A stretch of DNA of 52,029 nucleotides, from the IMG/VR virus record IMGVR_UViG_2869965101_000004; one strand, given 5' to 3'. This document shows positions 1 through 52,029 of this stretch, one piece after another. Source of the stretch: a virus. Lineage: Duplodnaviria > Heunggongvirae > Uroviricota > Caudoviricetes. Position numbers and translations under genes: made by a program. The notes under the pieces are model-generated. The model ran no database searches. It was not told where the DNA came from and saw nothing but the letters and a program-made list of their open reading frames with translations. The stretch's first letter is position 1. Each line of letters begins with the position of its first letter.

Positions 1-945
1 TTGAAACGCCGTCTTATTATTGCTGCTTCTTTGTTCGTTTTTAACTTATCGTCTGGTTTTGCGGCGGAAAACATTCCTTTTTCACCTCAGCCTCCAGAGA
101 TTCATGCCGGGTCCTGGGTATTGATGGATTACACCACCGGTCAGATCCTCACCGCGGGTAATGAGCATCAACAGCGCAATCCCGCCAGCCTGACAAAGCT
201 GATGACGGGTTATGTCGTGGATCGCGCTATCGATAGTCATCGCATTACGCCAGACGATATTGTCACCGTGGGGCGCGATGCGTGGGCGAAAGATAATCCG
301 GTGTTTGTCGGTTCTTCACTGATGTTTTTGAAAGAGGGCGATCGCGTATCGGTACGTGATTTAAGCCGTGGTTTAATTGTGGATTCCGGAAATGACGCTT
401 GTGTTGCTCTGGCTGACTATATTGCCGGTGGGCAACGGCAGTTTGTTGAAATGATGAACAACTATGCCGAGAAGCTGCATCTCAAGGATACGCATTTTGA
501 AACAGTGCATGGTCTGGATGCACCTGGCCAGCATAGCTCGGCTTATGATTTAGCTGTGCTTTCTCGTGCTATCATCCACGGCGAGCCCGAGTTTTATCAT
601 ATGTACAGTGGGAAAAGTCTCACCTGGAACGGTATCACCCAGCAAAACCGTAACGGGTTGTTGTGGGATAAAACCATGAATGTTGACGGCCTGAAAACGG
701 GTCATACTTCTGGTGCCGGGTTTAATCTCATTGCTTCGGCTGTAGATGGGCAGCGTCGTCTCATTGCAGTGGTAATGGGGGCTGACAGTGCAAAAGGTCG
801 TGAGGAAGAGGCAAGAAAATTACTGCGTTGGGGGCAACAAAACTTTACTACGGTGCAAATTTTGCACCGTGGGAAAAAGGTCGGAACGGAACGCATCTGG
901 TATGGCGATAAAGAAAATATCGACCTGGGAACGGAACAAGAGTTC
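1..945 (+). pseudogene. dacD: D-alanyl-D-alanine carboxypeptidase DacD (PBP6b), first ~315 codons, truncated by IS1
   Basis: ORF 1..1026 has the SxxK active-site motif (ASLTKLMT) and SGN motif of class-C PBPs; its last 27 residues are read from IS1 sequence starting at 946. Confidence 0.8.
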
Positions 946-960
946 GGTAATGACTCCAAC

Positions 961-1464
961 TTATTGATAGTGTTTTATGTTCAGATAATGCCCGATGACT
1001 TTGTCATGCAGCTCCACCGATTTTGAGAACGACAGCGACTTCCGTCCCAGCCGTGCCAGGTGCTGCCTCAGATTCAGGTTATGCCGCTCAATTCGCTGCG
1101 TATATCGCTTGCTGATTACGTGCAGCTTTCCCTTCAGGCGGGATTCATACAGTGGCCAGCCATCCGTCATCCATATCACCACGTCAAAGGGTGACAGCAA
1201 GCTCATAAGACGCCCCAGCGTCGCCATAGTGCGTTCACCGAATACGTGCGCAACAACCGTCTTCCGGAGCCTGTCATACGCGTAAAACAGCCAGCGCTGG
1301 CGCGATTTAGCCCCGACGTATCCCCACTGTTCGTCCATTTCCGCGCAGACGATGACGTCACTGCCCGGCTGTATGCGCGAGGTTACCGACTGCGGCCTGA
1401 GTTTTTTAAGTGACGTAAAATCGTGTTGAGGCTAACGCCCATAATGCGTGCAGTTGCCCGGCAT
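961..1464 (-). CDS. insB: IS1 InsB (normally made as InsAB' by -1 frameshift)
   Basis: ORF ...[22 protein letters not shown]... in the InsB frame overlapping the insA 3' end. Confidence 0.85.
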
Positions 1465-1658
1465 CCAACGCCATTCATGGCCATATCAATAATTTTCTGG
1501 TGCGTACCGGGTTGAGAAGCGGTGTAAGTGAACTGCAGTTGCCATGTTTTACGGCAGTGAGAGCAGAGATAGCGCTGATGTCCGGCAGTGCTTTTGCCGT
1601 TACGCACCACCCCGTCAGTAGCTGAACAGGAGGGACAGCTGATAGAAACAGAAGCCAC
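1383..1658 (-). CDS. insA: IS1 InsA
   Basis: 91-aa [21 protein letters not shown]... matching IS1 InsA. Confidence 0.9.
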
Positions 1659-1732
1659 TGGAGCACCTCAAAAACACCATCATACACTAAATCAGTAAGT
1701 TGGCAGCATCACCCAAATGCTTTATTCATTCT

Positions 1733-2011
1733 TTACTTCCTTTTTATGGCTCGTAATTTTTTCAGGTGCTTTTCCTGCTCAGTGTCCGCGAGAATTTTGC
1801 GGTACTCCTGGTGGTCAATATGTTCGAACAGGCAGTTTAACTCACCAATGCGTACCCGCCCGGATCGTCCGTCCATCCGTCGAAAGAACACTGAGTGCTC
1901 AGTGATGCGAGTAATCACCACGGGGTATCCAGCTCTGTCCGTGTATATCTGACCGCGTTGAATCAAAGCGAACATGTGGTTATCCCCATCGACAAATCGA
2001 GAACACAACAA
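1733..2011 (-). CDS. hypothetical prophage early-region protein
   Basis: 92-aa ORF on the early-left strand; no family recognised. Confidence 0.35.
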   Translation of the reverse strand: MLCSRFVDGDNHMFALIQRGQIYTDRAGYPVVITRITEHSVFFRRMDGRSGRVRIGELNCLFEHIDHQEYRKILADTEQEKHLKKLRAIKRK

Positions 2012-2059
2012 ACGCTGCTGCGAATACCACCCCCAGAGTTACGATTGCATCAGGCCAGC

Positions 2060-3004
2060 TCATTGATTCACCTCCTGCCTGTCGTCCGGCATTCGCTCAC
2101 TACAGCTTATCCAACCATCCGGAGTTACCGGAACTTGTGGAATGGCTGTCTGCTCTCGAACGTCATTAGGCGCTATAGGTTCTGCTGCCAACTGACTGGC
2201 ATATTTGTTAATGGTAACGATAAGCTCTTGCTCAGCCTCATCCAGACAATCACCGATACCTCGCCTGTCACCGTCAAAATCATCGAAATCGGCACGAATC
2301 CTGGCAACCTTCAGGATTGCGGACAACACCTCACTAGGAATTGCCGGATAGTTGGTTGACGTTTCCGCGATTTCCCGAAAATTATTGGTTGACGAATTCT
2401 TGTTTTCCCGAAAGTTTCCGGACTGAAGCATGGCGGCGCGGCAGGCGTTCCATATTTCGGCAGCAATATCGCGCTCGCTATCGGTTAATTTGTACGTTGA
2501 AACATAGCCAGAGAGCATTTCTACGTTTTCCGGAGTTGCTTCTTCAGGCACTACCGGTGCTGGCTCACGTATTACAGGCTCGCCCATGCGTGATTCTCCC
2601 TGCGCCTCTTTCACCATGTGGTCATTGATTTGCTCCAGTCGCCGAACGTGCTCATCAGCTTCAAGCGCTCGCCGTTTCCAGATGGACAGGTCTTCACGAG
2701 CGCCCTGATATGCGTCACCGTATTCGCCGTTAAATACTGGCGCTGGCGGGGCGATGCGTCCAAGCAACTTATTTACCTCTTTCGCCATCGCGTCATATTT
2801 ATCTAAATAGCGATTAGCTTCTAAGCAGACTCGGTGCATCTGATCTGAGTTAACTCGTTTAACTGGATCTGCTTCCAATGATGCCAGTGCAATCCGTGCC
2901 AGTTCTTCCGCTTCTTCTGCTGGCAGTACAACGTTGCTACCCGGTCCGTATGTTTCGCGCCACTGCTTGATTGTCAGCAGTCGCCCTTTGGTAATAGTGA
3001 TCAT
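2060..3004 (-). CDS. hypothetical prophage early-region protein, C-terminal DUF551-like motif
   Basis: 314-aa ORF ending ...PDGWISCSERMPDD, reminiscent of phage DUF551 proteins; the motif looks cut short. Confidence 0.5.
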   Translation of the reverse strand: MITITKGRLLTIKQWRETYGPGSNVVLPAEEAEELARIALASLEADPVKRVNSDQMHRVCLEANRYLDKYDAMAKEVNKLLGRIAPPAPVFNGEYGDAYQGAREDLSIWKRRALEADEHVRRLEQINDHMVKEAQGESRMGEPVIREPAPVVPEEATPENVEMLSGYVSTYKLTDSERDIAAEIWNACRAAMLQSGNFRENKNSSTNNFREIAETSTNYPAIPSEVLSAILKVARIRADFDDFDGDRRGIGDCLDEAEQELIVTINKYASQLAAEPIAPNDVREQTAIPQVPVTPDGWISCSERMPDDRQEVNQ

Positions 3005-3219
3005 GCCGCGTTTCCTTCTTTCTTATTAACAATCACACCGTCATATATTTCATTAAGGTGCCCTCTCAACTCCATGCGCCTTAATGCAGATAACATGTAA
3101 TCGCATTCAACCTGCTTATTCCCGGTAAATGGCTTATCGTCAGGATTACCCCAACAGCAATTACCCCTGGGCCATCCATGTACTTTCCGTACTCTTCCGT
3201 TAACAACGTGAAGTAATCC
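3001..3219 (-). pseudogene. 3' part of a phage gene interrupted by IS911
   Basis: In frame with the 5' part at 4469..4768 once the 1,249-bp IS911 is removed. Confidence 0.5.
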
Positions 3220-3227
3220 TGAAGTGG

Positions 3228-4396
<1,169 letters not shown>

Positions 4397-4468
4397 TGGA
4401 GCACCAGTGTTGTTCTGAGGTGAGCATATCACCTCTGTTCAGGTGGCCAAATTCAGTGTGCCACTTCA

Positions 4469-4768
4469 TCCCCAGCCGGGAGGTAAATCCTCAACTGAAA
4501 TAATTTCCGGCTCACTAATAAAGAATCGCCAGTCGCCCATGCCAAGTGAGGGATTTTTACGGAAACGCTTTTTTCTATCTGCCAACAAGTCAGCACGAGA
4601 ACACTTCGCCTCTATCAGGCATGATGCTGAATTTCTGAATCCCATAGCATCTGGCTGTTCTCCGGTACTGGTTACAGCAACAAAGCGGTCATGAAAGCAA
4701 ACCTTGAACCCGTTGCGCTTAAGGAACTTGTACGCAATCTGACAGAGTTCGTGGTGTGTTAACGCCAT
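4469..4768 (-). pseudogene. 5' part of a phage gene interrupted by IS911
   Basis: 100-aa ORF whose stop codon lies inside the IS911 end. Confidence 0.5.
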
Positions 4769-4769
4769 A

Positions 4770-4908
4770 TCACTCTCCTTTGATGCGAATGTCAGCGACG
4801 CGTAATGCGTGTTCTAGGTCAATCAGGTAAAGCCAACTGCCATTTTCTTTAGGTATCATGACTTGTCGCTCATATGCATTTATCGGGTGTCCATATCGAA
4901 GGTCGTAG
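4770..4908 (-). pseudogene. 3' part of an Ea22-like gene interrupted by IS629
   Basis: In frame with 6219..6619 after removal of the 1,310-bp IS629. Confidence 0.5.
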
Positions 4909-4950
4909 TGAACCGCCCCGGGTTTCCTGGAGAGTGTTTTATCTGTGAAC

Positions 4951-5841
4951 TCAGGCTGCCAGATCATCGTTTCCGATGGAAGCATAATAAGCTTTTTCTG
5001 CTTCTGCCGGAGGAGTATGGCCCAGCCTTTCCAGCAATCGTCGATTATTATACCAGTCCACCCACGTGAGTGTGGCCAGTTCCACTTCTGCACGGTTTTT
5101 CCAGCTCTTACGGTGTATTACCTCCGCTTTGTAAAGACCATTGATGCTCTCCGCCATCGCGTTGTCATACGAGTCGCCTGTACTTCCTGTTGATGCCAGT
5201 AATCCGGCTTCCTTAAGCCGCTGTGTGTAGGCCAGCGATACATACTGAGAACCTTTATCACTGTGATGGACCGTGCCGGACGGTCGACGGGCCCATAACG
5301 CCTGCTCCAGAGCATCCAGCACGAATGTCGTTTCCATGGACGATGAGACCCGCCACCCCACGATGTATCCGGCAAACACATCAATGATGAACGCCACATA
5401 GACGAAGCCCTGCCATGTGCTGACGTAAGTAAAATCAGCCACCCACAGCTGGTCAGGTCGTTCTGCCACGAACTGACGGTTTACGCGGTCGCCTGCGGCA
5501 ACGGCTTTCCGGCTGATGGTCGTACGGACCTTTTTACCCCGGAGAACACCGGCAAGTCCCATAACCGCCATGAGACGTGCCACAGTGCATCTGGCCACTC
5601 TGATACCTTCCCGTAACAACTGACGCCAGACTTTACGCACACCGTATACCTGATGATTCCCATCGTATACGCGCAGTATCTCTTTCTTCAGCCAGTCATC
5701 GCGCTGCGCACGGGCACTGCGTTTATCAGGATGATGTCGCTGTTGCTGACAGTGGTAATACGTTGACGGGGCAATATGTAGTTCACTGCATACCGGTCCG
5801 ACCCCGTACAGCTTACGCAGCTTATCCAGCAGTGGCATCAC
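4951..5841 (-). CDS. IS629 OrfB transposase
   Basis: 296-aa ORF with IS3-family integrase core. Confidence 0.85.
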
Positions 5842-6164
5842 TTTTTCCAGAGGCGGTCGAACTCCGCCTTCGCAAAATAAGCGGAAGCCTGGCGAAGGAT
5901 ATCGTTACTGCGGCGCAGTTCACGATTTTCACGTTCCAGCTCTTTCAGACGCTGACGTTCAGCGGTGGTGAGCCCGCCATCACCGCCTCCGGTATCCCGC
6001 TCATGCTGGCGTACCCAGACACGCAGAGTCTCCGGTGTACAGCCAATCTTTGGGGCAATGGAACAAATTGCCGCCCACTGTGAGTCATATTCGCCCTGAC
6101 TTTCCAGAACCATACGAATCGCCCTCTGACGGACTTCGGGGGAAAAACGAGTATTTTTAGTCAT
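5838..6164 (-). CDS. IS629 OrfA
   Basis: 108-aa ORF matching IS629 OrfA. Confidence 0.85.
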
Positions 6165-6218
6165 CCTGTTTACCTCTTTCTCAGGGAGTTTAGTCTCCAG
6201 GATTCCCGGGGCGGTTCA

Positions 6219-6619
6219 TAGCGAGTCGGTAATTGAACTTCCCGCGCTTCCAGTTCAGCAATACGCTTGCACCCATCAGAGATAACTCCCTCGTAATACT
6301 CGCGCTGCTCGTTGAGTTTTGATTTTGCTGCTTCAAGCTCAACGCGCAGCTTCCCAACCGTAAGCGCAATATCCTCGTTCTCCTGGTCGCGGCGTTTGAT
6401 GTATTGCTGGTTTCTTTCCCGTTCATCCAGTAGTGCCAGCACGGTTTCTGGTCCGGTCAGAAATTTGAAGGCATTGAGCGCATCAATATCCACACCGTAA
6501 TCTTTAAGTTCCTGTTCACTTAACAAATCATCATCAACTGGCAACATTAACAGGCGTTCCATTGCTGGAATTGCACGTTCCGCCACCTCACGCAGTGCCT
6601 GGTAATTAATTTCGCTCAC
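6219..6619 (-). pseudogene. 5' part of an Ea22-like gene interrupted by IS629
   Basis: N-terminus MSEINYQALREVAERA... parallels the adjacent intact Ea22-like gene. Confidence 0.55.
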
Positions 6620-7296
6620 TGATTGCCTCCTTTGCGAAGCTGGGCAGCAAAGTCAACTAACCACTCAGTCATTTCAACCTTCCCTACCAGGTCTGAACTA
6701 GGGTGCATACAGCAATCACTCTGCGCCGCTTTGAAATCCTTACACTCATATTCTTGGGCCACCAGATTTTTTGCAGCTTCTATAGCAGCATCCACCCCCT
6801 GCGCCCGGACTTCAGCCAGGAAAGCATCAGTGGTTGGCGTTTCAGGTATCTGTCTCCTCATCCGTTCTATTGCATGATTGAACCCGAAGTCTTCCGCGAG
6901 AGATACGTCATCCATATTGTCATTGTCATCCTCAATATCCCGTGATTCTGGAATTGCAGACTTTATTCCCGCATTCTCCGCTGCCAGCGCCGCGCACTTG
7001 GCTTCAAGAGCGGCAACCACTTCCTGATGGTCTTTGTACTTAACGTATGAGCCGGAGATGTCATCACCTTCGGTGTTTAGCCATGCGTCATTGCAATTCA
7101 CTGCGTAGGTTCTGATGCTGATGCTCTCCCGCCCCTGACAGACGCCAGGCCAGTCAATAAAGTATCCGCAATGCCTACCCTCAGACGTGCGCGCAGGATA
7201 AATGCCGTTATGACCCGGCAAAATATATGCTACCCATTCATCTTGCGTTGCCTGTTCCGCCGCCTCGCGCAGTGCCTGATAGTCAATCTTGCTCAC
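6616..7296 (-). CDS. Ea22-like prophage early protein
   Basis: 226-aa ORF MSKIDYQALREAAEQA...; paralogous N-terminus to the interrupted gene next to it. Confidence 0.55.
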   Translation of the reverse strand: MSKIDYQALREAAEQATQDEWVAYILPGHNGIYPARTSEGRHCGYFIDWPGVCQGRESISIRTYAVNCNDAWLNTEGDDISGSYVKYKDHQEVVAALEAKCAALAAENAGIKSAIPESRDIEDDNDNMDDVSLAEDFGFNHAIERMRRQIPETPTTDAFLAEVRAQGVDAAIEAAKNLVAQEYECKDFKAAQSDCCMHPSSDLVGKVEMTEWLVDFAAQLRKGGNQ

Positions 7297-7621
7297 TGGC
7301 AGCCTCCTTTGCCGGGATTTCTAACTTTTGAGTGGTTGTATCAAATTCAAACAACTTAACCACGTCATCAAACAGGACATAATCACCATCAGGATCTTCA
7401 GTCATATCTGCGCCACAATCCTGACCGCACGAGTCGCAACCATCCATATCAAGCTCGTATCGCTTCAGGTTTGCGATATTTGATAAATTCAGCGCCAGTA
7501 CAGCCAGGTCATAAACCTCTTCGGCAGTGACATCGCTGTTCAGTCCCATTTCATGGCGATATATGATTTTTTCTACTCGTTGTTTTGTGATCGTCATTTT
7601 TCTCTTCACTCCGATATACAA
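7283..7621 (-). CDS. hypothetical prophage protein
   Basis: 112-aa ORF, acidic, with CxxC pair; no family recognised. Confidence 0.35.
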   Translation of the reverse strand: MYIGVKRKMTITKQRVEKIIYRHEMGLNSDVTAEEVYDLAVLALNLSNIANLKRYELDMDGCDSCGQDCGADMTEDPDGDYVLFDDVVKLFEFDTTTQKLEIPAKEAASEQD

Positions 7622-7857
7622 GGATTACTACACCCCCTCTGCTGATTGCGCGAGCTGGATCCCCTGGTTCCATGCCGTCAATTCCGAAGGCTTCGGAAAA
7701 CGCATTCATTGCCTTCTGGCGTTCATCCTGCTTACGGCGTTTATTCCATTTTTTCAGGAACAACAGCGACAGCCACCGTCCGCTGCAGAACACGATGTAA
7801 AAATAACCAAGGAGCGCCAGGCCGACATTCAGGGCCGTTTCTATGGTTAGTTGTGAG

Positions 7858-8148
7858 TCAGTTGCCATTTCTTACCTGTTTAAGTAACTGGTTGAACATA
7901 ACACTTAGGGGATTGCTGTATCCAAACGGCAGATTGTTTACGCAGTACAGAATCATTTTGTTTTTTTCTCCAGTTCGTACTATTAACCCATTCCACAATA
8001 ACCGTGATAATTTATTACTGATAGAAGTTGCGCTTCTTCCAAGTGCGAGGGATATATCTTCTCTACTGCAATCTGGATTTTCCTGGATATACTCGATAAC
8101 GGTCATGTGGTCCCTTTTACTTAATATCTGTTTCGGATTGCATGCCAT
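7858..8148 (-). CDS. small winged-helix DNA-binding protein (putative)
   Basis: 96-aa ORF with HTH-like segment REDISLALGRSATSISNKLSRL. Confidence 0.45.
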   Translation of the reverse strand: MACNPKQILSKRDHMTVIEYIQENPDCSREDISLALGRSATSISNKLSRLLWNGLIVRTGEKNKMILYCVNNLPFGYSNPLSVMFNQLLKQVRNGN

Positions 8149-8713
8149 GAGTATTCATTTCGTTAATAATTTCATCCAGAAGGATTTCAAGCCCTTCTCG
8201 ACCCATATCTGAAAGAATGAAACCTTTATCAGGGGAAGTAGTGAGCATTTTCTGATAAAGAAACAGCGCTCTTCCCATTCCTTCAGCTTCGCCGTATTTT
8301 TGAATTAAATTCCATTCAATATACTGTTGTAAGGCAAATCGAATGGGGCCGGGATATATCGTCATAAACCCATACATCCCGTTATATACCACGGCGTGTT
8401 CAGTTGTTCCGTGTTCAGTTGTTCCGTGTTCATTCAGGATATCAATTGTGCCGTTCTTGTCTTCTTCTTCGTTGATGAATGTCGTCACATACAACCATCG
8501 CCACTGAGCAACCTTCATCTCAACCGGAAGTTTACCCAGTAATCCTGCTTCGTCGGCTTGCGCCAGACACTGAAGGATACGTAAACCTCGCACATTAGGA
8601 GTATCGAATTCTCCGGCATCCAGACGACGTATGGCGTCGTGATAATCAATCGTCATACTGCCAGTTCGTATACCATTGGCTGTTGCTTCAGCCTGGAATT
8701 CATCGTATTGCAT
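8117..8713 (-). CDS. hypothetical prophage protein with EHGTT tandem repeat
   Basis: 198-aa ORF; contains a 15-bp tandem DNA repeat at 8396..8432. Confidence 0.45.
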   Translation of the reverse strand: MQYDEFQAEATANGIRTGSMTIDYHDAIRRLDAGEFDTPNVRGLRILQCLAQADEAGLLGKLPVEMKVAQWRWLYVTTFINEEEDKNGTIDILNEHGTTEHGTTEHAVVYNGMYGFMTIYPGPIRFALQQYIEWNLIQKYGEAEGMGRALFLYQKMLTTSPDKGFILSDMGREGLEILLDEIINEMNTHGMQSETDIK

Positions 8714-8718
8714 GATAT

Positions 8719-8913
8719 TTATTCCTCATCTTCATCTTCATCTTCATCTGCTGGTGCAATAACGTCATATCCTGCCTTTTCTGCAATAAACAGGAATGTT
8801 GAAAGAGTTCCTACAAGTTCATCGTCATGAACATGGCGAATGAATATTACTTTCCCGTTTTTGATGGTCAGCAATATTCTGGTTTGTTCGTGTTCTGCTG
8901 TTTTCTGATGCAT
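8719..8913 (-). CDS. hypothetical small protein with acidic tail
   Basis: 64-aa ORF ending ...DEDEDEDEE. Confidence 0.35.
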   Translation of the reverse strand: MHQKTAEHEQTRILLTIKNGKVIFIRHVHDDELVGTLSTFLFIAEKAGYDVIAPADEDEDEDEE

Positions 8914-9087
8914 TATTATCTCCCGTATGCTTTACGCAGAAATAAGCAGGCAATATGCATGTAATTTTCACCGTATTGTGCAATAAGGCAGGCGGTTAGA
9001 CTGGCCCCCTGAATCTCCAGACAACCAGTATCACTTAAATAAGTGATAGTCTTAATACTAGTTTTTAGACTAGTCATTGGAGTACAG

Positions 9088-9453
9088 ATGATTGATGTCT
9101 TAGGGCCGGAGAAACGCAGACGGCGTACCACACAGGAAAAGATCGCAATTGTTCAGCAGAGCTTTGAACCGGGGATGACGGTCTCCCTCGTTGCCCGGCA
9201 ACATGGTGTAGCAGCCAGCCAGTTATTTCTCTGGCGTAAGCAATACCAGGAAGGAAGTCTTACTGCTGTGGCCGCCGGAGAACAGGTTGTTCCTGCCTCT
9301 GAACTTGCTGCCGCCATGAAGCAGATTAAAGAACTCCAGCGCCTGCTCGGCAAGAAAACGATGGAAAATGAACTCCTCAAAGAAGCCGTTGAATATGGAC
9401 GGGCAAAAAAGTGGATAGCGCACGCGCCCTTATTACCCGGGGATGGGGAGTAA
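9088..9453 (+). CDS. insC: IS2 InsC (OrfA)
   Basis: [26 protein letters not shown]... Confidence 0.9.
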
Positions 9454-10316
9454 GCTTAGTCAGCCGTTGTCTCCGGGTGTCGCGTGCGCAGTTGCACGTC
9501 ATTCTCAGACGAACCGATGACTGGATGGATGGCCGCCGCAGTCGTCACACTGATGATACGGATGTGCTTCTCCGTATACACCATGTTATCGGAGAGCTGC
9601 CCACGTATGGTTATCGTCGGGTATGGGCGCTGCTTCGCAGACAGGCAGAACTTGATGGTATGCCTGCGATCAATGCCAAACGTGTTTACCGGATCATGCG
9701 CCAGAATGCCCTGTTGCTTGAGCGAAAACCTGCTGTACCACCATCGAAACGGGCACATACAGGCAGAGTGGCCGTGAAAGAAAGCAATCAGCGATGGTGC
9801 TCTGACGGGTTCGAGTTCTGCTGTGATAACGGAGAGAGACTGCGTGTCACGTTCGCGCTGGACTGCTGTGATCGTGAGGCACTGCACTGGGCGGTGACTA
9901 CCGGCGGCTTCAACAGTGAAACAGTACAGGACGTCATGCTGGGAGCGGTGGAACGCCGCTTCGGCAACGATCTTCCGTCGTCTCCAGTGGAGTGGCTGAC
10001 GGATAATGGTTCATGCTACCGGGCTAATGAAACACGCCAGTTCGCCCGGATGTTGGGACTTGAACCGAAGAACACGGCGGTGCGGAGTCCGGAGAGTAAC
10101 GGAATAGCAGAGAGCTTCGTGAAAACGATAAAGCGTGACTACATCAGTATCATGCCCAAACCAGACGGGTTAACGGCAGCAAAGAACCTTGCAGAGGCGT
10201 TCGAGCATTATAACGAATGGCATCCGCATAGTGCGCTGGGTTATCGCTCGCCACGGGAATATCTGCGGCAGCGGGCTTGTAATGGGTTAAGTGATAACAG
10301 ATGTCTGGAAATATAG
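9411..10316 (+). CDS. insD: IS2 InsD (OrfB transposase)
   Basis: 301-aa ORF with IS3-family DDE core. Confidence 0.9.
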
Positions 10317-10443
10317 GGGCAAATCCAGCGGTCTTGTGTGATGCCATATTCTTTATAAAAGTCACAATAAAGCCTCCTGCGGATTAAGGTTGTAACAATC
10401 CCCGGCGATAAAACCGCAATAAACGTTCAGGGCATATTTGTTG

Positions 10444-10809
10444 TTATTGCGCTAATTCTTTTTCGGCAGCAGCTTTTGTATACTCACATGCAAAACTCAG
10501 AATTTCGCTGCCGAGTGTTTTCGTTTCGTGATTACTGGACATATGTAATACCTGTGTTGCATGCAATAAATGATAAACATTTACCGCAAATGAATCAGGC
10601 TCCAGACAAATGCCTTCGTAATTATCTTGCTGTGAGGTTGTTTCTGTCATTGCTCCTGAAGTGCATGCGAGCCTGTTTTTGACAATTCTCTTTTCTCTAA
10701 TCACTATATCGGCAACATCTATTGCCTTTACAACCTCCGGGAGAAGTTCCGGGTTTGTATAATCAAAGTCATCAACATGGAGAACAGTTATGTTTTCGAA
10801 CTTTTTCAT
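10444..10809 (-). CDS. hypothetical protein in the immunity-region left operon
   Basis: 121-aa ORF downstream of the cI-like gene. Confidence 0.4.
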   Translation of the reverse strand: MKKFENITVLHVDDFDYTNPELLPEVVKAIDVADIVIREKRIVKNRLACTSGAMTETTSQQDNYEGICLEPDSFAVNVYHLLHATQVLHMSSNHETKTLGSEILSFACEYTKAAAEKELAQ

Positions 10810-10937
10810 GGCTTCCTCAGCTGACTTATATGTTCTGCTATATAGCGAGTCTCAGAAGTGTTTTCATATTGAGACTGTTTCCGCAATGATTGATAAAAAT
10901 GTTCGCATGTACCTTGAAGGGCGAAGCGGCGATTATG

Positions 10938-11441
10938 TCACCATTGGTATTGGTTCTTCCGCAGAAGAGCTTCGCGAGATAAGGGGCAAACTTGTTGAGA
11001 TGCGTCATGGTGTTGCTGCTCCTCACTTTTTGGTTGCTCCGGAGGAGTAACCTCACCAGTTAACAGCCACATCGGATCGCAGCCAAGAATATTTGCCAGT
11101 GGGATAAGCATACTGATAGTTGGTTCATACTCTCCGCTCTCCCACTGGATGATAATTTCTTCATCGAGATCGAGCAGCCTGGCGAGTTCGGCGGTTGTTA
11201 AGCCGCAGGCTTCGCGTTGGGTGCGAAGACGGTTGTTGATTGCAGAATTTTTGTTCTGTAAAAGCATTGCTGACGATAGCTTTCTGGATATGCTATTTGT
11301 CATATCCCATGCCAGTCCTGCGCATGACTCTATATCGCTAGAGAGTGTAGCATCAGGTGTTGCTTTTGCTATTAGTGTAATGAGGCTGCCGAGGTTTTTC
11401 AGTTCTTCGAGACAGTCAAGAGTTGTAGCTTTATTGATCAT
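10938..11441 (-). CDS. XRE-family HTH protein with N-terminal extension
   Basis: HTH_XRE-like segment ...LRTQREACGLTTAELARLLDLDEEIIIQWESGEYEPTISMLIPLANILGCDPMWLLTG. Confidence 0.5.
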   Translation of the reverse strand: MINKATTLDCLEELKNLGSLITLIAKATPDATLSSDIESCAGLAWDMTNSISRKLSSAMLLQNKNSAINNRLRTQREACGLTTAELARLLDLDEEIIIQWESGEYEPTISMLIPLANILGCDPMWLLTGEVTPPEQPKSEEQQHHDASQQVCPLSREALLRKNQYQW

Positions 11442-11543
11442 GAGATGATACCTCAGTTACGAACTTTGTTTTATGGTAACTAAGGTGTCAAGGTGTGGCA
11501 AGTGATTTTGATACTTTGGTTTCTTTTTGTGTTTTGTGTCTGG

Positions 11544-12200
11544 TCAGAAAATATCCCACCTGGCATCAACTACAACACCTACTATTTCGCAATCATTGTC
11601 CATTTCTATGATTGGATATTGTGGATTAAGGGGCTTTAGAAACGCCTTTCCCATGTCAGAAATATATTTTTTGAATGTTGCTTCATTGGTGGATTTTTTT
11701 CTGGCGATGACGTAACACCCTGAAAAAACTTCTTTATCTGGGTTGACAAGGATCGACATTCCTTCAGGAAATGTTATTCCTACGGGCGAAGTCATTGAGT
11801 CTCCGTGCACTTCCAGCCAGAACCCCCTCTCACCAGCGTATTTTACAGAATGCCTCCAATTATCCTGATCATACATGTTGTAGTCATCACCAGAAGTTGC
11901 GAATAATCCTGCCTGAACCCAGTTAATTACAGGGTAAGAGTGTGCTGTGTCTCTCTGTGGGCAGCTCTTAACATTATTTTCCCAATGCTTATCTTTTTCA
12001 TCTCCGTTCTGAAGCCACAGCGGTGAACACCGCAGTGCAGCTGCAACTTTAAAAAGGGTGTCACCGTTGAAACTTTTTGTAAGGCCTTGCTCGGCTTTAC
12101 TGATTGCAACTCTGGTGATCCCAGCTTTTTTAGCCAACGCATCTTGTGTTAACCCAGCTTTTTGCCGTGCGTTGATGAGACGTTCACCTAAAGACTTCAT
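11544..12200 (-). CDS. CI-like prophage repressor (HTH plus S24 peptidase domain)
   Basis: N-terminal HTH (GLTQDALAKKAGITRVAISKAEQG) and C-terminal LexA/S24-like domain; probable start MKSLGERL at 12200 with upstream RBS. Confidence 0.8.
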   Translation of the reverse strand: MKSLGERLINARQKAGLTQDALAKKAGITRVAISKAEQGLTKSFNGDTLFKVAAALRCSPLWLQNGDEKDKHWENNVKSCPQRDTAHSYPVINWVQAGLFATSGDDYNMYDQDNWRHSVKYAGERGFWLEVHGDSMTSPVGITFPEGMSILVNPDKEVFSGCYVIARKKSTNEATFKKYISDMGKAFLKPLNPQYPIIEMDNDCEIVGVVVDARWDIF

Positions 12201-12311
12201 TTTTCTTCTCCTCTCATGGCTGTTGATACGAAAGTAACAGAATTTCTTGATACTTTGGAATCCCGCGGTTAACATCGTTGAATAACAAAGTATCTGGTGT
12301 GAGACTAAAGA
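12201..12311. promoter_or_regulatory. divergent immunity-region promoter/operator region (PRM/PR-like)
   Basis: Intergenic region between divergent repressor and rightward genes; palindromes CTGTT-n11-AACAG and GATACTTTG...CAAAGTATC. Confidence 0.4.
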
Positions 12312-12539
12312 ATGACCCTTTATGAAATATTAAAAATTCAATTTAAAACCAATGCCGCTATTGGTCGCAGGTTCCCAAAGAAAGGAAGGCCTCGTGGCAG
12401 TCAAGGTGTTGGAAAGTGGAAAACGCGAGGTGTTCCGGAGGATGTTGCCATTCTTTGTCATCTGGATCCGAGCATTCCATATACACACCCAAGGCTAGCG
12501 AATACAGAAGATGACAAGCCCACAGGAGACCAACAATGA
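12312..12539 (+). CDS. first rightward ORF, possible Cro-like regulator
   Basis: 75-aa ORF in the Cro position; HTH not clearly recognisable. Confidence 0.3.
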   Translation: MTLYEILKIQFKTNAAIGRRFPKKGRPRGSQGVGKWKTRGVPEDVAILCHLDPSIPYTHPRLANTEDDKPTGDQQ

Positions 12540-13243
12540 ACACCGCAATTTTTAACGGCAAAGCATCCATGACCAGCGTTGAGATCGCAGAGCTGGTGGG
12601 AAGCCGACCAGATAGTGTTAAGAGAACTATTGAAACACTGGCTAAAAAGGGAATCATCCAATTTCCACAGACTGTGGAAATTGAGAATAAACAATCACTT
12701 GGGCCTCGCCGATTTTCTAGCGCGTATGTATTCGAAGGTGAACGAGGTAAGCGCGACAGCATCATTGTCGTCGCACAGCTCTGTCCTGAATTCACAGCTC
12801 GCCTGGTAGATCGCTGGCGCGAACTGGAAGAACAGATCCGTAAGCCAATGAGCGAAATCGAAATGGTTGCCGCGATGGCTCTTGAAGCCGTTCGCCAACA
12901 GAAACGGATCACTCAGGTGGAAGAAAAAGTCAGCCACGTTGCTGAAACAGTCGAGCAAATTAAAAAGGGCACTATTCGTGAGGGCTATGCCGGATATCGC
13001 CAACTGAAAGCAAAAACCGGTTTGTCAGATGATAAATGCCGCAATCTGGTGAACGCCTATCAAATTCCTACAGACACCCATGAGTTCATGACGCCGGACA
13101 GATTGTTGTCACGTCGCGCAATTGTTGCTGTGGAACCGTTTATGGCTGCTTTTTATCGGGTTATGGAGGAAGCAGAACCGCGAGGGACTCGCTGGTATCA
13201 CCCGAAAATGGGGTTATTTCAGGTTATTGGTTGGCAGCGGTGA
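12536..13243 (+). CDS. phage regulatory protein (Rha/antirepressor-like N-terminus)
   Basis: N-terminal motif MTSVEIAELVGSRPDSVKRTIETL resembles the Rha/KilA-N type DNA-binding region. Confidence 0.45.
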   Translation: MNTAIFNGKASMTSVEIAELVGSRPDSVKRTIETLAKKGIIQFPQTVEIENKQSLGPRRFSSAYVFEGERGKRDSIIVVAQLCPEFTARLVDRWRELEEQIRKPMSEIEMVAAMALEAVRQQKRITQVEEKVSHVAETVEQIKKGTIREGYAGYRQLKAKTGLSDDKCRNLVNAYQIPTDTHEFMTPDRLLSRRAIVAVEPFMAAFYRVMEEAEPRGTRWYHPKMGLFQVIGWQR

Positions 13244-13648
13244 AAAAAAGCCGGGAGTAACCCGGCTCACTCAACATCAATAACGGGGAGCTGTTTCGCA
13301 TAAAACGGCTCCGAAACATCCAAGAACAGTTCTAAAGATATCAGCAGCTATATGATCATTTCAAGACCAAATATTGATTCTGCAATTTCGGGACGTTACA
13401 CTGTCTCCGCACCTTATAAAGCGGGTGCCGGGATTGGCGTCCTGAAATTCGCACATGCGCATAACCGCGCTTCAGCGGTTTTTTTGCGCACGTTTCCTCA
13501 CATCCAAATTATGGTGGGGCGTGCAGGGGCATCGAAAGATGCGCCGGGGTCATGTGCGACCGGTTACGCCAACCCTGTACGTCTCACCACCTCTGTGATT
13601 GGCGTCCCATGTGGTGAGTTTTCAAAATTCGCACATGAGGATGTCACT

Positions 13649-14200
13649 ATGGCAACCACCCCTACCCAAACTCACCCTAAAATTGATGTTATCCATGGGA
13701 AGGCTGTTACCTCTTCTTTGGCCGTTGCCGAATATTTCTGCAAGCAGCACAAAAACGTTATTCAAAAAATCCAGACGCTTGAGTGCTCTGTTGAATTCAC
13801 TGAGCTGAATTTTCAGCCCAGTGATTACACCGATTGCACAGGCCGCAAACTACCTTGCTATCAAATCACCCGCGATGGCTTCGCGTTCCTTGCTATGGGC
13901 TTTACTGGCAAACGTGCAGCCCGGTTCAAAGAGGCATACATCAACGCCTTTAACCAGATGGAGAAGAATTTATCTGGTGCTGACGCGGTTGATATGTCAG
14001 CTGTCGCACGAAACGCCAGAGGCGTATACCTGCATTTGCGTGAAATCCATCAAATCTGGACAAGCCAGCTTTATCCAATGCTTAAGGCCGTTGAATCTCC
14101 GCTGGCTAGCAAACTGTACGACCGTGTTGGTGATGCTGTTTTTGGCGCTGCACTTGTTGATTCCAGGCTGAATGGTTCTGACAAGGAGGTTCGCCCATGA
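13649..14200 (+). CDS. Rha-family phage regulatory protein
   Basis: Motif ...YQITRDGFAFLAMGFTGKRAARFKEAYINAFNQME characteristic of the phage pRha domain. Confidence 0.65.
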   Translation: MATTPTQTHPKIDVIHGKAVTSSLAVAEYFCKQHKNVIQKIQTLECSVEFTELNFQPSDYTDCTGRKLPCYQITRDGFAFLAMGFTGKRAARFKEAYINAFNQMEKNLSGADAVDMSAVARNARGVYLHLREIHQIWTSQLYPMLKAVESPLASKLYDRVGDAVFGAALVDSRLNGSDKEVRP

Positions 14201-14391
14201 TTAGTTACGAAATCATCATCTCCACTACGGAATACAGAAACGATGTATCAGTTCGCACGGATGTATCTGTCTGGCACCGTCGCTATAAATCCAGAAAAAC
14301 AGCGGAACTGAAAGCGGCAGAGATGTGTGAAACCATCTCAATGAAAGGTAGCCCGGTTAAATACGTAACTACGGTGGAGGTGCGTCCATGA
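14197..14391 (+). CDS. hypothetical protein
   Basis: 64-aa ORF, translationally coupled in the rightward operon. Confidence 0.3.
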   Translation: MISYEIIISTTEYRNDVSVRTDVSVWHRRYKSRKTAELKAAEMCETISMKGSPVKYVTTVEVRP

Positions 14392-14612
14392 TCCGCCACA
14401 TCGTTAATTCCCTGTATCACCGATACAACCGTTGCCCCCGTGTGGGGCAGTGGTTCGCCACCAGCAACGGTCACGTTCTGCGGGTTTGCCTAGTCAACGC
14501 TGAAAGCCAGAAAGTCGTGTGCGAACTACAGGGGCGTAGCTACACCATCAGTTACCCTCTGGCGGTATTTCTGTCTGGAAAAATGTTTAAGCGTCTGGGA
14601 GGTGTGGCGTGA
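14388..14612 (+). CDS. hypothetical protein
   Basis: 74-aa ORF, coupled. Confidence 0.3.
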   Translation: MIRHIVNSLYHRYNRCPRVGQWFATSNGHVLRVCLVNAESQKVVCELQGRSYTISYPLAVFLSGKMFKRLGGVA

Positions 14613-14908
14613 ACTGTTTTCAGTTTGTGTGCGGATGTGCTTTCGATAACCCGATTCAGCGCCTGATTATGTTGCGTGTTTTGATGTCGGGTTCTTCAGA
14701 CGGTGAAGGCGAGAGAGTTATTGATCATCAGGTGCTTGCTGATTTCTGCTGTTGTTCTAAGCAAGCGATATTCAGGGAAACCCTGGCACTGGAAAGAGCT
14801 GGTTATCTTCATATCCGAAAAATTGCAACGCTTACTATTGATGCAAAAGCCAGACTACAACCTGCGCGTGGCTACACAATTCTCATGCCGCGGAAGGAGG
14901 TTGTATGA
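14609..14908 (+). CDS. hypothetical protein
   Basis: 99-aa ORF, coupled to the replication initiator. Confidence 0.35.
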   Translation: MNCFQFVCGCAFDNPIQRLIMLRVLMSGSSDGEGERVIDHQVLADFCCCSKQAIFRETLALERAGYLHIRKIATLTIDAKARLQPARGYTILMPRKEVV

Positions 14909-15896
14909 GCCGTTACGCCCCCACACCGGAAGTTATGGCTATTGGTCAAATTAATATTTCCGGCAATGTTACACCTGCGAACTGGTGGAAATATATTCGA
15001 CTACCCAGTGGGCGTCCGGATGCGACGGCTATCGCTCTGCTTTCAGAGATCGTTTACTGGTACCGCCCGACAGAGGTCAGGGATGAGCACACCGGAGCGT
15101 TGCTGGGATATCGCAAGCGTTTTCAGGGCGACAAACTGCAAAGAAGCTACCAGGCGTTTGCTGAGCAGTTTGGTTTCGGGAAAAGGGAAACCGCAGATGC
15201 GCTGAAGCGTCTGCGCGATGCAGGGTTTATTACTCTGGATTTACGCACGGTGGAAATGCTCGATGGGGTGAAATGCAGCAATATTTTGTTTGTCGGGATC
15301 AACCCACAGGCAATTGCGGCCATCACCACACCTTCTTCTGTTTCGCCAGAAAGTAACAGCAATAATGCAATCAGCGATACAGCTATTACGTTAAAACGGA
15401 ACACCCCCGACGTCATAACGGAACAGGGGATACGCCGAATGTTGATACAAATACAGAGATTACTACAGAGATTACAACGGAGACTAAAAACACTATTGAT
15501 GCATCCGCTGACGCGTCTGCGCCAGCGCGTTCTGCCCGACAGGAATATTCACCGGAATTTGAACAGGCCTGGCAGGAATATCCCAAACGTGCTGGTGGCA
15601 ATTCCAAGTCAGCAGCCTTCAAAGCCTGGAAAGCCCGTATCAGGGAAGGAATAAAACCGGAGACCATGCTTGATGGCGTGAAGCGGTATGCCGCCTGGGT
15701 ACGTGCTACAGGAAATACCGGCACACAGTTCGTGAAGCAGGCTGCGACGTTCTTTGGACCCGATCGTCACTTCGAAGATTACTGGCAACAGCCAGCCGCT
15801 CACGGAGGTGGGCGACAGCGACAGGTTGATGTCCTGGCTGGCCTGGGAGCCATGTCTGACAAATTCGGTAAATCCAGTAACAAATTGACATTCTGA
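14905..15896 (+). pseudogene. phage replication initiator (O-like), frameshifted
   Basis: N-terminal part in frame 1 (14905..~15426), C-terminal part (..FEQAWQEYPKRAGGNSKSAAFKAWKARI..GPDRHFEDYW..) in another frame ending 15896; shift maps to a G4 run at 15426..15429. Confidence 0.55.
15453..15488 (+). repeat. three imperfect 12-bp iteron-like repeats inside the initiator gene (candidate ori)
   Basis: ACAGAGATTACT / ACAGAGATTACA / ACGGAGACTAAA, encoding TEIT-TEIT-TETK. Confidence 0.35.
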
Positions 15897-15897
15897 G

Positions 15898-16785
15898 GTG
15901 ACAGCGATGATGACGATTGACCAACGTGAGAAACAAACAAGACTACAGGCGCGAATGGATGAGTTACGGGCAGAGATTGCATTTGCTCAGAAGGGCGAAA
16001 AGCCATGGCCTTATCGTTCCTGCCTGATGCGTGAAGGTCGCGGATATTGCGAAAAACACGGTAAATATCGTACGCATATACTGGTGTGGAGCGATCGTAA
16101 TGGCGAGGACAGAGAAAAAATTTCATGCTGCCCTGACTGCTTGATCGCTGAGGCCAGTTATTTGACCATGGAACTGTCGTCCCTCAAGGCGGAAGAACTG
16201 ACTGATAACGCCGGAATTGCTCTGCGTTTTCGGGACTGCGAGTTTGATAATTATCTGGAGGTTAATCCTGACGCAGCCAGAAATCTTGCGGCCTGTCGCC
16301 GCTATGCGGAGAACTGGCCAGATATGCTGGAGAACGGTACCAGTCTTGTTATGACCGGCAGTTGCGGTACCGGGAAAAATCATCTGGCGGTATCAATGGC
16401 AAAACACATCATCCGTAACTATCTGGCCAGTGTGGAGATCACCGACGTGATGCGCCTTACCCGGGCTGTGAAAAACTGCTGGCGGAATGACAGTGAAAAA
16501 ACAGCGGATGACGTCATTGAGCATTATGCGTCACTGGATTTGCTGATTGTCGACGAAGTCGGCGTTCAGTTTGGCAGTGCGGCTGAAATGGCCATTTTGC
16601 AGGAAATTATCAATGCCCGGTATGAGGGTATTTTGCCAACTATCTTGATCAGCAATCTTTCACCGGAAGAATTGTGGGCGTTCATCAGTCCCCGGATTGC
16701 CGACAGGATCACCGATGGCGGGCGCAACTGGTTGTCGTTTAACTGGCCCAGCTACCGTTCTCGTATCGGAGGTGTTGCCGCATGA
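15898..16785 (+). CDS. DnaC-like helicase loader (IstB-type AAA+ ATPase)
   Basis: Walker A TGSCGTGKNHLA and Walker B LLIVDEVG. Confidence 0.8.
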   Translation: MTAMMTIDQREKQTRLQARMDELRAEIAFAQKGEKPWPYRSCLMREGRGYCEKHGKYRTHILVWSDRNGEDREKISCCPDCLIAEASYLTMELSSLKAEELTDNAGIALRFRDCEFDNYLEVNPDAARNLAACRRYAENWPDMLENGTSLVMTGSCGTGKNHLAVSMAKHIIRNYLASVEITDVMRLTRAVKNCWRNDSEKTADDVIEHYASLDLLIVDEVGVQFGSAAEMAILQEIINARYEGILPTILISNLSPEELWAFISPRIADRITDGGRNWLSFNWPSYRSRIGGVAA

Positions 16786-18183
16786 CCAGCCAGAACACCC
16801 CGGCATGGCGTAACGATGACCTGGAAGGCGCTGTCATCGGTGCGTTTTTTCTGCGTGGGGCCGATCCGGAAGTGATGGATATTCTGGCCACACTTCCGGC
16901 GGATGTATTTTTTGTGCGTCAGTACCGGGATATTTACGCGGGGATTTGCAGACAGGCTCGCATATCCGGCGTCATTGACCCCGTACTGCTGTGCAATGAG
17001 ATGCCGGAACTTGCCCCGGTGATTACCGACACCGGACGCAAAACCTGGGTGAAGTCTTCACTGGAGCACTATGTCGCAGCGTTGCGGCGCAATGCCGCAC
17101 TGCGCGATGCAGAAAAAACACTGACTGAAGCATTACAGAATTTACGTGATGCGTATACCTGTGAAGCAGCCGAGGATGCCCTGAAGGATGTGCAGAACAT
17201 GATGGCCTCACTGTCGACCGGAAAGGGCGTCATTCAGCCGGTTCACATTGATGATGTCCTTCTGGAAGTGGTCGACCGTGTTGAATGCCGCAATCAGGGA
17301 CTGGAGAAATCCAGGGCGCTGATGACCGGTATTGATGAACTGGACGCAAAAACGGGCGGTATGGAGCCCGGAGACCTGGTATTCATTGCCGCCCGTCCTT
17401 CGATGGGGAAAACCGAACTTGCGCTGGACATCATCGACAAGGTGACTGAGCAGGGGCATGGCGTGCTTCTGTTCACCATGGAGATGGCGAACATCCAGAT
17501 TGGTGAACGTATGGTGTCTGCTGCCGGTGGAATGCCGGTATCCCGTCTTAAGTCTGTTGCCCGTTTTGAAGATGAAGACTGGGCGCGTTTCTCGCAGGGC
17601 GTGGGACGAATGACGGGGCGTAATATCTGGATGGTGGACCAGGCAAACCTGACCCATTGATGAGATATGTGCAACCACGAAGCACCACCGGATGAAACAC
17701 CCGGAAACGGCGCTGGTGGTGGTCGATTACCTCGGCCTGATTAAAACCCGCAGTACGGGGCGTCACGACCTTGCGGTGGGGGAAATCTCAAAGGGACTTA
17801 AAAGCCTGGCAAAATCCGGCGGTTTTCCGCTGATTGCTCTGAGCCAGCTCTCCCGCGGCGTGGAATCCAGACCCAATAAACGCCCAATGAACTCGGACCT
17901 GAAAAACTCCGGGGAAATCGAGGCGGATGCCGACATCATTCTGATGCTTTACAGGGATGAGGTATACAACCCGGAAACTCAGGCCAGAGGCATAGCAGAA
18001 ATCAACATCACGAAACAGCGTAATGGCACGCTCGGGACCATTTACCGGCGTTTTCATAACGGACATTTTCTGCCTGTGGACCAGGAGAGTGCCCGGGTTC
18101 TTTCCACACCCATGACGCCGGGCAATCCGCGCAGATACAGCAATAACCGCATGTCGGGCAGTAAAACGGAGCGTTTATTTTGA
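16782..18183 (+). pseudogene. DnaB-like replicative helicase, frameshifted near 17650
   Basis: N-terminal ORF ends ...DQANLTH* at 17660; DnaB-like continuation [30 protein letters not shown]... is open in the next frame from 17653. Confidence 0.75.
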
Positions 18184-18437
18184 ACAACAGAACAATCACT
18201 GTTTCACCGGAACAACTTCGTCGGCAGGCGCAGGAGATGCTTCGTTGTGCTGAACAGATGGAAAAAACGAGCGTGGCAAAAGATACGCTCCGCAAGCAGC
18301 TTACTCCGGCGCTTCGTGATCTGCTGCAGGCAAAACACCGTACACAAAAGGCGGTGGATGAGCTGGTGGATTGCGTGGCGGAACTGGAAGGCCAGGTAAG
18401 CCAGTTTGAAACGCTGGTGAAGGAGTTTACTGCGTGA
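18180..18437 (+). CDS. hypothetical protein
   Basis: 85-aa ORF. Confidence 0.35.
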
Positions 18438-18482
18438 TGGCTGAATTTTTTCTCCTGCGTTCATGCAATATCGTTCGCTGAG

Positions 18483-19478
18483 GTGACCGTGAGAGCATTG
18501 TTGACTCCTGAAATTGCCCCGCGAATGGGGATTGTATTGTTCAGGCCCGGTTCAGAGCTGATGCCCCTGTTTATGCAGGGGCGTGTCCTGCTGGAGCCTG
18601 AGCCGGAACGTTATTCATCTTTCGCCAGCGGTGCCGTTCCGGCAGCATCACAACCGCTGGCGGATGATCCTGCCGTTCGGGCCGTGTTCCGCCATGAGGC
18701 GGTGATCCGTCGTGCTGGTGGCGTGGAATGCCTTGAGAGCTGGTTACTTCGTGAAAAGGGCTGTCAGTGGCCTCATTCCGACTGGCACAGCGAGAACATG
18801 ACCACAATGCGGCACGCGCCAGGCGCAATCCGTCTGTGCTGGCACTGTGACAATCTTCTCCGTGACCAGTTCACGGAACGGCTGGAATCAATGGCAACGG
18901 ATAACTGTGCCCGCTGGGTGTTGTCTGTTGTGCGTCGGGATCTCGGTTTTGATGACAGTCACGTTGTGACAATGCCGGAACTGTGCTGGTGGCTGATTCG
19001 TAATGACCTGGCGGATGCCTTACCGGAAAGTGCAGCCCGTAAGGCACTGAGATTACCGAAGCCTGTTGTGCCGTCTGTCACCCGGGAAAGTGACCTTGTG
19101 CCTTCGGTTCCTGCCACCAGCATCATCCAGGATAAGGCGAAAAAGGTGCTGGCGCTGAAAGTGGATCCGGAGTCGCCGGAGTCTTTTATGTTACGCCCAA
19201 AACGTCGCCGCTGGGTTAACGAGAAATACACACGCTGGGTGAAGACACAGCCGTGTGCGTGTTGTGGTAAGCCAGCCGACGATCCCCATCACCTGATTGG
19301 TCATGGTCAGGGCTGAATGGGGACAAAATCTCACGATATTTTCACGCTACCGCTGTGTCGGGAGCATCACAACGAGCTTCATGCGGATCCTCTGGCGTTC
19401 GAAGAAAAGCATGGTTCTCAGGTTGATTTAATTTTTCGTTTTCTTGATCACGCCTTTGCAACTGGCGTGCTTGGGTAA
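18483..19478 (+). pseudogene. DUF968-like phage protein with HNH-like C-terminus, in-frame TGA at 19314..19316
   Basis: ...CACCGKPADDPHHLIGHGQG*MGTKSHDIFTLPLCREHHNELH... is one frame with the cysteine/histidine motif split by TGA. Confidence 0.5.
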
Positions 19479-19490
19479 AAGAGGTGACTG

Positions 19491-19865
19491 ATGCTCATAG
19501 ATTTGGTTTTACCTTACCCGCCGACGGTGAACACTTACTGGCGACGCCGTGGCAGCACATATTTTATCTCGGAGGAGGGAAAGCGTTATCGCCGGGCTGT
19601 GGCGCTTATTGTTCGCCAGCAGCGGCTGAAATTAAGCCTGTCCGGAAGGCTGGCGATAAAGGTGATTGCAGAGCCACCGGATAAGCGTCGTCGCGACCTG
19701 GACAATATCCTGAAAGCACCGCTGGATGCGCTGACGCATGCGGGAGTGTTAATGGACGATGAGCAGTTTGATGAAATCAATATCGTTCGTGGTCAGCCAG
19801 TATCTGGTGGACGTATGGGGGTGAAGATTTACCCCATAATGCATGAAGAGCAGGTCAAAAAATGA
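19491..19865 (+). CDS. rusA: RusA-family Holliday junction resolvase
   Basis: ...DKRRRDLDNILKAPLDALTHAGVLMDDEQ... RusA catalytic motif. Confidence 0.85.
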   Translation: MLIDLVLPYPPTVNTYWRRRGSTYFISEEGKRYRRAVALIVRQQRLKLSLSGRLAIKVIAEPPDKRRRDLDNILKAPLDALTHAGVLMDDEQFDEINIVRGQPVSGGRMGVKIYPIMHEEQVKK

Positions 19866-20683
19866 AACTGGAAGATTTACCGAAATACTACTCCCCAAAA
19901 TCCCCTAGCCTGACCGATGCATCGGCCTCAACGTCAAAAGATGCGCTGAGTATCACTGATGTGATGGCCGCGCAGGGCATGACACAGAATCGGGCTGAGA
20001 TGGGGTTTTCTGCGTTCCTGGGGAAAATGGGCATCAGTATGAATGACAGGGCGCGGGCAACAGAATTACTGGCAGATTATGCACTCAGTCGGTGCGATCG
20101 TGTGGCGGCGTTGAGAAAACTTCCGGCAGAAATAAAACCGGTAGTGATGCGCATTATGGCTTCGTATGCGTTTGAAGATTATGCCCGTAGCGCGGCGAGC
20201 AAAAAACAGTGCCCCTGCTGTCACGGAAAAAAATTTATTGAAAGCGAGGTTTTTACAAACAAGATCCAGTATCCGGATGGTAAGCCACCAGTGTGGGCAA
20301 AGTGCACAAAAGGCGTGTATCCGTCTTACTGGGAAGAATGGAAAAAAGTCAGGGAGGTGGTAAAAGTTGCCTGTCCGGAGTGTGGCGGAAAGGGTGAGGT
20401 TTCCACCGCCTGTAAGGATTGCCGTGGGCGTGGTGTCGCCATTCATCGTGAAGAGTCGGTAAAACGTGGTATGCCTGTTATCAGAGACTGCCAGCGTTGT
20501 GGTGGTCGTGGCTGTGAAAGACTACCATCAACGGAGGCATTTAATGCCATATGCAAAGTGACGAGTGCTATCACGCTTGATACGTGGAAAAAATCAGTGA
20601 AACGCTTTTACGATACGTTGGTGGTTCGGTTTGACATTGAAGAGGCATGGGCGGAGCGGCAGTTAAAGAGGGTAACGCGATAG
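19862..20683 (+). CDS. late-gene antiterminator Q-like protein
   Basis: Position upstream of the late promoter region; multiple CxxC zinc-finger motifs. Confidence 0.65.
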   Translation: MKLEDLPKYYSPKSPSLTDASASTSKDALSITDVMAAQGMTQNRAEMGFSAFLGKMGISMNDRARATELLADYALSRCDRVAALRKLPAEIKPVVMRIMASYAFEDYARSAASKKQCPCCHGKKFIESEVFTNKIQYPDGKPPVWAKCTKGVYPSYWEEWKKVREVVKVACPECGGKGEVSTACKDCRGRGVAIHREESVKRGMPVIRDCQRCGGRGCERLPSTEAFNAICKVTSAITLDTWKKSVKRFYDTLVVRFDIEEAWAERQLKRVTR

Positions 20684-20688
20684 TGTTG

Positions 20689-20735
20689 TTGATTTTTCCC
20701 GAATCTGTGGTAAATTTGCTCTAATGATGGGCGTT
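20689..20735 (+). promoter_or_regulatory. candidate late promoter (PR'-like) and Q-utilisation region
   Basis: TTGATT (20689) and TAAATT about 17 bp downstream, directly after Q. Confidence 0.3.
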
Positions 20736-20764
20736 TTATGCCTGACGTTAGAAGATTTTTTACA

Positions 20765-20789
20765 CCCCGCCGCCTGGCGGGTTTTTTAT
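20765..20789 (+). terminator. intrinsic terminator (tR'-like)
   Basis: CCCGCC-GCCT-GGCGGG hairpin followed by TTTTTT. Confidence 0.5.
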
Positions 20790-20909
20790 GACTGAAATCG
20801 CGTCAGTACAGTAAACGCGCTGGTGGCGGTGAATACCTGTCTTTCAGCTTGCTGGCTTTTTCGACAAGAGTTATTGGTGTGTCACGTTAACCGGAAAAGG
20901 GAAAAAGAC

Positions 20910-21107
20910 ATGCTAAAACAGCAGGATATGACAGAAACCGCCAGAGTGGTGTTTAATGAATTAAGCGTTACCGAACCGGCGACAGTCGGGGAGATAGCGC
21001 AGAATACTTACCTTTCACGCGAACGCTGCCAGTTAATACTGACCCAGCTGGTTATGGCGGGTCTGGCAGACTATCAGTTCGGTTGTTACAGACGCCTTCC
21101 GCAGTGA
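20910..21107 (+). CDS. hypothetical small protein
   Basis: 66-aa ORF from ATG 20910 with RBS. Confidence 0.3.
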   Translation: MLKQQDMTETARVVFNELSVTEPATVGEIAQNTYLSRERCQLILTQLVMAGLADYQFGCYRRLPQ

Positions 21108-21257
21108 AGGCTTTTTTATTTGTGGTAAATGGGCGGCTGGTGGGTGTTAGGGGCACCCACCAGCCATCTGCTCATGCGTTGGGTTCACAAGCAAACCTCA
21201 GGCCCACTGCTTTGCGCAAAAGCAGAATGAGCCTATCAGAGACAGGCTTAATGATCC

Positions 21258-22307
21258 ATGCTTAATACTGTAAAAATATCCAGTTGTGAGTTAATCAACG
21301 CCGACTGCCTGGAATTTATCCGGTCGTTACCCGAAAATTCTGTTGACCTGATAGTCACGGACCCGCCGTACTTTAAAGTGAAGCCTGAGGGCTGGGATAA
21401 CCAGTGGAAGGGCGACGATGATTACCTGAAGTGGCTGGACCAGTGTCTGGCGCAGTTCTGGCGGGTGCTGAAACCTGCCGGAAGTCTTTACCTGTTCTGT
21501 GGTCATCGCCTGGCATCTGATATCGAAATCATGATGCGTGAACGCTTCAGTGTGCTGAACCATATTATCTGGGCGAAGCCTTCCGGACGCTGGAACGGGT
21601 GCAACAAGGAAAGCCTGCGGGCGTATTTCCCCGCCACAGAGCGCATTCTGTTCGCGGAACATTATCAGGGGCCGTATCGTCCGAAAGATGCCGGGTATGA
21701 GGCGAAGGGCAGGGCACTGAAACAGCATGTGATGGCCCCGCTGATTTCTTACTTTCGTGATGCATGCGCGGCCCTGGGGATAACGGCAAAACAGATTGCA
21801 GATGCCACAGGAAAGAAAAACATGGTGTCGCACTGGTTCAGTGCCAGTCAGTGGCAGTTGCCGAACGAAAGCGATTATCTGAAATTACAGGCACTGTTTG
21901 CCAGGGTGGCAGAAGAGAAGCATCAGCGGGGGGAACTGGAAAAGCCCCACCACCAGCTGGTGGATACGTATACTTCACTGAACCGACAGTATGCGGAGCT
22001 GCAGAGTGAATATAAACATCTGCGGCGGTATTTTGGTGTGACGGCGCAGGTGCCGTACACGGATGTGTGGACACATAAACCGGTGCAGTTCTATCCCGGG
22101 AAACATCCGTGCGAAAAACCGGCAGAAATGCTGCAGCAGATAATCAGCGCAAGTAGTCGTCCTGGTGATCTGGTTGCGGATTTTTTCATGGGGTCGGGTT
22201 CAACGGTAAAAGCGGCACTGGCGCTCGGGCGTCGTGCGATTGGCGTTGAACTGGAGACAGGACGTTTTGAGCAGACAGTCAGGGAAGTTCAGGATTTAAT
22301 CGTTTGA
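21258..22307 (+). CDS. DNA methyltransferase (N6-adenine/N4-cytosine type, DPPY motif)
   Basis: Motif IV DPPY (LIVTDPPYF) and AdoMet-binding motif FFMGSGST at the C-terminus. Confidence 0.8.
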   Translation: MLNTVKISSCELINADCLEFIRSLPENSVDLIVTDPPYFKVKPEGWDNQWKGDDDYLKWLDQCLAQFWRVLKPAGSLYLFCGHRLASDIEIMMRERFSVLNHIIWAKPSGRWNGCNKESLRAYFPATERILFAEHYQGPYRPKDAGYEAKGRALKQHVMAPLISYFRDACAALGITAKQIADATGKKNMVSHWFSASQWQLPNESDYLKLQALFARVAEEKHQRGELEKPHHQLVDTYTSLNRQYAELQSEYKHLRRYFGVTAQVPYTDVWTHKPVQFYPGKHPCEKPAEMLQQIISASSRPGDLVADFFMGSGSTVKAALALGRRAIGVELETGRFEQTVREVQDLIV

Positions 22308-22356
22308 AACGGATGAGATTGCAGAATTAATTACGCACCATTATTATTCTGCTCCC

Positions 22357-22432
22357 GGCCCTTTAGCTCAGTGGTGAGAGCGAGCGACTCATAATCGCCA
22401 GGTCGCTGGTTCAAATCCAGCAAGGGCCACCA
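22357..22432 (+). tRNA. tRNA-Ile2 (anticodon CAU, lysidine-type; ileZ-like)
   Basis: Cloverleaf by eye: acceptor GGCCCTT/AAGGGCC, anticodon loop CTCATAA, T-loop TTCAAAT, encoded CCA. Confidence 0.8.
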
Positions 22433-22439
22433 TCACATA

Positions 22440-22513
22440 CCGCCATTAGCTCATCAGGAAAGAGCGCCAGCCTTCGAAGCTGGCTGCGCGGGGTTCAAGT
22501 CCCCGATGGCGGT
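22440..22513 (+). tRNA. tRNA-Arg (anticodon UCG)
   Basis: Acceptor CCGCCAT/ATGGCGG, anticodon loop CTTCGAA, T-arm CGGGG-TTCAAGT-CCCCG; no encoded CCA. Confidence 0.55.
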
Positions 22514-22529
22514 TCATTATCTGTATCCT

Positions 22530-22606
22530 GCGTTGTTAGCTCAGCCGGACAGAGCAATTGCCTTCTAAGCAATCGGTCACTGGTTCGAATACAGTAGAAC
22601 GCGCCA
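22530..22606 (+). tRNA. tRNA-Arg (anticodon UCU)
   Basis: Acceptor GCGTTGT/AGAACGC (one mismatch), anticodon loop CTTCTAA, CCA encoded; one T-stem mismatch. Confidence 0.6.
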
Positions 22607-22617
22607 CACTTATTTTC

Positions 22618-22647
22618 CCTGGCTCGCTTTTGCGGGCTTTTTTTTAA
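22618..22647 (+). terminator. hairpin plus T-run after the tRNA cluster
   Basis: CTCGC-TTTT-GCGGG followed by nine T. Confidence 0.4.
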
Positions 22648-22896
22648 ATGTCTCACAATTCAGGCGGTTGACTGTTGTCTGGTTTGCGGGGAGTTTGTTA
22701 AAAGAAACTGGCATGGTGAATCCCCCTGTGCGGAGGGGCAATCAGCGAGTAGGTATATGGGATAATCGCAGATTCAGGTGCTGGTACTGAATTCACCGGG
22801 AGGCACCCGGCACCATGCAATGGCACATAGCGCCACTCTCCAGCCCCTCTCCGGAGGGGCTGTTTATATTGATTTTGTCAGATGTGAGTAAACTCC

Positions 22897-23253
22897 TTAT
22901 GGACTTTGTTGTTTTAGCCCATAAGGACATATTTGCAGAGTGCAACGGTTATTAAAGCATTCATTCAATACGTTATCTGTATTTGTAGGGCATTCCTGGC
23001 TGTTTTTGATTAAATTCCAGAATGTTTTATTGAATGGTACTACGTTGTAAATGGTTACAGGTAGCACTTTGTTATTGAGCATGATGCCTGTGTGAGTCAG
23101 TGTAAATATACTTTCAGGAGGTAAGAAAGCATCCGATTGATACCAGATTATTAATTTTATTTTACTCCATATGACTGAAAAAGATATTCCGCATGATGGC
23201 TGGATAACTGTATCAATCACAATCCACTTCATTTGGTTTCCTTGTTTATGCAT
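22897..23253 (-). CDS. hypothetical ORF in AT-rich island
   Basis: 118-aa ORF in a visibly AT-rich segment between the tRNAs and the esterase gene. Confidence 0.3.
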
Positions 23254-23477
23254 TGCTGGTGATGTTCTGAAAAGTATAAATGATATTTTTGAATGTAAAC
23301 CATAGAGCAGAATTATTTTTCTGATGTTGTTTATTGTTTATTTAAATGCAGGGTGGTTTATATCTCGTCTTGTAGTTTATCCATGCATATCTGCTTGATG
23401 ATGAGGTTTTTATTTAAGGTATGGTTTTGTGTTTTTTCTGTATTACATGTCAGGTATTTTAAAGAATCATTTTTCAG

Positions 23478-25358
23478 ATGGTGGAAAGAACCATGGCATT
23501 TAAACACTATGATGTTGTCAGGGCGGCGTCGCCGTCAGATCTTGCGGAAAAGCTGACACATAAACTGAAAGAGGGCTGGCAGCCGTTTGGTAGTCCGGTG
23601 GCCATAACCCCTTATACTCTGATGCAGGCGATTGCAGCAGAAGGTGCAGTAATCAGCGCCACCAGCAACCCGGAGTATTACTTTGTTGTGGTTCTGGCAG
23701 GGCAGTCAAACGGCATGTCGTATGGTGAAGGCCTTCCGCTGCCGGGGACATATGACCGTCCGGACCCGCGTATTAAGCAACTGGCGCGTCGCAGTACGGT
23801 GACACCGGGCGGTGCAGCATGCAAATATAACGACATCATTCCGGCGGACCATTGTCTGCATGATGTGCAGGACATGAGCCGTCTTAACCATCCGAAAGCG
23901 GACCTGTCAAAGGGGCAGTACGGAACCGTGGGGCAGGGGCTGCATATCGCCAAAAAACTGCTGCCGTTTATACCGGCGAATGCGGGCATTCTGCTGGTTC
24001 CGTGCTGTCGTGGTGGTTCAGCGTTCACCACCGGAGCTGATGGCACATACAGTGACGCGAGTGGTGCCTCGGAGAATTCAACCCGCTGGGGTGTGGACAA
24101 GCCGCTGTATAAGGACCTTATCGGTCGAACAAAAGCGGCACTGGAGAAGAACCCGAAAAATGTGCTGTTTGCCGTGGTGTGGATGCAGGGGGAATTTGAT
24201 TTTGGCGGTACGCCGGCAAATCATGCCGCACAGTTTGGTGCGCTGGTTGATAAATTCCGTGCAGACCTGGCGGATATGGCAGGCCAGTGCGTCGGTGGCT
24301 CTGCTGGCGGTGTTCCCTGGATATGCGGGGACACGACGTATTTCTGGAAGCAGAAGAACGAATCCACGTACCAGACGGTGTACGGCAGCTATAAAAATAA
24401 AACGGAAAAGAATATCCATTTCGTACCGTTCATGACCGATGAGAACGGGGTGAATGTGCCGACGAACAAACCGGAAGAAGACCCGGACATTCCGGGTATC
24501 GGTTATTACGGTTCGAAATGGCGTGACAGCTCAGCCACCTGGACGTCACAGGACAGGGCGAGCCATTTCAGTTCATGGGCTCGCCGTGGGATTATTTCCG
24601 ACCGTCTGGCAACGGCGATTCTGAGCTGCGCGGGTAAGTCTTCTGCGTTTGTTAATGGTACTGCCGGGGTGGTTGTTCCAGACAGGCCGGTTACCACCTC
24701 AGAGTCTGTAATTTTTTACGATGCCAAAAAAGCTACAGACAATCAGCTGAAACCTTATGGCTGGGACGGTATGTATGGCAGACGCACACTGGTTGATGAC
24801 AGCGGCAATAAAGCTCTGCGAATTGAGAAAAATAACAGCGCGAAATCCTGGTCAATGTACTGTGATATTGCTGCAGACAAGGCAAAACTTTTACTGGAAA
24901 AAGGCGGGGAAATTGCTGTCCGGTTTAAAATCCCCGAAAACGTCAATCTTGAGACAACCAGAAACAAGTATGCCTTTGGTTTGTACTGGCGAATAGCGGA
25001 ATGGCCGGGTGAGGGTGGTGAAGGCCATCTGAGTTCTTTCTTTGTCCAGACAGATAAAGCCAGTATTAATGTTGCATACCATCATACAGTTAATCAACAA
25101 AAAGAACTTGGCACGTTTGGCGCATTCGACCATGACTGGCATACGCTTGCATTTAAATTTAAGGGCAGTAACAGCATTAATGTTACTCCGGTGCTTGATG
25201 GTGTGGATGGACAGGCGTTTGACCTGGTGAAATGGGCCAATACTGCTAATGGACTCAACAGGTTTGTCATTACGGATATTACAGGTAGTGCAGAAACCTA
25301 CCCTGTACTTATTGATACGGTGGAAGTTAAAGCAAACAAAGCTGGAGCAGCCGCATAA
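23478..25358 (+). CDS. prophage sialate O-acetylesterase (NanS-p-like)
   Basis: N-terminal DUF1737-like region and SGNH/SASA motif VVLAGQSNGMSYGEG; same position as in Stx-type phages. Confidence 0.7.
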   Translation: MVERTMAFKHYDVVRAASPSDLAEKLTHKLKEGWQPFGSPVAITPYTLMQAIAAEGAVISATSNPEYYFVVVLAGQSNGMSYGEGLPLPGTYDRPDPRIKQLARRSTVTPGGAACKYNDIIPADHCLHDVQDMSRLNHPKADLSKGQYGTVGQGLHIAKKLLPFIPANAGILLVPCCRGGSAFTTGADGTYSDASGASENSTRWGVDKPLYKDLIGRTKAALEKNPKNVLFAVVWMQGEFDFGGTPANHAAQFGALVDKFRADLADMAGQCVGGSAGGVPWICGDTTYFWKQKNESTYQTVYGSYKNKTEKNIHFVPFMTDENGVNVPTNKPEEDPDIPGIGYYGSKWRDSSATWTSQDRASHFSSWARRGIISDRLATAILSCAGKSSAFVNGTAGVVVPDRPVTTSESVIFYDAKKATDNQLKPYGWDGMYGRRTLVDDSGNKALRIEKNNSAKSWSMYCDIAADKAKLLLEKGGEIAVRFKIPENVNLETTRNKYAFGLYWRIAEWPGEGGEGHLSSFFVQTDKASINVAYHHTVNQQKELGTFGAFDHDWHTLAFKFKGSNSINVTPVLDGVDGQAFDLVKWANTANGLNRFVITDITGSAETYPVLIDTVEVKANKAGAAA

Positions 25359-25704
25359 TTGCTAAAAAAAGCCGCCAGCGGCAGGAATGGAAGCTGGCGG
25401 AGGTAATCCCAATGGAGAATGTAAAGAAAAGATGCTTTCGTACATTGGTTTTTAAATGAAAACAATTCTCATTGTCAACCATAACGGTAAGAAATTATGA
25501 CATTTATTCATCAGGTGATGCTGTACTTCTGTACGGCGGTCTGTGTGCTGTATCTTCTTTCGGGTGGGTACAGGGCTGTGCGCGATTTCTGGTGCAGGCA
25601 GATTGATAAAAGGGCCGCTGAGAAAATCAGCGCCAGTCAGTCAGCCGGAAGCAAACCCGAAGAACCCGTTACTCCTTAACAACCCCTTTCAGCGAGAAAA
25701 TCCC

Positions 25705-25950
25705 ATGTCAGAAATCACATCCCTGGTCACTGCAGAGGCAGTGAAGGAAGTCCTGCGCTCTGAAGAAGTCCGGAGCGCACTGAAACAGAAACTTCGCCAG
25801 AATCTTGAGTCGCGTCTTGATGCAGAAGTGGATGCCATTCTGGATGAGCTGCTGGGCGTAGCAGCGGTTCCTGAGCCGGAAGGTATCGCGGGTGACGGGA
25901 GTGCTTCAGATGGCGGTGAACCTACACCTGACAGCGACATGATGATGTAA
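25705..25950 (+). CDS. hypothetical small acidic protein
   Basis: 82-aa ORF from ATG 25705. Confidence 0.35.
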
Positions 25951-26026
25951 GCATGTGCAAGGGACCATCGGTGTGTGCCGGTGGTCTTTATATTGTTGTG
26001 AGCTTCCGGATTGCGGGAGACGGGGT

Positions 26027-26242
26027 ATGTACCAGATGGAAAAAATCACAACAGGTGTGTCATACACCACGTCAGCGGTGGGAACGGGCTACTGGTTCCT
26101 GCAGTTGCTGGACAGGGTTTCCCCGTCTCAGTGGGCGGCAATAGGCGTGCTGGGGAGTCTGTTGTTTGGGCTGCTGACATATCTGACTAACCTGTATTTC
26201 AAAATCAGAGAGGACCGTCGTAAGGCGGCGCGGGGAGAGTAA
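26027..26242 (+). CDS. S21-type pinholin with dual start motif
   Basis: MYQMEKITT...[35 protein letters not shown]; Met1 and Met4 give antiholin/holin starts. Confidence 0.75.
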
Positions 26243-26246
26243 AGCG

Positions 26247-26591
26247 ATGAAGAAAAAATACGAACTGGTTGTTAAAGGGATAAATAATTACCCGAATAAG
26301 ATTACTGTTACTGTGGCACTGGAAATTGGTGGGTATCCGTCACTGTTGTTGCCAGATGTGGCGATTAGTCTTGACCGTACTGAAGATGCCACGCTGGAGT
26401 TTTACGAAGCTGAGGCGAAAAAGCAGGCGAAGCAGTTTTTCATGGATGTTGCTGCCGGGTTATGTGAAGGGGATGGTCCGTTGCCGGAAAAGCGCCCCGT
26501 AATTTTAGAGGCGCAGGATGTGTTGATAACCTACAGAGGAAAACTACCGGGAATAATTACGGGTTCTCTGAAGACTCCACCGCTGGCCTGA
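26247..26591 (+). CDS. hypothetical protein inside the lysis cassette
   Basis: 114-aa ORF starting 4 nt after the holin stop and ending 50 nt before the endolysin. Confidence 0.5.
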   Translation: MKKKYELVVKGINNYPNKITVTVALEIGGYPSLLLPDVAISLDRTEDATLEFYEAEAKKQAKQFFMDVAAGLCEGDGPLPEKRPVILEAQDVLITYRGKLPGIITGSLKTPPLA

Positions 26592-26641
26592 AGACTTAAC
26601 ATATCCAGGGATTTGAAATCGATAAACCCTGATAAATATCC

Positions 26642-27175
26642 ATGAACACCAAAATCAAATACGGCCTGTCGGCTGCCGTTCTGGCGCTGATTGCCGCAGG
26701 TGCGCCTGCGCCTGAAATCCTCGACCAGTTTCTGGATGAAAAGGAAGGTAACCACACCACGGCATACCGTGATGGCGCGGGTATCTGGACCATCTGCCGC
26801 GGTGCCATCCTGGTGGATAGTAAACCTGTCGTCCCGGGCATGAAGTTGTCGAAGGAAAAATGCGACCAGGTCAACGCCATTGAGCGTGATAAGGCGCTGG
26901 CATGGGTGGAGCGCAATATTAAAGTGCCGCTGACCGAACCCCAGAAAGCGGGTATCGCGTCATTTTGTCCCTATAACATTGGCCCCGGTAAGTGTTTCCC
27001 GTCGACGTTTTACAGACGGATTAATGCTGGTGACCGCAGGGGAGCATGCGAAGCGATTCGCTGGTGGATTAAGGACGGTGGCAGAGACTGCCGTATCCGC
27101 TCAAATAATTGCTACGGTCAGGTATCCCGGCGAGACCAGGAAAGTGCGCTGGCGTGCTGGGACATCGACAGATAA
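26642..27175 (+). CDS. SAR endolysin (GH24 lysozyme)
   Basis: N-terminal signal-anchor-release segment YGLSAAVLALIAAGA and lysozyme core EGNHTTAYRDGAGIWTICRGA. Confidence 0.8.
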   Translation: MNTKIKYGLSAAVLALIAAGAPAPEILDQFLDEKEGNHTTAYRDGAGIWTICRGAILVDSKPVVPGMKLSKEKCDQVNAIERDKALAWVERNIKVPLTEPQKAGIASFCPYNIGPGKCFPSTFYRRINAGDRRGACEAIRWWIKDGGRDCRIRSNNCYGQVSRRDQESALACWDIDR

Positions 27176-27656
27176 GCAGAATATTTTGCTGAAAAATAAG
27201 GCATGAGCACGCGGACGGATAACACGAAATCCTGCGAACTGGCGAAACGTAAGTGAATAAAAGTAAAAACCCCGTTTGTTGGCACCAAGCGGGGTTTTGT
27301 GTTTCTGACCTTGAGTAAGGCAAGGGAGAACATGGCGAAGTATAAACGAATTCTGTTGAGGTTGACCATGAAAAACGGCCTTGAACTGAAAGCGCCTGTA
27401 ACTGATGACATCAGCAGAGCACTGGCTTTTGCCATTAAGTGGATGGCGGTCGGTGTTGCTGTGTCCCCGATGCTGTATGGGCTGGCAAAACTGGTCATTG
27501 CGTTGAAATCGTGAAGGGAGGATTAAGCATGTCAGACAAACTCATAACGCTGGCGAAGATCCTCTGTGTAATTGTCGGCATTTCATTTTCACTAATGCTG
27601 GTTGCTCTTTTTCTTTCCATGGCCTGGATGATGTTGTCTTCGTCGGGGCTGCTGGG

Positions 27657-28130
27657 GTGAACATAAACCGAATGCTTTCCGCGTTTACCGTTATTCTGCT
27701 GGTGGTCTGTGGTGCGCTGTGGCTGGCAACAGACCATTACCGTGATAACGCCATCACCTACAAAGCGCAGCGCGATAAAAAAGCCAGAGAGCTGGAGCTG
27801 GCAAACGCAACCATTACTGACATGCAGCAGCGCCAGCGTGATGTTGCTGCGCTTGATGCCAGATACTCAAGGGAATTAGCCGATGCGAGAGCTGAAAATG
27901 AAACTCTGCGTGCTGATGTTGCCGCTGGTCGTAAGCGCCTGCGGATCAACGCCACCTGCTCCGGTACCGTGCGTGAAGCCACCGGCACCTCCGGAATGGA
28001 TAATGCAACCGGCCCCCGACTGGCAGACACCGCTGAACGGGATTATTTCACCCTCAGAGAGCGGTTGATGACAATGCAGAAGCAACTGGAAGGGGCGCAG
28101 GAATATATCCGCACTCAGTGTATTAACTAG
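27657..28130 (+). CDS. Rz i-spanin
   Basis: N-terminal TM helix, coiled-coil periplasmic domain, follows the endolysin. Confidence 0.8.
27883..28068 (+). CDS. Rz1 o-spanin lipoprotein, embedded in Rz in the +1 frame
   Basis: Lipobox LVVSAC and proline-rich mature part. Confidence 0.7.
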
Positions 28131-28153
28131 TATTTTTGTTATCCGGAGAATGC

Positions 28154-28378
28154 ATGAAGAAATTACTGGTAACCGTAAAGCCTTTTCAGGGAACAATTCC
28201 GTTCCGTATTTTGCAGCGTGGTCGTGTTCTTGTTGAAGGTTCGTTCAGTGGTAAATGTACGCAATTACACTCCCGGACCTTTCAGGTGAATGCCACGAAT
28301 GAAGAGCTAACCGTTGAGTGTACGATGAATGCCGCTAAATGCCGCATGGTATCCGCTGCATTACAGCCAGTGTGTTGA
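28154..28378 (+). CDS. hypothetical small protein
   Basis: ORF MKKLLVTVKPF... after Rz. Confidence 0.3.
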   Translation: MKKLLVTVKPFQGTIPFRILQRGRVLVEGSFSGKCTQLHSRTFQVNATNEELTVECTMNAAKCRMVSAALQPVC

Positions 28379-28716
28379 GCGACCTTATTAACCATGCGCG
28401 GTATTGTCGCCGTATCCCCGCATTAACAGAGACCGCAGCCCGACCGGGAGACTCCTCTGCGCGAGTGTGCGGGGATAATCAAAAACGATACACACCGGGG
28501 TTTACCGCGTTAACGGAGCGCGGCGTTGTCCCCTCATGGTCGCTGGTCCGGTGCGATGGTGGAAGAAACCGGACGATGTGTTACCTCGCAAGCTCTGTTA
28601 TGTCATGTGTCTGATTTGTGATTTAAGTCGGATAATTGTCGTTGCCATTAAGCAGAGGATTGATGACCGACAGGGTGGCATTGTTAGAATAAGACTTATT
28701 CTTATCTGTGCCGGGA

Positions 28717-29049
28717 ATGAAAATGAAAAGAAACCTTCCGTTAATTATTTTGTTGTCTTCTCTGGTTATGGGCTGTACGCAACATAAAACAGATATGCCC
28801 CGACAGTTGGTTAAGGCATTACCACAATATCCGGCCTATGCAGCGGCAAATTATATAAAGGGACGGGTTGATGTGAGGTTTGATATTGGTGCTGATGGTA
28901 CTGTCACCCGAATTGAGTTTATTCGTTCAGAGCCGCACCATCTGTTTGATGAGCAGGTTGTAAAGGCGATGGCAAAATGGCGATTTGAGAAGGACAGGCC
29001 GTGTAAAGGCGTGAAGAAAACGTTTATCTTTAGTCCTTCCGCACCCTGA
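28717..29049 (+). CDS. lipoprotein with TonB C-terminal-like domain
   Basis: Signal peptide with lipobox LVMGC; ...LPQYPAYAAANYIKGRVDVRFDIGADGTVTRIEFIRSE...AMAKWRF matches the TonB_C pattern. Confidence 0.6.
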   Translation: MKMKRNLPLIILLSSLVMGCTQHKTDMPRQLVKALPQYPAYAAANYIKGRVDVRFDIGADGTVTRIEFIRSEPHHLFDEQVVKAMAKWRFEKDRPCKGVKKTFIFSPSAP

Positions 29050-29180
29050 TTATTTCATCAGAAATTAATTATCACTCTGTTGTTATTCTGTACATCCCGG
29101 CAGGGTAAGTCTTGTTCCGTCGGATATGAAGATGAAATATTGTTGGAGGACAGTGGGTACCTGCTCCTGTAACCGAACGT

Positions 29181-29381
29181 TCATTTCTCGTTATTTGTCA
29201 TGCTGGCCGGGCGCAGATGCGTTGCATCTGTTGCCAGCCTTCTCCTGCAGGCTTCAATAACCCACGCTGAAAAGTTTCCTGAACCTTTCAGATCAAGAGC
29301 GATGTTAATTTGTTCAATCATCTGGTTTGGAAATCGGATGTTGCGGGTTGTTGTTCTGCGGGTTCTGTTCTTTGATGACAT
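29181..29381 (-). CDS. YlcI/YnfO-like small prophage protein
   Basis: 66-aa ORF, ribbon-helix-helix-like NIRFPNQMIEQINIALD. Confidence 0.45.
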   Translation of the reverse strand: MSSKNRTRRTTTRNIRFPNQMIEQINIALDLKGSGNFSAWVIEACRRRLATDATHLRPASMTNNEK

Positions 29382-29596
29382 AATGTTTCCCCATATTCAG
29401 TGTTGCTGATTTGTATTATCTGAAGTTGCTTTTACGTTAATTTGATGCAGATCAATCAATACGATAGTAAGGCAGTATGACTTTCCGTGAGACAGATGCT
29501 GGCCAACGTGGGATATTTAACGCGGGTTAACATCGTTGTCAGAGCCGCATGGGTGAGCTGTTGCTACACCCCGGTATTTCCACCACGGAGGCCAGC

Positions 29597-30724
29597 ATGA
29601 ACAACAATAACACATTGTACGTCGGGTTAGATGTTCACAAAGAATCGATTACTGTCGCTTATGCTATCAATTCAGAACCTGTTGAACTGATGGGTAAAAT
29701 TGGCACATCACCTACTGATATTCAGAATCTTTGTAAACGTCTCAGGTCAAAGTCATCGCAGGTCAGTATCGTTTATGAAGCGGGGCCCTGTGGTTATGGA
29801 CTTTATCGTCGGCTGGTGAAATCCGGTTTTGACTGCATGGTCTGCGCCCCCTCACTTATCCCGAAAAAACCGGGGGAGCGGGTTAAAACCGATCGCCGTG
29901 ATGCCATCAGACTTGTGCGTTCACTGCGTGCAGGAGATCTTTCTGCTGTCTACGTACCCGGCATTGAAGATGAGGCATTCCGGGATTTGGCCCGGGCATG
30001 GGCATCTGCCCGCGATGATTTACGGCATGCAAGGCAACGTCTGAAATCGTTTCTTCTGGTTCATGGGGTCCATTATGTCGGGCGAGCAGATTGGGGCCCT
30101 GCACACCGACGCTGGCTCAGCAAATACTCATTCGAAAGTCCCTGGCGACAATTAGCTTTTGACGAACACCGTCGTACAATAGAAGACCGGCAGGCACAAT
30201 GTGAACGGCTGGAATCCGCCCTGAAGGAGGCCGTTACCGAATGGAGGCTGTATCCGGTAGTAGAGGCGCTGCAAGCCATGCGAGGGATTCAGTTTATTAC
30301 TGCGGTTGGATTAATTTCTGAACTGGGTGATCTGACCCGTTTTGAACATCCACGACAACTGATGTCATGGTTTGGTATCACGCCATCAGAATATTCATCG
30401 GGTGGAAGCAGACATCAGGGCAGCATTACCAAAGCCGGAAACAGCTATGCCAGAAAGCTATTGGTCGAGGCAGCGTGGAGTTACCGTCATCCGGCACGCA
30501 TCAGTCCGGCAATACAAAAAAGGCAGGAAAATTTACCCCGCCCCGTCATTGACAGAGCATGGGATGCTCAACTCAGGCTTTGTAAGAGGTATCGAAAACT
30601 TCAGGCCAAAGGAAAGAATGTCAATATTACAATTGTTGCTGTTGCACGTGAGCTGGCGGGTTTTATCTGGGATATGGGCCGAATAGCAATGTCTGTCGCA
30701 CAACAACCACAATGTCACAAATAA
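29597..30724 (+). CDS. IS110-family (DEDD) transposase/recombinase
   Basis: N-terminal LYVGLDVHKESI... RuvC-like start and C-terminal ...QFITAVGLISELGDLTRFEHPRQLMSWFGITPSEYSSGG. Confidence 0.8.
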   Translation: MNNNNTLYVGLDVHKESITVAYAINSEPVELMGKIGTSPTDIQNLCKRLRSKSSQVSIVYEAGPCGYGLYRRLVKSGFDCMVCAPSLIPKKPGERVKTDRRDAIRLVRSLRAGDLSAVYVPGIEDEAFRDLARAWASARDDLRHARQRLKSFLLVHGVHYVGRADWGPAHRRWLSKYSFESPWRQLAFDEHRRTIEDRQAQCERLESALKEAVTEWRLYPVVEALQAMRGIQFITAVGLISELGDLTRFEHPRQLMSWFGITPSEYSSGGSRHQGSITKAGNSYARKLLVEAAWSYRHPARISPAIQKRQENLPRPVIDRAWDAQLRLCKRYRKLQAKGKNVNITIVAVARELAGFIWDMGRIAMSVAQQPQCHK

Positions 30725-39626: not shown

Positions 39627-41526
39627 TATGATGAGTGCTGTCACAACAGCATTACAGCCCCTGATAAGGGCATTGCCGGTGACGCCAGTTGAATGGGCTG
39701 ATCAAAATTATTATCTGCCTAAAGAATCTTCATATGGTGAGGGAGAATGGAAAACGCTGCCGTTCCAGGTCGCCATTATGAACTGTATGGGTAACGACCA
39801 GGTTCGCACGGTTAACCTGATTAAATCTGCCCGTGTTGGCTATACAAAGATGTTGCTGGGGGTGGTCGGGTATTTTATTGAGCATAAATCACGAAACAGT
39901 CTGCTTTTTCAGCCCACGGATTCTGCCGCTGAAGATTTTATGAAGTCTCACGTGGAGGCGACGATTCGGGATGTGCCATGCCTGAAAGACCTTTCCCCAT
40001 GGCTGGGTCGTAAACATCGTGATAATACCCTCACGCTGAAACGTTTTTCATCGGGCGTGGGCTTCTGGTGCCTGGGCGGGGCTGCCGCTAAAAACTACCG
40101 TGAAAAATCCGTGGACGTGGTCTGCTATGACGAACTTTCCTCGTTCGAACCGGATGTCGAAAAAGAGGGTTCGCCAACCCTGCTGGGGGATAAACGTATT
40201 GAGGGCTCTGTATGGCCCAAATCCATTCGCGGCTCGACGCCTAAAATCAAAGGCACCTGCCAGATCGAAAAAGCGGCCAACGAGTCGGCGCATTTTATGC
40301 GTTTTTATGTGCCCTGCCCACACTGTGGGGAGGAGCAGTATCTGAAATTTGGCGATGAGTCCACGCCTTTTGGGCTTAAATGGGAGAAGGACAGTCCCGA
40401 AAGTGTTTTCTACCTCTGTGAACATCATGGCTGCGTGATCCATCAGTCTGAACTGGACCAGAGCAACGGGCGGTGGATCTGTGAAAACACGGGCATGTGG
40501 ACCCGTGACGGTCTGACGTTTTTCAGCGCTGCGGGTAATGAAATTCCGCCGCCGCGCTCCATCACGTTCCATATCTGGACGGCGTACAGTCCGTTTACCA
40601 CCTGGGTACAGATAGTCTATGACTGGCTGGATGCACTGAAAGATCCCAACGGCCTGAAAACCTTTGTGAACACCACGCTGGGCGAGACCTGGGAAGAAGC
40701 CGTGGGCGAAAAACTCGATCACCAGGTACTGATGGATAAGGTCGTGCATTACACGGCGGCGGTACCTGCCCGGGTGGTTTATCTGACGGCGGGCATTGAC
40801 TCGCAGCGAAACCGTTTTGAGATGTATGTCTGGGGATGGGCACCGGGAGAGGAAGCTTTTCTGGTGGATAAAATCATCATTATGGGCCGTCCCGATGAGG
40901 AAGAGACGCTGTTACGTGTGGATGCGGCGATCAACAAAAAATACTGCCATGCAGACGGAACCGAAATGACCATTTCCCGTGTCTGCTGGGACACCGGGGG
41001 GATCGATGGTGAAATTGTCTATCAGAGGTCAAAAAAACACGGTGTTTTCCGGGGGCTGCCGGTAAAAGGCGCATCTGTCTATGGCAAGCCGGTGATCACC
41101 ATGCCGAAAACCCGCAATCAGCGGGGCGTGTATCTGTGTGAAGTGGGGACGGACACCGCAAAAGAAATTCTCTATGCCCGTATGAAAGCCGATCCCACGC
41201 CTGCGGATGAAGCCACGTCGTATGCCATCCGTTTTCCTGATGATCCGGAGATTTTTTCGCAGACAGAGGCGCAGCAACTGGTCGCGGAAGAGCTTGTGGA
41301 GAAGTGGGAAAAAGGAAAGATGCGTCTGCTGTGGGATAACAAAAAGCGGCGTAACGAAGCGCTGGACTGCCTGGTGTATGCCTACGCGGCATTACGTGTG
41401 TCCGTGCAACGCTGGCAGCTTGATCTGGCTGTACTGGCAAAATCCCGGGAAGAAGAGACGACCCGGCCAACCCTTAAAGAACTGGCAGCGAAGCTGTCCG
41501 GAGGAGTGAATGGTTACAGTCGCTGA
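39598..41526 (+). CDS. A: terminase large subunit (lambda A-like)
   Basis: Colinear with lambda gpA (..AVEWADANYYLPKES.., Walker A, ..FVNTTLGETWE..). Confidence 0.9.
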   Translation: MNISEQQLNNMMSAVTTALQPLIRALPVTPVEWADQNYYLPKESSYGEGEWKTLPFQVAIMNCMGNDQVRTVNLIKSARVGYTKMLLGVVGYFIEHKSRNSLLFQPTDSAAEDFMKSHVEATIRDVPCLKDLSPWLGRKHRDNTLTLKRFSSGVGFWCLGGAAAKNYREKSVDVVCYDELSSFEPDVEKEGSPTLLGDKRIEGSVWPKSIRGSTPKIKGTCQIEKAANESAHFMRFYVPCPHCGEEQYLKFGDESTPFGLKWEKDSPESVFYLCEHHGCVIHQSELDQSNGRWICENTGMWTRDGLTFFSAAGNEIPPPRSITFHIWTAYSPFTTWVQIVYDWLDALKDPNGLKTFVNTTLGETWEEAVGEKLDHQVLMDKVVHYTAAVPARVVYLTAGIDSQRNRFEMYVWGWAPGEEAFLVDKIIIMGRPDEEETLLRVDAAINKKYCHADGTEMTISRVCWDTGGIDGEIVYQRSKKHGVFRGLPVKGASVYGKPVITMPKTRNQRGVYLCEVGTDTAKEILYARMKADPTPADEATSYAIRFPDDPEIFSQTEAQQLVAEELVEKWEKGKMRLLWDNKKRRNEALDCLVYAYAALRVSVQRWQLDLAVLAKSREEETTRPTLKELAAKLSGGVNGYSR

Positions 41527-41716
41527 ACTACAGGCGCTGCGTCAGGCACGCCTTGATTTATTAACCGGTAAACGGGTGGTGTCTGTCCAGAAAGATGGTC
41601 GCAGAATTGAATATACGGCGGCTTCTCTGGATGAGCTTAACCGGGCGATCAATGATGCGGAGTCGGTACTGGGGACAACCCGACGTCGCCGTCGTCCGCT
41701 GGGAGTGAGGTTATGA
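41510..41716 (+). CDS. W: head-tail joining protein W
   Basis: 68 aa, ..LTGKRVVSVQKDGRRIEYTAAS.. like lambda gpW. Confidence 0.85.
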   Translation: MVTVAELQALRQARLDLLTGKRVVSVQKDGRRIEYTAASLDELNRAINDAESVLGTTRRRRRPLGVRL

Positions 41717-43305
41717 AACGAACGCCTGTCCTGATTGATGTGAACGGCGTTCCGCTTCGTGAGAGTCTCAGCTACAACGGGGGCGGCGCAGGATTTGGTG
41801 GGCAAATGGCGGAGTGGTTGCCACCGGCGCAGAGTGCCGATGCAGCCCTGCTGCCTGCGTTGCGTCTGGGGAATGCCCGGGCAGATGATCTGGTGCGCAA
41901 TAACGGGATAGCGGCCAATGCGGTGGCCCTGCATAAGGATCATATTGTCGGGCATATGTTTCTGATCAGCTACCGTCCGAACTGGCGCTGGCTGGGGATG
42001 CGGGAGACTGCGGCAAAAAGTTTTGTCGATGAGGTGGAGGCGGCCTGGTCGGAATACGCCGAAGGGATGTTTGGCGAGATCGACGTGGAAGAGAAACGCA
42101 CGTTTACGGAATTTATTCGTGAAGGTGTGGGCGTTCATGCGTTTAACGGCGAAATCTTTGTGCAGCCGGTCTGGGATACGGAGAGCACGCAACTGTTTCG
42201 TACGCGTTTTAAAGCCGTGAGTCCGAAACGGGTGGACACGCCAGGACACGGTATGGGGAACCGTTTTCTGCGGGCCGGTGTGGAGGTCGATCGATATGGT
42301 CGTGCCGTTGCGTACCATATCTGTGAGGATGATTTTCCGTTCTCTGGGAGTGGACGATGGGAACGGATCCCGCGTGAACTTCCCACCGGGCGTCCGGCCA
42401 TGCTGCATATTTTCGAGCCGGTGGAGGACGGGCAGACCCGTGGGGCCAATCAGTTTTACAGCGTAATGGAACGGCTGAAGATGCTCGATTCCCTGCAGGC
42501 AACACAGCTTCAGTCGGCCATAGTGAAGGCGATGTATGCAGCGACGATTGAAAGTGACCTTGATACCGAAAAGGCCTTTGAATATATCGCCGGTGCGCCG
42601 CAGGGGCAGAAGGATAATCCGCTTATTAATATTCTGGATAAGTTCTCCACCTGGTATGACACGAATAGCGTGACGCTGGGCGGTGTCAAAATTCCGCACC
42701 TTTTCCCCGGTGATGATCTGAAACTTCAGACCGCGCAGGATTCAGACAATGGATTTTCGGCGCTTGAACAGGCGCTGCTGCGGTATATCGCCGCCGGTCT
42801 TGGCGTTTCCTACGAACAGTTGTCCCGTGATTACTCGAAGGTCAGTTATTCAAGTGCCCGCGCATCCGCCAATGAGTCGTGGCGCTATTTTATGGGGCGG
42901 CGAAAATTTATTGCGTCCCGGCTGGCCACGCAGATGTTTTCCTGCTGGCTGGAAGAGGCACTTCTTCGGGGGATTATTCGTCCGCCACGGGCACGTTTTG
43001 ATTTTTATCAGGCGCGATCAGCCTGGTCACGGGCTGAGTGGATTGGAGCCGGAAGAATGGCCATTGACGGGCTCAAGGAGGTTCAGGAATCAGTGATGCG
43101 CATTGAGGCCGGACTGAGCACGTATGAGAAAGAGCTGGCGCTGATGGGCGAGGATTATCAGGACATTTTCCGCCAGCAGGTCAGGGAATCTGCAGAGCGG
43201 GAAAAAGCCGGACTCTCACGTCCGGTGTGGATAGCGCAGGCGTATCAGCAGCAGATAGCGGAGAGTCGCAGGCCGGAAGAGGAGACAACACCACGTGAGA
43301 CGTAA
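41713..43305 (+). CDS. B: portal protein B
   Basis: 530 aa, lambda gpB-like (..FEPVEDGQTRGAN.FYSVME..). Confidence 0.9.
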   Translation: MKRTPVLIDVNGVPLRESLSYNGGGAGFGGQMAEWLPPAQSADAALLPALRLGNARADDLVRNNGIAANAVALHKDHIVGHMFLISYRPNWRWLGMRETAAKSFVDEVEAAWSEYAEGMFGEIDVEEKRTFTEFIREGVGVHAFNGEIFVQPVWDTESTQLFRTRFKAVSPKRVDTPGHGMGNRFLRAGVEVDRYGRAVAYHICEDDFPFSGSGRWERIPRELPTGRPAMLHIFEPVEDGQTRGANQFYSVMERLKMLDSLQATQLQSAIVKAMYAATIESDLDTEKAFEYIAGAPQGQKDNPLINILDKFSTWYDTNSVTLGGVKIPHLFPGDDLKLQTAQDSDNGFSALEQALLRYIAAGLGVSYEQLSRDYSKVSYSSARASANESWRYFMGRRKFIASRLATQMFSCWLEEALLRGIIRPPRARFDFYQARSAWSRAEWIGAGRMAIDGLKEVQESVMRIEAGLSTYEKELALMGEDYQDIFRQQVRESAEREKAGLSRPVWIAQAYQQQIAESRRPEEETTPRET

Positions 43306-44800
43306 TCTTTCACACATTATTGCCGCAGCATTCAATGAACCGCTGCTTCTGGAGCCCGCCTATGCGCGGGTTTTCTTTTGCGCGCTCGGGCGCGAGATGG
43401 GCGCAGCAAGTCTTTCGGTACCACAACAGCAGGTACAGCTTGATGCTCCCGGAATGCTGGCTGAAACGGACGAGTACATGGCCGGAGGTAAACGACCGGC
43501 CCGTGTTTACCGGGTGGTGAACGGTATTGCGGTACTGCCGGTGACCGGCACGCTGGTGCACCGGCTGGGGGGGATGCGGCCATTTTCCGGAATGACTGGC
43601 TATGACGGCATTGTCGCCTGTCTTCAGCAGGCAATGGCAGATAGCCAGGTGCGGGGCATACTGCTGGACATTGACAGTCCGGGCGGGCAGGCCGCCGGCG
43701 CGTTTGACTGCGCTGACATGATTTACCGCCTCCGTCAGCAGAAGCCGGTCTGGGCACTGTGCAATGACACGGCCTGTTCTGCAGCCATGCTGCTGGCGTC
43801 GGCCTGCTCCCGACGGCTGGTTACCCAGACATCCCGTATCGGCTCCATTGGCGTGATGATGAGCCATGTCAGCTATGCCGGTCATCTGGCGCAGGCCGGT
43901 GTGGATATCACGCTGATTTATGCCGGGGCGCACAAGGTGGATGGCAATCAGTTTGAAGCGTTGCCGGCAGAGGTTCGCCAGGATATGCAGCAGCGGATTG
44001 ATGCGGCGCACCGGATGTTTGCCGAAAAAGTGGCGATGTATACCGGGTTGTCTGTGGATGCGGTCACGGGAACAGAGGCCGCCGTTTTTGAAGGTCAGTC
44101 CGGCATTGAGGCCGGGCTGGCGGATGAATTAATCAATGCGTCGGATGCCATCAGTGTGATGGCCACGGCGCTGAACAGTAATGTCAGAGGAGGCACTATG
44201 CCGCAATTAACTGCAACGGAAGCCGCCGTGCAGGAGAACCAGCGAGTGATGGGGATCCTGACATGCCAGGAAGCGAAAGGACGTGAACAGCTTGCCACGA
44301 TGCTGGCAGGGCAACAGGGCATGAGCGTTGAACAGGCCCGGGCGATTCTGGCCGCGGCGGCACCGCAGCAGCCGGTGGCATCCGCGCAGAGTGAAGCCGA
44401 TCGCATTATGGCGTGTGAAGAAGCGAACGGTCGTGAACAACTGGCAGCAACGCTGGCGGCGATGCCGGAGATGACGGTGGAAAAAGCCCGCCCGATCCTG
44501 GCTGCTTCACCGCAGGCGAATGCCGGACCATCACTCCGTGATCAGATCATGGCACTGGATGAGGCAAAAGGGGCTGAGGCGCAGGCTGAACAGCTGGCTG
44601 CCTGCCCGGGAATGACTGTGGAGAGCGCCCGGGCTGTGCTGGCTGCGGGATCAGGTAAGGCAGAACCGGTCTCTGCATCCACAACCGCCCTGTTTGAACA
44701 TTTCATGGCGAACCATTCACCGGCTGCGGTCCAGGGGGGCGTGTCACAGGCATCAGAAGACGGTGATGCGGACGTGAAAATGCTCATGGCCATGCCATGA
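43295..44800 (+). CDS. C: prohead protease / scaffold protein C (S49 peptidase family)
   Basis: ClpP/SppA-like N-terminal domain; C-terminal region with three ~38-aa repeats. Confidence 0.85.
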   Translation: MRRNLSHIIAAAFNEPLLLEPAYARVFFCALGREMGAASLSVPQQQVQLDAPGMLAETDEYMAGGKRPARVYRVVNGIAVLPVTGTLVHRLGGMRPFSGMTGYDGIVACLQQAMADSQVRGILLDIDSPGGQAAGAFDCADMIYRLRQQKPVWALCNDTACSAAMLLASACSRRLVTQTSRIGSIGVMMSHVSYAGHLAQAGVDITLIYAGAHKVDGNQFEALPAEVRQDMQQRIDAAHRMFAEKVAMYTGLSVDAVTGTEAAVFEGQSGIEAGLADELINASDAISVMATALNSNVRGGTMPQLTATEAAVQENQRVMGILTCQEAKGREQLATMLAGQQGMSVEQARAILAAAAPQQPVASAQSEADRIMACEEANGREQLAATLAAMPEMTVEKARPILAASPQANAGPSLRDQIMALDEAKGAEAQAEQLAACPGMTVESARAVLAAGSGKAEPVSASTTALFEHFMANHSPAAVQGGVSQASEDGDADVKMLMAMP

Positions 44801-44836
44801 AGTCAGTGCTGAACATCAATACGAGGTTTTAACAAT

Positions 44837-45184
44837 ATGGTGACGAAAACCATCACTGAACAGCGTGCGGAAGTACGTATTTTTGCTGGTAATGATCCGG
44901 CTCATACCGCCACAGGCAGCAGCGGGATTTCTTCTGCAACACCGGCTCTGACGCCCCTGATGCTGGATGAAGCCACCGGGAAACTGGTGGTCTGGGATGG
45001 ACAGAAAGCCGGTAGTGCGGTTGGCATACTGGTACTGCCGCTTGAAGGCACAGAGACGGTGCTGACCTATTACAAGTCGGGGACCTTTGCGACGGAGGCA
45101 ATCCGCTGGCCTGACAGTGTGGATGAACACAAAAAGGCAAATGCCTTTGCCGGCACAGCCCTGAGTCACGCGGCTCTGCCGTAA
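44837..45184 (+). CDS. D: head decoration protein D
   Basis: ..DPAHTATGSSG...TPLMLDEATGKLVVWDG.. like lambda gpD. Confidence 0.85.
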   Translation: MVTKTITEQRAEVRIFAGNDPAHTATGSSGISSATPALTPLMLDEATGKLVVWDGQKAGSAVGILVLPLEGTETVLTYYKSGTFATEAIRWPDSVDEHKKANAFAGTALSHAALP

Positions 45185-45241
45185 CACGTTATCAGGCCAC
45201 CATGGTGGCCTGACTGATTTCTGAATGAAAGGAACTGATTT

Positions 45242-46270
45242 ATGGGATTGTTTACGACCCGCCAGTTACTCGGTTATACCGAACAAAAAGTGAAATTCCG
45301 TGCGCTGTTTCTGGAGCTGTTTTTCCGCCGTACGGTGAATTTCCACACCGAAGAGGTGATGCTGGACAAAATTACCGGAAAAACGCCGGTGGCGGCCTAT
45401 GTCTCCCCGATCGTTGAAGGAAAAGTGCTTCGCCATCGCGGTGGTGAAACCCGCGTGTTACGTCCGGGCTACGTCAAGCCGAAACACGAATTTAATTACC
45501 AGCAGGCGGTTGAGCGCCTTCCTGGTGAAGATCCGGCTCAGCTGAACGACCCGGCCTACCGTCGTCTGCGTATCATTACCGATAACCTCAAACAGGAAGA
45601 GCACGCCATTGTCCAGGTGGAAGAAATGCAGGCGGTGAATGCCGTGCTGTATGGCAAATACACCATGGAAGGGGATCAGTTTGATACTGTCGAGGTGGAT
45701 TTCGGGCGCTCTGAAGGAAATAACATTGAGCAGGCTGACGGTAAAAAATGGTCTGAGCAGGACCGTGATACGTTTGATCCGACGCATGATATTGACCTCT
45801 ACTGCGATCAGGCCAGCGGCCTTGTGAATATCGCCATTATGGACGGTACGGTCTGGCGTCTGCTGAATGGCTTTAAGCTGTTCCGCGAAAAACTGGATAC
45901 CCGTCGCGGCTCAAATTCACAACTCGAAACGGCAGTGAAAGATCTGGGCGCAGTGGTGTCCTTCAAGGGGTATTACGGCGATCTGGCCATTGTGGTGGCG
46001 AAAACGTCTTATGTGGCAGAGGACGGTACCGAAAAACGTTATCTGCCGGAGGGCATGCTGGTGCTGGGGAATACGGCGGCAGAGGGGATTCGTTGCTATG
46101 GTGCCATTAAGGATGCACAGGCGTTGTCTGAAGGAGTGGTGGCTTCTTCCCGTTACCCGAAACACTGGCTGACCGTGGGCGATCCGTCCTGTGAATTCAC
46201 CATGACGCAGTCCGCTCCGCTGATGGTGCTGCCGGATCCGGATGAGTTTGTGGTGGTACAGGTGAAATAA
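45242..46270 (+). CDS. E: major capsid protein E
   Basis: 342 aa colinear with lambda gpE. Confidence 0.9.
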   Translation: MGLFTTRQLLGYTEQKVKFRALFLELFFRRTVNFHTEEVMLDKITGKTPVAAYVSPIVEGKVLRHRGGETRVLRPGYVKPKHEFNYQQAVERLPGEDPAQLNDPAYRRLRIITDNLKQEEHAIVQVEEMQAVNAVLYGKYTMEGDQFDTVEVDFGRSEGNNIEQADGKKWSEQDRDTFDPTHDIDLYCDQASGLVNIAIMDGTVWRLLNGFKLFREKLDTRRGSNSQLETAVKDLGAVVSFKGYYGDLAIVVAKTSYVAEDGTEKRYLPEGMLVLGNTAAEGIRCYGAIKDAQALSEGVVASSRYPKHWLTVGDPSCEFTMTQSAPLMVLPDPDEFVVVQVK

Positions 46271-46277
46271 TCCGTGA

Positions 46278-46307
46278 GCGGGGGCGAAATGCCCCCGTGT
46301 CTTTTTT
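46278..46307 (+). terminator. intrinsic terminator/attenuator after the capsid gene
   Basis: GCGGGGGC-GAAAT-GCCCCCG hairpin followed by TGTCTTTTTT. Confidence 0.55.
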
Positions 46308-46321
46308 CACAGGAGGCTGAG

Positions 46322-46705
46322 ATGGCAACAAAAGAAGAAAATCTGAATCGTCTTCGTCAACTGGCTGGCCTGCTGGGGCGCGAGGCGGATATGTCGGGGA
46401 GTGCTGCGGATATTGCTCAACGTGTGTCTGAGTGGGAAGAGGAGCTTGCTGTTTCCCCGGAGGGCATTATGCACTCTGATGAGAGCGGGGCTGATCAAAA
46501 TCACACAGACGATGGTGAGCAGTTGAACAACACGGATGCTCCGGATGATGTTAAAGCCGTCCGGGTACGGAAGTGCCTGCAAGTAATGGGGTATTGCCCG
46601 GAGACAGGTCGTCCCGTTGAGCTGGCGTTACGGGGTATGTGTGTTCTGGTGCCATCATCACTGGCAACGGCCATGATACAGCACGGAACGGCTGAATATG
46701 CGTGA
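46322..46705 (+). CDS. DNA packaging protein FI-like
   Basis: Position after E, RBS AGGAGG before ATG 46322, acidic central region. Confidence 0.55.
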   Translation: MATKEENLNRLRQLAGLLGREADMSGSAADIAQRVSEWEEELAVSPEGIMHSDESGADQNHTDDGEQLNNTDAPDDVKAVRVRKCLQVMGYCPETGRPVELALRGMCVLVPSSLATAMIQHGTAEYA

Positions 46706-47051
46706 TTTTCAGAATGCCTTTGATGCTGCCCTCGCCGGGGTAGACAGTACGATCGTTGAAGTGATGGGGCTCTGTGCGCAGTTCACCTCGGGGGCACAGT
46801 GTGGCAGCGAAGTTCAGGGGGTTTTTGATGATCCGGAGTCGCTGGGGTTTACCGGTGGCGGGGTCCGTATTGAAGGAAGCAGCCCGTCATTATTTGTGCG
46901 GACGGATACGGTTCGTGCCGTGCGGCGTGGTGACACGCTGACCATTAATGGTGAGATATTCTGGGTGGATCGTGTTTCTCCGGATGACGGGGGCAGCTGT
47001 TATCTCTGGCTCAACCGTGGTCAACCACCCGCAGTTAACCGGCGACGATAA
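46698..47051 (+). CDS. head-tail connector protein FII
   Basis: ..GVRIEGSSPSLFVRTD.VR..RRGDTLTI....FWVDRVSPDDGGSC.LWL.RG.PPAVNRRR like lambda gpFII. Confidence 0.85.
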   Translation: MRDFQNAFDAALAGVDSTIVEVMGLCAQFTSGAQCGSEVQGVFDDPESLGFTGGGVRIEGSSPSLFVRTDTVRAVRRGDTLTINGEIFWVDRVSPDDGGSCYLWLNRGQPPAVNRRR

Positions 47052-47066
47052 ACGCAGGGTGAAATT

Positions 47067-47600
47067 ATGGCGATAAAAGGGCTTGATCAGGCGATTGACA
47101 ATCTGAGCCGGGTTCGTAAAAACGCCATTCCGGCGGCTTCAGCAATGGCCATTAACCGCGTGGCCACAACGGCGATTAATCAGTCTTCATCACAGGTTGC
47201 CCGGGAGACAAAGGTTCGCCGGAAACTGGTTAAGGAACGGTCCAGACTGAAACGGGCGACGGTCAGAAATCCGAATGCCAGAATTATCGTTAACCGCGGT
47301 GATCTCCCTGTGATTAAGCTGGGGATCAGGATGCTGGGGCGTCGCCCGAACAGCATACTTAAAGCCGGTCAGCATCGGTATCAGCGGGCATTTATTCAGC
47401 GATTAAAAAATGGTCGCTGGCATGTCATGCAGCGTGTGGCCGGGAAAAACCGTTACCCCATTGATGTGGTGAAAATCCCGATGGCGGCCCCACTGAAACA
47501 GGCATTTGATGAGAATGTTGACCGTATCCGGCGTGAACGCCTGCCTAAAGAACTGGCATACGCGCTGAAACAACAACTGAGGATTGCAATAAAACGATGA
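47067..47600 (+). CDS. Z: tail completion protein Z
   Basis: MAIKGL.QA..NLSR...RETKVRRKLVKER.RLKRATV.NP.. like lambda gpZ. Confidence 0.85.
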   Translation: MAIKGLDQAIDNLSRVRKNAIPAASAMAINRVATTAINQSSSQVARETKVRRKLVKERSRLKRATVRNPNARIIVNRGDLPVIKLGIRMLGRRPNSILKAGQHRYQRAFIQRLKNGRWHVMQRVAGKNRYPIDVVKIPMAAPLKQAFDENVDRIRRERLPKELAYALKQQLRIAIKR

Positions 47601-47992
47601 AACACACTGACATTCGTGCCGCAGTGCTGGATGCGCTCGAGCAGCATGAACACGGGGCGACGCTGTTTGATGGTCGCCCCGTTGTTTTTGACGAAGAGGA
47701 TTTTCCTGCGATCGCGGTTTATCTGACGGATGCAGAGTATACCGGTGAAGAGCTGGATGCAGATACCTGGCGGGCCACGCTGCATATTGAGGTGTTTTTA
47801 CCGGCACAGGTACCGGATTCAGAGCTTGATCAGTGGATGGAAAGCCGGATTTACCCGGCGATGACCGCGATCCCGGCACTGGCAGGACTGATTACCACGA
47901 TGGTTACGCAGGGCTATGAGTATCGTCGTGATGACGATATGGCGTTATGGAGTTCTGCAGATCTGACTTATTCCATTACATACGAGATGTGA
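47597..47992 (+). CDS. U: tail terminator protein U
   Basis: 131 aa, near-colinear with lambda gpU. Confidence 0.9.
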
Positions 47993-47999
47993 GGACGAT

Positions 48000-48752
48000 A
48001 TGGCAACACCAAATCCCCTTGAGCCGGTAAAAGGTGCCGGTACCACTCTGTGGGTTTACAACGGCAAGGGTGATGCTTATGCAAACCCGTTGTCAGACGA
48101 TGACTGGCAGCGACTGGCTAAGGTGAAGGATCTGACGCCGGGCGAGATGACGGCAGAATCCTACGATGATAACTACCTGGATGATGAAGACGCGGACTGG
48201 ACCGCGACCGGGCAGGGGCAGAAATCTGCAGGTGATACCAGTTTTACGCTGGCCTGGAAACCGGGAGAGGAAGGCCAGAAAGGGCTTATAGGCTGGTTTG
48301 AAAGCGGCGATGTCCGGGCCTATAAAATCCGTTTTCCGAATGGCACGGTGGATGTGTTTCGTGGCTGGGTCAGCAGTATCGGTAAGGCCGTGACGGCGAA
48401 AGAAGTGATCACCCGCACGGTGAAAGTCACTAACGTGGGTAAACCTTCTGTAGCGGAAGAACGCAGCAAAATTACGCCGGTCAGTGCGATTAAGGTGACG
48501 CCGACATCCGGTACGGTGGCAAAAGGGAAAACAACCACCCTGACGGTTTCTTTTGAGCCGGAAAGTGCAACCGACAAGACGTTCAGAGCGGTTTCCGCCG
48601 ATCCGTCGAAAGCCACCATTAGTGTGAAAGATATGACAATTACGGTAAACGGCGTGGCGACAGGTAAGGTGCAGATCCCTGTGGTGAGCGGAAATGGTCA
48701 GTTCGCCGCAGTGGCTGAAGTCACCGTTACTGAAGCGGGCGCTGCAGGGTAA
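48000..48752 (+). CDS. V: major tail protein V (with C-terminal Ig-like domain)
   Basis: ..[70 protein letters not shown] like lambda gpV. Confidence 0.9.
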
Positions 48753-48765
48753 ACGGAGGTAATAC

Positions 48766-49197
48766 ATGTTTCTGAAAACAGAACAATTTGAATATAACGG
48801 TGTGTCTGTCACGCTTTCCGAATTGTCTGCGCTGCAGCGTATCGAGCATCTTGCCCTCCTGAAACGGCGTGCAGAACAGGCAGAATCCTGCGGCAACCTG
48901 CAGGTAAGCGTGGAAGATCTCGTCAGAACCGGCGCGTTTCTGGTGGCGATGTCCCTGTGGCATAACCATCCACAGAAAACGCAGTCACCGTCAATGAATG
49001 AGGCCGTGATGAAGATAGAGCAGGAAGTGCTCACCACCTGGCCTGCCGATGCCATTGCCCGGGCGGAAGACGTGGTGTTGTGCCTGTCCGGGATGATCGA
49101 AGCTGTTCGTCCGGATACTGATATTACTGAAGTGGCGAAAAATAACACGCTGACTGATGATGATTTTTCTGCGGGAAAGTCTTCGACGGCGAGCTGA
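48766..49197 (+). CDS. G: tail assembly chaperone G
   Basis: MFLKTE.FE.NGV.VTLSELSALQRIEHLAL.KR.AEQAES like lambda gpG. Confidence 0.9.
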   Translation: MFLKTEQFEYNGVSVTLSELSALQRIEHLALLKRRAEQAESCGNLQVSVEDLVRTGAFLVAMSLWHNHPQKTQSPSMNEAVMKIEQEVLTTWPADAIARAEDVVLCLSGMIEAVRPDTDITEVAKNNTLTDDDFSAGKSSTAS

Positions 49198-49637
49198 ACT
49201 TTGCCCTCAGACTGGCGCGTGAGATGGGGAGACTCGACTGGCGCGCCATGCTTGCCGGGATGACATCCACCGAATATGCCGACTGGCACCGTTTTTACCG
49301 CACGCATTATTTTCAGGATACCCAGCTGGATATGCATTTTTCCGGGCTGACGTACGCTGTACTCAGCCTGTTTTTTTGCGATCCGGATATGCATCCCTCT
49401 GATTTCAGTCTGCTTGTCCCCCGGCATGAGGAAGAGCAGGTGGAGAGGCCGGATGAGGACAAAATGCTGATGCAGAAAGCGGCAGGACTTGCCGGAGGCG
49501 TCCGGTTCGGTGGGGACGGAGGGCGCGATATTTTATCGTCTGCGGATGTGGCGGATGTCATGGTGGATGATGCCGCATTAATGATGGCTTCAGCGGGGAT
49601 TCCGGGAGGTGTGAGATATGTCCCAGCCGGTTGGTGA
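49179..49637 (+). CDS. T: T segment of the G-T fusion, reached by -1 programmed frameshift
   Basis: Slippery heptamer GGGAAAG at 49173..49179 in the G frame; -1 frame encodes ..LRLAREMGRLDWRAMLAGMTSTEYADWHRFY.. like lambda gpT. Confidence 0.85.
   Translation, partial: VFDGELNFALRLAREMGRLDWRAMLAGMTSTEYADWHRFYRTHYFQDTQLDMHFSGLTYAVLSLFFCDPDMHPSDFSLLVPRHEEEQVERPDEDKMLMQKAAGLAGGVRFGGDGGRDILSSADVADVMVDDAALMMASAGIPGGVRYVPAGW

Positions 49638-52029: not shown

Follow-up and report, generated by a model that had tools for sequence, protein, structure and literature searches.

The IS1 element that separates the host gene dacD from a lambdoid prophage in the stretch of DNA analyzed here (52,029 nucleotides; hereafter the window) is very probably a single copy left behind by recombination between two direct IS1 repeats, with deletion of the interval between them. 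The window corresponds to positions 790332-842360 of CP026762.1 (GCA_002949175.1), a Shigella boydii chromosome, with 100% identity over 11,026 bases. The original prediction had offered two sources for this junction, an IS1-mediated adjacent deletion and IS1-IS1 recombination. Sister genomes that retain both parental copies, with flanks matching exactly, favor the second at the dacD junction and speak against an adjacent deletion there. The features on which the analysis rests are collected in Table 1.

Table 1. Features at the left end of the window
Feature	Position	Strand	Comment
dacD 5' part, codons 1-315 of 388	1..945	+	Frame extends into IS1, stop at 1024-1026
CAAGAGTTC, left copy of the 9-bp target duplication of IS1a	937..945		Right copy deleted in the window genome
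Complete IS1, 768 bp	946..1713	-	IRR end at 946, IRL end at 1713
insB' frame, from the TTAAAAAAC -1 frameshift motif (1409-1401) to stop	961..1409	-
IS1 position 84	1029..1029		A in the window
insA, 91 aa, GTG start	1383..1658	-	Pfam PF03811 and PF12759 match the identical gene in record L004
CAAATGCTT, right flank	1714..1722		Derived from IS1b
First 16 nt (ATG AAT AAA GCA TTT G) of a 44-codon phage ORF	1714..1729	-	Matched to E. coli 582 locus L011
First intact prophage gene, DUF4222 family, 80 aa	1733..1975	-
Second prophage gene, 314 aa	2060..3004	-	E. coli relatives annotated as DUF551 domain-containing or hypothetical

The dacD-IS1-prophage junction

The element at the junction is an ordinary IS1, and its description as complete holds: it has the length (about 768 bp), the imperfect terminal inverted repeats of about 23 bp (GGTAATGACTCCAACTTATTGAT and GGTGATGCTGCCAACTTACTGAT, with 18 of 23 positions matching), and the A6C-type -1 frameshift layout of the IS1 family, together with an intact insA. 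The InsAB' fusion predicted to arise by a -1 shift at TTAAAAAAC is open over 232 aa and, at 246.6 bits, clears the cut-off of 100 for the NCBIfam IS1 transposase equivalog. In the insB frame, a TAG codon ahead of the slippery site makes the free-standing insB ORF shorter and lies outside the fusion frame. The two 9-bp flanks, CAAGAGTTC and CAAATGCTT, agree at only 5 of 9 positions and, as previously noted, do not form a target duplication. Simple insertions of IS1 are bounded by direct repeats of 9 bp (range, 8 to 10 bp). This mismatch indicates that the copy is not the product of a simple insertion and leaves its identity as an IS1 unaffected.

On the host side, window positions 1-945 align without gaps to nt 1-945 of the intact 1,167-nt dacD of E. 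coli at 97.4% identity, in agreement with the earlier view that dacD is undamaged up to this point. The remainder of the gene (nt 946-1167) is not found in the first 5 kb of the window, so that dacD indeed does not resume past the IS1. DacD is PBP6b, a serine-type D-Ala-D-Ala carboxypeptidase. Against the NCBIfam DacD equivalog, for which the cut-off is 610, the window version reaches 699 bits, with a match that extends over profile positions 2-316 of 389. With read-through into the IS1, the truncated protein is 341 aa long and has no PBP5_C domain (PF07943), which is carried by a separate 72-aa fragment present only in the sister genomes; a full-length match to the equivalog that includes PBP5_C is thus not obtained. 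One exact look-up places this same 341-aa read-through product on 24 contigs, CP026762.1 among them, and another on 30; its name in NCBI and UniRef is DacD [Shigella boydii]. The window dacD is a pseudogene. An independent IS1 insertion occurs in the dacD of E. coli S931B at about nt 1047.

Two IS1 copies in sister Shigella boydii genomes

Ten sister records (CP026795.1, CP001063.1, CP026797.1, CP026866.1, CP026867.1, CP026872.1, PTES01000001.1, UAUR01000007.1, AMKA01000044.1, and AMKD01000045.1), the first of which is S. boydii ATCC BAA-1247, share an arrangement with two IS1 copies, here termed IS1a and IS1b, that lie on the same strand 7,776 bp apart from start to start. IS1a resides in dacD and is bounded on both sides by a perfect duplication of CAAGAGTTC, after which dacD resumes (sister loci L005-L008); in L007, nt 937-1167 of the gene restart at 11714. 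Beyond IS1a come, in order, the 3' part of dacD (encoding the 72-aa fragment), sbmC, yeeA, tmaR, a remnant of CP4-44, ISSso6, and a truncated mlrA (mlrA'; 179 aa). The yeeA gene of these genomes is split by an IS110-family element. After mlrA' there follow about 560 bp that contain attL and the 3' end of int, then IS1b and, beyond it, the DUF4222 gene with the remaining prophage genes. IS1b itself has no target duplication: it is flanked in the sister genomes by TTCCTACGG on the left and CAAATGCTT on the right, the latter differing both from TTCCTACGG and from the left flank of the window IS1.

The IS1 of the window combines the outer flanks of these two copies, being flanked on the left as IS1a is and on the right as IS1b is. 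The starts of the two copies in L007 are 10946 (IS1a) and 18722 (IS1b); window positions 1-1716 correspond to 10001-11716 of this locus and window positions 946-3250 to 18722-21026. The two alignments therefore have offsets of 10,000 and 17,776, and their difference is exactly 7,776 bp, i.e., 7,008 bp of unique sequence plus the 768 bp of one IS1. Thus, both direct parental copies and the interval between them are present in relatives, and the outer flanks and the length arithmetic fit, as expected of a recombinant IS. The window IS1 is, moreover, identical at 768 of 768 positions to IS1b of CP026795.1 and PTES01000001.1. The comparison with intact-dacD genomes and related prophages, proposed earlier as the way to define the deleted segment, does so: in the sister records it spans 7,776 bp. 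Apart from copies of ISSso6, the segment found 3' of IS1a in the sister genomes is absent from the 52-kb window.

The deletion junction was found in one assembly only, which is listed under two samples. Of 5,426 complete E. coli genomes, none contains either junction, which indicates that the two-IS1 precursor is specific to the S. boydii lineage. In E. coli, dacD is followed by sbmC, yeeA, tmaR, and CP4-44, and mlrA is flanked by yohO and yehW, providing the intact reference state.

Proposed mechanism and alternatives

On the basis of these observations, we propose that, in a precursor of the kind the sister genomes still carry, an IS1 (IS1a) had inserted in dacD after nt 945, duplicating CAAGAGTTC, and a second copy in the same orientation (IS1b) lay 7,776 bp downstream, at the left edge of a lambdoid prophage originally integrated in mlrA. 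An exchange between IS1a and IS1b, probably by RecA-type homologous recombination or by single-strand annealing after a break, would then have removed one IS1 and 7,008 bp comprising the 3' part of dacD, sbmC, the split yeeA, tmaR, the CP4-44 remnant, ISSso6, mlrA', attL, and the last 526 bp of int. Because the product of such an exchange is bounded by IS1a's left flank and IS1b's right flank, it would show no target duplication, and dacD would not resume, as is seen in the window. Among the genes removed, dacD, yeeA, mlrA, and int had already been inactivated, whereas sbmC (157 aa) and tmaR (109 aa) were both apparently intact.

An attempt to map the crossover with polymorphisms within IS1 found only position 84 to be informative. 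The window and every IS1b have A at this position; IS1a has G there in all the examined sister loci except two, those of CP026867.1 and CP026872.1, which also have A. No switch from one parental type to the other is visible within the window IS1, and position 84, its only semidiagnostic site, is IS1b-like. If the parental IS1a had G at this position, the crossover would have fallen within the first 83 bp beside dacD, or about 11% of the element; given the two sisters with A84 in IS1a, this marker does not fix the crossover point. Flanking single-nucleotide differences are likewise too few to single out the closest sister strain.

An artifact of assembly, in which a real two-IS1 arrangement was collapsed and the 7 kb between the copies dropped, is very unlikely. 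The deletion junction is indeed seen in a single assembly, and IS-rich Shigella genomes are hard to assemble. Yet the 768-bp repeat is short in comparison with the multikilobase repeats resolved in the same chromosome-scale record, such as a 4-kb IS66/ISSso6 repeat whose structure is also present in CP001063.1, and no orphan contig of 5 to 20 kb with MlrA' is present in the index.

The segment might also have been relocated, with the IS1-bounded 7.8-kb block excised as a circle with one IS1 and reentering the chromosome or a plasmid at another IS1, or being moved by successive IS1 inversions; the 3' part of dacD, sbmC, tmaR, attL, and the int remnant would then persist at another location. Shigella genomes carry many IS1 copies and undergo frequent IS-mediated rearrangement (PMC8072062, PMC7373316), and the prophage lies in inverted orientation between two ISSso6 copies in CP026814.1. 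The total lengths of CP026762.1 and CP026795.1 are, in addition, only 59 bp apart, as might be expected if they were the same strain in rearranged form. This last idea was discarded, because 74 differences separate the two over 10.9 kb of upstream sequence, every one of them in the his-plaP part; they are therefore different strains, and the similarity in length is coincidental. Against relocation in general, 11 chromosome-scale contigs carry the exact, lineage-specific 179-aa MlrA' in an index look-up, and CP026762.1 is not among the 8 that were identified; the other 3 resemble the neighborhoods of CP026814.1 or CP026797.1, which the structure of the window contradicts for CP026762.1. We hence hold relocation to be very improbable. 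The possibility raised earlier, that the missing part might turn up elsewhere as the result of a simple inversion, likewise gains no support from this look-up of the MlrA' fragment. Under the preferred reading of recombination between IS1a and IS1b, the segment is regarded as lost, on the basis of this one indexed protein look-up.

We give equally little weight to the proposal that the 7.8-kb block is a Tn9-like translocatable unit, which would excise as a circle with an IS1 and insert at a new site together with sbmC, tmaR, attL, and the int remnant, or that its loss was selected in this S. boydii strain because sbmC or tmaR is costly; were either the case, the junction would mark an active, recurrent process instead of a one-off scar.

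Finally, a transposase-driven adjacent deletion, i.e., intramolecular transposition targeting the outer boundary of the other IS1 without homologous exchange, is the most improbable of these readings: the window IS1 does have intact InsA and InsAB' frames on the sequence, IS1 is known to make adjacent deletions, the older loss at IS1b (see below) may itself be one, and an IS1b-like position 84 would be expected if IS1b had survived; however, IS1a copies vary at position 84, the new joint falls at exactly the same base as the preexisting dacD/IS1a junction of every sister genome, so that the target would have been one phosphodiester bond, and 768 bp of direct homology makes homologous exchange far more likely.

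Origin of the prophage and loss of its left end

The sister genomes also point to where the prophage came from. The stretch immediately to the left of IS1b (L007 17606-18721) matches the mlrA-attL-int junction of E. coli 582 at 99.6% identity, and the same junction occurs at about 99% identity in other lysogens with a prophage in mlrA, including O55:H7. This observation indicates that the prophage was originally integrated in mlrA and not beside dacD. E. coli 582 carries, in order, mlrA, int (1,287 bp), xisR, a 44-codon ORF, and the DUF4222 gene. In the whole S. boydii clade, IS1b replaces 1,186 bp of this arrangement (L011 10117-11302), namely, 761 bp at the 5' end of int, the whole of xisR, and the 44-codon ORF apart from its first 16 nt. 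Since IS1b lacks a target duplication, this older loss was itself either an IS1 adjacent deletion or the result of an earlier IS1-IS1 exchange. In the same clade, the CP4-44 remnant is joined to the 3'-truncated mlrA by an ISSso6, indicating that an earlier ISSso6-associated rearrangement brought the prophage within 7 kb of dacD.

The left end was thus lost in two steps, the first clade-wide at IS1b and the second, the exchange between IS1a and IS1b, specific to one strain; the order of the older events is inferred. The original prediction had assigned the loss of the prophage left end and of the 3' part of dacD to one event. That account stands for the 3' part of dacD, attL, and the 3' remnant of int, whereas the 5' part of int and xis had been lost earlier, at IS1b.

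A different origin, with the prophage integrated at yecE and a large deletion extending from dacD, was also considered, because the best E. coli match to positions 1714-3200 sits at yecE (STEC17-183). In the K-12 map, a direct deletion from dacD to yecE would remove about 130 kb, including the essential genes argS and pgsA. This reading was dropped, as the sister genomes place the prophage beside mlrA'.

Prophage gene content and right end

Immediately to the right of the IS1, the window retains the 16-nt stub of the 44-codon ORF, which in intact relatives sits between xis and the DUF4222 gene and is annotated at L011 11184-11318; L011 11303 is equivalent to window position 1714. The gap between the end of the IS1 and the DUF4222 gene measures 19 bp and not the 20 bp given earlier. 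Positions 1714-3219 are 100% identical to prophage DNA of E. coli STEC17-183. The 314-aa protein encoded by the second prophage gene has no match in NCBIfam.

When the Int, Xis, and MlrA sequences of an intact relative were used as tblastn queries against the window, no match was better than E = 0.05, and the window has no attL with adjacent int and xis at its left end. The sister genomes keep the mlrA'-attL junction and 526 bp of int and are devoid of xis. The results for the window uphold the earlier statement that no int, xis, or attL lies to the left of the early genes. At the other end, the tape-measure gene is cut at residue 454 of 859 by an IS911-like copy at 51368, and in CP026762.1 what lies beyond this copy is a 22-aa remnant of a tail-fibre-assembly gene followed by a host ABC permease gene; a complete right end with tail genes, attR, and the rest of mlrA is thus not present. 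Having lost attL, int, xis, and its right end, the prophage would be unable to excise.

Several IS elements interrupt the prophage. Inverted 4-kb IS66/ISSso6 repeats lie at 29467-39493, a structure shared with CP001063.1. Parts of the early and late prophage regions share about 92 to 95% identity with Stx2-converting phages. A search with Stx1A, Stx1B, and Stx2A peptides detected no stx genes, a weak negative.

Relationship to known systems

The mechanism proposed here is already known and amounts to textbook IS-mediated genome decay in Shigella. IS1-bracketed segments of the Tn9 type resolve to a single IS1 by recombination between direct repeats. The dacD junction resembles such a resolution in that two direct IS1 copies were present, the interval and one copy were lost, and the outer flanks were kept without a duplication. 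It differs in that the bracketed DNA, from the 3' part of dacD to the truncated int, is a chance stretch of chromosome and not a mobile resistance module, and we found no evidence that this block ever transposed as a unit. Adjacent deletions by IS1 were reportedly described in the gal region by Reif and Saedler in 1975. The older 1,186-bp loss at IS1b, where one flank is kept and no duplication is present, is comparable to these, whereas the dacD joint departs from them in falling exactly on a preexisting IS1 boundary.

Deletions between homologous IS copies are a recognized route of gene loss in Shigella, although Hawkey et al. (2020; PMC7373316), who describe this route, note that it is difficult to ascribe deletions of the past to IS elements. 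IS-mediated genome reduction in this genus has also been described by Seferbekova et al. (2021; PMC8072062) and, for pINV, by Pilla et al. (2017; PMC5629016). The present case follows this pattern in that genes were interrupted by IS elements first and then deleted, most of the lost genes being pseudogenes already, and departs from it in part in that the apparently intact sbmC and tmaR were lost too, leaving the window strain without either gene. In contrast to the cases of Hawkey et al., the precursor survives in sister genomes, so that the attribution is direct.

With respect to the prophage, the sister junction is 99 to 99.6% identical to those of lambdoid prophages in mlrA (yehV), such as those of E. 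coli 582, MS 196-1, and O55:H7 RM12579, and the gene order int, xis, orf44, DUF4222 is the same. The same site is used by the Stx1 prophages of O157:H7. Unlike these prophages, that of the window has no attL, int, or xis, is truncated at its right end, and is interrupted by IS elements. All stages of its decay are present in public genomes, from the intact left end at mlrA in E. coli through the IS1-truncated state of the clade to the final deletion in one strain. For annotators, an IS with nonmatching flanks marks a deletion or rearrangement, and the genes beside it, here dacD and the prophage, need not have been each other's insertion site.

Sequence variation among the IS1 copies

In CP026866.1, both IS1 copies have the same unusual 9-bp duplication and the same single-nucleotide difference, which suggests that IS1a and IS1b exchange sequence. 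Within insB, the window has a single copy of an in-frame 9-bp unit; repetition of this unit, seen only in sister genomes, reaches two in each IS1 of one strain and about 14 in the IS1b of another and could point to an IS1 transposase of variable length.

Insertion sequences and loss of the prophage right end

The right end of the prophage has been deleted too. Two copies of an IS3-family element, which we label IS911-like on the basis of its OrfA sequence, are present in the window, and beyond the second of these the chromosome that contains the window, S. boydii CP026762.1, has a 22-aa tail-fiber-assembly remnant followed by a host ABC permease gene, from which we conclude that this end was lost. 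The early region of the prophage also carries another two IS3-family insertions, whose presence differs between the sister genomes (other S. boydii records); by sequence they resemble IS629 and IS2.

Features of the prophage and its insertion sequences (window coordinates)
Feature	Position	Details
IS911-like copy 1	3220-4467	1,248 bp; early-left region interrupted in comparison with E. coli prophages
IS3-family insertion, early region	4909-6218	transposase ORFs of 108 and 296 aa
IS3-family insertion, early region	9043-10316	transposase ORFs of 136 and 301 aa
Q antiterminator	19862-20683	
DNA methylase	21258-22307	
PmrD-like gene		after DNA methylase, before nanS-p-like esterase
nanS-p-like esterase	23478-25358	
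Lysis cassette		last in the layout
First arm of inverted structure	29467-33492	ISSso6 and an IS66-family element
IS911-like copy 2	51368-52029	tape-measure gene cut at 454 of 859 aa

A large inverted structure occupies positions 29467-39493, where the first arm pairs with 39493-34202 at 99.9% identity. The second arm bears an additional 1,257-bp IS3-family insertion, and the 709-bp center between the arms contains a fragment of Nu1 (the small terminase) in inverted orientation. This structure is probably real, because S. boydii CDC 3083-94 (CP001063.1) carries a similar one.

Rearrangements of the locus in other genomes

The prophage segment of S. boydii CP026814.1 is flanked by two inverted copies of ISSso6 and is itself inverted, such that the ISSso6 copy next to tmaR adjoins the lysis genes and the one next to the truncated mlrA adjoins other DNA. 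This inversion is a second, independent IS-mediated rearrangement at the same locus. Two independent IS1 events are also found there in E. coli: in strain S931B, dacD is truncated by IS1 at about nt 1047, with unrelated DNA beyond, and in O25:NM 2014EL-1343-2 the IS1 sits in the sbcB-dacD intergenic region.

Likeness to Stx2a-converting phages

The prophage stretch at 8140-24620 is 92 to 94% identical to Stx2a-converting phages across part of its length, and its gene layout is the usual one, with the Q antiterminator, DNA methylase, PmrD-like gene, nanS-p-like esterase, and lysis cassette. A search with Stx1A, Stx1B and Stx2A peptides as queries detected no stx genes.

A possible variable repeat and a TAG in the IS1 insB frame

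The 9-mer CCGTCCCAG, which lies within the IS1 insB frame, is single-copy in the window (equivalent position 1042-1050). In CP026866.1 it is duplicated both in IS1a (the sister-genome copy in dacD) and in IS1b (the copy at the prophage left edge), which also have one SNP in common, and IS1b of CP026867.1 contains about 14 copies of it, which brings that IS1 to 885 bp. The repeat is either an in-frame variable repeat of the transposase gene or a sequencing artifact. The free-standing insB frame of the window IS1 further has a TAG at 1439-1441 (minus strand), where the IS1 of K-12 has a tryptophan codon. The annotated insB ORF is thereby cut to 125 aa; the InsAB' fusion is unaffected because the TAG site lies upstream of the frameshift motif.

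Follow-up and report, generated by a model that had tools for sequence, protein, structure and literature searches.

The closest described counterparts of the locus studied here are the replication modules of phiP27 and of Stx-converting phages, whose records annotate the genes concerned as replication protein O, DnaC and helicase. The window analyzed here (the whole 52,029-nt stretch of DNA, an exact substring of the Shigella boydii-lineage chromosome CP026762.1) shares with these phages both the gene order (initiator, DnaC-like loader, DnaB-like helicase) and the sequence. From the C-terminal half of the initiator through the helicase, its DNA is 87-96% identical to that of Stx2a- and Stx1a-converting phages and ~90% identical to that of phiP27. 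The N-terminal half of the initiator, in contrast, is a different allele: homology begins at 15453 or 15492, and the mosaic joint falls in a repeat-containing linker. The window also differs from these phages in that its helicase is dead through one additional C and its prophage is full of IS elements.

The module resembles the O and P genes of lambda as well. The initiator lies directly upstream of the helicase-loading genes and, like lambda O, has a two-domain layout with a linker that contains repeats (16-bp direct repeats and a 12-nt tandem repeat); a role of this region as an origin is putative. Unlike lambda, this phage supplies a DnaB-type helicase and a DnaC-type loader of its own and has no P protein.

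Two further phenomena are relevant to the comparison. Pseudogenes and IS-driven decay of prophages are described for Shigella, and the window shows the same: a helicase frameshift fixed in the lineage, a nonsense codon in a DUF968 gene and at least eight IS insertions (families IS3, IS110 and IS66) in a lambdoid prophage. Such a pattern is expected for Shigella prophages and is nothing unusual. The second phenomenon is the false pseudogene that arises from homopolymer errors in unpolished long-read assemblies (PMC12007338). The initiator of the window corresponds to it in that the longest G/C run of the region is one base short, in one long-read project whose sister assemblies show similar errors; it differs in that the window holds only one candidate error in ~30 kb and has four other G6-G7 runs right.

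The prophage is defective, and the window carries its replication module. According to our main reading, to which we assign a probability of about 0.85, the helicase is a real pseudogene and the initiator frameshift is a PacBio homopolymer error. The features on which the argument is based are the following.

14905..15896, plus strand: replication-initiator gene, "O-like" by position, seen as two ORFs, one of 249 aa (14905..15654) and a residual one of 76 aa (15666..15896)
15388..15425, plus strand: two 16-bp direct repeats (ACGTyAwAACGGAACA) that flank the initiator C run; their role as iterons is only putative
15404..15408, plus strand: the actual initiator frameshift site, C5 versus C6 in all intact relatives according to alignments
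15426..15429, plus strand: G4 run, not a lesion; G4 in all intact relatives and G3 only in CP026866
15452..15483, plus strand: 12-nt tandem repeat TACAGAGATTAC in 2.7 copies, encoding the TEITTEITTE linker
15907..16785, plus strand: intact DnaC-like helicase loader of 292 aa (PF01695, E=4e-14; phrog_50, E=3.1e-87)
16782..18183, plus strand: pseudogene of a DnaB-family replicative helicase, in ORFs of 292 aa and 163 aa
17653..17655, plus strand: helicase frameshift site, CCC versus CC in intact genes, i.e., a +1 insertion
19314..19316, plus strand: nonsense codon of the downstream DUF968 gene, TGA versus GGA in intact genes

Both replication genes are indeed out of frame in the window, as the sequence-only reading had claimed: the N- and C-terminal parts of each lie in different frames. 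These breaks are not chance, because one single-base repair per gene restores a full-length protein. One C inserted at 15404..15408 gives a 330-aa initiator that equals a known replication protein in every residue, and this intact protein is found in at least 1000 contigs. One C deleted from the helicase gives a 466-aa DnaB-family protein that is two residues off a known protein.

In the helicase, the first ORF (16782..17660) contains PF00772 and the first half of PF03796, and the second ORF (17692..18183, in another frame) contains the second half of PF03796. Thus no single uninterrupted frame exists in the window: the extra C, which falls between Walker A and Walker B, splits the gene at residue 291 of the 466. 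When aligned with intact relatives, the gene shows its lesion at 17653..17655, the very C run named earlier, in the form of an insertion. The intact reading across the junction differs from the ...DQANLT / PIDEICATT... given with that claim.

The label "DnaB-like", also given earlier, is well supported as a prediction for the repaired protein. It has the DnaB N-terminal domain (PF00772, E=1.2e-5) and a RecA-like DnaB_C domain (PF03796, E=7.8e-74) with Walker A and B, and it matches phrog_19 (3.5e-115) and E. coli DnaB structures (6bbm, E=3e-64). Its scores are below the NCBIfam equivalog cut-offs, both for TIGR00665 DnaB (309.8 bits versus 385) and for TIGR03600 phage_DnaB (278.9 versus 498.65); at the Pfam level the helicase belongs to the family, without being a curated equivalog. 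Its neighbor, the loader, has the IstB/DnaC AAA+ domain and matches NF005931 DnaC at 4.5e-36, below the cut-off of that model. An exact look-up in the protein collection gave no 295-aa version of the loader with a GTG start; the 292-aa version with an ATG start is present, in 270 contigs named Shigella, and these 270 contigs served us as the lineage marker.

The exact truncated helicase product of 292 aa, which carries the name Shigella boydii in public data, was located on 131 contigs, spread over 164 blocks of the collection (sources NCBI, Logan and ENA); the exact 163-aa fragment occurs in 138 contigs. All ten aligned lineage sequences have CCC at 17653..17655, including the drafts AMKA01, AMKD01 and ABHRDA01, the NCTC assembly UAUR01 and CP049281, which was sequenced with PacBio and then polished with 112x Illumina reads (PMC7545283). 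Outside the lineage, CCC was found in none of the 230 complete E. coli genomes that carry the segment. The helicase frameshift is a genuine mutation and the pseudogene is fixed in the lineage, because the exact product spans independent projects and technologies, the Illumina-polished CP049281 among them.

These data bear directly on the suggestion that both frameshifts are sequencing errors and that the organism itself has an intact replication module. Both sites do lie in C runs, and the record apparently comes from a long-read-only project. Nevertheless, the suggestion is refuted for the helicase, where CCC is common to several technologies and many projects, including drafts broken at IS elements (apparently short-read); moreover, an insertion that turns CC into CCC is an untypical homopolymer miscall. 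As an explanation of both sites, sequencing error has practically no chance of being right.

The CC to CCC insertion arose once and was inherited by the whole lineage. By cutting the RecA-like domain between the Walker motifs, it leaves no functional hexameric helicase, and hence the prophage is unable to replicate autonomously. The loss of the helicase is ordinary prophage decay, beside the IS insertions and the DUF968 nonsense codon. The latter is another real lesion common to the lineage; the two pieces of the DUF968 gene (275 aa and 53 aa) are also called in draft relatives, which are apparently short-read. The helicase pseudogene is thus a solid lineage-wide marker of an S. boydii prophage that is unable to self-replicate.

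The initiator is a different case. Its C-terminal part lies in a frame open over 15366..15896, which differs from the frame of the N-terminal part. Since both frames are open over 15366..15654, the lesion site is not fixable by eye. The earlier placement of the frame change at the G4 run was ruled out by alignment; the affected C run corresponds to codons 167-168, in the linker between the domains. The copy number of the 12-nt repeat in this linker is polymorphic and makes the difference between initiators of 330 and 326 aa.

As for its family, the intact initiator matches phrog_270 "replication initiation protein" at E=4.6e-78 over residues 2-329, i.e., over the full length, and DnaD-like or primosomal PHROGs are further matches of its C-terminal part. 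The designation "O-like" is right with respect to position and layout only. Matches to O-like PHROGs are weak (phrog_391, 6e-7; phrog_678, 8.4e-5), and the 330-aa protein has no match in Pfam at E up to 0.01, not even to the N-terminal domain model of lambda O, or in NCBIfam at E up to 0.001; a search of solved structures gave no homologue either.

A gene in two frames might still produce its full-length protein if one or both sites were programmed for recoding, either by ribosomal frameshifting or by transcriptional slippage. On C5, as judged by the sequence, a -1 slip of tRNA-Pro on CC-CCC-G would yield the exact wild-type protein. A slippery heptamer is absent, though, and the helicase site, ACC C-AU UGA, permits no re-pairing of the tRNA. 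Runs of five or three C are too short for efficient transcriptional slippage. Close homologues all encode each protein in one unbroken frame, and neither the two-frame arrangement nor a slippery site is conserved in them: in-frame versions are present in 221 (initiator) and 230 (helicase) complete E. coli genomes, and shifted alleles in none of either set. Single-ORF homologues, the lack of slippery motifs and the short runs rule programmed recoding out, and we consider it hardly credible for either gene.

The comparison with orthologous genes, which had been proposed together with the original claim, gave different results for the two sites. While CCC of the helicase is found throughout the lineage, the C run of the initiator is C6 in all intact relatives, and the intact 326-aa form alone is found in 218 contigs of the lineage. 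C5 occurs in the lineage on five contigs only (CP026762, CP026797, CP026866, CP026872 and PTES01), which belong to one accession block. An exact look-up of the frameshifted products (249, 245, 245 and 179 aa) retrieved four of them, and CP026872 was found by alignment. C6 is read in AMKD01, AMKA01, AMKC01, LPTT01, AAVBZP01, ABHRDA01, Logan SRR36302412, UAUR01 and CP049281, that is, in all drafts (apparently short-read), in the NCTC assembly and in the Illumina-polished relative. We defined sub-lineages by a SNP at 13109 and by the 12-nt repeat indel; C5 is present in both sub-lineages beside C6 relatives in each, and so it is polyphyletic.

The accession block suggests that CP026762 comes from a CDC PacBio-only project. 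Other members of the block (CP026774-86, CP026832 and CP026878) are attributed in other papers to Kim et al. 2018, whose PacBio project dealt with historical strains of Shigella. Errors of long reads are chiefly homopolymer indels (PMC12007338). Each of the four sister assemblies has single-base indels of its own; all lie in homopolymers, and most are deletions in G/C runs: three in 3 kb in CP026872, three in PTES01, one in CP026797, and one in a G run and two in A/T runs in CP026866. The C6 run is the sole G/C run of at least six in the shared 8.9 kb.

The C5 deletion is thus confined to a set that, judging from the accession block, is long-read-only, and it is absent from near-identical short-read or polished strains. 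The initiator frameshift is likely an artefact because C5 is limited to one accession block, is polyphyletic and is seen in no relative that is short-read or polished. Very probably, C5 is an assembly error: a base dropped from the consensus of an unpolished PacBio RS II assembly, where the region has its longest G/C homopolymer. The loss of one C from the C6 run would then probably be absent from the organism's own DNA, and the initiator gene would probably be intact (330 aa), although without a working helicase partner. In this respect neither branch of the earlier alternative, by which both genes were inactivated or both sites were sequencing errors, holds as a whole: inactivation is right for the helicase, and error is likely for the initiator, at another run than the one named.

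Several observations argue against an error in this assembly. Relative to its relatives, the window assembly has no other single-base indel over ~20.5 kb and ~9.3 kb, in which the capsid protein, too widespread for lineage comparison, was used purely as a control for indels. Calls are also correct at the G6 runs (three) and the G7 run (one) of the window, which lie at 21928, 40996, 43567 and 44734, and duplicated IS copies within the window show no gaps between copies. The site is also not universally miscalled, since C5 is found in none of the 221 complete E. coli genomes that share its 61-nt context, many of which are probably long-read assemblies.

These observations favor the view that both frameshifts are real, i.e., that after the death of the helicase the initiator evolved neutrally, and slippage at C6 removed a C. 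The visible decay of the prophage (IS insertions, the DUF968 nonsense codon and the helicase frameshift) is in line with this view. So are C6-to-C5 alleles in other E. coli backgrounds, and in particular one E. coli lineage with C5 (a 247-aa product in 16 contigs), several contigs of which are clean and come from independent sequencing runs. The C5 allele of this lineage appears real, and therefore C6 to C5 slippage does happen in nature. On the other hand, the view requires two or more independent slips (or reversions) within a very young clade, where the 326-aa protein is identical in 218 contigs. The slips would also have to be confined to one PacBio project and yet hit every examined strain from it, and the private indels of the same type in the sister assemblies are a signature of the platform. 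By a rough estimate that uses mutation rates from the literature, a single C6 site in so uniform a clade would be expected to undergo well under one real slip. We therefore regard the joint reality of the two frameshifts as unlikely, and equally doubt that C5 is a real private mutation.

A slightly less likely version holds that the initiator C run, lying between the 16-bp repeats, is a genuine slippage hot spot, at which C6 has repeatedly become C5 in E. coli and Shigella prophages, the allele of the window being real. Public data contain ~21 distinct frameshifted initiator variants that share the same junction. If such a hot spot existed, the initiator would have been switched off repeatedly, and the allele of the window would be one of several independent events.

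Whether C5 is an error or a mutation, both outcomes are ordinary and of a kind already known, and no new biology is implied. The main value of the result lies in annotation quality. Under our preferred reading, a real helicase pseudogene beside an erroneous initiator frameshift, the initiator "pseudogene" needs support from reads before it is counted as gene decay. For Shigella, the reference set of unpolished PacBio assemblies probably yields too many pseudogenes because of deletions in G/C homopolymers, which several sister assemblies clearly show at the same locus.

The window is an exact part of CP026762.1 and carries a lambdoid prophage, in which three replication genes, all in one orientation, occupy positions 14905-18183.

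Replication genes and setting of the prophage
Initiator, 14905-15896: intact form 330 aa; PHROG 270 "replication initiation protein", E=4.6e-78
DnaC-like loader, 15907-16785: intact, 292 aa; matches to PF01695 and phrog_50
DnaB-family helicase, 16782-18183: PF00772 and PF03796; repaired product matches E. coli DnaB structures, E=3e-64
5' flank: D-alanyl-D-alanine carboxypeptidase gene at the start of the window, followed by the prophage
IS elements of the prophage: four IS3-family, two IS110-family, two IS66-family

The intact 330-aa initiator has no Pfam or NCBIfam match, and its matches to "O-like" PHROGs are weak. By its sequence, the module (initiator, DnaC-like loader, DnaB-like helicase) is assigned to the phiP27 / Stx-phage type. 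Beginning midway through the initiator gene, its DNA shares 87-96% identity with Stx-converting phages and about 90% with phiP27. The likeness to lambda O/P is in layout only (an initiator 5' of helicase-loading genes and a linker that contains repeats and a mosaic joint). A 21-nt tandem duplication that most E. coli relatives carry is absent from the DnaC-like gene at 15953 (292 vs 299 aa); this polymorphism is natural and in-frame, and is seen in Stx phages too.

We mapped the lesions against NZ_CP195498, an E. coli locus that is 99.6% identical to the window and has both genes annotated as intact. Exactly two single-base indels separate the sequences. One C is missing from the run at 15404-15408 in the initiator gene (C5 instead of C6), and one C is added at 17653-17655 in the helicase gene (CCC instead of CC). 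Adding one C to the initiator run gives a product identical to a widespread 330-aa replication protein, with the true junction between ...TLKRNTP and RRHNGTGDTPNVDTNTEITTE...; with one C taken out of the helicase gene, the product is 466 aa long and differs from WP_000203849 by two substitutions (A137V, P161L). Because alignment and repair tests agree, the sequence-only reading was right in placing the helicase frameshift at the C3 run 17653..17655 and about 20 nt off in placing the initiator frame change at the G4 run 15426-15429, which is G4 in all intact relatives. The proline of its helicase junction occurs in neither reading, and the lesion is an insertion. As the window is written, both genes are indeed frameshifted, as it had proposed; its choice between two dead genes and two miscalled ones resolves as one real lesion and one probable miscall.

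The helicase frameshift is real. Exact matches to its truncated products were found on 131 contigs for the 292-aa N-terminal fragment (164 collection blocks) and on 138 for the 163-aa C-terminal one, from NCBI, Logan and ENA, under a protein named for Shigella boydii. These contigs are mostly 5-10 kb long with IS elements at their ends, in the style of short-read assemblies. CCC is present in all aligned sequences of the lineage (S. boydii relatives of CP026762.1), including the drafts AMKA01, AMKD01 and ABHRDA01, the NCTC assembly UAUR01, and CP049281, which is S. boydii 600657 of clade 2, sequenced on PacBio RS II with 112x Illumina polishing (PMC7545283). CCC is absent from all 230 complete E. 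coli genomes in which the helicase segment occurs. The frame is lost at residue 291 of 466, in the interval between Walker A and Walker B, and the CCC allele cannot yield a functional helicase. The helicase lesion is the usual kind of prophage decay in Shigella. The tape-measure gene of the prophage is interrupted by an IS.

Downstream, a GGA to TGA nonsense change at 19314-19316 splits a DUF968 gene into 275 and 53 aa. The same split is called in draft (inferred short-read) relatives and is therefore a real lesion common to the lineage.

The initiator frameshift is probably not real. The lineage was delimited by an exact DnaC-like protein (270 contigs). Within it the initiator is intact as a 326-aa form on 218 contigs and as a 330-aa form in LPTT01, AAVBZP01 and AMKC01, and C5 is confined to five assemblies: CP026762 (the window), CP026797, CP026866, CP026872 and PTES01. 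In other papers, the neighbouring accessions CP026774-86, CP026832 and CP026878 are attributed to Kim et al. 2018 (PacBio, 59 historical Shigella strains), from which we infer the same origin for all five. The lineage divides into two groups by two local markers, the 12-nt repeat indel and a SNP at 13109. Both groups contain C5 as well as C6; therefore a real mutation would need two or more independent slips or reversions, all of them confined to strains of that one project.

The four sister assemblies also carry private single-base indels, every one in a homopolymer and mostly deletions in G/C runs.

Private indels of the sister assemblies (window-equivalent positions)
CP026872.1: three G/C-run deletions within 3 kb, at 15066, 16940 and 17014
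PTES01: three G/C-run deletions, at 14435, 14444 and 17778
CP026797.1: one, G4 to G3 at 23912, splitting the esterase gene
CP026866: G4 to G3 at 15426, and two in A/T runs

Among the prophage genes split by the G/C-run deletions are the esterase, the helicase and a 74-aa ORF. Consensus errors of long reads are mostly homopolymer indels (PMC12007338), and the initiator C6 is the one G/C run of at least 6 in the shared 8.9 kb. Weighing this most error-prone run of the region and a project with a demonstrated G/C-deletion bias, we consider the initiator frameshift to be an assembly artefact with a probability of about 0.85. That a private slip truly occurred at this one site, on a short branch, is improbable, although several observations speak for it. 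Compared with relatives across 20.5 kb, 12.3 kb and 9.3 kb, the window assembly shows no further single-base indel; it calls three G6 runs and one G7 run correctly, and its IS copies have no gaps between one another. C5 occurs in 0 of 221 complete E. coli genomes with the same context, and elsewhere at least one lineage of E. coli appears to carry a genuine C5. The initiator lesion fits a familiar category, the false pseudogenes of long-read assemblies that were not polished, and pseudogene counts from the sister-assembly reference set are probably inflated.

Nothing is novel in either lesion. Recoding was rejected at both sites: homologues are single ORFs, and the shifted alleles are absent from complete E. 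coli genomes. The helicase site gives no opportunity for tRNA re-pairing. A -1 slip of tRNA-Pro on C5 would formally restore the wild-type initiator, and we reject it, as nothing suggests its use.

Two 16-bp direct repeats (ACGTyAwAACGGAACA, 15388-15425) flank the C run. The 12-nt tandem repeat TACAGAGATTAC (2.7 copies, 15452-15483) lies 3' of them and varies in copy number (330 vs 326 aa). It is precisely at this repeat (15453 or 15492) that DNA-level homology to Stx phages and phiP27 starts, which suggests that the linker contains a mosaic joint, as in lambda O; by the same analogy, it may contain origin iterons.

PHROGs 23060 (76 aa), 23150, 11530 and 22964 match the replication genes (15666-15896, 16782-18183, 15898-16785) as fragments only and look like families seeded by genes that other records call in pieces. 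The leftover 76-aa ORF (15666-15896) alone is found on 53 contigs.

Between the lysis and terminase genes lies a large inverted pair of IS110-family and IS66-family elements (29467-33492 / 34202-39493). Its copies are 99.9% identical without gaps, and one is broken by an IS3-family element (about 35393-36651). Five window-private substitutions at 22484-22507 fall within tRNA-Arg(tcg) (22439-22515) of a tRNA-Met/Arg/Arg cluster, where all four relatives are concordant; they may reflect gene conversion from another tRNA copy. In AMKD01000048.1 a 10-nt duplication at window-equivalent 21837 splits an N6/N4 DNA methylase gene that is intact (349 aa) in the window.

Follow-up and report, generated by a model that had tools for sequence, protein, structure and literature searches.

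The founding member of the DUF1327 family is YdfR of the Escherichia coli K-12 Qin prophage (b1555, P76160), and the family takes its name from the ydfR gene, which has essQ and rrrQ as its neighbors. Goepel et al. (2026, PMC13232886) used RNase G as the bait of a two-hybrid screen and recovered residues 1-72 of K-12 YdfR on three occasions. In further two-hybrid assays K-12 YdfR interacts with RNase E 1-597, signals are stronger with RNase E constructs that hold the catalytic half of the enzyme, and full-length YdfR with a short linker interacts with Rne1-597 only (PMC13232886). Rne1-598-FLAG was moreover co-purified by Strep-YdfR; the eluate was rich in DNase-resistant nucleic acid and the lysates were not nuclease-treated, so the interaction between YdfR and RNase E is possibly bridged by RNA (PMC13232886). 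Overexpression of K-12 YdfR changed few transcripts and caused no growth defect, and under standard growth ydfR itself yielded almost no RNA-seq reads (PMC13232886). In a single screen, ASKA overexpression of ydfR raised the streptomycin MIC 3-fold (Li et al. 2026, PMC12924614). Song et al. (2014, PMC3985665) linked a decrease in RNase G, by way of modulated 16S rRNA processing, to resistance against low streptomycin or kanamycin. If YdfR inhibited RNase G/E, the rise in streptomycin MIC would, we infer, be accounted for.

Here we analyze a 114-codon open reading frame in the lysis cassette of a caudoviricete prophage. The stretch of DNA analyzed, 52,029 nucleotides of the IMG/VR record IMGVR_UViG_2869965101_000004, is referred to below as the window. 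An earlier sequence-only reading had described the frame as a gene of unrecognized family inserted between holin and endolysin, and had offered it as a candidate lysis regulator or moron.

Results

Layout of the lysis cassette

The frame begins with an ATG at 26247 on the plus strand and runs for 114 codons to a TGA at 26589-26591. It is preceded by the holin stop, TAA at 26240-26242, and a 4-nt spacer, AGCG (26243-26246), and is followed by a 50-nt gap (26592-26641) that ends at the lysozyme start at 26642. The position given by the sequence-only reading, 4 nt past the holin stop and 50 nt before the endolysin, is therefore exact. The element GGGGAGAG, which lies within the 3' end of the holin gene and 7 nt before the ATG, makes a good ribosome-binding site for the frame. 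The features of the cassette, with the evidence for each, are the following.

26027..26242, plus strand: S21-type (class II) holin (PF04971 'Bacteriophage P21 holin S', E 9e-33; phrog_9876/phrog_20 'holin')
26232..26239, plus strand: Shine-Dalgarno sequence GGGGAGAG of the 114-aa ORF (read from the sequence)
26247..26591, plus strand: YdfR-family (DUF1327) gene, 114 aa and TGA (PF07041, phrog_406, RefSeq name, similarity to K-12 YdfR)
26247..26465, plus strand: core domain, codons 1-73 (AF2 model, dN/dS, 72-aa version in Evi, PMC13232886)
26466..26588, plus strand: tail, codons 74-114 (low pLDDT and weak constraint; absent from K-12 YdfR and Evi)
26583..26587, plus strand: deletion junction (comparison with the 176-aa form at locus L029)
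26592..26641, plus strand: A/T-rich 50-nt lysozyme leader (comparison of 23 distinct leader sequences)
26251..26668, plus strand: module that sets this cassette apart from a ydfR-less S21-type cassette (blastn against POCJ13)
26642..27175, plus strand: phage lysozyme (PF00959, E 2.8e-24; phrog_7 'endolysin')
27657..28130, plus strand: Rz i-spanin (PF03245, E 7e-50)
27883..28068, plus strand: Rz1 o-spanin, embedded in Rz (PF06085, E 1.5e-19)

The lysozyme is probably of the SAR type, judging by the Ala/Gly-rich hydrophobic stretch at its N-terminus. The frame has the same orientation as the lysis genes, and the sole match to a terminator consensus between holin and lysozyme is a weak one that falls inside the frame itself (26327-26342), so that co-transcription with the lysis genes, as had been proposed, is almost certain. 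No promoter-like site was found on the plus strand from 22000 to 28662. The encoded protein has a pI of 5.5 and no transmembrane or signal-like segment, its highest 19-residue Kyte-Doolittle mean being 1.18, in agreement with the earlier remark that it lacks an obvious signal peptide.

We considered whether the frame might be a chance or untranslated one. This was ruled out by dN/dS, the Shine-Dalgarno sequence and conservation: the frame has a full-length DUF1327 match, a dN/dS of ~0.2 over codons 1-72, and the same slot in 89 of 91 loci.

Several other features of the cassette are worth recording. The holin gene opens with a dual-start motif, M-Y-Q-M (26027..26038), that has no lysine between its starts. 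The dual-start motif of S21 is MKSM, in which a lysine stands between the two starts, and the missing lysine could change the antiholin-to-holin balance. The protein sequence of the window holin is found in many Stx2a phages. A 13-bp terminator-like hairpin (25960..25989) separates the DUF826 gene (25705..25950) from the holin start, within the presumed late transcript. The slot between lysozyme and Rz (27176..27656) holds a strong terminator-like hairpin at 27266..27298, with a 13-bp stem, an A-run before it and a T-run after it, and two predicted membrane ORFs, one of 60 aa at 27332..27514 (phrog_1115) and one of 43 aa at 27529..27660 (phrog_4906). In BP-4795 and POCJ13 this slot is occupied by an antirepressor gene (ant).

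Upstream of the cassette, the late region from 19862 to 25358 is laid out like that of a Stx phage and carries no stx. It contains the following genes.

19862..20683: Q antiterminator
21258..22307: DNA methyltransferase
22357..22606: three tRNAs, the first of them Met-CAT by ARAGORN and Ile in a related RefSeq record
22897..23253, minus strand: IraM-like gene
23478..25358: NanS-like esterase of 626 aa

The frame is a YdfR-family gene

We found that the 114-aa protein matches PF07041 (DUF1327) with 153.1 bits (E 2.4e-45), residues 1-112 aligning to profile positions 1-92 of 93; the curated gathering cut-off of this model is 25 bits. The protein also matches phrog_406 ('unknown function') with an E value of 4e-64, and DNA 99.7% identical to the window carries the RefSeq label 'YdfR family protein'. 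In a BLASTP comparison with K-12 YdfR (NC_000913), 35 of 74 residues are identical (47% over residues 1-74, E 5e-23). It is essentially certain, then, that the frame is a YdfR-family gene. The family that the sequence-only reading did not recognize is a curated one, with both a Pfam entry and a RefSeq name, and the gene is already known, very common and found here in its usual place.

Other collections add little to this assignment. No NCBIfam model matches the window protein, Pfam gives it no RraA/RraB family match, and neither Pfam, PHROG nor NCBIfam links it to any lysis protein. PADLOC returned no match at E <= 0.1 for the window protein and three longer family members. A profile search against PDB sequences gave no match at E <= 10. 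Of the two kinds of search that had been proposed for this gene, profile searches thus led to DUF1327, whereas structure searches with the window protein returned no significant match. Homology to a known lysis-cassette component had been named as an outcome that would count against a novel insertion. The gene does prove to be a known occupant of its slot, but one without a demonstrated lysis function.

A common gene in a fixed slot

Of 5426 complete E. coli genomes, 3007 have megablast matches to the 345 nt of the gene, some of them at as many as 8 separate places. By tblastn, 101 phage records carry the gene, all with Escherichia hosts, and among the phages that have it are H-19B, BP-4795, Stx2 phage 86 and many Stx1a and Stx2c phages. 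The S21-type holin is present in 434 phage records, and if all 101 fall among these, the insertion occurs in ~23% of holin-bearing records. The earlier statement that the endolysin normally follows the holin in such cassettes is roughly right on this count, and the ydfR insertion is a common variant rather than an oddity.

The family is narrow. It comprises 274-334 clusters at 90% identity, and an exhaustive phmmer search of 1.84 billion proteins gave 51 representatives at 50% identity. A profile search with an alignment of the N-terminal domain (N-domain) returned 334 clusters, and all of the 120 listed carry PF07041; no distant relatives or new contexts appear among these 120 matches. In a collection with one genome per species, the gene is confined to Escherichia and Shigella, apart from two metagenome bins that are labelled otherwise. 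These two bins (L008 and L010), labelled Veillonella parvula and Bacillota, hold Qin-like essQ-ydfR-rrrQ DNA, which is most likely E. coli contamination.

The order holin, ydfR, lysozyme recurs across the 91 loci examined, and in 89 of the 91 the ydfR ATG lies 7 nt past the last holin codon. Wherever the flanks are intact, ydfR is enclosed by an S21-type holin and a lysozyme (89/91 and 88/91). One of the two remaining loci is cut by a contig end, and the other, an IMG/VR locus (L043), has no full holin match. No other locus that has room upstream of ydfR lacks a full-length holin match, and the holin of L043 may be disrupted. The distance from the ydfR ATG to the lysozyme ATG is 395 nt in 65 of the 91 loci, as it is in the window, and elsewhere ranges from 307 to 1259 nt. 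A protein 100% identical to that of the window is encoded at 17 IMG/VR loci. YdfR is thus an accessory gene with a fixed slot in one lineage of S21-type cassettes in Escherichia/Shigella lambdoid (pro)phages.

Constraint and predicted fold reside in the N-terminal domain

The constant part of the family is residues 1-72, which occur in two allelic types that are ~45% identical. Between the types, codons 1-72 show a saturated dS (about 2), a dN of 0.43 and a dN/dS of ~0.2; inside the K-12 type, dN/dS over the same codons is mostly 0.2-0.45, with a maximum of 0.68. Codons 73-110 have a dS of 0.07-0.26 and a dN/dS that is mostly 0.1-1.0 and exceeds 1 in a few close pairs. With dS this low, the conservation of the tail points to recent shared ancestry, not to strong selection.

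An AF2 model of the protein places antiparallel strands at residues 5-14, 18-27 and 38-43 and a helix at 50-73, with block pLDDT values of 73-90 over residues 1-73 and of <50 for residues 77-114. A model of the 176-aa family member shows the same N-domain, a stretch of low confidence (pLDDT <50) at 73-116 and a helical C-terminal module. The best-conserved motif, R44-x-E46-G-A-x-L50-E-F-Y-E-A, lies at the start of the helix. The net charge of the N-domain is -1 in the window and -5 in K-12, and a domain that is acidic to neutral does not favor direct RNA binding. On this evidence only residues 1-73, a predicted beta-beta-beta-alpha domain, look functional, and residues 74-114 are a leftover linker from a longer form.

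Three candidate assignments were rejected. The tail (residues 74-112) does not qualify as a functional motif given its very low dS, its dN/dS of up to 1 and its pLDDT of <50 in both models. A double-stranded RNA-binding domain (dsRBD) is contradicted by the first helix, which is missing from the model, and found no dsrm profile match or significant structural match. A holin, antiholin or other membrane lysis regulator would require a transmembrane or SAR segment, which is absent, and the AF2 model is that of a soluble domain.

The start site of ydfR and the endolysin leader

POCJ13 encodes a holin of identical protein sequence to that of the window and has no ydfR; only 4 nt separate its holin stop from the ATG of the lysozyme that follows. 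The lysozymes of POCJ13 and the window share 162 of 177 residues (92%). In a blastn comparison the homology between window and POCJ13 extends to 26250 and resumes at 26669, and on these limits the inserted module comprises ydfR, the 50-nt leader and lysozyme codons 1-9. A comparison of the junctions of POCJ13, K-12, 2H10 and Evi indicates that the GGGGAGAG element serves the endolysin in ydfR-less cassettes. Because the start of ydfR coincides with the endolysin start in those cassettes, ydfR uses the holin-embedded ribosome-binding site and has taken over a start site that otherwise serves the endolysin.

No Shine-Dalgarno sequence is seen in the A/T-rich endolysin leader (26592-26641). The last 22-48 nt of the leader ('..CGATAAAyCCTGATAAATATCC ATG') are kept in all ydfR-bearing cassettes, whatever lies upstream (23 distinct leaders). 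The leader RNA folds no better than shuffled sequences (z -0.49), and Rfam has no match in it. The K-12 genes overlap, with ATGA containing both the stop of ydfR and the start of rrrQ.

This arrangement invites the reading that ydfR acts mainly in cis, its translation setting the amount of endolysin through coupling or uncoupling of holin (S) and endolysin (R) expression, the protein being incidental. Such a role would suit a gene that holds the endolysin's coupled start 4 nt past the holin stop and leaves the endolysin with a 50-nt leader in which no Shine-Dalgarno sequence is seen, and the ATGA overlap of K-12 would suit it as well. The distance between the ydfR and lysozyme ATGs varies from 307 to 1259 nt, however, so coupling is not conserved. 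Moreover, the amino acids of codons 1-72 are under purifying selection despite saturated synonymous change, and the models contain a confidently folded domain. We therefore regard a mainly cis role as very unlikely.

Modular C-termini and the origin of the 114-aa form

Family members are 72 aa (Evi, the N-domain only), 103 aa (K-12), 114, 176 and 183 aa, and up to 329 aa in length. The 176-aa form at L029 is 99.1% identical to window positions 26247-26582, nucleotides 1-336 of the gene. It then contains 474 nt that are missing from the window (L029 3337..3810), after which homology resumes at window position 26588. The missing segment encodes a helical C-terminal module together with a convergent minus-strand ORF of 91 aa (phrog_18136), and the junction is flanked by the short repeats CTGAAGAC..CCACC[G/A]. 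The window copy is thus a deletion derivative of the 176-aa form, formed between short repeats.

Elsewhere in the window, the morphogenesis region contains two pairs of equal-length ORFs in opposite orientation, one pair of 391 aa (29549..30724, plus strand, and 38236..39411, minus strand) and one of 530 aa (31017..32609, minus strand, and 41713..43305, plus strand). These pairs look like duplicated insertion sequences, and such duplications may have rearranged or inactivated the prophage.

A truncated gene in a prophage with IS-like duplications might be a functionless, decaying remnant, and both the deletion from the 176-aa form and the resemblance of the duplicated 391-aa and 530-aa ORFs to IS copies agree with this. 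Yet the N-domain is intact, and the 114-aa form is the commonest, as reflected in the 65 of 91 loci that share its 395-nt spacing. The identical protein at 17 IMG/VR loci and the occurrence of this form in the inducible phages BP-4795 and H-19B likewise argue against decay, and we consider it improbable that the window copy is a mere remnant.

Minus-strand ORFs also follow ydfR in other phages, phrog_2572 in 2H10 and phrog_25324 in Evi, and are unrelated to one another. From the differing C-terminal modules and the three unrelated minus-strand ORFs, the gap between holin and endolysin genes (the S-R gap) in the ydfR cassette lineage is a cargo hot spot. Pfam finds nothing above threshold for the C-terminal modules of the longer members or for the three minus-strand ORFs, and in PHROGs all of them are of 'unknown function'. 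As the modules and minus-strand ORFs belong to no known family, the domain fusions give no clue to function.

A cargo hot spot would be a natural place for an accessory gene directed at the host or at competitors, acting in anti-defense, exclusion or benefit to the lysogen and unrelated to RNA decay or lysis. The variable C-terminal modules, with members of 72 to 329 aa, and the three unrelated minus-strand ORFs after ydfR are in keeping with such a function, as is the restriction of the family to Escherichia/Shigella, a range that a young accessory gene would be expected to have. A further point in its favor is that two-hybrid screens with RNase E yield many hits (PMC13232886). Set against this are the lack of a PADLOC match, the lack of a promoter-like site on the plus strand between 22000 and 28662 and the almost nil expression in the K-12 lysogen (PMC13232886), and nothing positive favors any particular alternative. 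We consider an accessory function of this kind doubtful, though a serious contender. The suggestion of a moron in the sequence-only reading, if taken in the strict sense of a gene with its own promoter and expression in the lysogen, finds no support, given the same absence of a promoter-like site and the near-zero RNA-seq reads of K-12 ydfR.

Discussion

The position of ydfR naturally raises the question of whether its product regulates lysis timing, as a cytoplasmic factor that tunes either the pinholin, for example in its antiholin-to-holin balance, or the SAR endolysin, in its release or activation. An S21-type holin and lysozyme flank ydfR in every locus with intact flanks, and strict linkage of this kind would also fit a lysis-related role. 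The gene is translated from a site that otherwise serves the endolysin, and the window holin has an unusual dual start, M-Y-Q-M, that lacks the lysine. On the other side, YdfR has neither a transmembrane segment nor a signal peptide, and the antiholins and releasins known to us are membrane proteins. Pfam, PHROG and NCBIfam give no link to lysis proteins. POCJ13, in which an identical holin protein and a 92%-identical lysozyme occur without ydfR, bears no sign of co-adaptation.

According to PMC13232886, a genetic screen cited there scored ydfR as important for envelope integrity; ydfR goes unmentioned in the main text of the envelope-screen paper (PMC3879167), and the envelope phenotype of the Keio deletion could, we infer, be a polar effect on the downstream rrrQ. 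Overexpression of the K-12 homologue has no growth phenotype (PMC13232886). What speaks for the lysis regulator proposed in the sequence-only reading is thus the position of the gene, and a soluble product, a closely similar cassette that dispenses with the gene and the lack of a growth defect on overexpression all speak against it. We judge a lysis-timing role to be unlikely. A YdfR that did tune lysis by pinholin and SAR endolysin would represent a novel type of soluble regulator of lysis.

The reading that we tentatively prefer, while holding it to be short of probable, is that the window YdfR is a late-expressed soluble modulator that binds RNase E/G through its N-domain, is probably inhibitory and has no part in lysis. 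The 72-residue region that is sufficient for interaction with RNase E/G in K-12 YdfR has its counterpart in the window protein; binding to RNase G or the N-terminal half of RNase E is the mark of the group II proteins of Goepel et al. 2026. Late in infection, the N-domain would attach to RNase E, at its catalytic half, and to the paralogous RNase G, by direct contact or through an RNA bridge. Bound YdfR would dampen the action of these enzymes, and RNA processing or decay would be altered during expression of the long late transcript, on which the genes for lysis and morphogenesis lie, joined by stx in related Stx phages. YdfR would in this model stand outside the holin-endolysin-spanin machinery. 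Counting against the RNase E/G reading, the experiments were all performed on the K-12 allele, whose N-domain is only 47% identical to that of the window and whose tail is different. The possible bridging by RNA, the interaction of full-length YdfR with Rne1-597 alone, the small number of transcripts affected, the single screen behind the streptomycin result and the charge of the N-domain weigh in the same direction.

As a gene, ydfR is ordinary: RefSeq annotates it, K-12 has it, and a pathogenic E. coli genome may have it in as many as 8 places. With a presence in more than half of complete genomes, ydfR is among the most widespread uncharacterized phage genes in E. coli, and its place in Stx1 and Stx2c phages is on the late transcript, after stx and adjoining the genes for toxin release. 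If the RNase E/G lead is true, lambdoid phages would join T4, T7 and phiKZ in manipulating host RNA decay, and the gene could bear on toxin yield and on low-level aminoglycoside tolerance. A stronger form of this proposal, in which YdfR is the first RNase E/G-directed factor of temperate lambdoid phages and prolongs the life of the late transcript, so that more lysis proteins, more virions and, from Stx phages, more toxin are made, strikes us as rather unlikely.

Comparison with known systems

The Qin prophage provides the founding parallel. There, as in the window, ydfR follows the gene of a class II holin (EssQ) after a 4-nt spacer and precedes that of a lysozyme (RrrQ), rzpQ/rzoQ come next, and the N-terminal domains of the two proteins are homologous. 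The differences lie downstream of this domain: K-12 YdfR is 103 aa long and ends in an unrelated basic tail of 30 aa, whereas the window protein has a 41-aa 'GLCEGD...KTPP' tail, and in place of the K-12 overlap between ydfR stop and rrrQ start, the window cassette has a 50-nt untranslated leader.

A still closer match is found in Stx phages. ORF47 of BP-4795 (Stx1) and an unannotated ORF of H-19B are the same 345-nt gene, with 97.4% protein identity and the same 4-nt and 50-nt spacers. In these phages the gene lies downstream of stx and a NanS-like esterase, whereas the window prophage is without stx, and the slot between endolysin and Rz holds two tiny membrane ORFs in the window versus ant in BP-4795.

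The S21-71 antiholin, T4 RI and the Mu endolysin regulators are, like the window YdfR, encoded in or next to lysis cassettes. These regulators are membrane-inserted or periplasmic. The window YdfR, by contrast, has no hydrophobic segment and no sequence link to antiholins or endolysin regulators.

If the RNase lead is correct, the nearest functional analogue is T4 Srd, for which binding to the N-terminal half of RNase E has been reported (cited in PMC13232886). The phage that encodes Srd is virulent, and Srd stimulates host mRNA degradation by RNase E, whereas YdfR is proposed to dampen the enzyme; K-12 YdfR differs further in that it also bound RNase G (PMC13232886). The phiKZ protein Dip (gp37) and the host proteins RraA/RraB are likewise described as protein inhibitors of RNase E or of the degradosome (PMC4980113; PMC13232886). 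The contact sites differ: Dip associates with RNA-binding sites of RNase E, RraA/RraB attach to its scaffolding domain, and YdfR binds the N-terminal catalytic half.

Follow-up and report, generated by a model that had tools for sequence, protein, structure and literature searches.

A prophage lipoprotein with a TonB C-terminal domain, encoded in the post-lysis moron slot

The window analyzed here is a viral DNA stretch of 52,029 nucleotides (Caudoviricetes; IMG/VR record IMGVR_UViG_2869965101_000004). In the moron slot behind its lysis genes lies a small prophage gene, which encodes a lipoprotein with a TonB C-terminal domain as its mature part (Table 1). An earlier note on this DNA had placed an open reading frame of about 110 amino acids here, and the frame was found at that place. 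The enclosing frame extends from 28708 to 29049 on the plus strand and can be entered at GTG 28708, ATG 28717 or ATG 28723. Translation from ATG 28717, the start chosen in the earlier note, gives a product of 110 amino acids, and translation from ATG 28723 gives 108. RefSeq relatives are annotated from the position equivalent to ATG 28723, which also has the better Shine-Dalgarno spacing of the two ATG codons, with a GGGAA 6 nt upstream. In the databases, the protein goes by the names “TonB family protein” and “protein TonB”. A full-text search found no literature on a phage-encoded TonB_C lipoprotein, or on any phage-encoded TonB mimic, and the gene is apparently unstudied to date. A PADLOC search for defence systems gave no meaningful match for the protein.

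Table 1. Features of the TonB_C lipoprotein gene and its surroundings. Positions refer to the window, except for the TolA-domain lipoprotein, which lies in a related prophage (L001).
Feature	Position	Strand	Basis
P21-type holin	25955-26242	+	Pfam
DUF1327 gene	26247-26591	+	Pfam
Lysozyme	26642-27175	+	Pfam
Rz	27657-28130	+	Pfam Phage_lysis, 169 bits
Rz1, embedded in Rz	27883-28068	+	Pfam Rz1, 70 bits
Lysis cassette as a whole	25955..28130	+	Pfam
Promoter-like site: ATGACC, 16-nt spacer, TAGAAT; extended -10 TGtTAGAAT (28682-28690)	28663..28690	+	Consensus scan
8-1-8 palindrome AGAATAAG-A-CTTATTCT, overlapping the -10 and the putative start site	28686..28702	.	Sequence
Shine-Dalgarno-like GGGAA	28712..28716	+	Sequence; 6 nt before ATG 28723
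TonB_C lipoprotein CDS, 108 aa and stop	28723..29049	+	ORF list; RefSeq relatives
Signal peptide, residues 1-17, MKRNLPLIILLSSLVMG	28723..28773	+	Sequence; low pLDDT in AF2 model
Lipobox L-V-M-G-C (L14-V15-M16-G17-C18)	28762..28776	+	PROSITE-type rule, by inspection
Tether TQHKTDM, 7 residues, lipid anchor to P26 (TonB P153)	28777..28797	+	TonB alignment
TonB C-terminal domain, residues 26-104 (E. coli TonB 153-231)	28798..29034	+	Profiles, alignment, AF2/Foldseek
Strand beta3, residues 94-103 (TonB 221-230)	29002..29031	+	DSSP on AF2 model; alignment
YlcI/YnfO (DUF3950) gene	29181..29381	-	Pfam; RefSeq annotation of relatives
IS110-family transposase, after the YlcI/YnfO gene	29549-30724		Pfam; RefSeq annotation of relatives
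TolA-domain lipoprotein, annotated ‘tolA’	L001 14083-14511		PF06519

The gene starts 587 bp downstream of Rz/Rz1. In an intact relative (L001) it is flanked by the lysis genes on one side and by the small terminase subunit on the other, which bears out the location between lysis genes and cos proposed beforehand. In the window itself, an IS cluster has displaced and inverted cos/Nu1, and the gene has been retained despite a packaging module broken by IS elements. The comparison with the slot of bor-type genes, made at the same time, was right as to position, since bor/iss stands side by side with the gene in phage 21 and in the prophage of UTI89. The latter prophage also has an ompC-like porin gene.

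In every phage locus examined, the gene is co-oriented with the lysis genes and directly follows them, whatever the cassette type, be it P21 pinholin, lysozyme and Rz in E. coli, or S-type holin, GH19 and DUF2514 in Salmonella. Such a constant place could, instead of the decoy function favored below, point to a late, lysis-linked role, in which the protein would aid or time the disruption of the outer membrane together with the spanins. The best PHROG match, phrog_1267 (E=1e-42), is indeed labeled as an Rz-like spanin. Still, we consider a lysis accessory highly improbable. The cassette already has its complete Rz/Rz1 pair, and the product is a globular TonB_C protein, unlike a short, proline-rich o-spanin, and has neither a hydrophobic C-terminus nor the C-terminal transmembrane segment of a u-spanin. 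Moreover, the post-lysis slot is a general moron site, in which bor/iss is found too, and chromosomal orthologues (see below) have no lysis genes nearby. The spanin label of phrog_1267 is most likely a positional mis-annotation.

The N-terminus of the protein has the layout of a lipoprotein signal, with a basic n-region (MKR), a hydrophobic h-region (NLPLIILLSS), and LVMG followed by Cys18. By inspection, it agrees with the lipoprotein rule of a basic n-region, a hydrophobic h-region and a Cys-ended lipobox within the first 15-35 residues. The n- and h-regions are conserved in relatives, and the cysteine of the lipobox, LVMGC as already read in the earlier note, is invariant among full-length relatives, down to about 40% identity. 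The mature protein is predicted to begin with Cys18, in lipidated form. Because the +2 residue is Thr, and not Asp, we infer that the lipidated protein would be sorted to the outer membrane by Lol. All full-length relatives have T, S or A at this position, and never Asp. The tether between the lipid anchor and the domain measures 7-14 residues across the family, which includes relatives from Escherichia, Salmonella, Klebsiella, Raoultella, Gibbsiella, Rahnella and Erwinia/Pantoea. Pantoea additionally has soluble periplasmic versions with a type I signal peptide.

The remainder of the protein aligns gap-free with E. coli TonB, with 30 identical residues out of 79 (38%). The TonB C-terminal pattern, already noticed in the earlier note, is far beyond chance. 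The Pfam search recommended at that stage gave a significant match to TonB_C (PF03544, E=9e-15, 55.3 bits against a cut-off of 24.6), TIGR01352 (tonB_Cterm) scored 55.1 bits against a cut-off of 27.1, and phmmer matched TonB chains in the PDB at 1e-15. The PQYP motif at residues 34-37 corresponds to TonB 161-164, and the aromatic core formed by Y36, F53, F75, W86 and F88 to TonB Y163, F180, F202, W213 and Y215. Structure prediction, likewise recommended, yielded the TonB C-terminal fold, with an overall AF2 pLDDT of 85 and core values above 93. DSSP assigned strands to residues 28-30, 47-55, 61-70 and 94-103, and helices to residues 38-42 and 76-84. The best Foldseek matches were 1u07, 2gsk_B and 2grx_C (probability 1.00, target TM-score ~0.9, rmsd 1.1-1.2 Å), and the model superposes on TonB from both the BtuB:TonB (2gsk_B) and the FhuA:TonB (2grx_C) complexes. 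The viral structure library BFVD gave no match at E<=0.001, and therefore the fold is nearly missing among catalogued viral proteins.

The lipoprotein shares its fold with the C-terminal domain of E. coli TonB (residues ~150-239; 1U07, 2GSK chain B, 2GRX chain C), and it is basic as well (pI 9.6, compared with 10.4). Unlike TonB, it stands alone, without the His20 membrane anchor and the proline-rich spacer, and stops four residues earlier. Furthermore, TonB is anchored in the inner membrane, whereas the lipoprotein is predicted to be lipid-anchored from the outer-membrane side. The database names imply a working TonB paralogue, which would energize transporters for iron uptake. The annotation and the match of the C-terminal domain are all that speaks for such a paralogue, and its architecture refutes it, leaving practically no chance for this explanation. 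In place of an uncleaved N-terminal membrane anchor, whose conserved His couples TonB to ExbB/ExbD, stands a cleavable lipoprotein signal, and residues 1-18 contain no His; the proline-rich spacer gives way to the seven residues from Cys18 to the domain; and the protein has 108 amino acids, compared with 239. Against the TonB energy transducers (PRK10819 equivalogs), it scores 49-74 bits, where the cut-offs are 265-448, and these matches cover the last ~80 positions only.

About 30% of complete E. coli genomes carry the gene, in the form of two alleles. One was found in 415 of 5426 genomes, and the other, which is the allele of phage 21, in 1225 of 5426. Among the carriers are EDL933 (EHEC), UTI89 (UPEC) and the classical phage 21. 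Judging from the gene order of DLP12 and Qin, the prophages of E. coli K-12 appear to be without the gene, and this may be the reason why it escaped classical genetics. A contig scan also brought up a 69% match in a 418-bp contig assigned to “Modestobacter”, which we regard as contamination.

The gene is under purifying selection, with a dN/dS of 0.06-0.13 (0.12 in comparison with the phage-21 allele) at near-saturated dS. All 80 of the 80 IMG/VR loci have an intact copy with few amino-acid variants, and 1203 of the 1225 genomes with the phage-21 allele match it at 99% identity or more. The lipobox and the residues of the fold are conserved down to about 40% identity. These results leave very little room for a decaying, functionless remnant, which might otherwise be suspected because some database relatives are frameshifted or C-terminally truncated (P0012, P0013, P0017-P0021) and because the window prophage is riddled with IS elements.

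Our favored explanation, to which we assign a probability of roughly 0.4, is that the protein is a TonB mimic, which, tethered to the outer membrane, occupies TonB boxes and blocks TonB-dependent import. It cannot transduce energy, because it is without the membrane anchor of TonB and without the proline spacer with which TonB spans the periplasm. The secreted protein, with little beyond the TonB C-terminal domain and the seven-residue tether, would be anchored by its lipid in the inner leaflet of the outer membrane. The lipid anchor and the short tether would hold the domain at the periplasmic face of this membrane, where the TonB boxes emerge. There, the TonB boxes of transporters such as FhuA, FepA, CirA and BtuB could become its docking sites through beta-strand addition, and possibly those of incoming group B colicins as well. 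Native TonB would then be kept from engaging, so that the protein would act as a natural dominant-negative TonB mimic. A lysogen, or an induced cell, would no longer be sensitive to TonB-dependent phages (T1/phi80-type), colicins, microcins or albomycin, at the cost of a lower siderophore and B12 uptake.

We infer both the binding to TonB boxes and the exclusion phenotype. The earlier note had already offered, as speculation, that a periplasmic TonB-C mimic might interfere with TonB-dependent receptors. Such interference is made more plausible by the short, conserved tether, the predicted sorting to the outer membrane, the retention of beta3 and PQYP, and the published precedents. The match of domain and fold to TonB, the purifying selection on the gene and its spread, and the TolA-domain lipoprotein of related prophages (see below) also count in favor of the decoy. 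The parts with which TonB contacts TonB boxes are kept in the lipoprotein, namely beta3 and the PQYP segment around TonB Q160-Y163. In TonB, beta3 pairs with the TonB box of FhuA, and position 160 interacts genetically with TonB boxes (PMC11658791). As related in PMC9841981, overexpression of a periplasmic TonB domain reduces iron import through TBDTs by inhibition, with engineered fragments inhibiting transport by FhuA and FecA (Howard, Herrmann, Stratilo & Braun 2001, J Bacteriol 183:5885). According to the same paper, killing by colicins and infection by phi80 are inhibited by a TonB-box peptide (Tuckman & Osburne 1992, cited there). The engineered fragments represent a direct functional precedent. 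Similar to the lipoprotein, they comprise the C-terminal part of TonB without the energy-coupling N-terminus, in a periplasmic location that for the lipoprotein is predicted. However, they are artificial, soluble and overexpressed, whereas the phage protein is natural, shorter and, by prediction, lipid-tethered.

Two residues count against the decoy. TonB R166 is replaced by an invariant Tyr, and Q160 is not conserved. The window allele has L at the latter position and the phage-21 allele has Y, and the position varies elsewhere, with Q retained in one Raoultella orthologue. Pawelek et al. reportedly described in 2006 that R166 of TonB contacts E56 of FhuA in 2GRX. A further difference from TonB is the replacement of K197 by an invariant Glu. 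In addition, stoichiometric blocking would need high expression, because the transporters can outnumber a modestly expressed moron product.

TonB itself is far less abundant than its transporters. The stoichiometry problem would thus be solved if the tethered domain interfered with the Ton system elsewhere, by capturing the C-terminal domain of native TonB in a beta3 heterodimer or by binding the periplasmic domain of ExbD, since it would then titrate the scarce energizer and not the abundant transporters. The conserved fold and beta3 are in line with such a capture, and so is the crystallization of isolated TonB C-terminal domains as dimers, with 1u07 being among the best structural matches. 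The dimeric crystal forms of TonB were, however, reported to be absent in vivo (PMC3005593), and nothing in our results separates TonB or ExbD as a target from the TonB boxes. We rate this alternative as improbable.

Upstream of the gene, the core TGT(T/C)AGAAT of the promoter-like site is conserved in phage 21, and the -35 is not. The evidence for a promoter is weak, because the count of such sites is no higher than in shuffled sequence. This weakness counts against the high expression that the decoy would need. The palindrome overlapping the -10 is of doubtful significance, because its right arm is missing in phage 21. It also overlaps the best Fur-box match of the region (13/19, starting from 28688, by Fur-consensus scoring). 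Regulation by Fur was set aside, as matches of the 13/19 grade occur ~26 times in the window and as the right arm is missing in phage 21.

The family is not limited to phages. Klebsiella and Raoultella have chromosomal, non-prophage orthologues, with lacZYI, a weakly LTXXQ/Spy/CpxP-like gene (below the Pfam cut-off) and a Rick_17kDa glycine-zipper lipoprotein gene as neighbors. These orthologues weaken a purely phage-warfare reading of the decoy, and point to a possible housekeeping role in the envelope. The TonB-like domain would in this case bind peptidoglycan, or another partner at the periplasmic face, in a structural or stress-related function, and the phage copy would be a fitness-conversion gene like bor/iss. 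The ordinary chromosomal context of the orthologues, the soluble Pantoea versions, and the company of bor/iss and, in UTI89, of a porin gene all agree with an envelope role. On the other hand, the distance between the outer membrane and the peptidoglycan is set by Lpp, and a domain of ~30 Å on a tether of 7-14 residues would probably fall short of the peptidoglycan layer. Peptidoglycan binding by the TonB C-terminal domain, which Kaserer et al. are said to have described in 2008, is also a minority view, and the envelope role has no comparable known family. Overall, we see it as rather unlikely.

The proposed decoy logic is shared with small outer-membrane lipoproteins of phages, namely Llp of T5 and the Cor proteins of T1, phi80, N15 and HK022. 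Llp jams FhuA from the periplasmic side, and the Cor proteins probably act alike (PMC9586334); in a 2024 review of superinfection exclusion, Cor is the sole entry for FhuA. Llp, though, is specific for FhuA and binds its plug and not the TonB box, and the llp gene adjoins that of the receptor-binding protein, whereas the TonB_C lipoprotein gene follows the lysis cassette. Of the three families that the protein matched in PHROG (phrog_1267, phrog_34172 and phrog_812), none is an exclusion family, and together with the fold this sets the protein apart from Llp and Cor.

Llp and Cor shut off the receptor that their own phage uses. The C-terminus of the phage 21 J protein is 57% identical to that of lambda J and 55% to that of phage 434 J, and because of this likeness the receptor of phage 21 is probably a porin. 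A Cor-like self-exclusion device was set aside on these grounds. The J protein of phage 21, being lambda/434-like and no obvious binder of a TonB-dependent receptor, weakens a purely phage-warfare reading.

Bor of lambda and Iss of E. coli are outer-membrane lipoproteins, as the TonB_C lipoprotein is predicted to be, and are likewise encoded by a moron in the slot that separates Rz from cos. However, bor lies on the opposite strand, whereas the TonB_C lipoprotein gene is co-oriented with the late operon. The TonB_C lipoprotein had no match to the Pfam family Lambda_Bor at E<=0.1, and is no Bor homologue.

A closer parallel in design comes from related E. coli prophages, which encode a lipoprotein with domain III of TolA (lipobox LTTGC; PF06519, E=2.9e-22). 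Here too, a lipobox is combined with the outer-membrane-proximal domain of a trans-envelope energy system, in a prophage-borne and uncharacterized gene. The two genes differ in their slots, as the TolA-III lipoprotein gene comes after the tRNAs, where stx sits, and the TonB_C lipoprotein gene after the lysis genes. Sometimes they occur in the same prophage, and the window is without the TolA-III lipoprotein gene. This parallel suggests a recurring design, in which the domains of the Ton and Tol systems that contact the outer membrane are copied and tethered by a lipid. Tentatively, both proteins may be decoys of energy couplers, with the TonB_C lipoprotein blocking all TonB boxes at once and the TolA-III lipoprotein doing likewise for the Tol pathway. 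If true, lysogens would gain a broad immunity against TonB-dependent phages, group B colicins, microcins and sideromycin antibiotics, and the genes would form a new class of lysogenic-conversion genes, carried by ~30% of complete E. coli genomes, among them reference strains of EHEC and UPEC.

Should the decoy reading of the TonB_C lipoprotein hold, a very common prophage gene would alter the iron and vitamin B12 uptake of E. coli, as well as its susceptibility to TonB-dependent phages, colicins and microcins, and to siderophore-conjugated antibiotics (albomycin-type, or cefiderocol-like Trojan horses). This would matter for predicting host ranges in phage therapy, for competition by means of bacteriocins in the gut, and for Trojan-horse antibiotics and the resistance to them. 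The protein would also be a natural, compact inhibitor of the interaction between TonB and the TonB box, which is pursued as a drug target (PMC9841981). If, on the contrary, the protein is an envelope lipoprotein with another role, the gene would still be an uncharacterized conversion gene adjoining iss in ExPEC.

A further observation concerns the phage records that carry the two alleles. Because the seven phage records with the phage-21 allele represent one genus, their co-occurrence with sitABCD is taken as shared ancestry and not as evidence of a link; sitABCD is present in 7/7 of these records and in 0/7 of the records with the window allele.

The open reading frame at 28708-29049 (+) of the window encodes a predicted lipoprotein with a TonB C-terminal domain. 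Translation from ATG 28717 gives 110 aa, beginning with MKMKRN; RefSeq relatives start at the equivalent of the next ATG, 28723 (108 aa), which on inspection follows a GGGAA Shine-Dalgarno at a distance of 6 nt and from which residues are counted here. Residues 1-18 (MKRNLPLIILLSSLVMG-C) form a basic n-region, a hydrophobic h-region and a lipobox with Cys18 as its last residue, and seven residues (TQHKTDM) separate Cys18 from the TonB-like domain. P26-S104 align gap-free to residues 153-231 of E. coli TonB, with 30 of 79 positions identical. The Pfam TonB_C profile matched with 55.3 bits (cut-off 24.6), and TIGR01352 with 55.1 (cut-off 27.1). An AlphaFold2 model, for which 17 relatives served as input, reached a pLDDT >93 across the domain and has the topology of TonB: a short strand, a helix, two strands, a helix and strand beta3. 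In a Foldseek search of the PDB, the top 11 matches were all TonB structures; the matches included the TonB chains of BtuB:TonB (2gsk_B) and FhuA:TonB (2grx_C), with an rmsd of 1.1-1.2 A and a target TM-score of ~0.9. A search of the viral structure library BFVD gave no significant match to the fold. The earlier note had described 28717-29049 as a lipoprotein with a lipobox and a TonB C-terminal domain, and had named a Pfam search and structure prediction as checks; both agree with it, and every particular is confirmed.

The database names 'protein TonB' and 'TonB family protein' would make the product a true, energy-transducing TonB. This is ruled out: it has a cleavable lipoprotein signal instead of a signal anchor, it lacks the proline-rich spacer, and the TonB equivalog models score far below their cut-offs (49-74 bits against 265-448), covering only the C-terminal ~80 positions. 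For these reasons, the protein cannot transduce energy. PHROG assigns it to phrog_1267 ('Rz-like spanin', category lysis). A spanin is disfavoured, because a canonical Rz with an embedded Rz1 already lies upstream; furthermore, the gene starts 587 bp after Rz, and its product is globular, without a C-terminal membrane segment. The likeliest origin of the label is the position of the gene, and the mis-annotation could propagate. A Bor homologue was ruled out by the Pfam search.

In the window, the P21-type holin gene is followed by DUF1327, lysozyme, two small ORFs, Rz/Rz1, a 74-aa ORF, the TonB_C gene, ynfO (-) and IS elements (see table). In an intact related E. coli prophage (CB6837, L001), the small and large terminase subunits come directly after ynfO; its lysozyme and Rz genes overlap directly, without the insertion found in the window. 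Phage 21 and the UTI89 prophage at icd share the order Rz/Rz1, bor/iss (-), the TonB_C gene and cos/terminase, so the placement in an accessory slot between lysis genes and cos, as proposed earlier by analogy to bor, holds, with bor/iss itself adjoining. The gene also lies downstream of endolysin and spanin genes in a Klebsiella phage, nine Salmonella-type prophage loci and six metagenomic viral contigs, at 0.1-0.2 kb from the spanin gene in loci with a detected one and at 0.5-0.7 kb from the endolysin gene in the rest, with a terminase gene downstream in 11 of 15 such loci. The position is kept across differing lysis cassettes and terminases; the Salmonella cassettes, for example, have an S-type holin, a GH19 endolysin and a DUF2514 spanin. 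In all cases the gene is co-oriented with the late operon, and late transcription from pR' would therefore be expected.

Features of the window around the TonB_C gene
Feature	Position	Strand	Remarks
tRNA genes Met-CAT, Arg-TCG, Arg-TCT, then 118-aa ORF	22357-23253		
118-aa ORF	22897-23253	-	phrog_4407
626-aa ORF	23478-25358		positional equivalent in L001 annotated SASA family carbohydrate esterase
Insertion, 480 bp	27176-27656		between lysozyme and Rz
Small ORF, 71 aa	27299-27514		phrog_1115; hydrophobic stretches
Small ORF, 44 aa	~27526-27660		phrog_4906; hydrophobic stretches
Rz	27657-28130		
Rz1	27883-28068		embedded in Rz
Extended -10 of sigma-70-like site	28682-28690		TGtTAGAAT; site ~30 nt before start codon
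Perfect 8-1-8 palindrome	28686-28702		AGAATAAG-A-CTTATTCT; overlaps putative -10 and start site
IS cluster	29549-39411		between ynfO and large terminase
IS110-family transposase gene, 391 aa	29549-30724	+	brackets rest of IS cluster, inverted relative to the other copy
IS66-family copy	31017-33406	-	
Small terminase Nu1	33458-33877	-	inverted relative to gpA
IS66-family copy	34288-37943	+	interrupted by IS3-type rve gene
IS3-type rve gene	35795-36613		
IS110-family transposase gene, 391 aa	38236-39411	-	brackets rest of IS cluster
gpA	39541-41526	+	

From its gene order, the packaging module of the window looks rearranged, and the prophage is therefore probably defective. The TonB_C gene is intact despite this disruption, as it is in all 80 retrieved IMG/VR loci, which hold only a handful of amino-acid variants (the exact window allele in six). 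The window and phage-21 alleles (71% identical) differ with a dN/dS of 0.12 at a dS of ~1.5, and two Raoultella orthologues with a dN/dS of 0.06. Set against the rival that it is a remnant, this is a real gene under selection. The second Cys of the window allele (DRPCKG) is replaced by Arg in many copies and not conserved.

A survey of related prophages, also suggested in the earlier note, found the gene to be widespread. The window-type allele occurs in 415 of 5426 complete E. coli genomes (482 places, all chromosomal), including EDL933 and O55:H7, and the phage-21-type allele in 1225 of the same 5426, including UTI89. Besides the classical lambdoid phage 21, in which the depositors annotated a 'TonB C-terminal domain protein', carriers include ev017, Perceval, three PhiR phages, JLK-2012, Lys8385Vzw, four Stx1a phages and one Klebsiella phage. 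Distant members (36-50% identity) come from Salmonella, Klebsiella, Raoultella, Gibbsiella, Rahnella and Erwinia/Pantoea; nearly all have a lipobox, and Pantoea agglomerans has a version with an ordinary signal peptide. Outside the family, the closest relatives are TonB C-terminal domains. A 418-bp 'Modestobacter excelsi' contig (NZ_SJEX01000172.1) codes for 67 residues from the N-terminus, which are 69% identical to the query and over their length match the phage-21 allele; enterobacterial DNA has almost certainly contaminated this actinobacterial assembly.

When the TonB C-terminal domain binds a transporter or a TonB-dependent colicin, it adds the partner's TonB box as a strand parallel to beta3; TonB-box mutations are suppressed by substitutions at TonB Q160, and irreversible adsorption of phage T1 requires TonB and the proton-motive force (PMC11658791). 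PMC9841981 cites two cases of inhibition: that of transporter-dependent iron import when the periplasmic TonB domain is overproduced (Howard et al. 2001), and that of phi80 infection and colicin killing by a pentapeptide with the TonB-box sequence (Tuckman & Osburne 1992). FhuA is jammed by Llp of phage T5, an outer-membrane lipoprotein on the periplasmic side, and the authors of that work propose this as a general phage strategy (PMC9586334). In our protein, strand beta3 (residues 94-103) and the PQYP segment are retained. The +2 residue is never Asp in the family, and sorting to the outer membrane is therefore predicted. With a tether of 7 residues (7-14 across the family), the domain would thus sit where TonB boxes emerge and could not span the periplasm. 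We tentatively propose, with a probability of roughly 40%, that the protein is a lipid-tethered, energy-dead TonB mimic under the outer membrane, which would compete with TonB for TonB boxes and so might close TonB-dependent entry routes. Sequence, fold, conservation of the lipobox, selection, prevalence and gene order are observed, whereas lipidation, location, binding and phenotype are inferred.

Differences from TonB within the domain weaken this proposal. All family members have Tyr in place of TonB R166 and Glu in place of K197; the position of Q160 is variable, with Tyr in the phage-21 allele and Leu in the window allele, the latter coinciding with the classical suppressor Q160L. A rival reading is that the protein titrates TonB or ExbD. 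Against competition at TonB boxes also stands that blocking abundant transporters needs substantial expression, and that the strict linkage to the lysis cassette could reflect a late role; another rival sees the protein as a lysis accessory. A Cor-like device against the phage's own receptor was rejected, because the J C-terminus of phage 21 resembles those of lambda (57% identical) and phage 434 (55%).

A further rival, an envelope-structural role, draws on chromosomal orthologues (46-47% identity) in Raoultella lignicola (L005, 4929-6333) and Klebsiella sp. R445 (L088, 6939-8336), near which no phage genes were found. Their cluster adjoins lacI-lacZ-lacY and holds a glycine-zipper (Rick_17kDa_Anti) lipoprotein and an LTXXQ (Spy/CpxP-like) periplasmic protein, the latter a weak Pfam match below the cut-off. 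These chromosomal orthologues weaken the mimic proposal, in that they suggest a possible cellular envelope function.

As for the expression which TonB mimicry would need, the -10 core of the upstream site is conserved in phage 21, and the promoter scan as a whole found sites no more numerous than in shuffled sequence; judged from sequence, expression in a lysogen is plausible but unproven. The palindrome overlaps the best upstream match to the Fur consensus (13/19, from 28688), and its right arm is missing in phage 21, which makes its significance doubtful.

A parallel supports the theme of a TonB mimic by analogy. The CB6837 prophage encodes, at the stx/tRNA slot ~6 kb upstream of its TonB_C gene (L001 14083-14511), a 142-aa protein with a lipobox (LTTGC) and a TolA C-terminal domain (PF06519, E=2.9e-22), which may be the Tol-pathway counterpart. 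This gene was found in five of the 36 retrieved loci with enough upstream flank (L001, L029, L031, L036, L061) and is absent from the window; similar sequence, annotated 'tolA', occurs in 895 of 5426 E. coli genomes and one phage record, mEp460_ev081. E. coli prophages would therefore bear lipid-tethered, outer-membrane-proximal domains of both trans-envelope energy systems. In the window, the slot that holds stx in Stx phages and the TolA-domain gene in L001 is occupied by the 118-aa ORF.

The TonB_C gene and its domain are already visible in public annotation, and the older string 'partial tonB-like membrane protein encoded within prophage CP-933N' indicates that the TonB similarity was noticed long ago. 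A full-text literature search found no description of the architecture and its implied function, and a recent review of superinfection exclusion likewise lacks them. By its hypothetical function, the protein would join the outer-membrane lipoproteins with which phages target TonB-dependent transport, as one derived from a captured TonB domain. The gene is common, found in both EHEC and UPEC, and mechanistically suggestive, and its hypothetical phenotype is trivially testable.

The UTI89 prophage (L090, UTI89 1240189-1280515, next to icd) bundles several envelope-conversion genes: its lysis cassette is preceded by an ompC-like porin gene and followed by iss, which is homologous to bor, and by the TonB_C lipoprotein gene. 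Phage 21 also carries sitABCD (OL657228 21967-25416; L089 8968-12417), an ABC importer for iron and manganese that, so far as is known, does not depend on TonB. sitA is present in 7/7 phage records with the phage-21 allele, and sit is absent from 7/7 window-allele records; 19 further sit-positive E. coli phage records are without the TonB_C gene. This co-occurrence probably reflects shared ancestry within one genus, though it is suggestive that a putative TonB blocker goes together with a metal importer independent of TonB.
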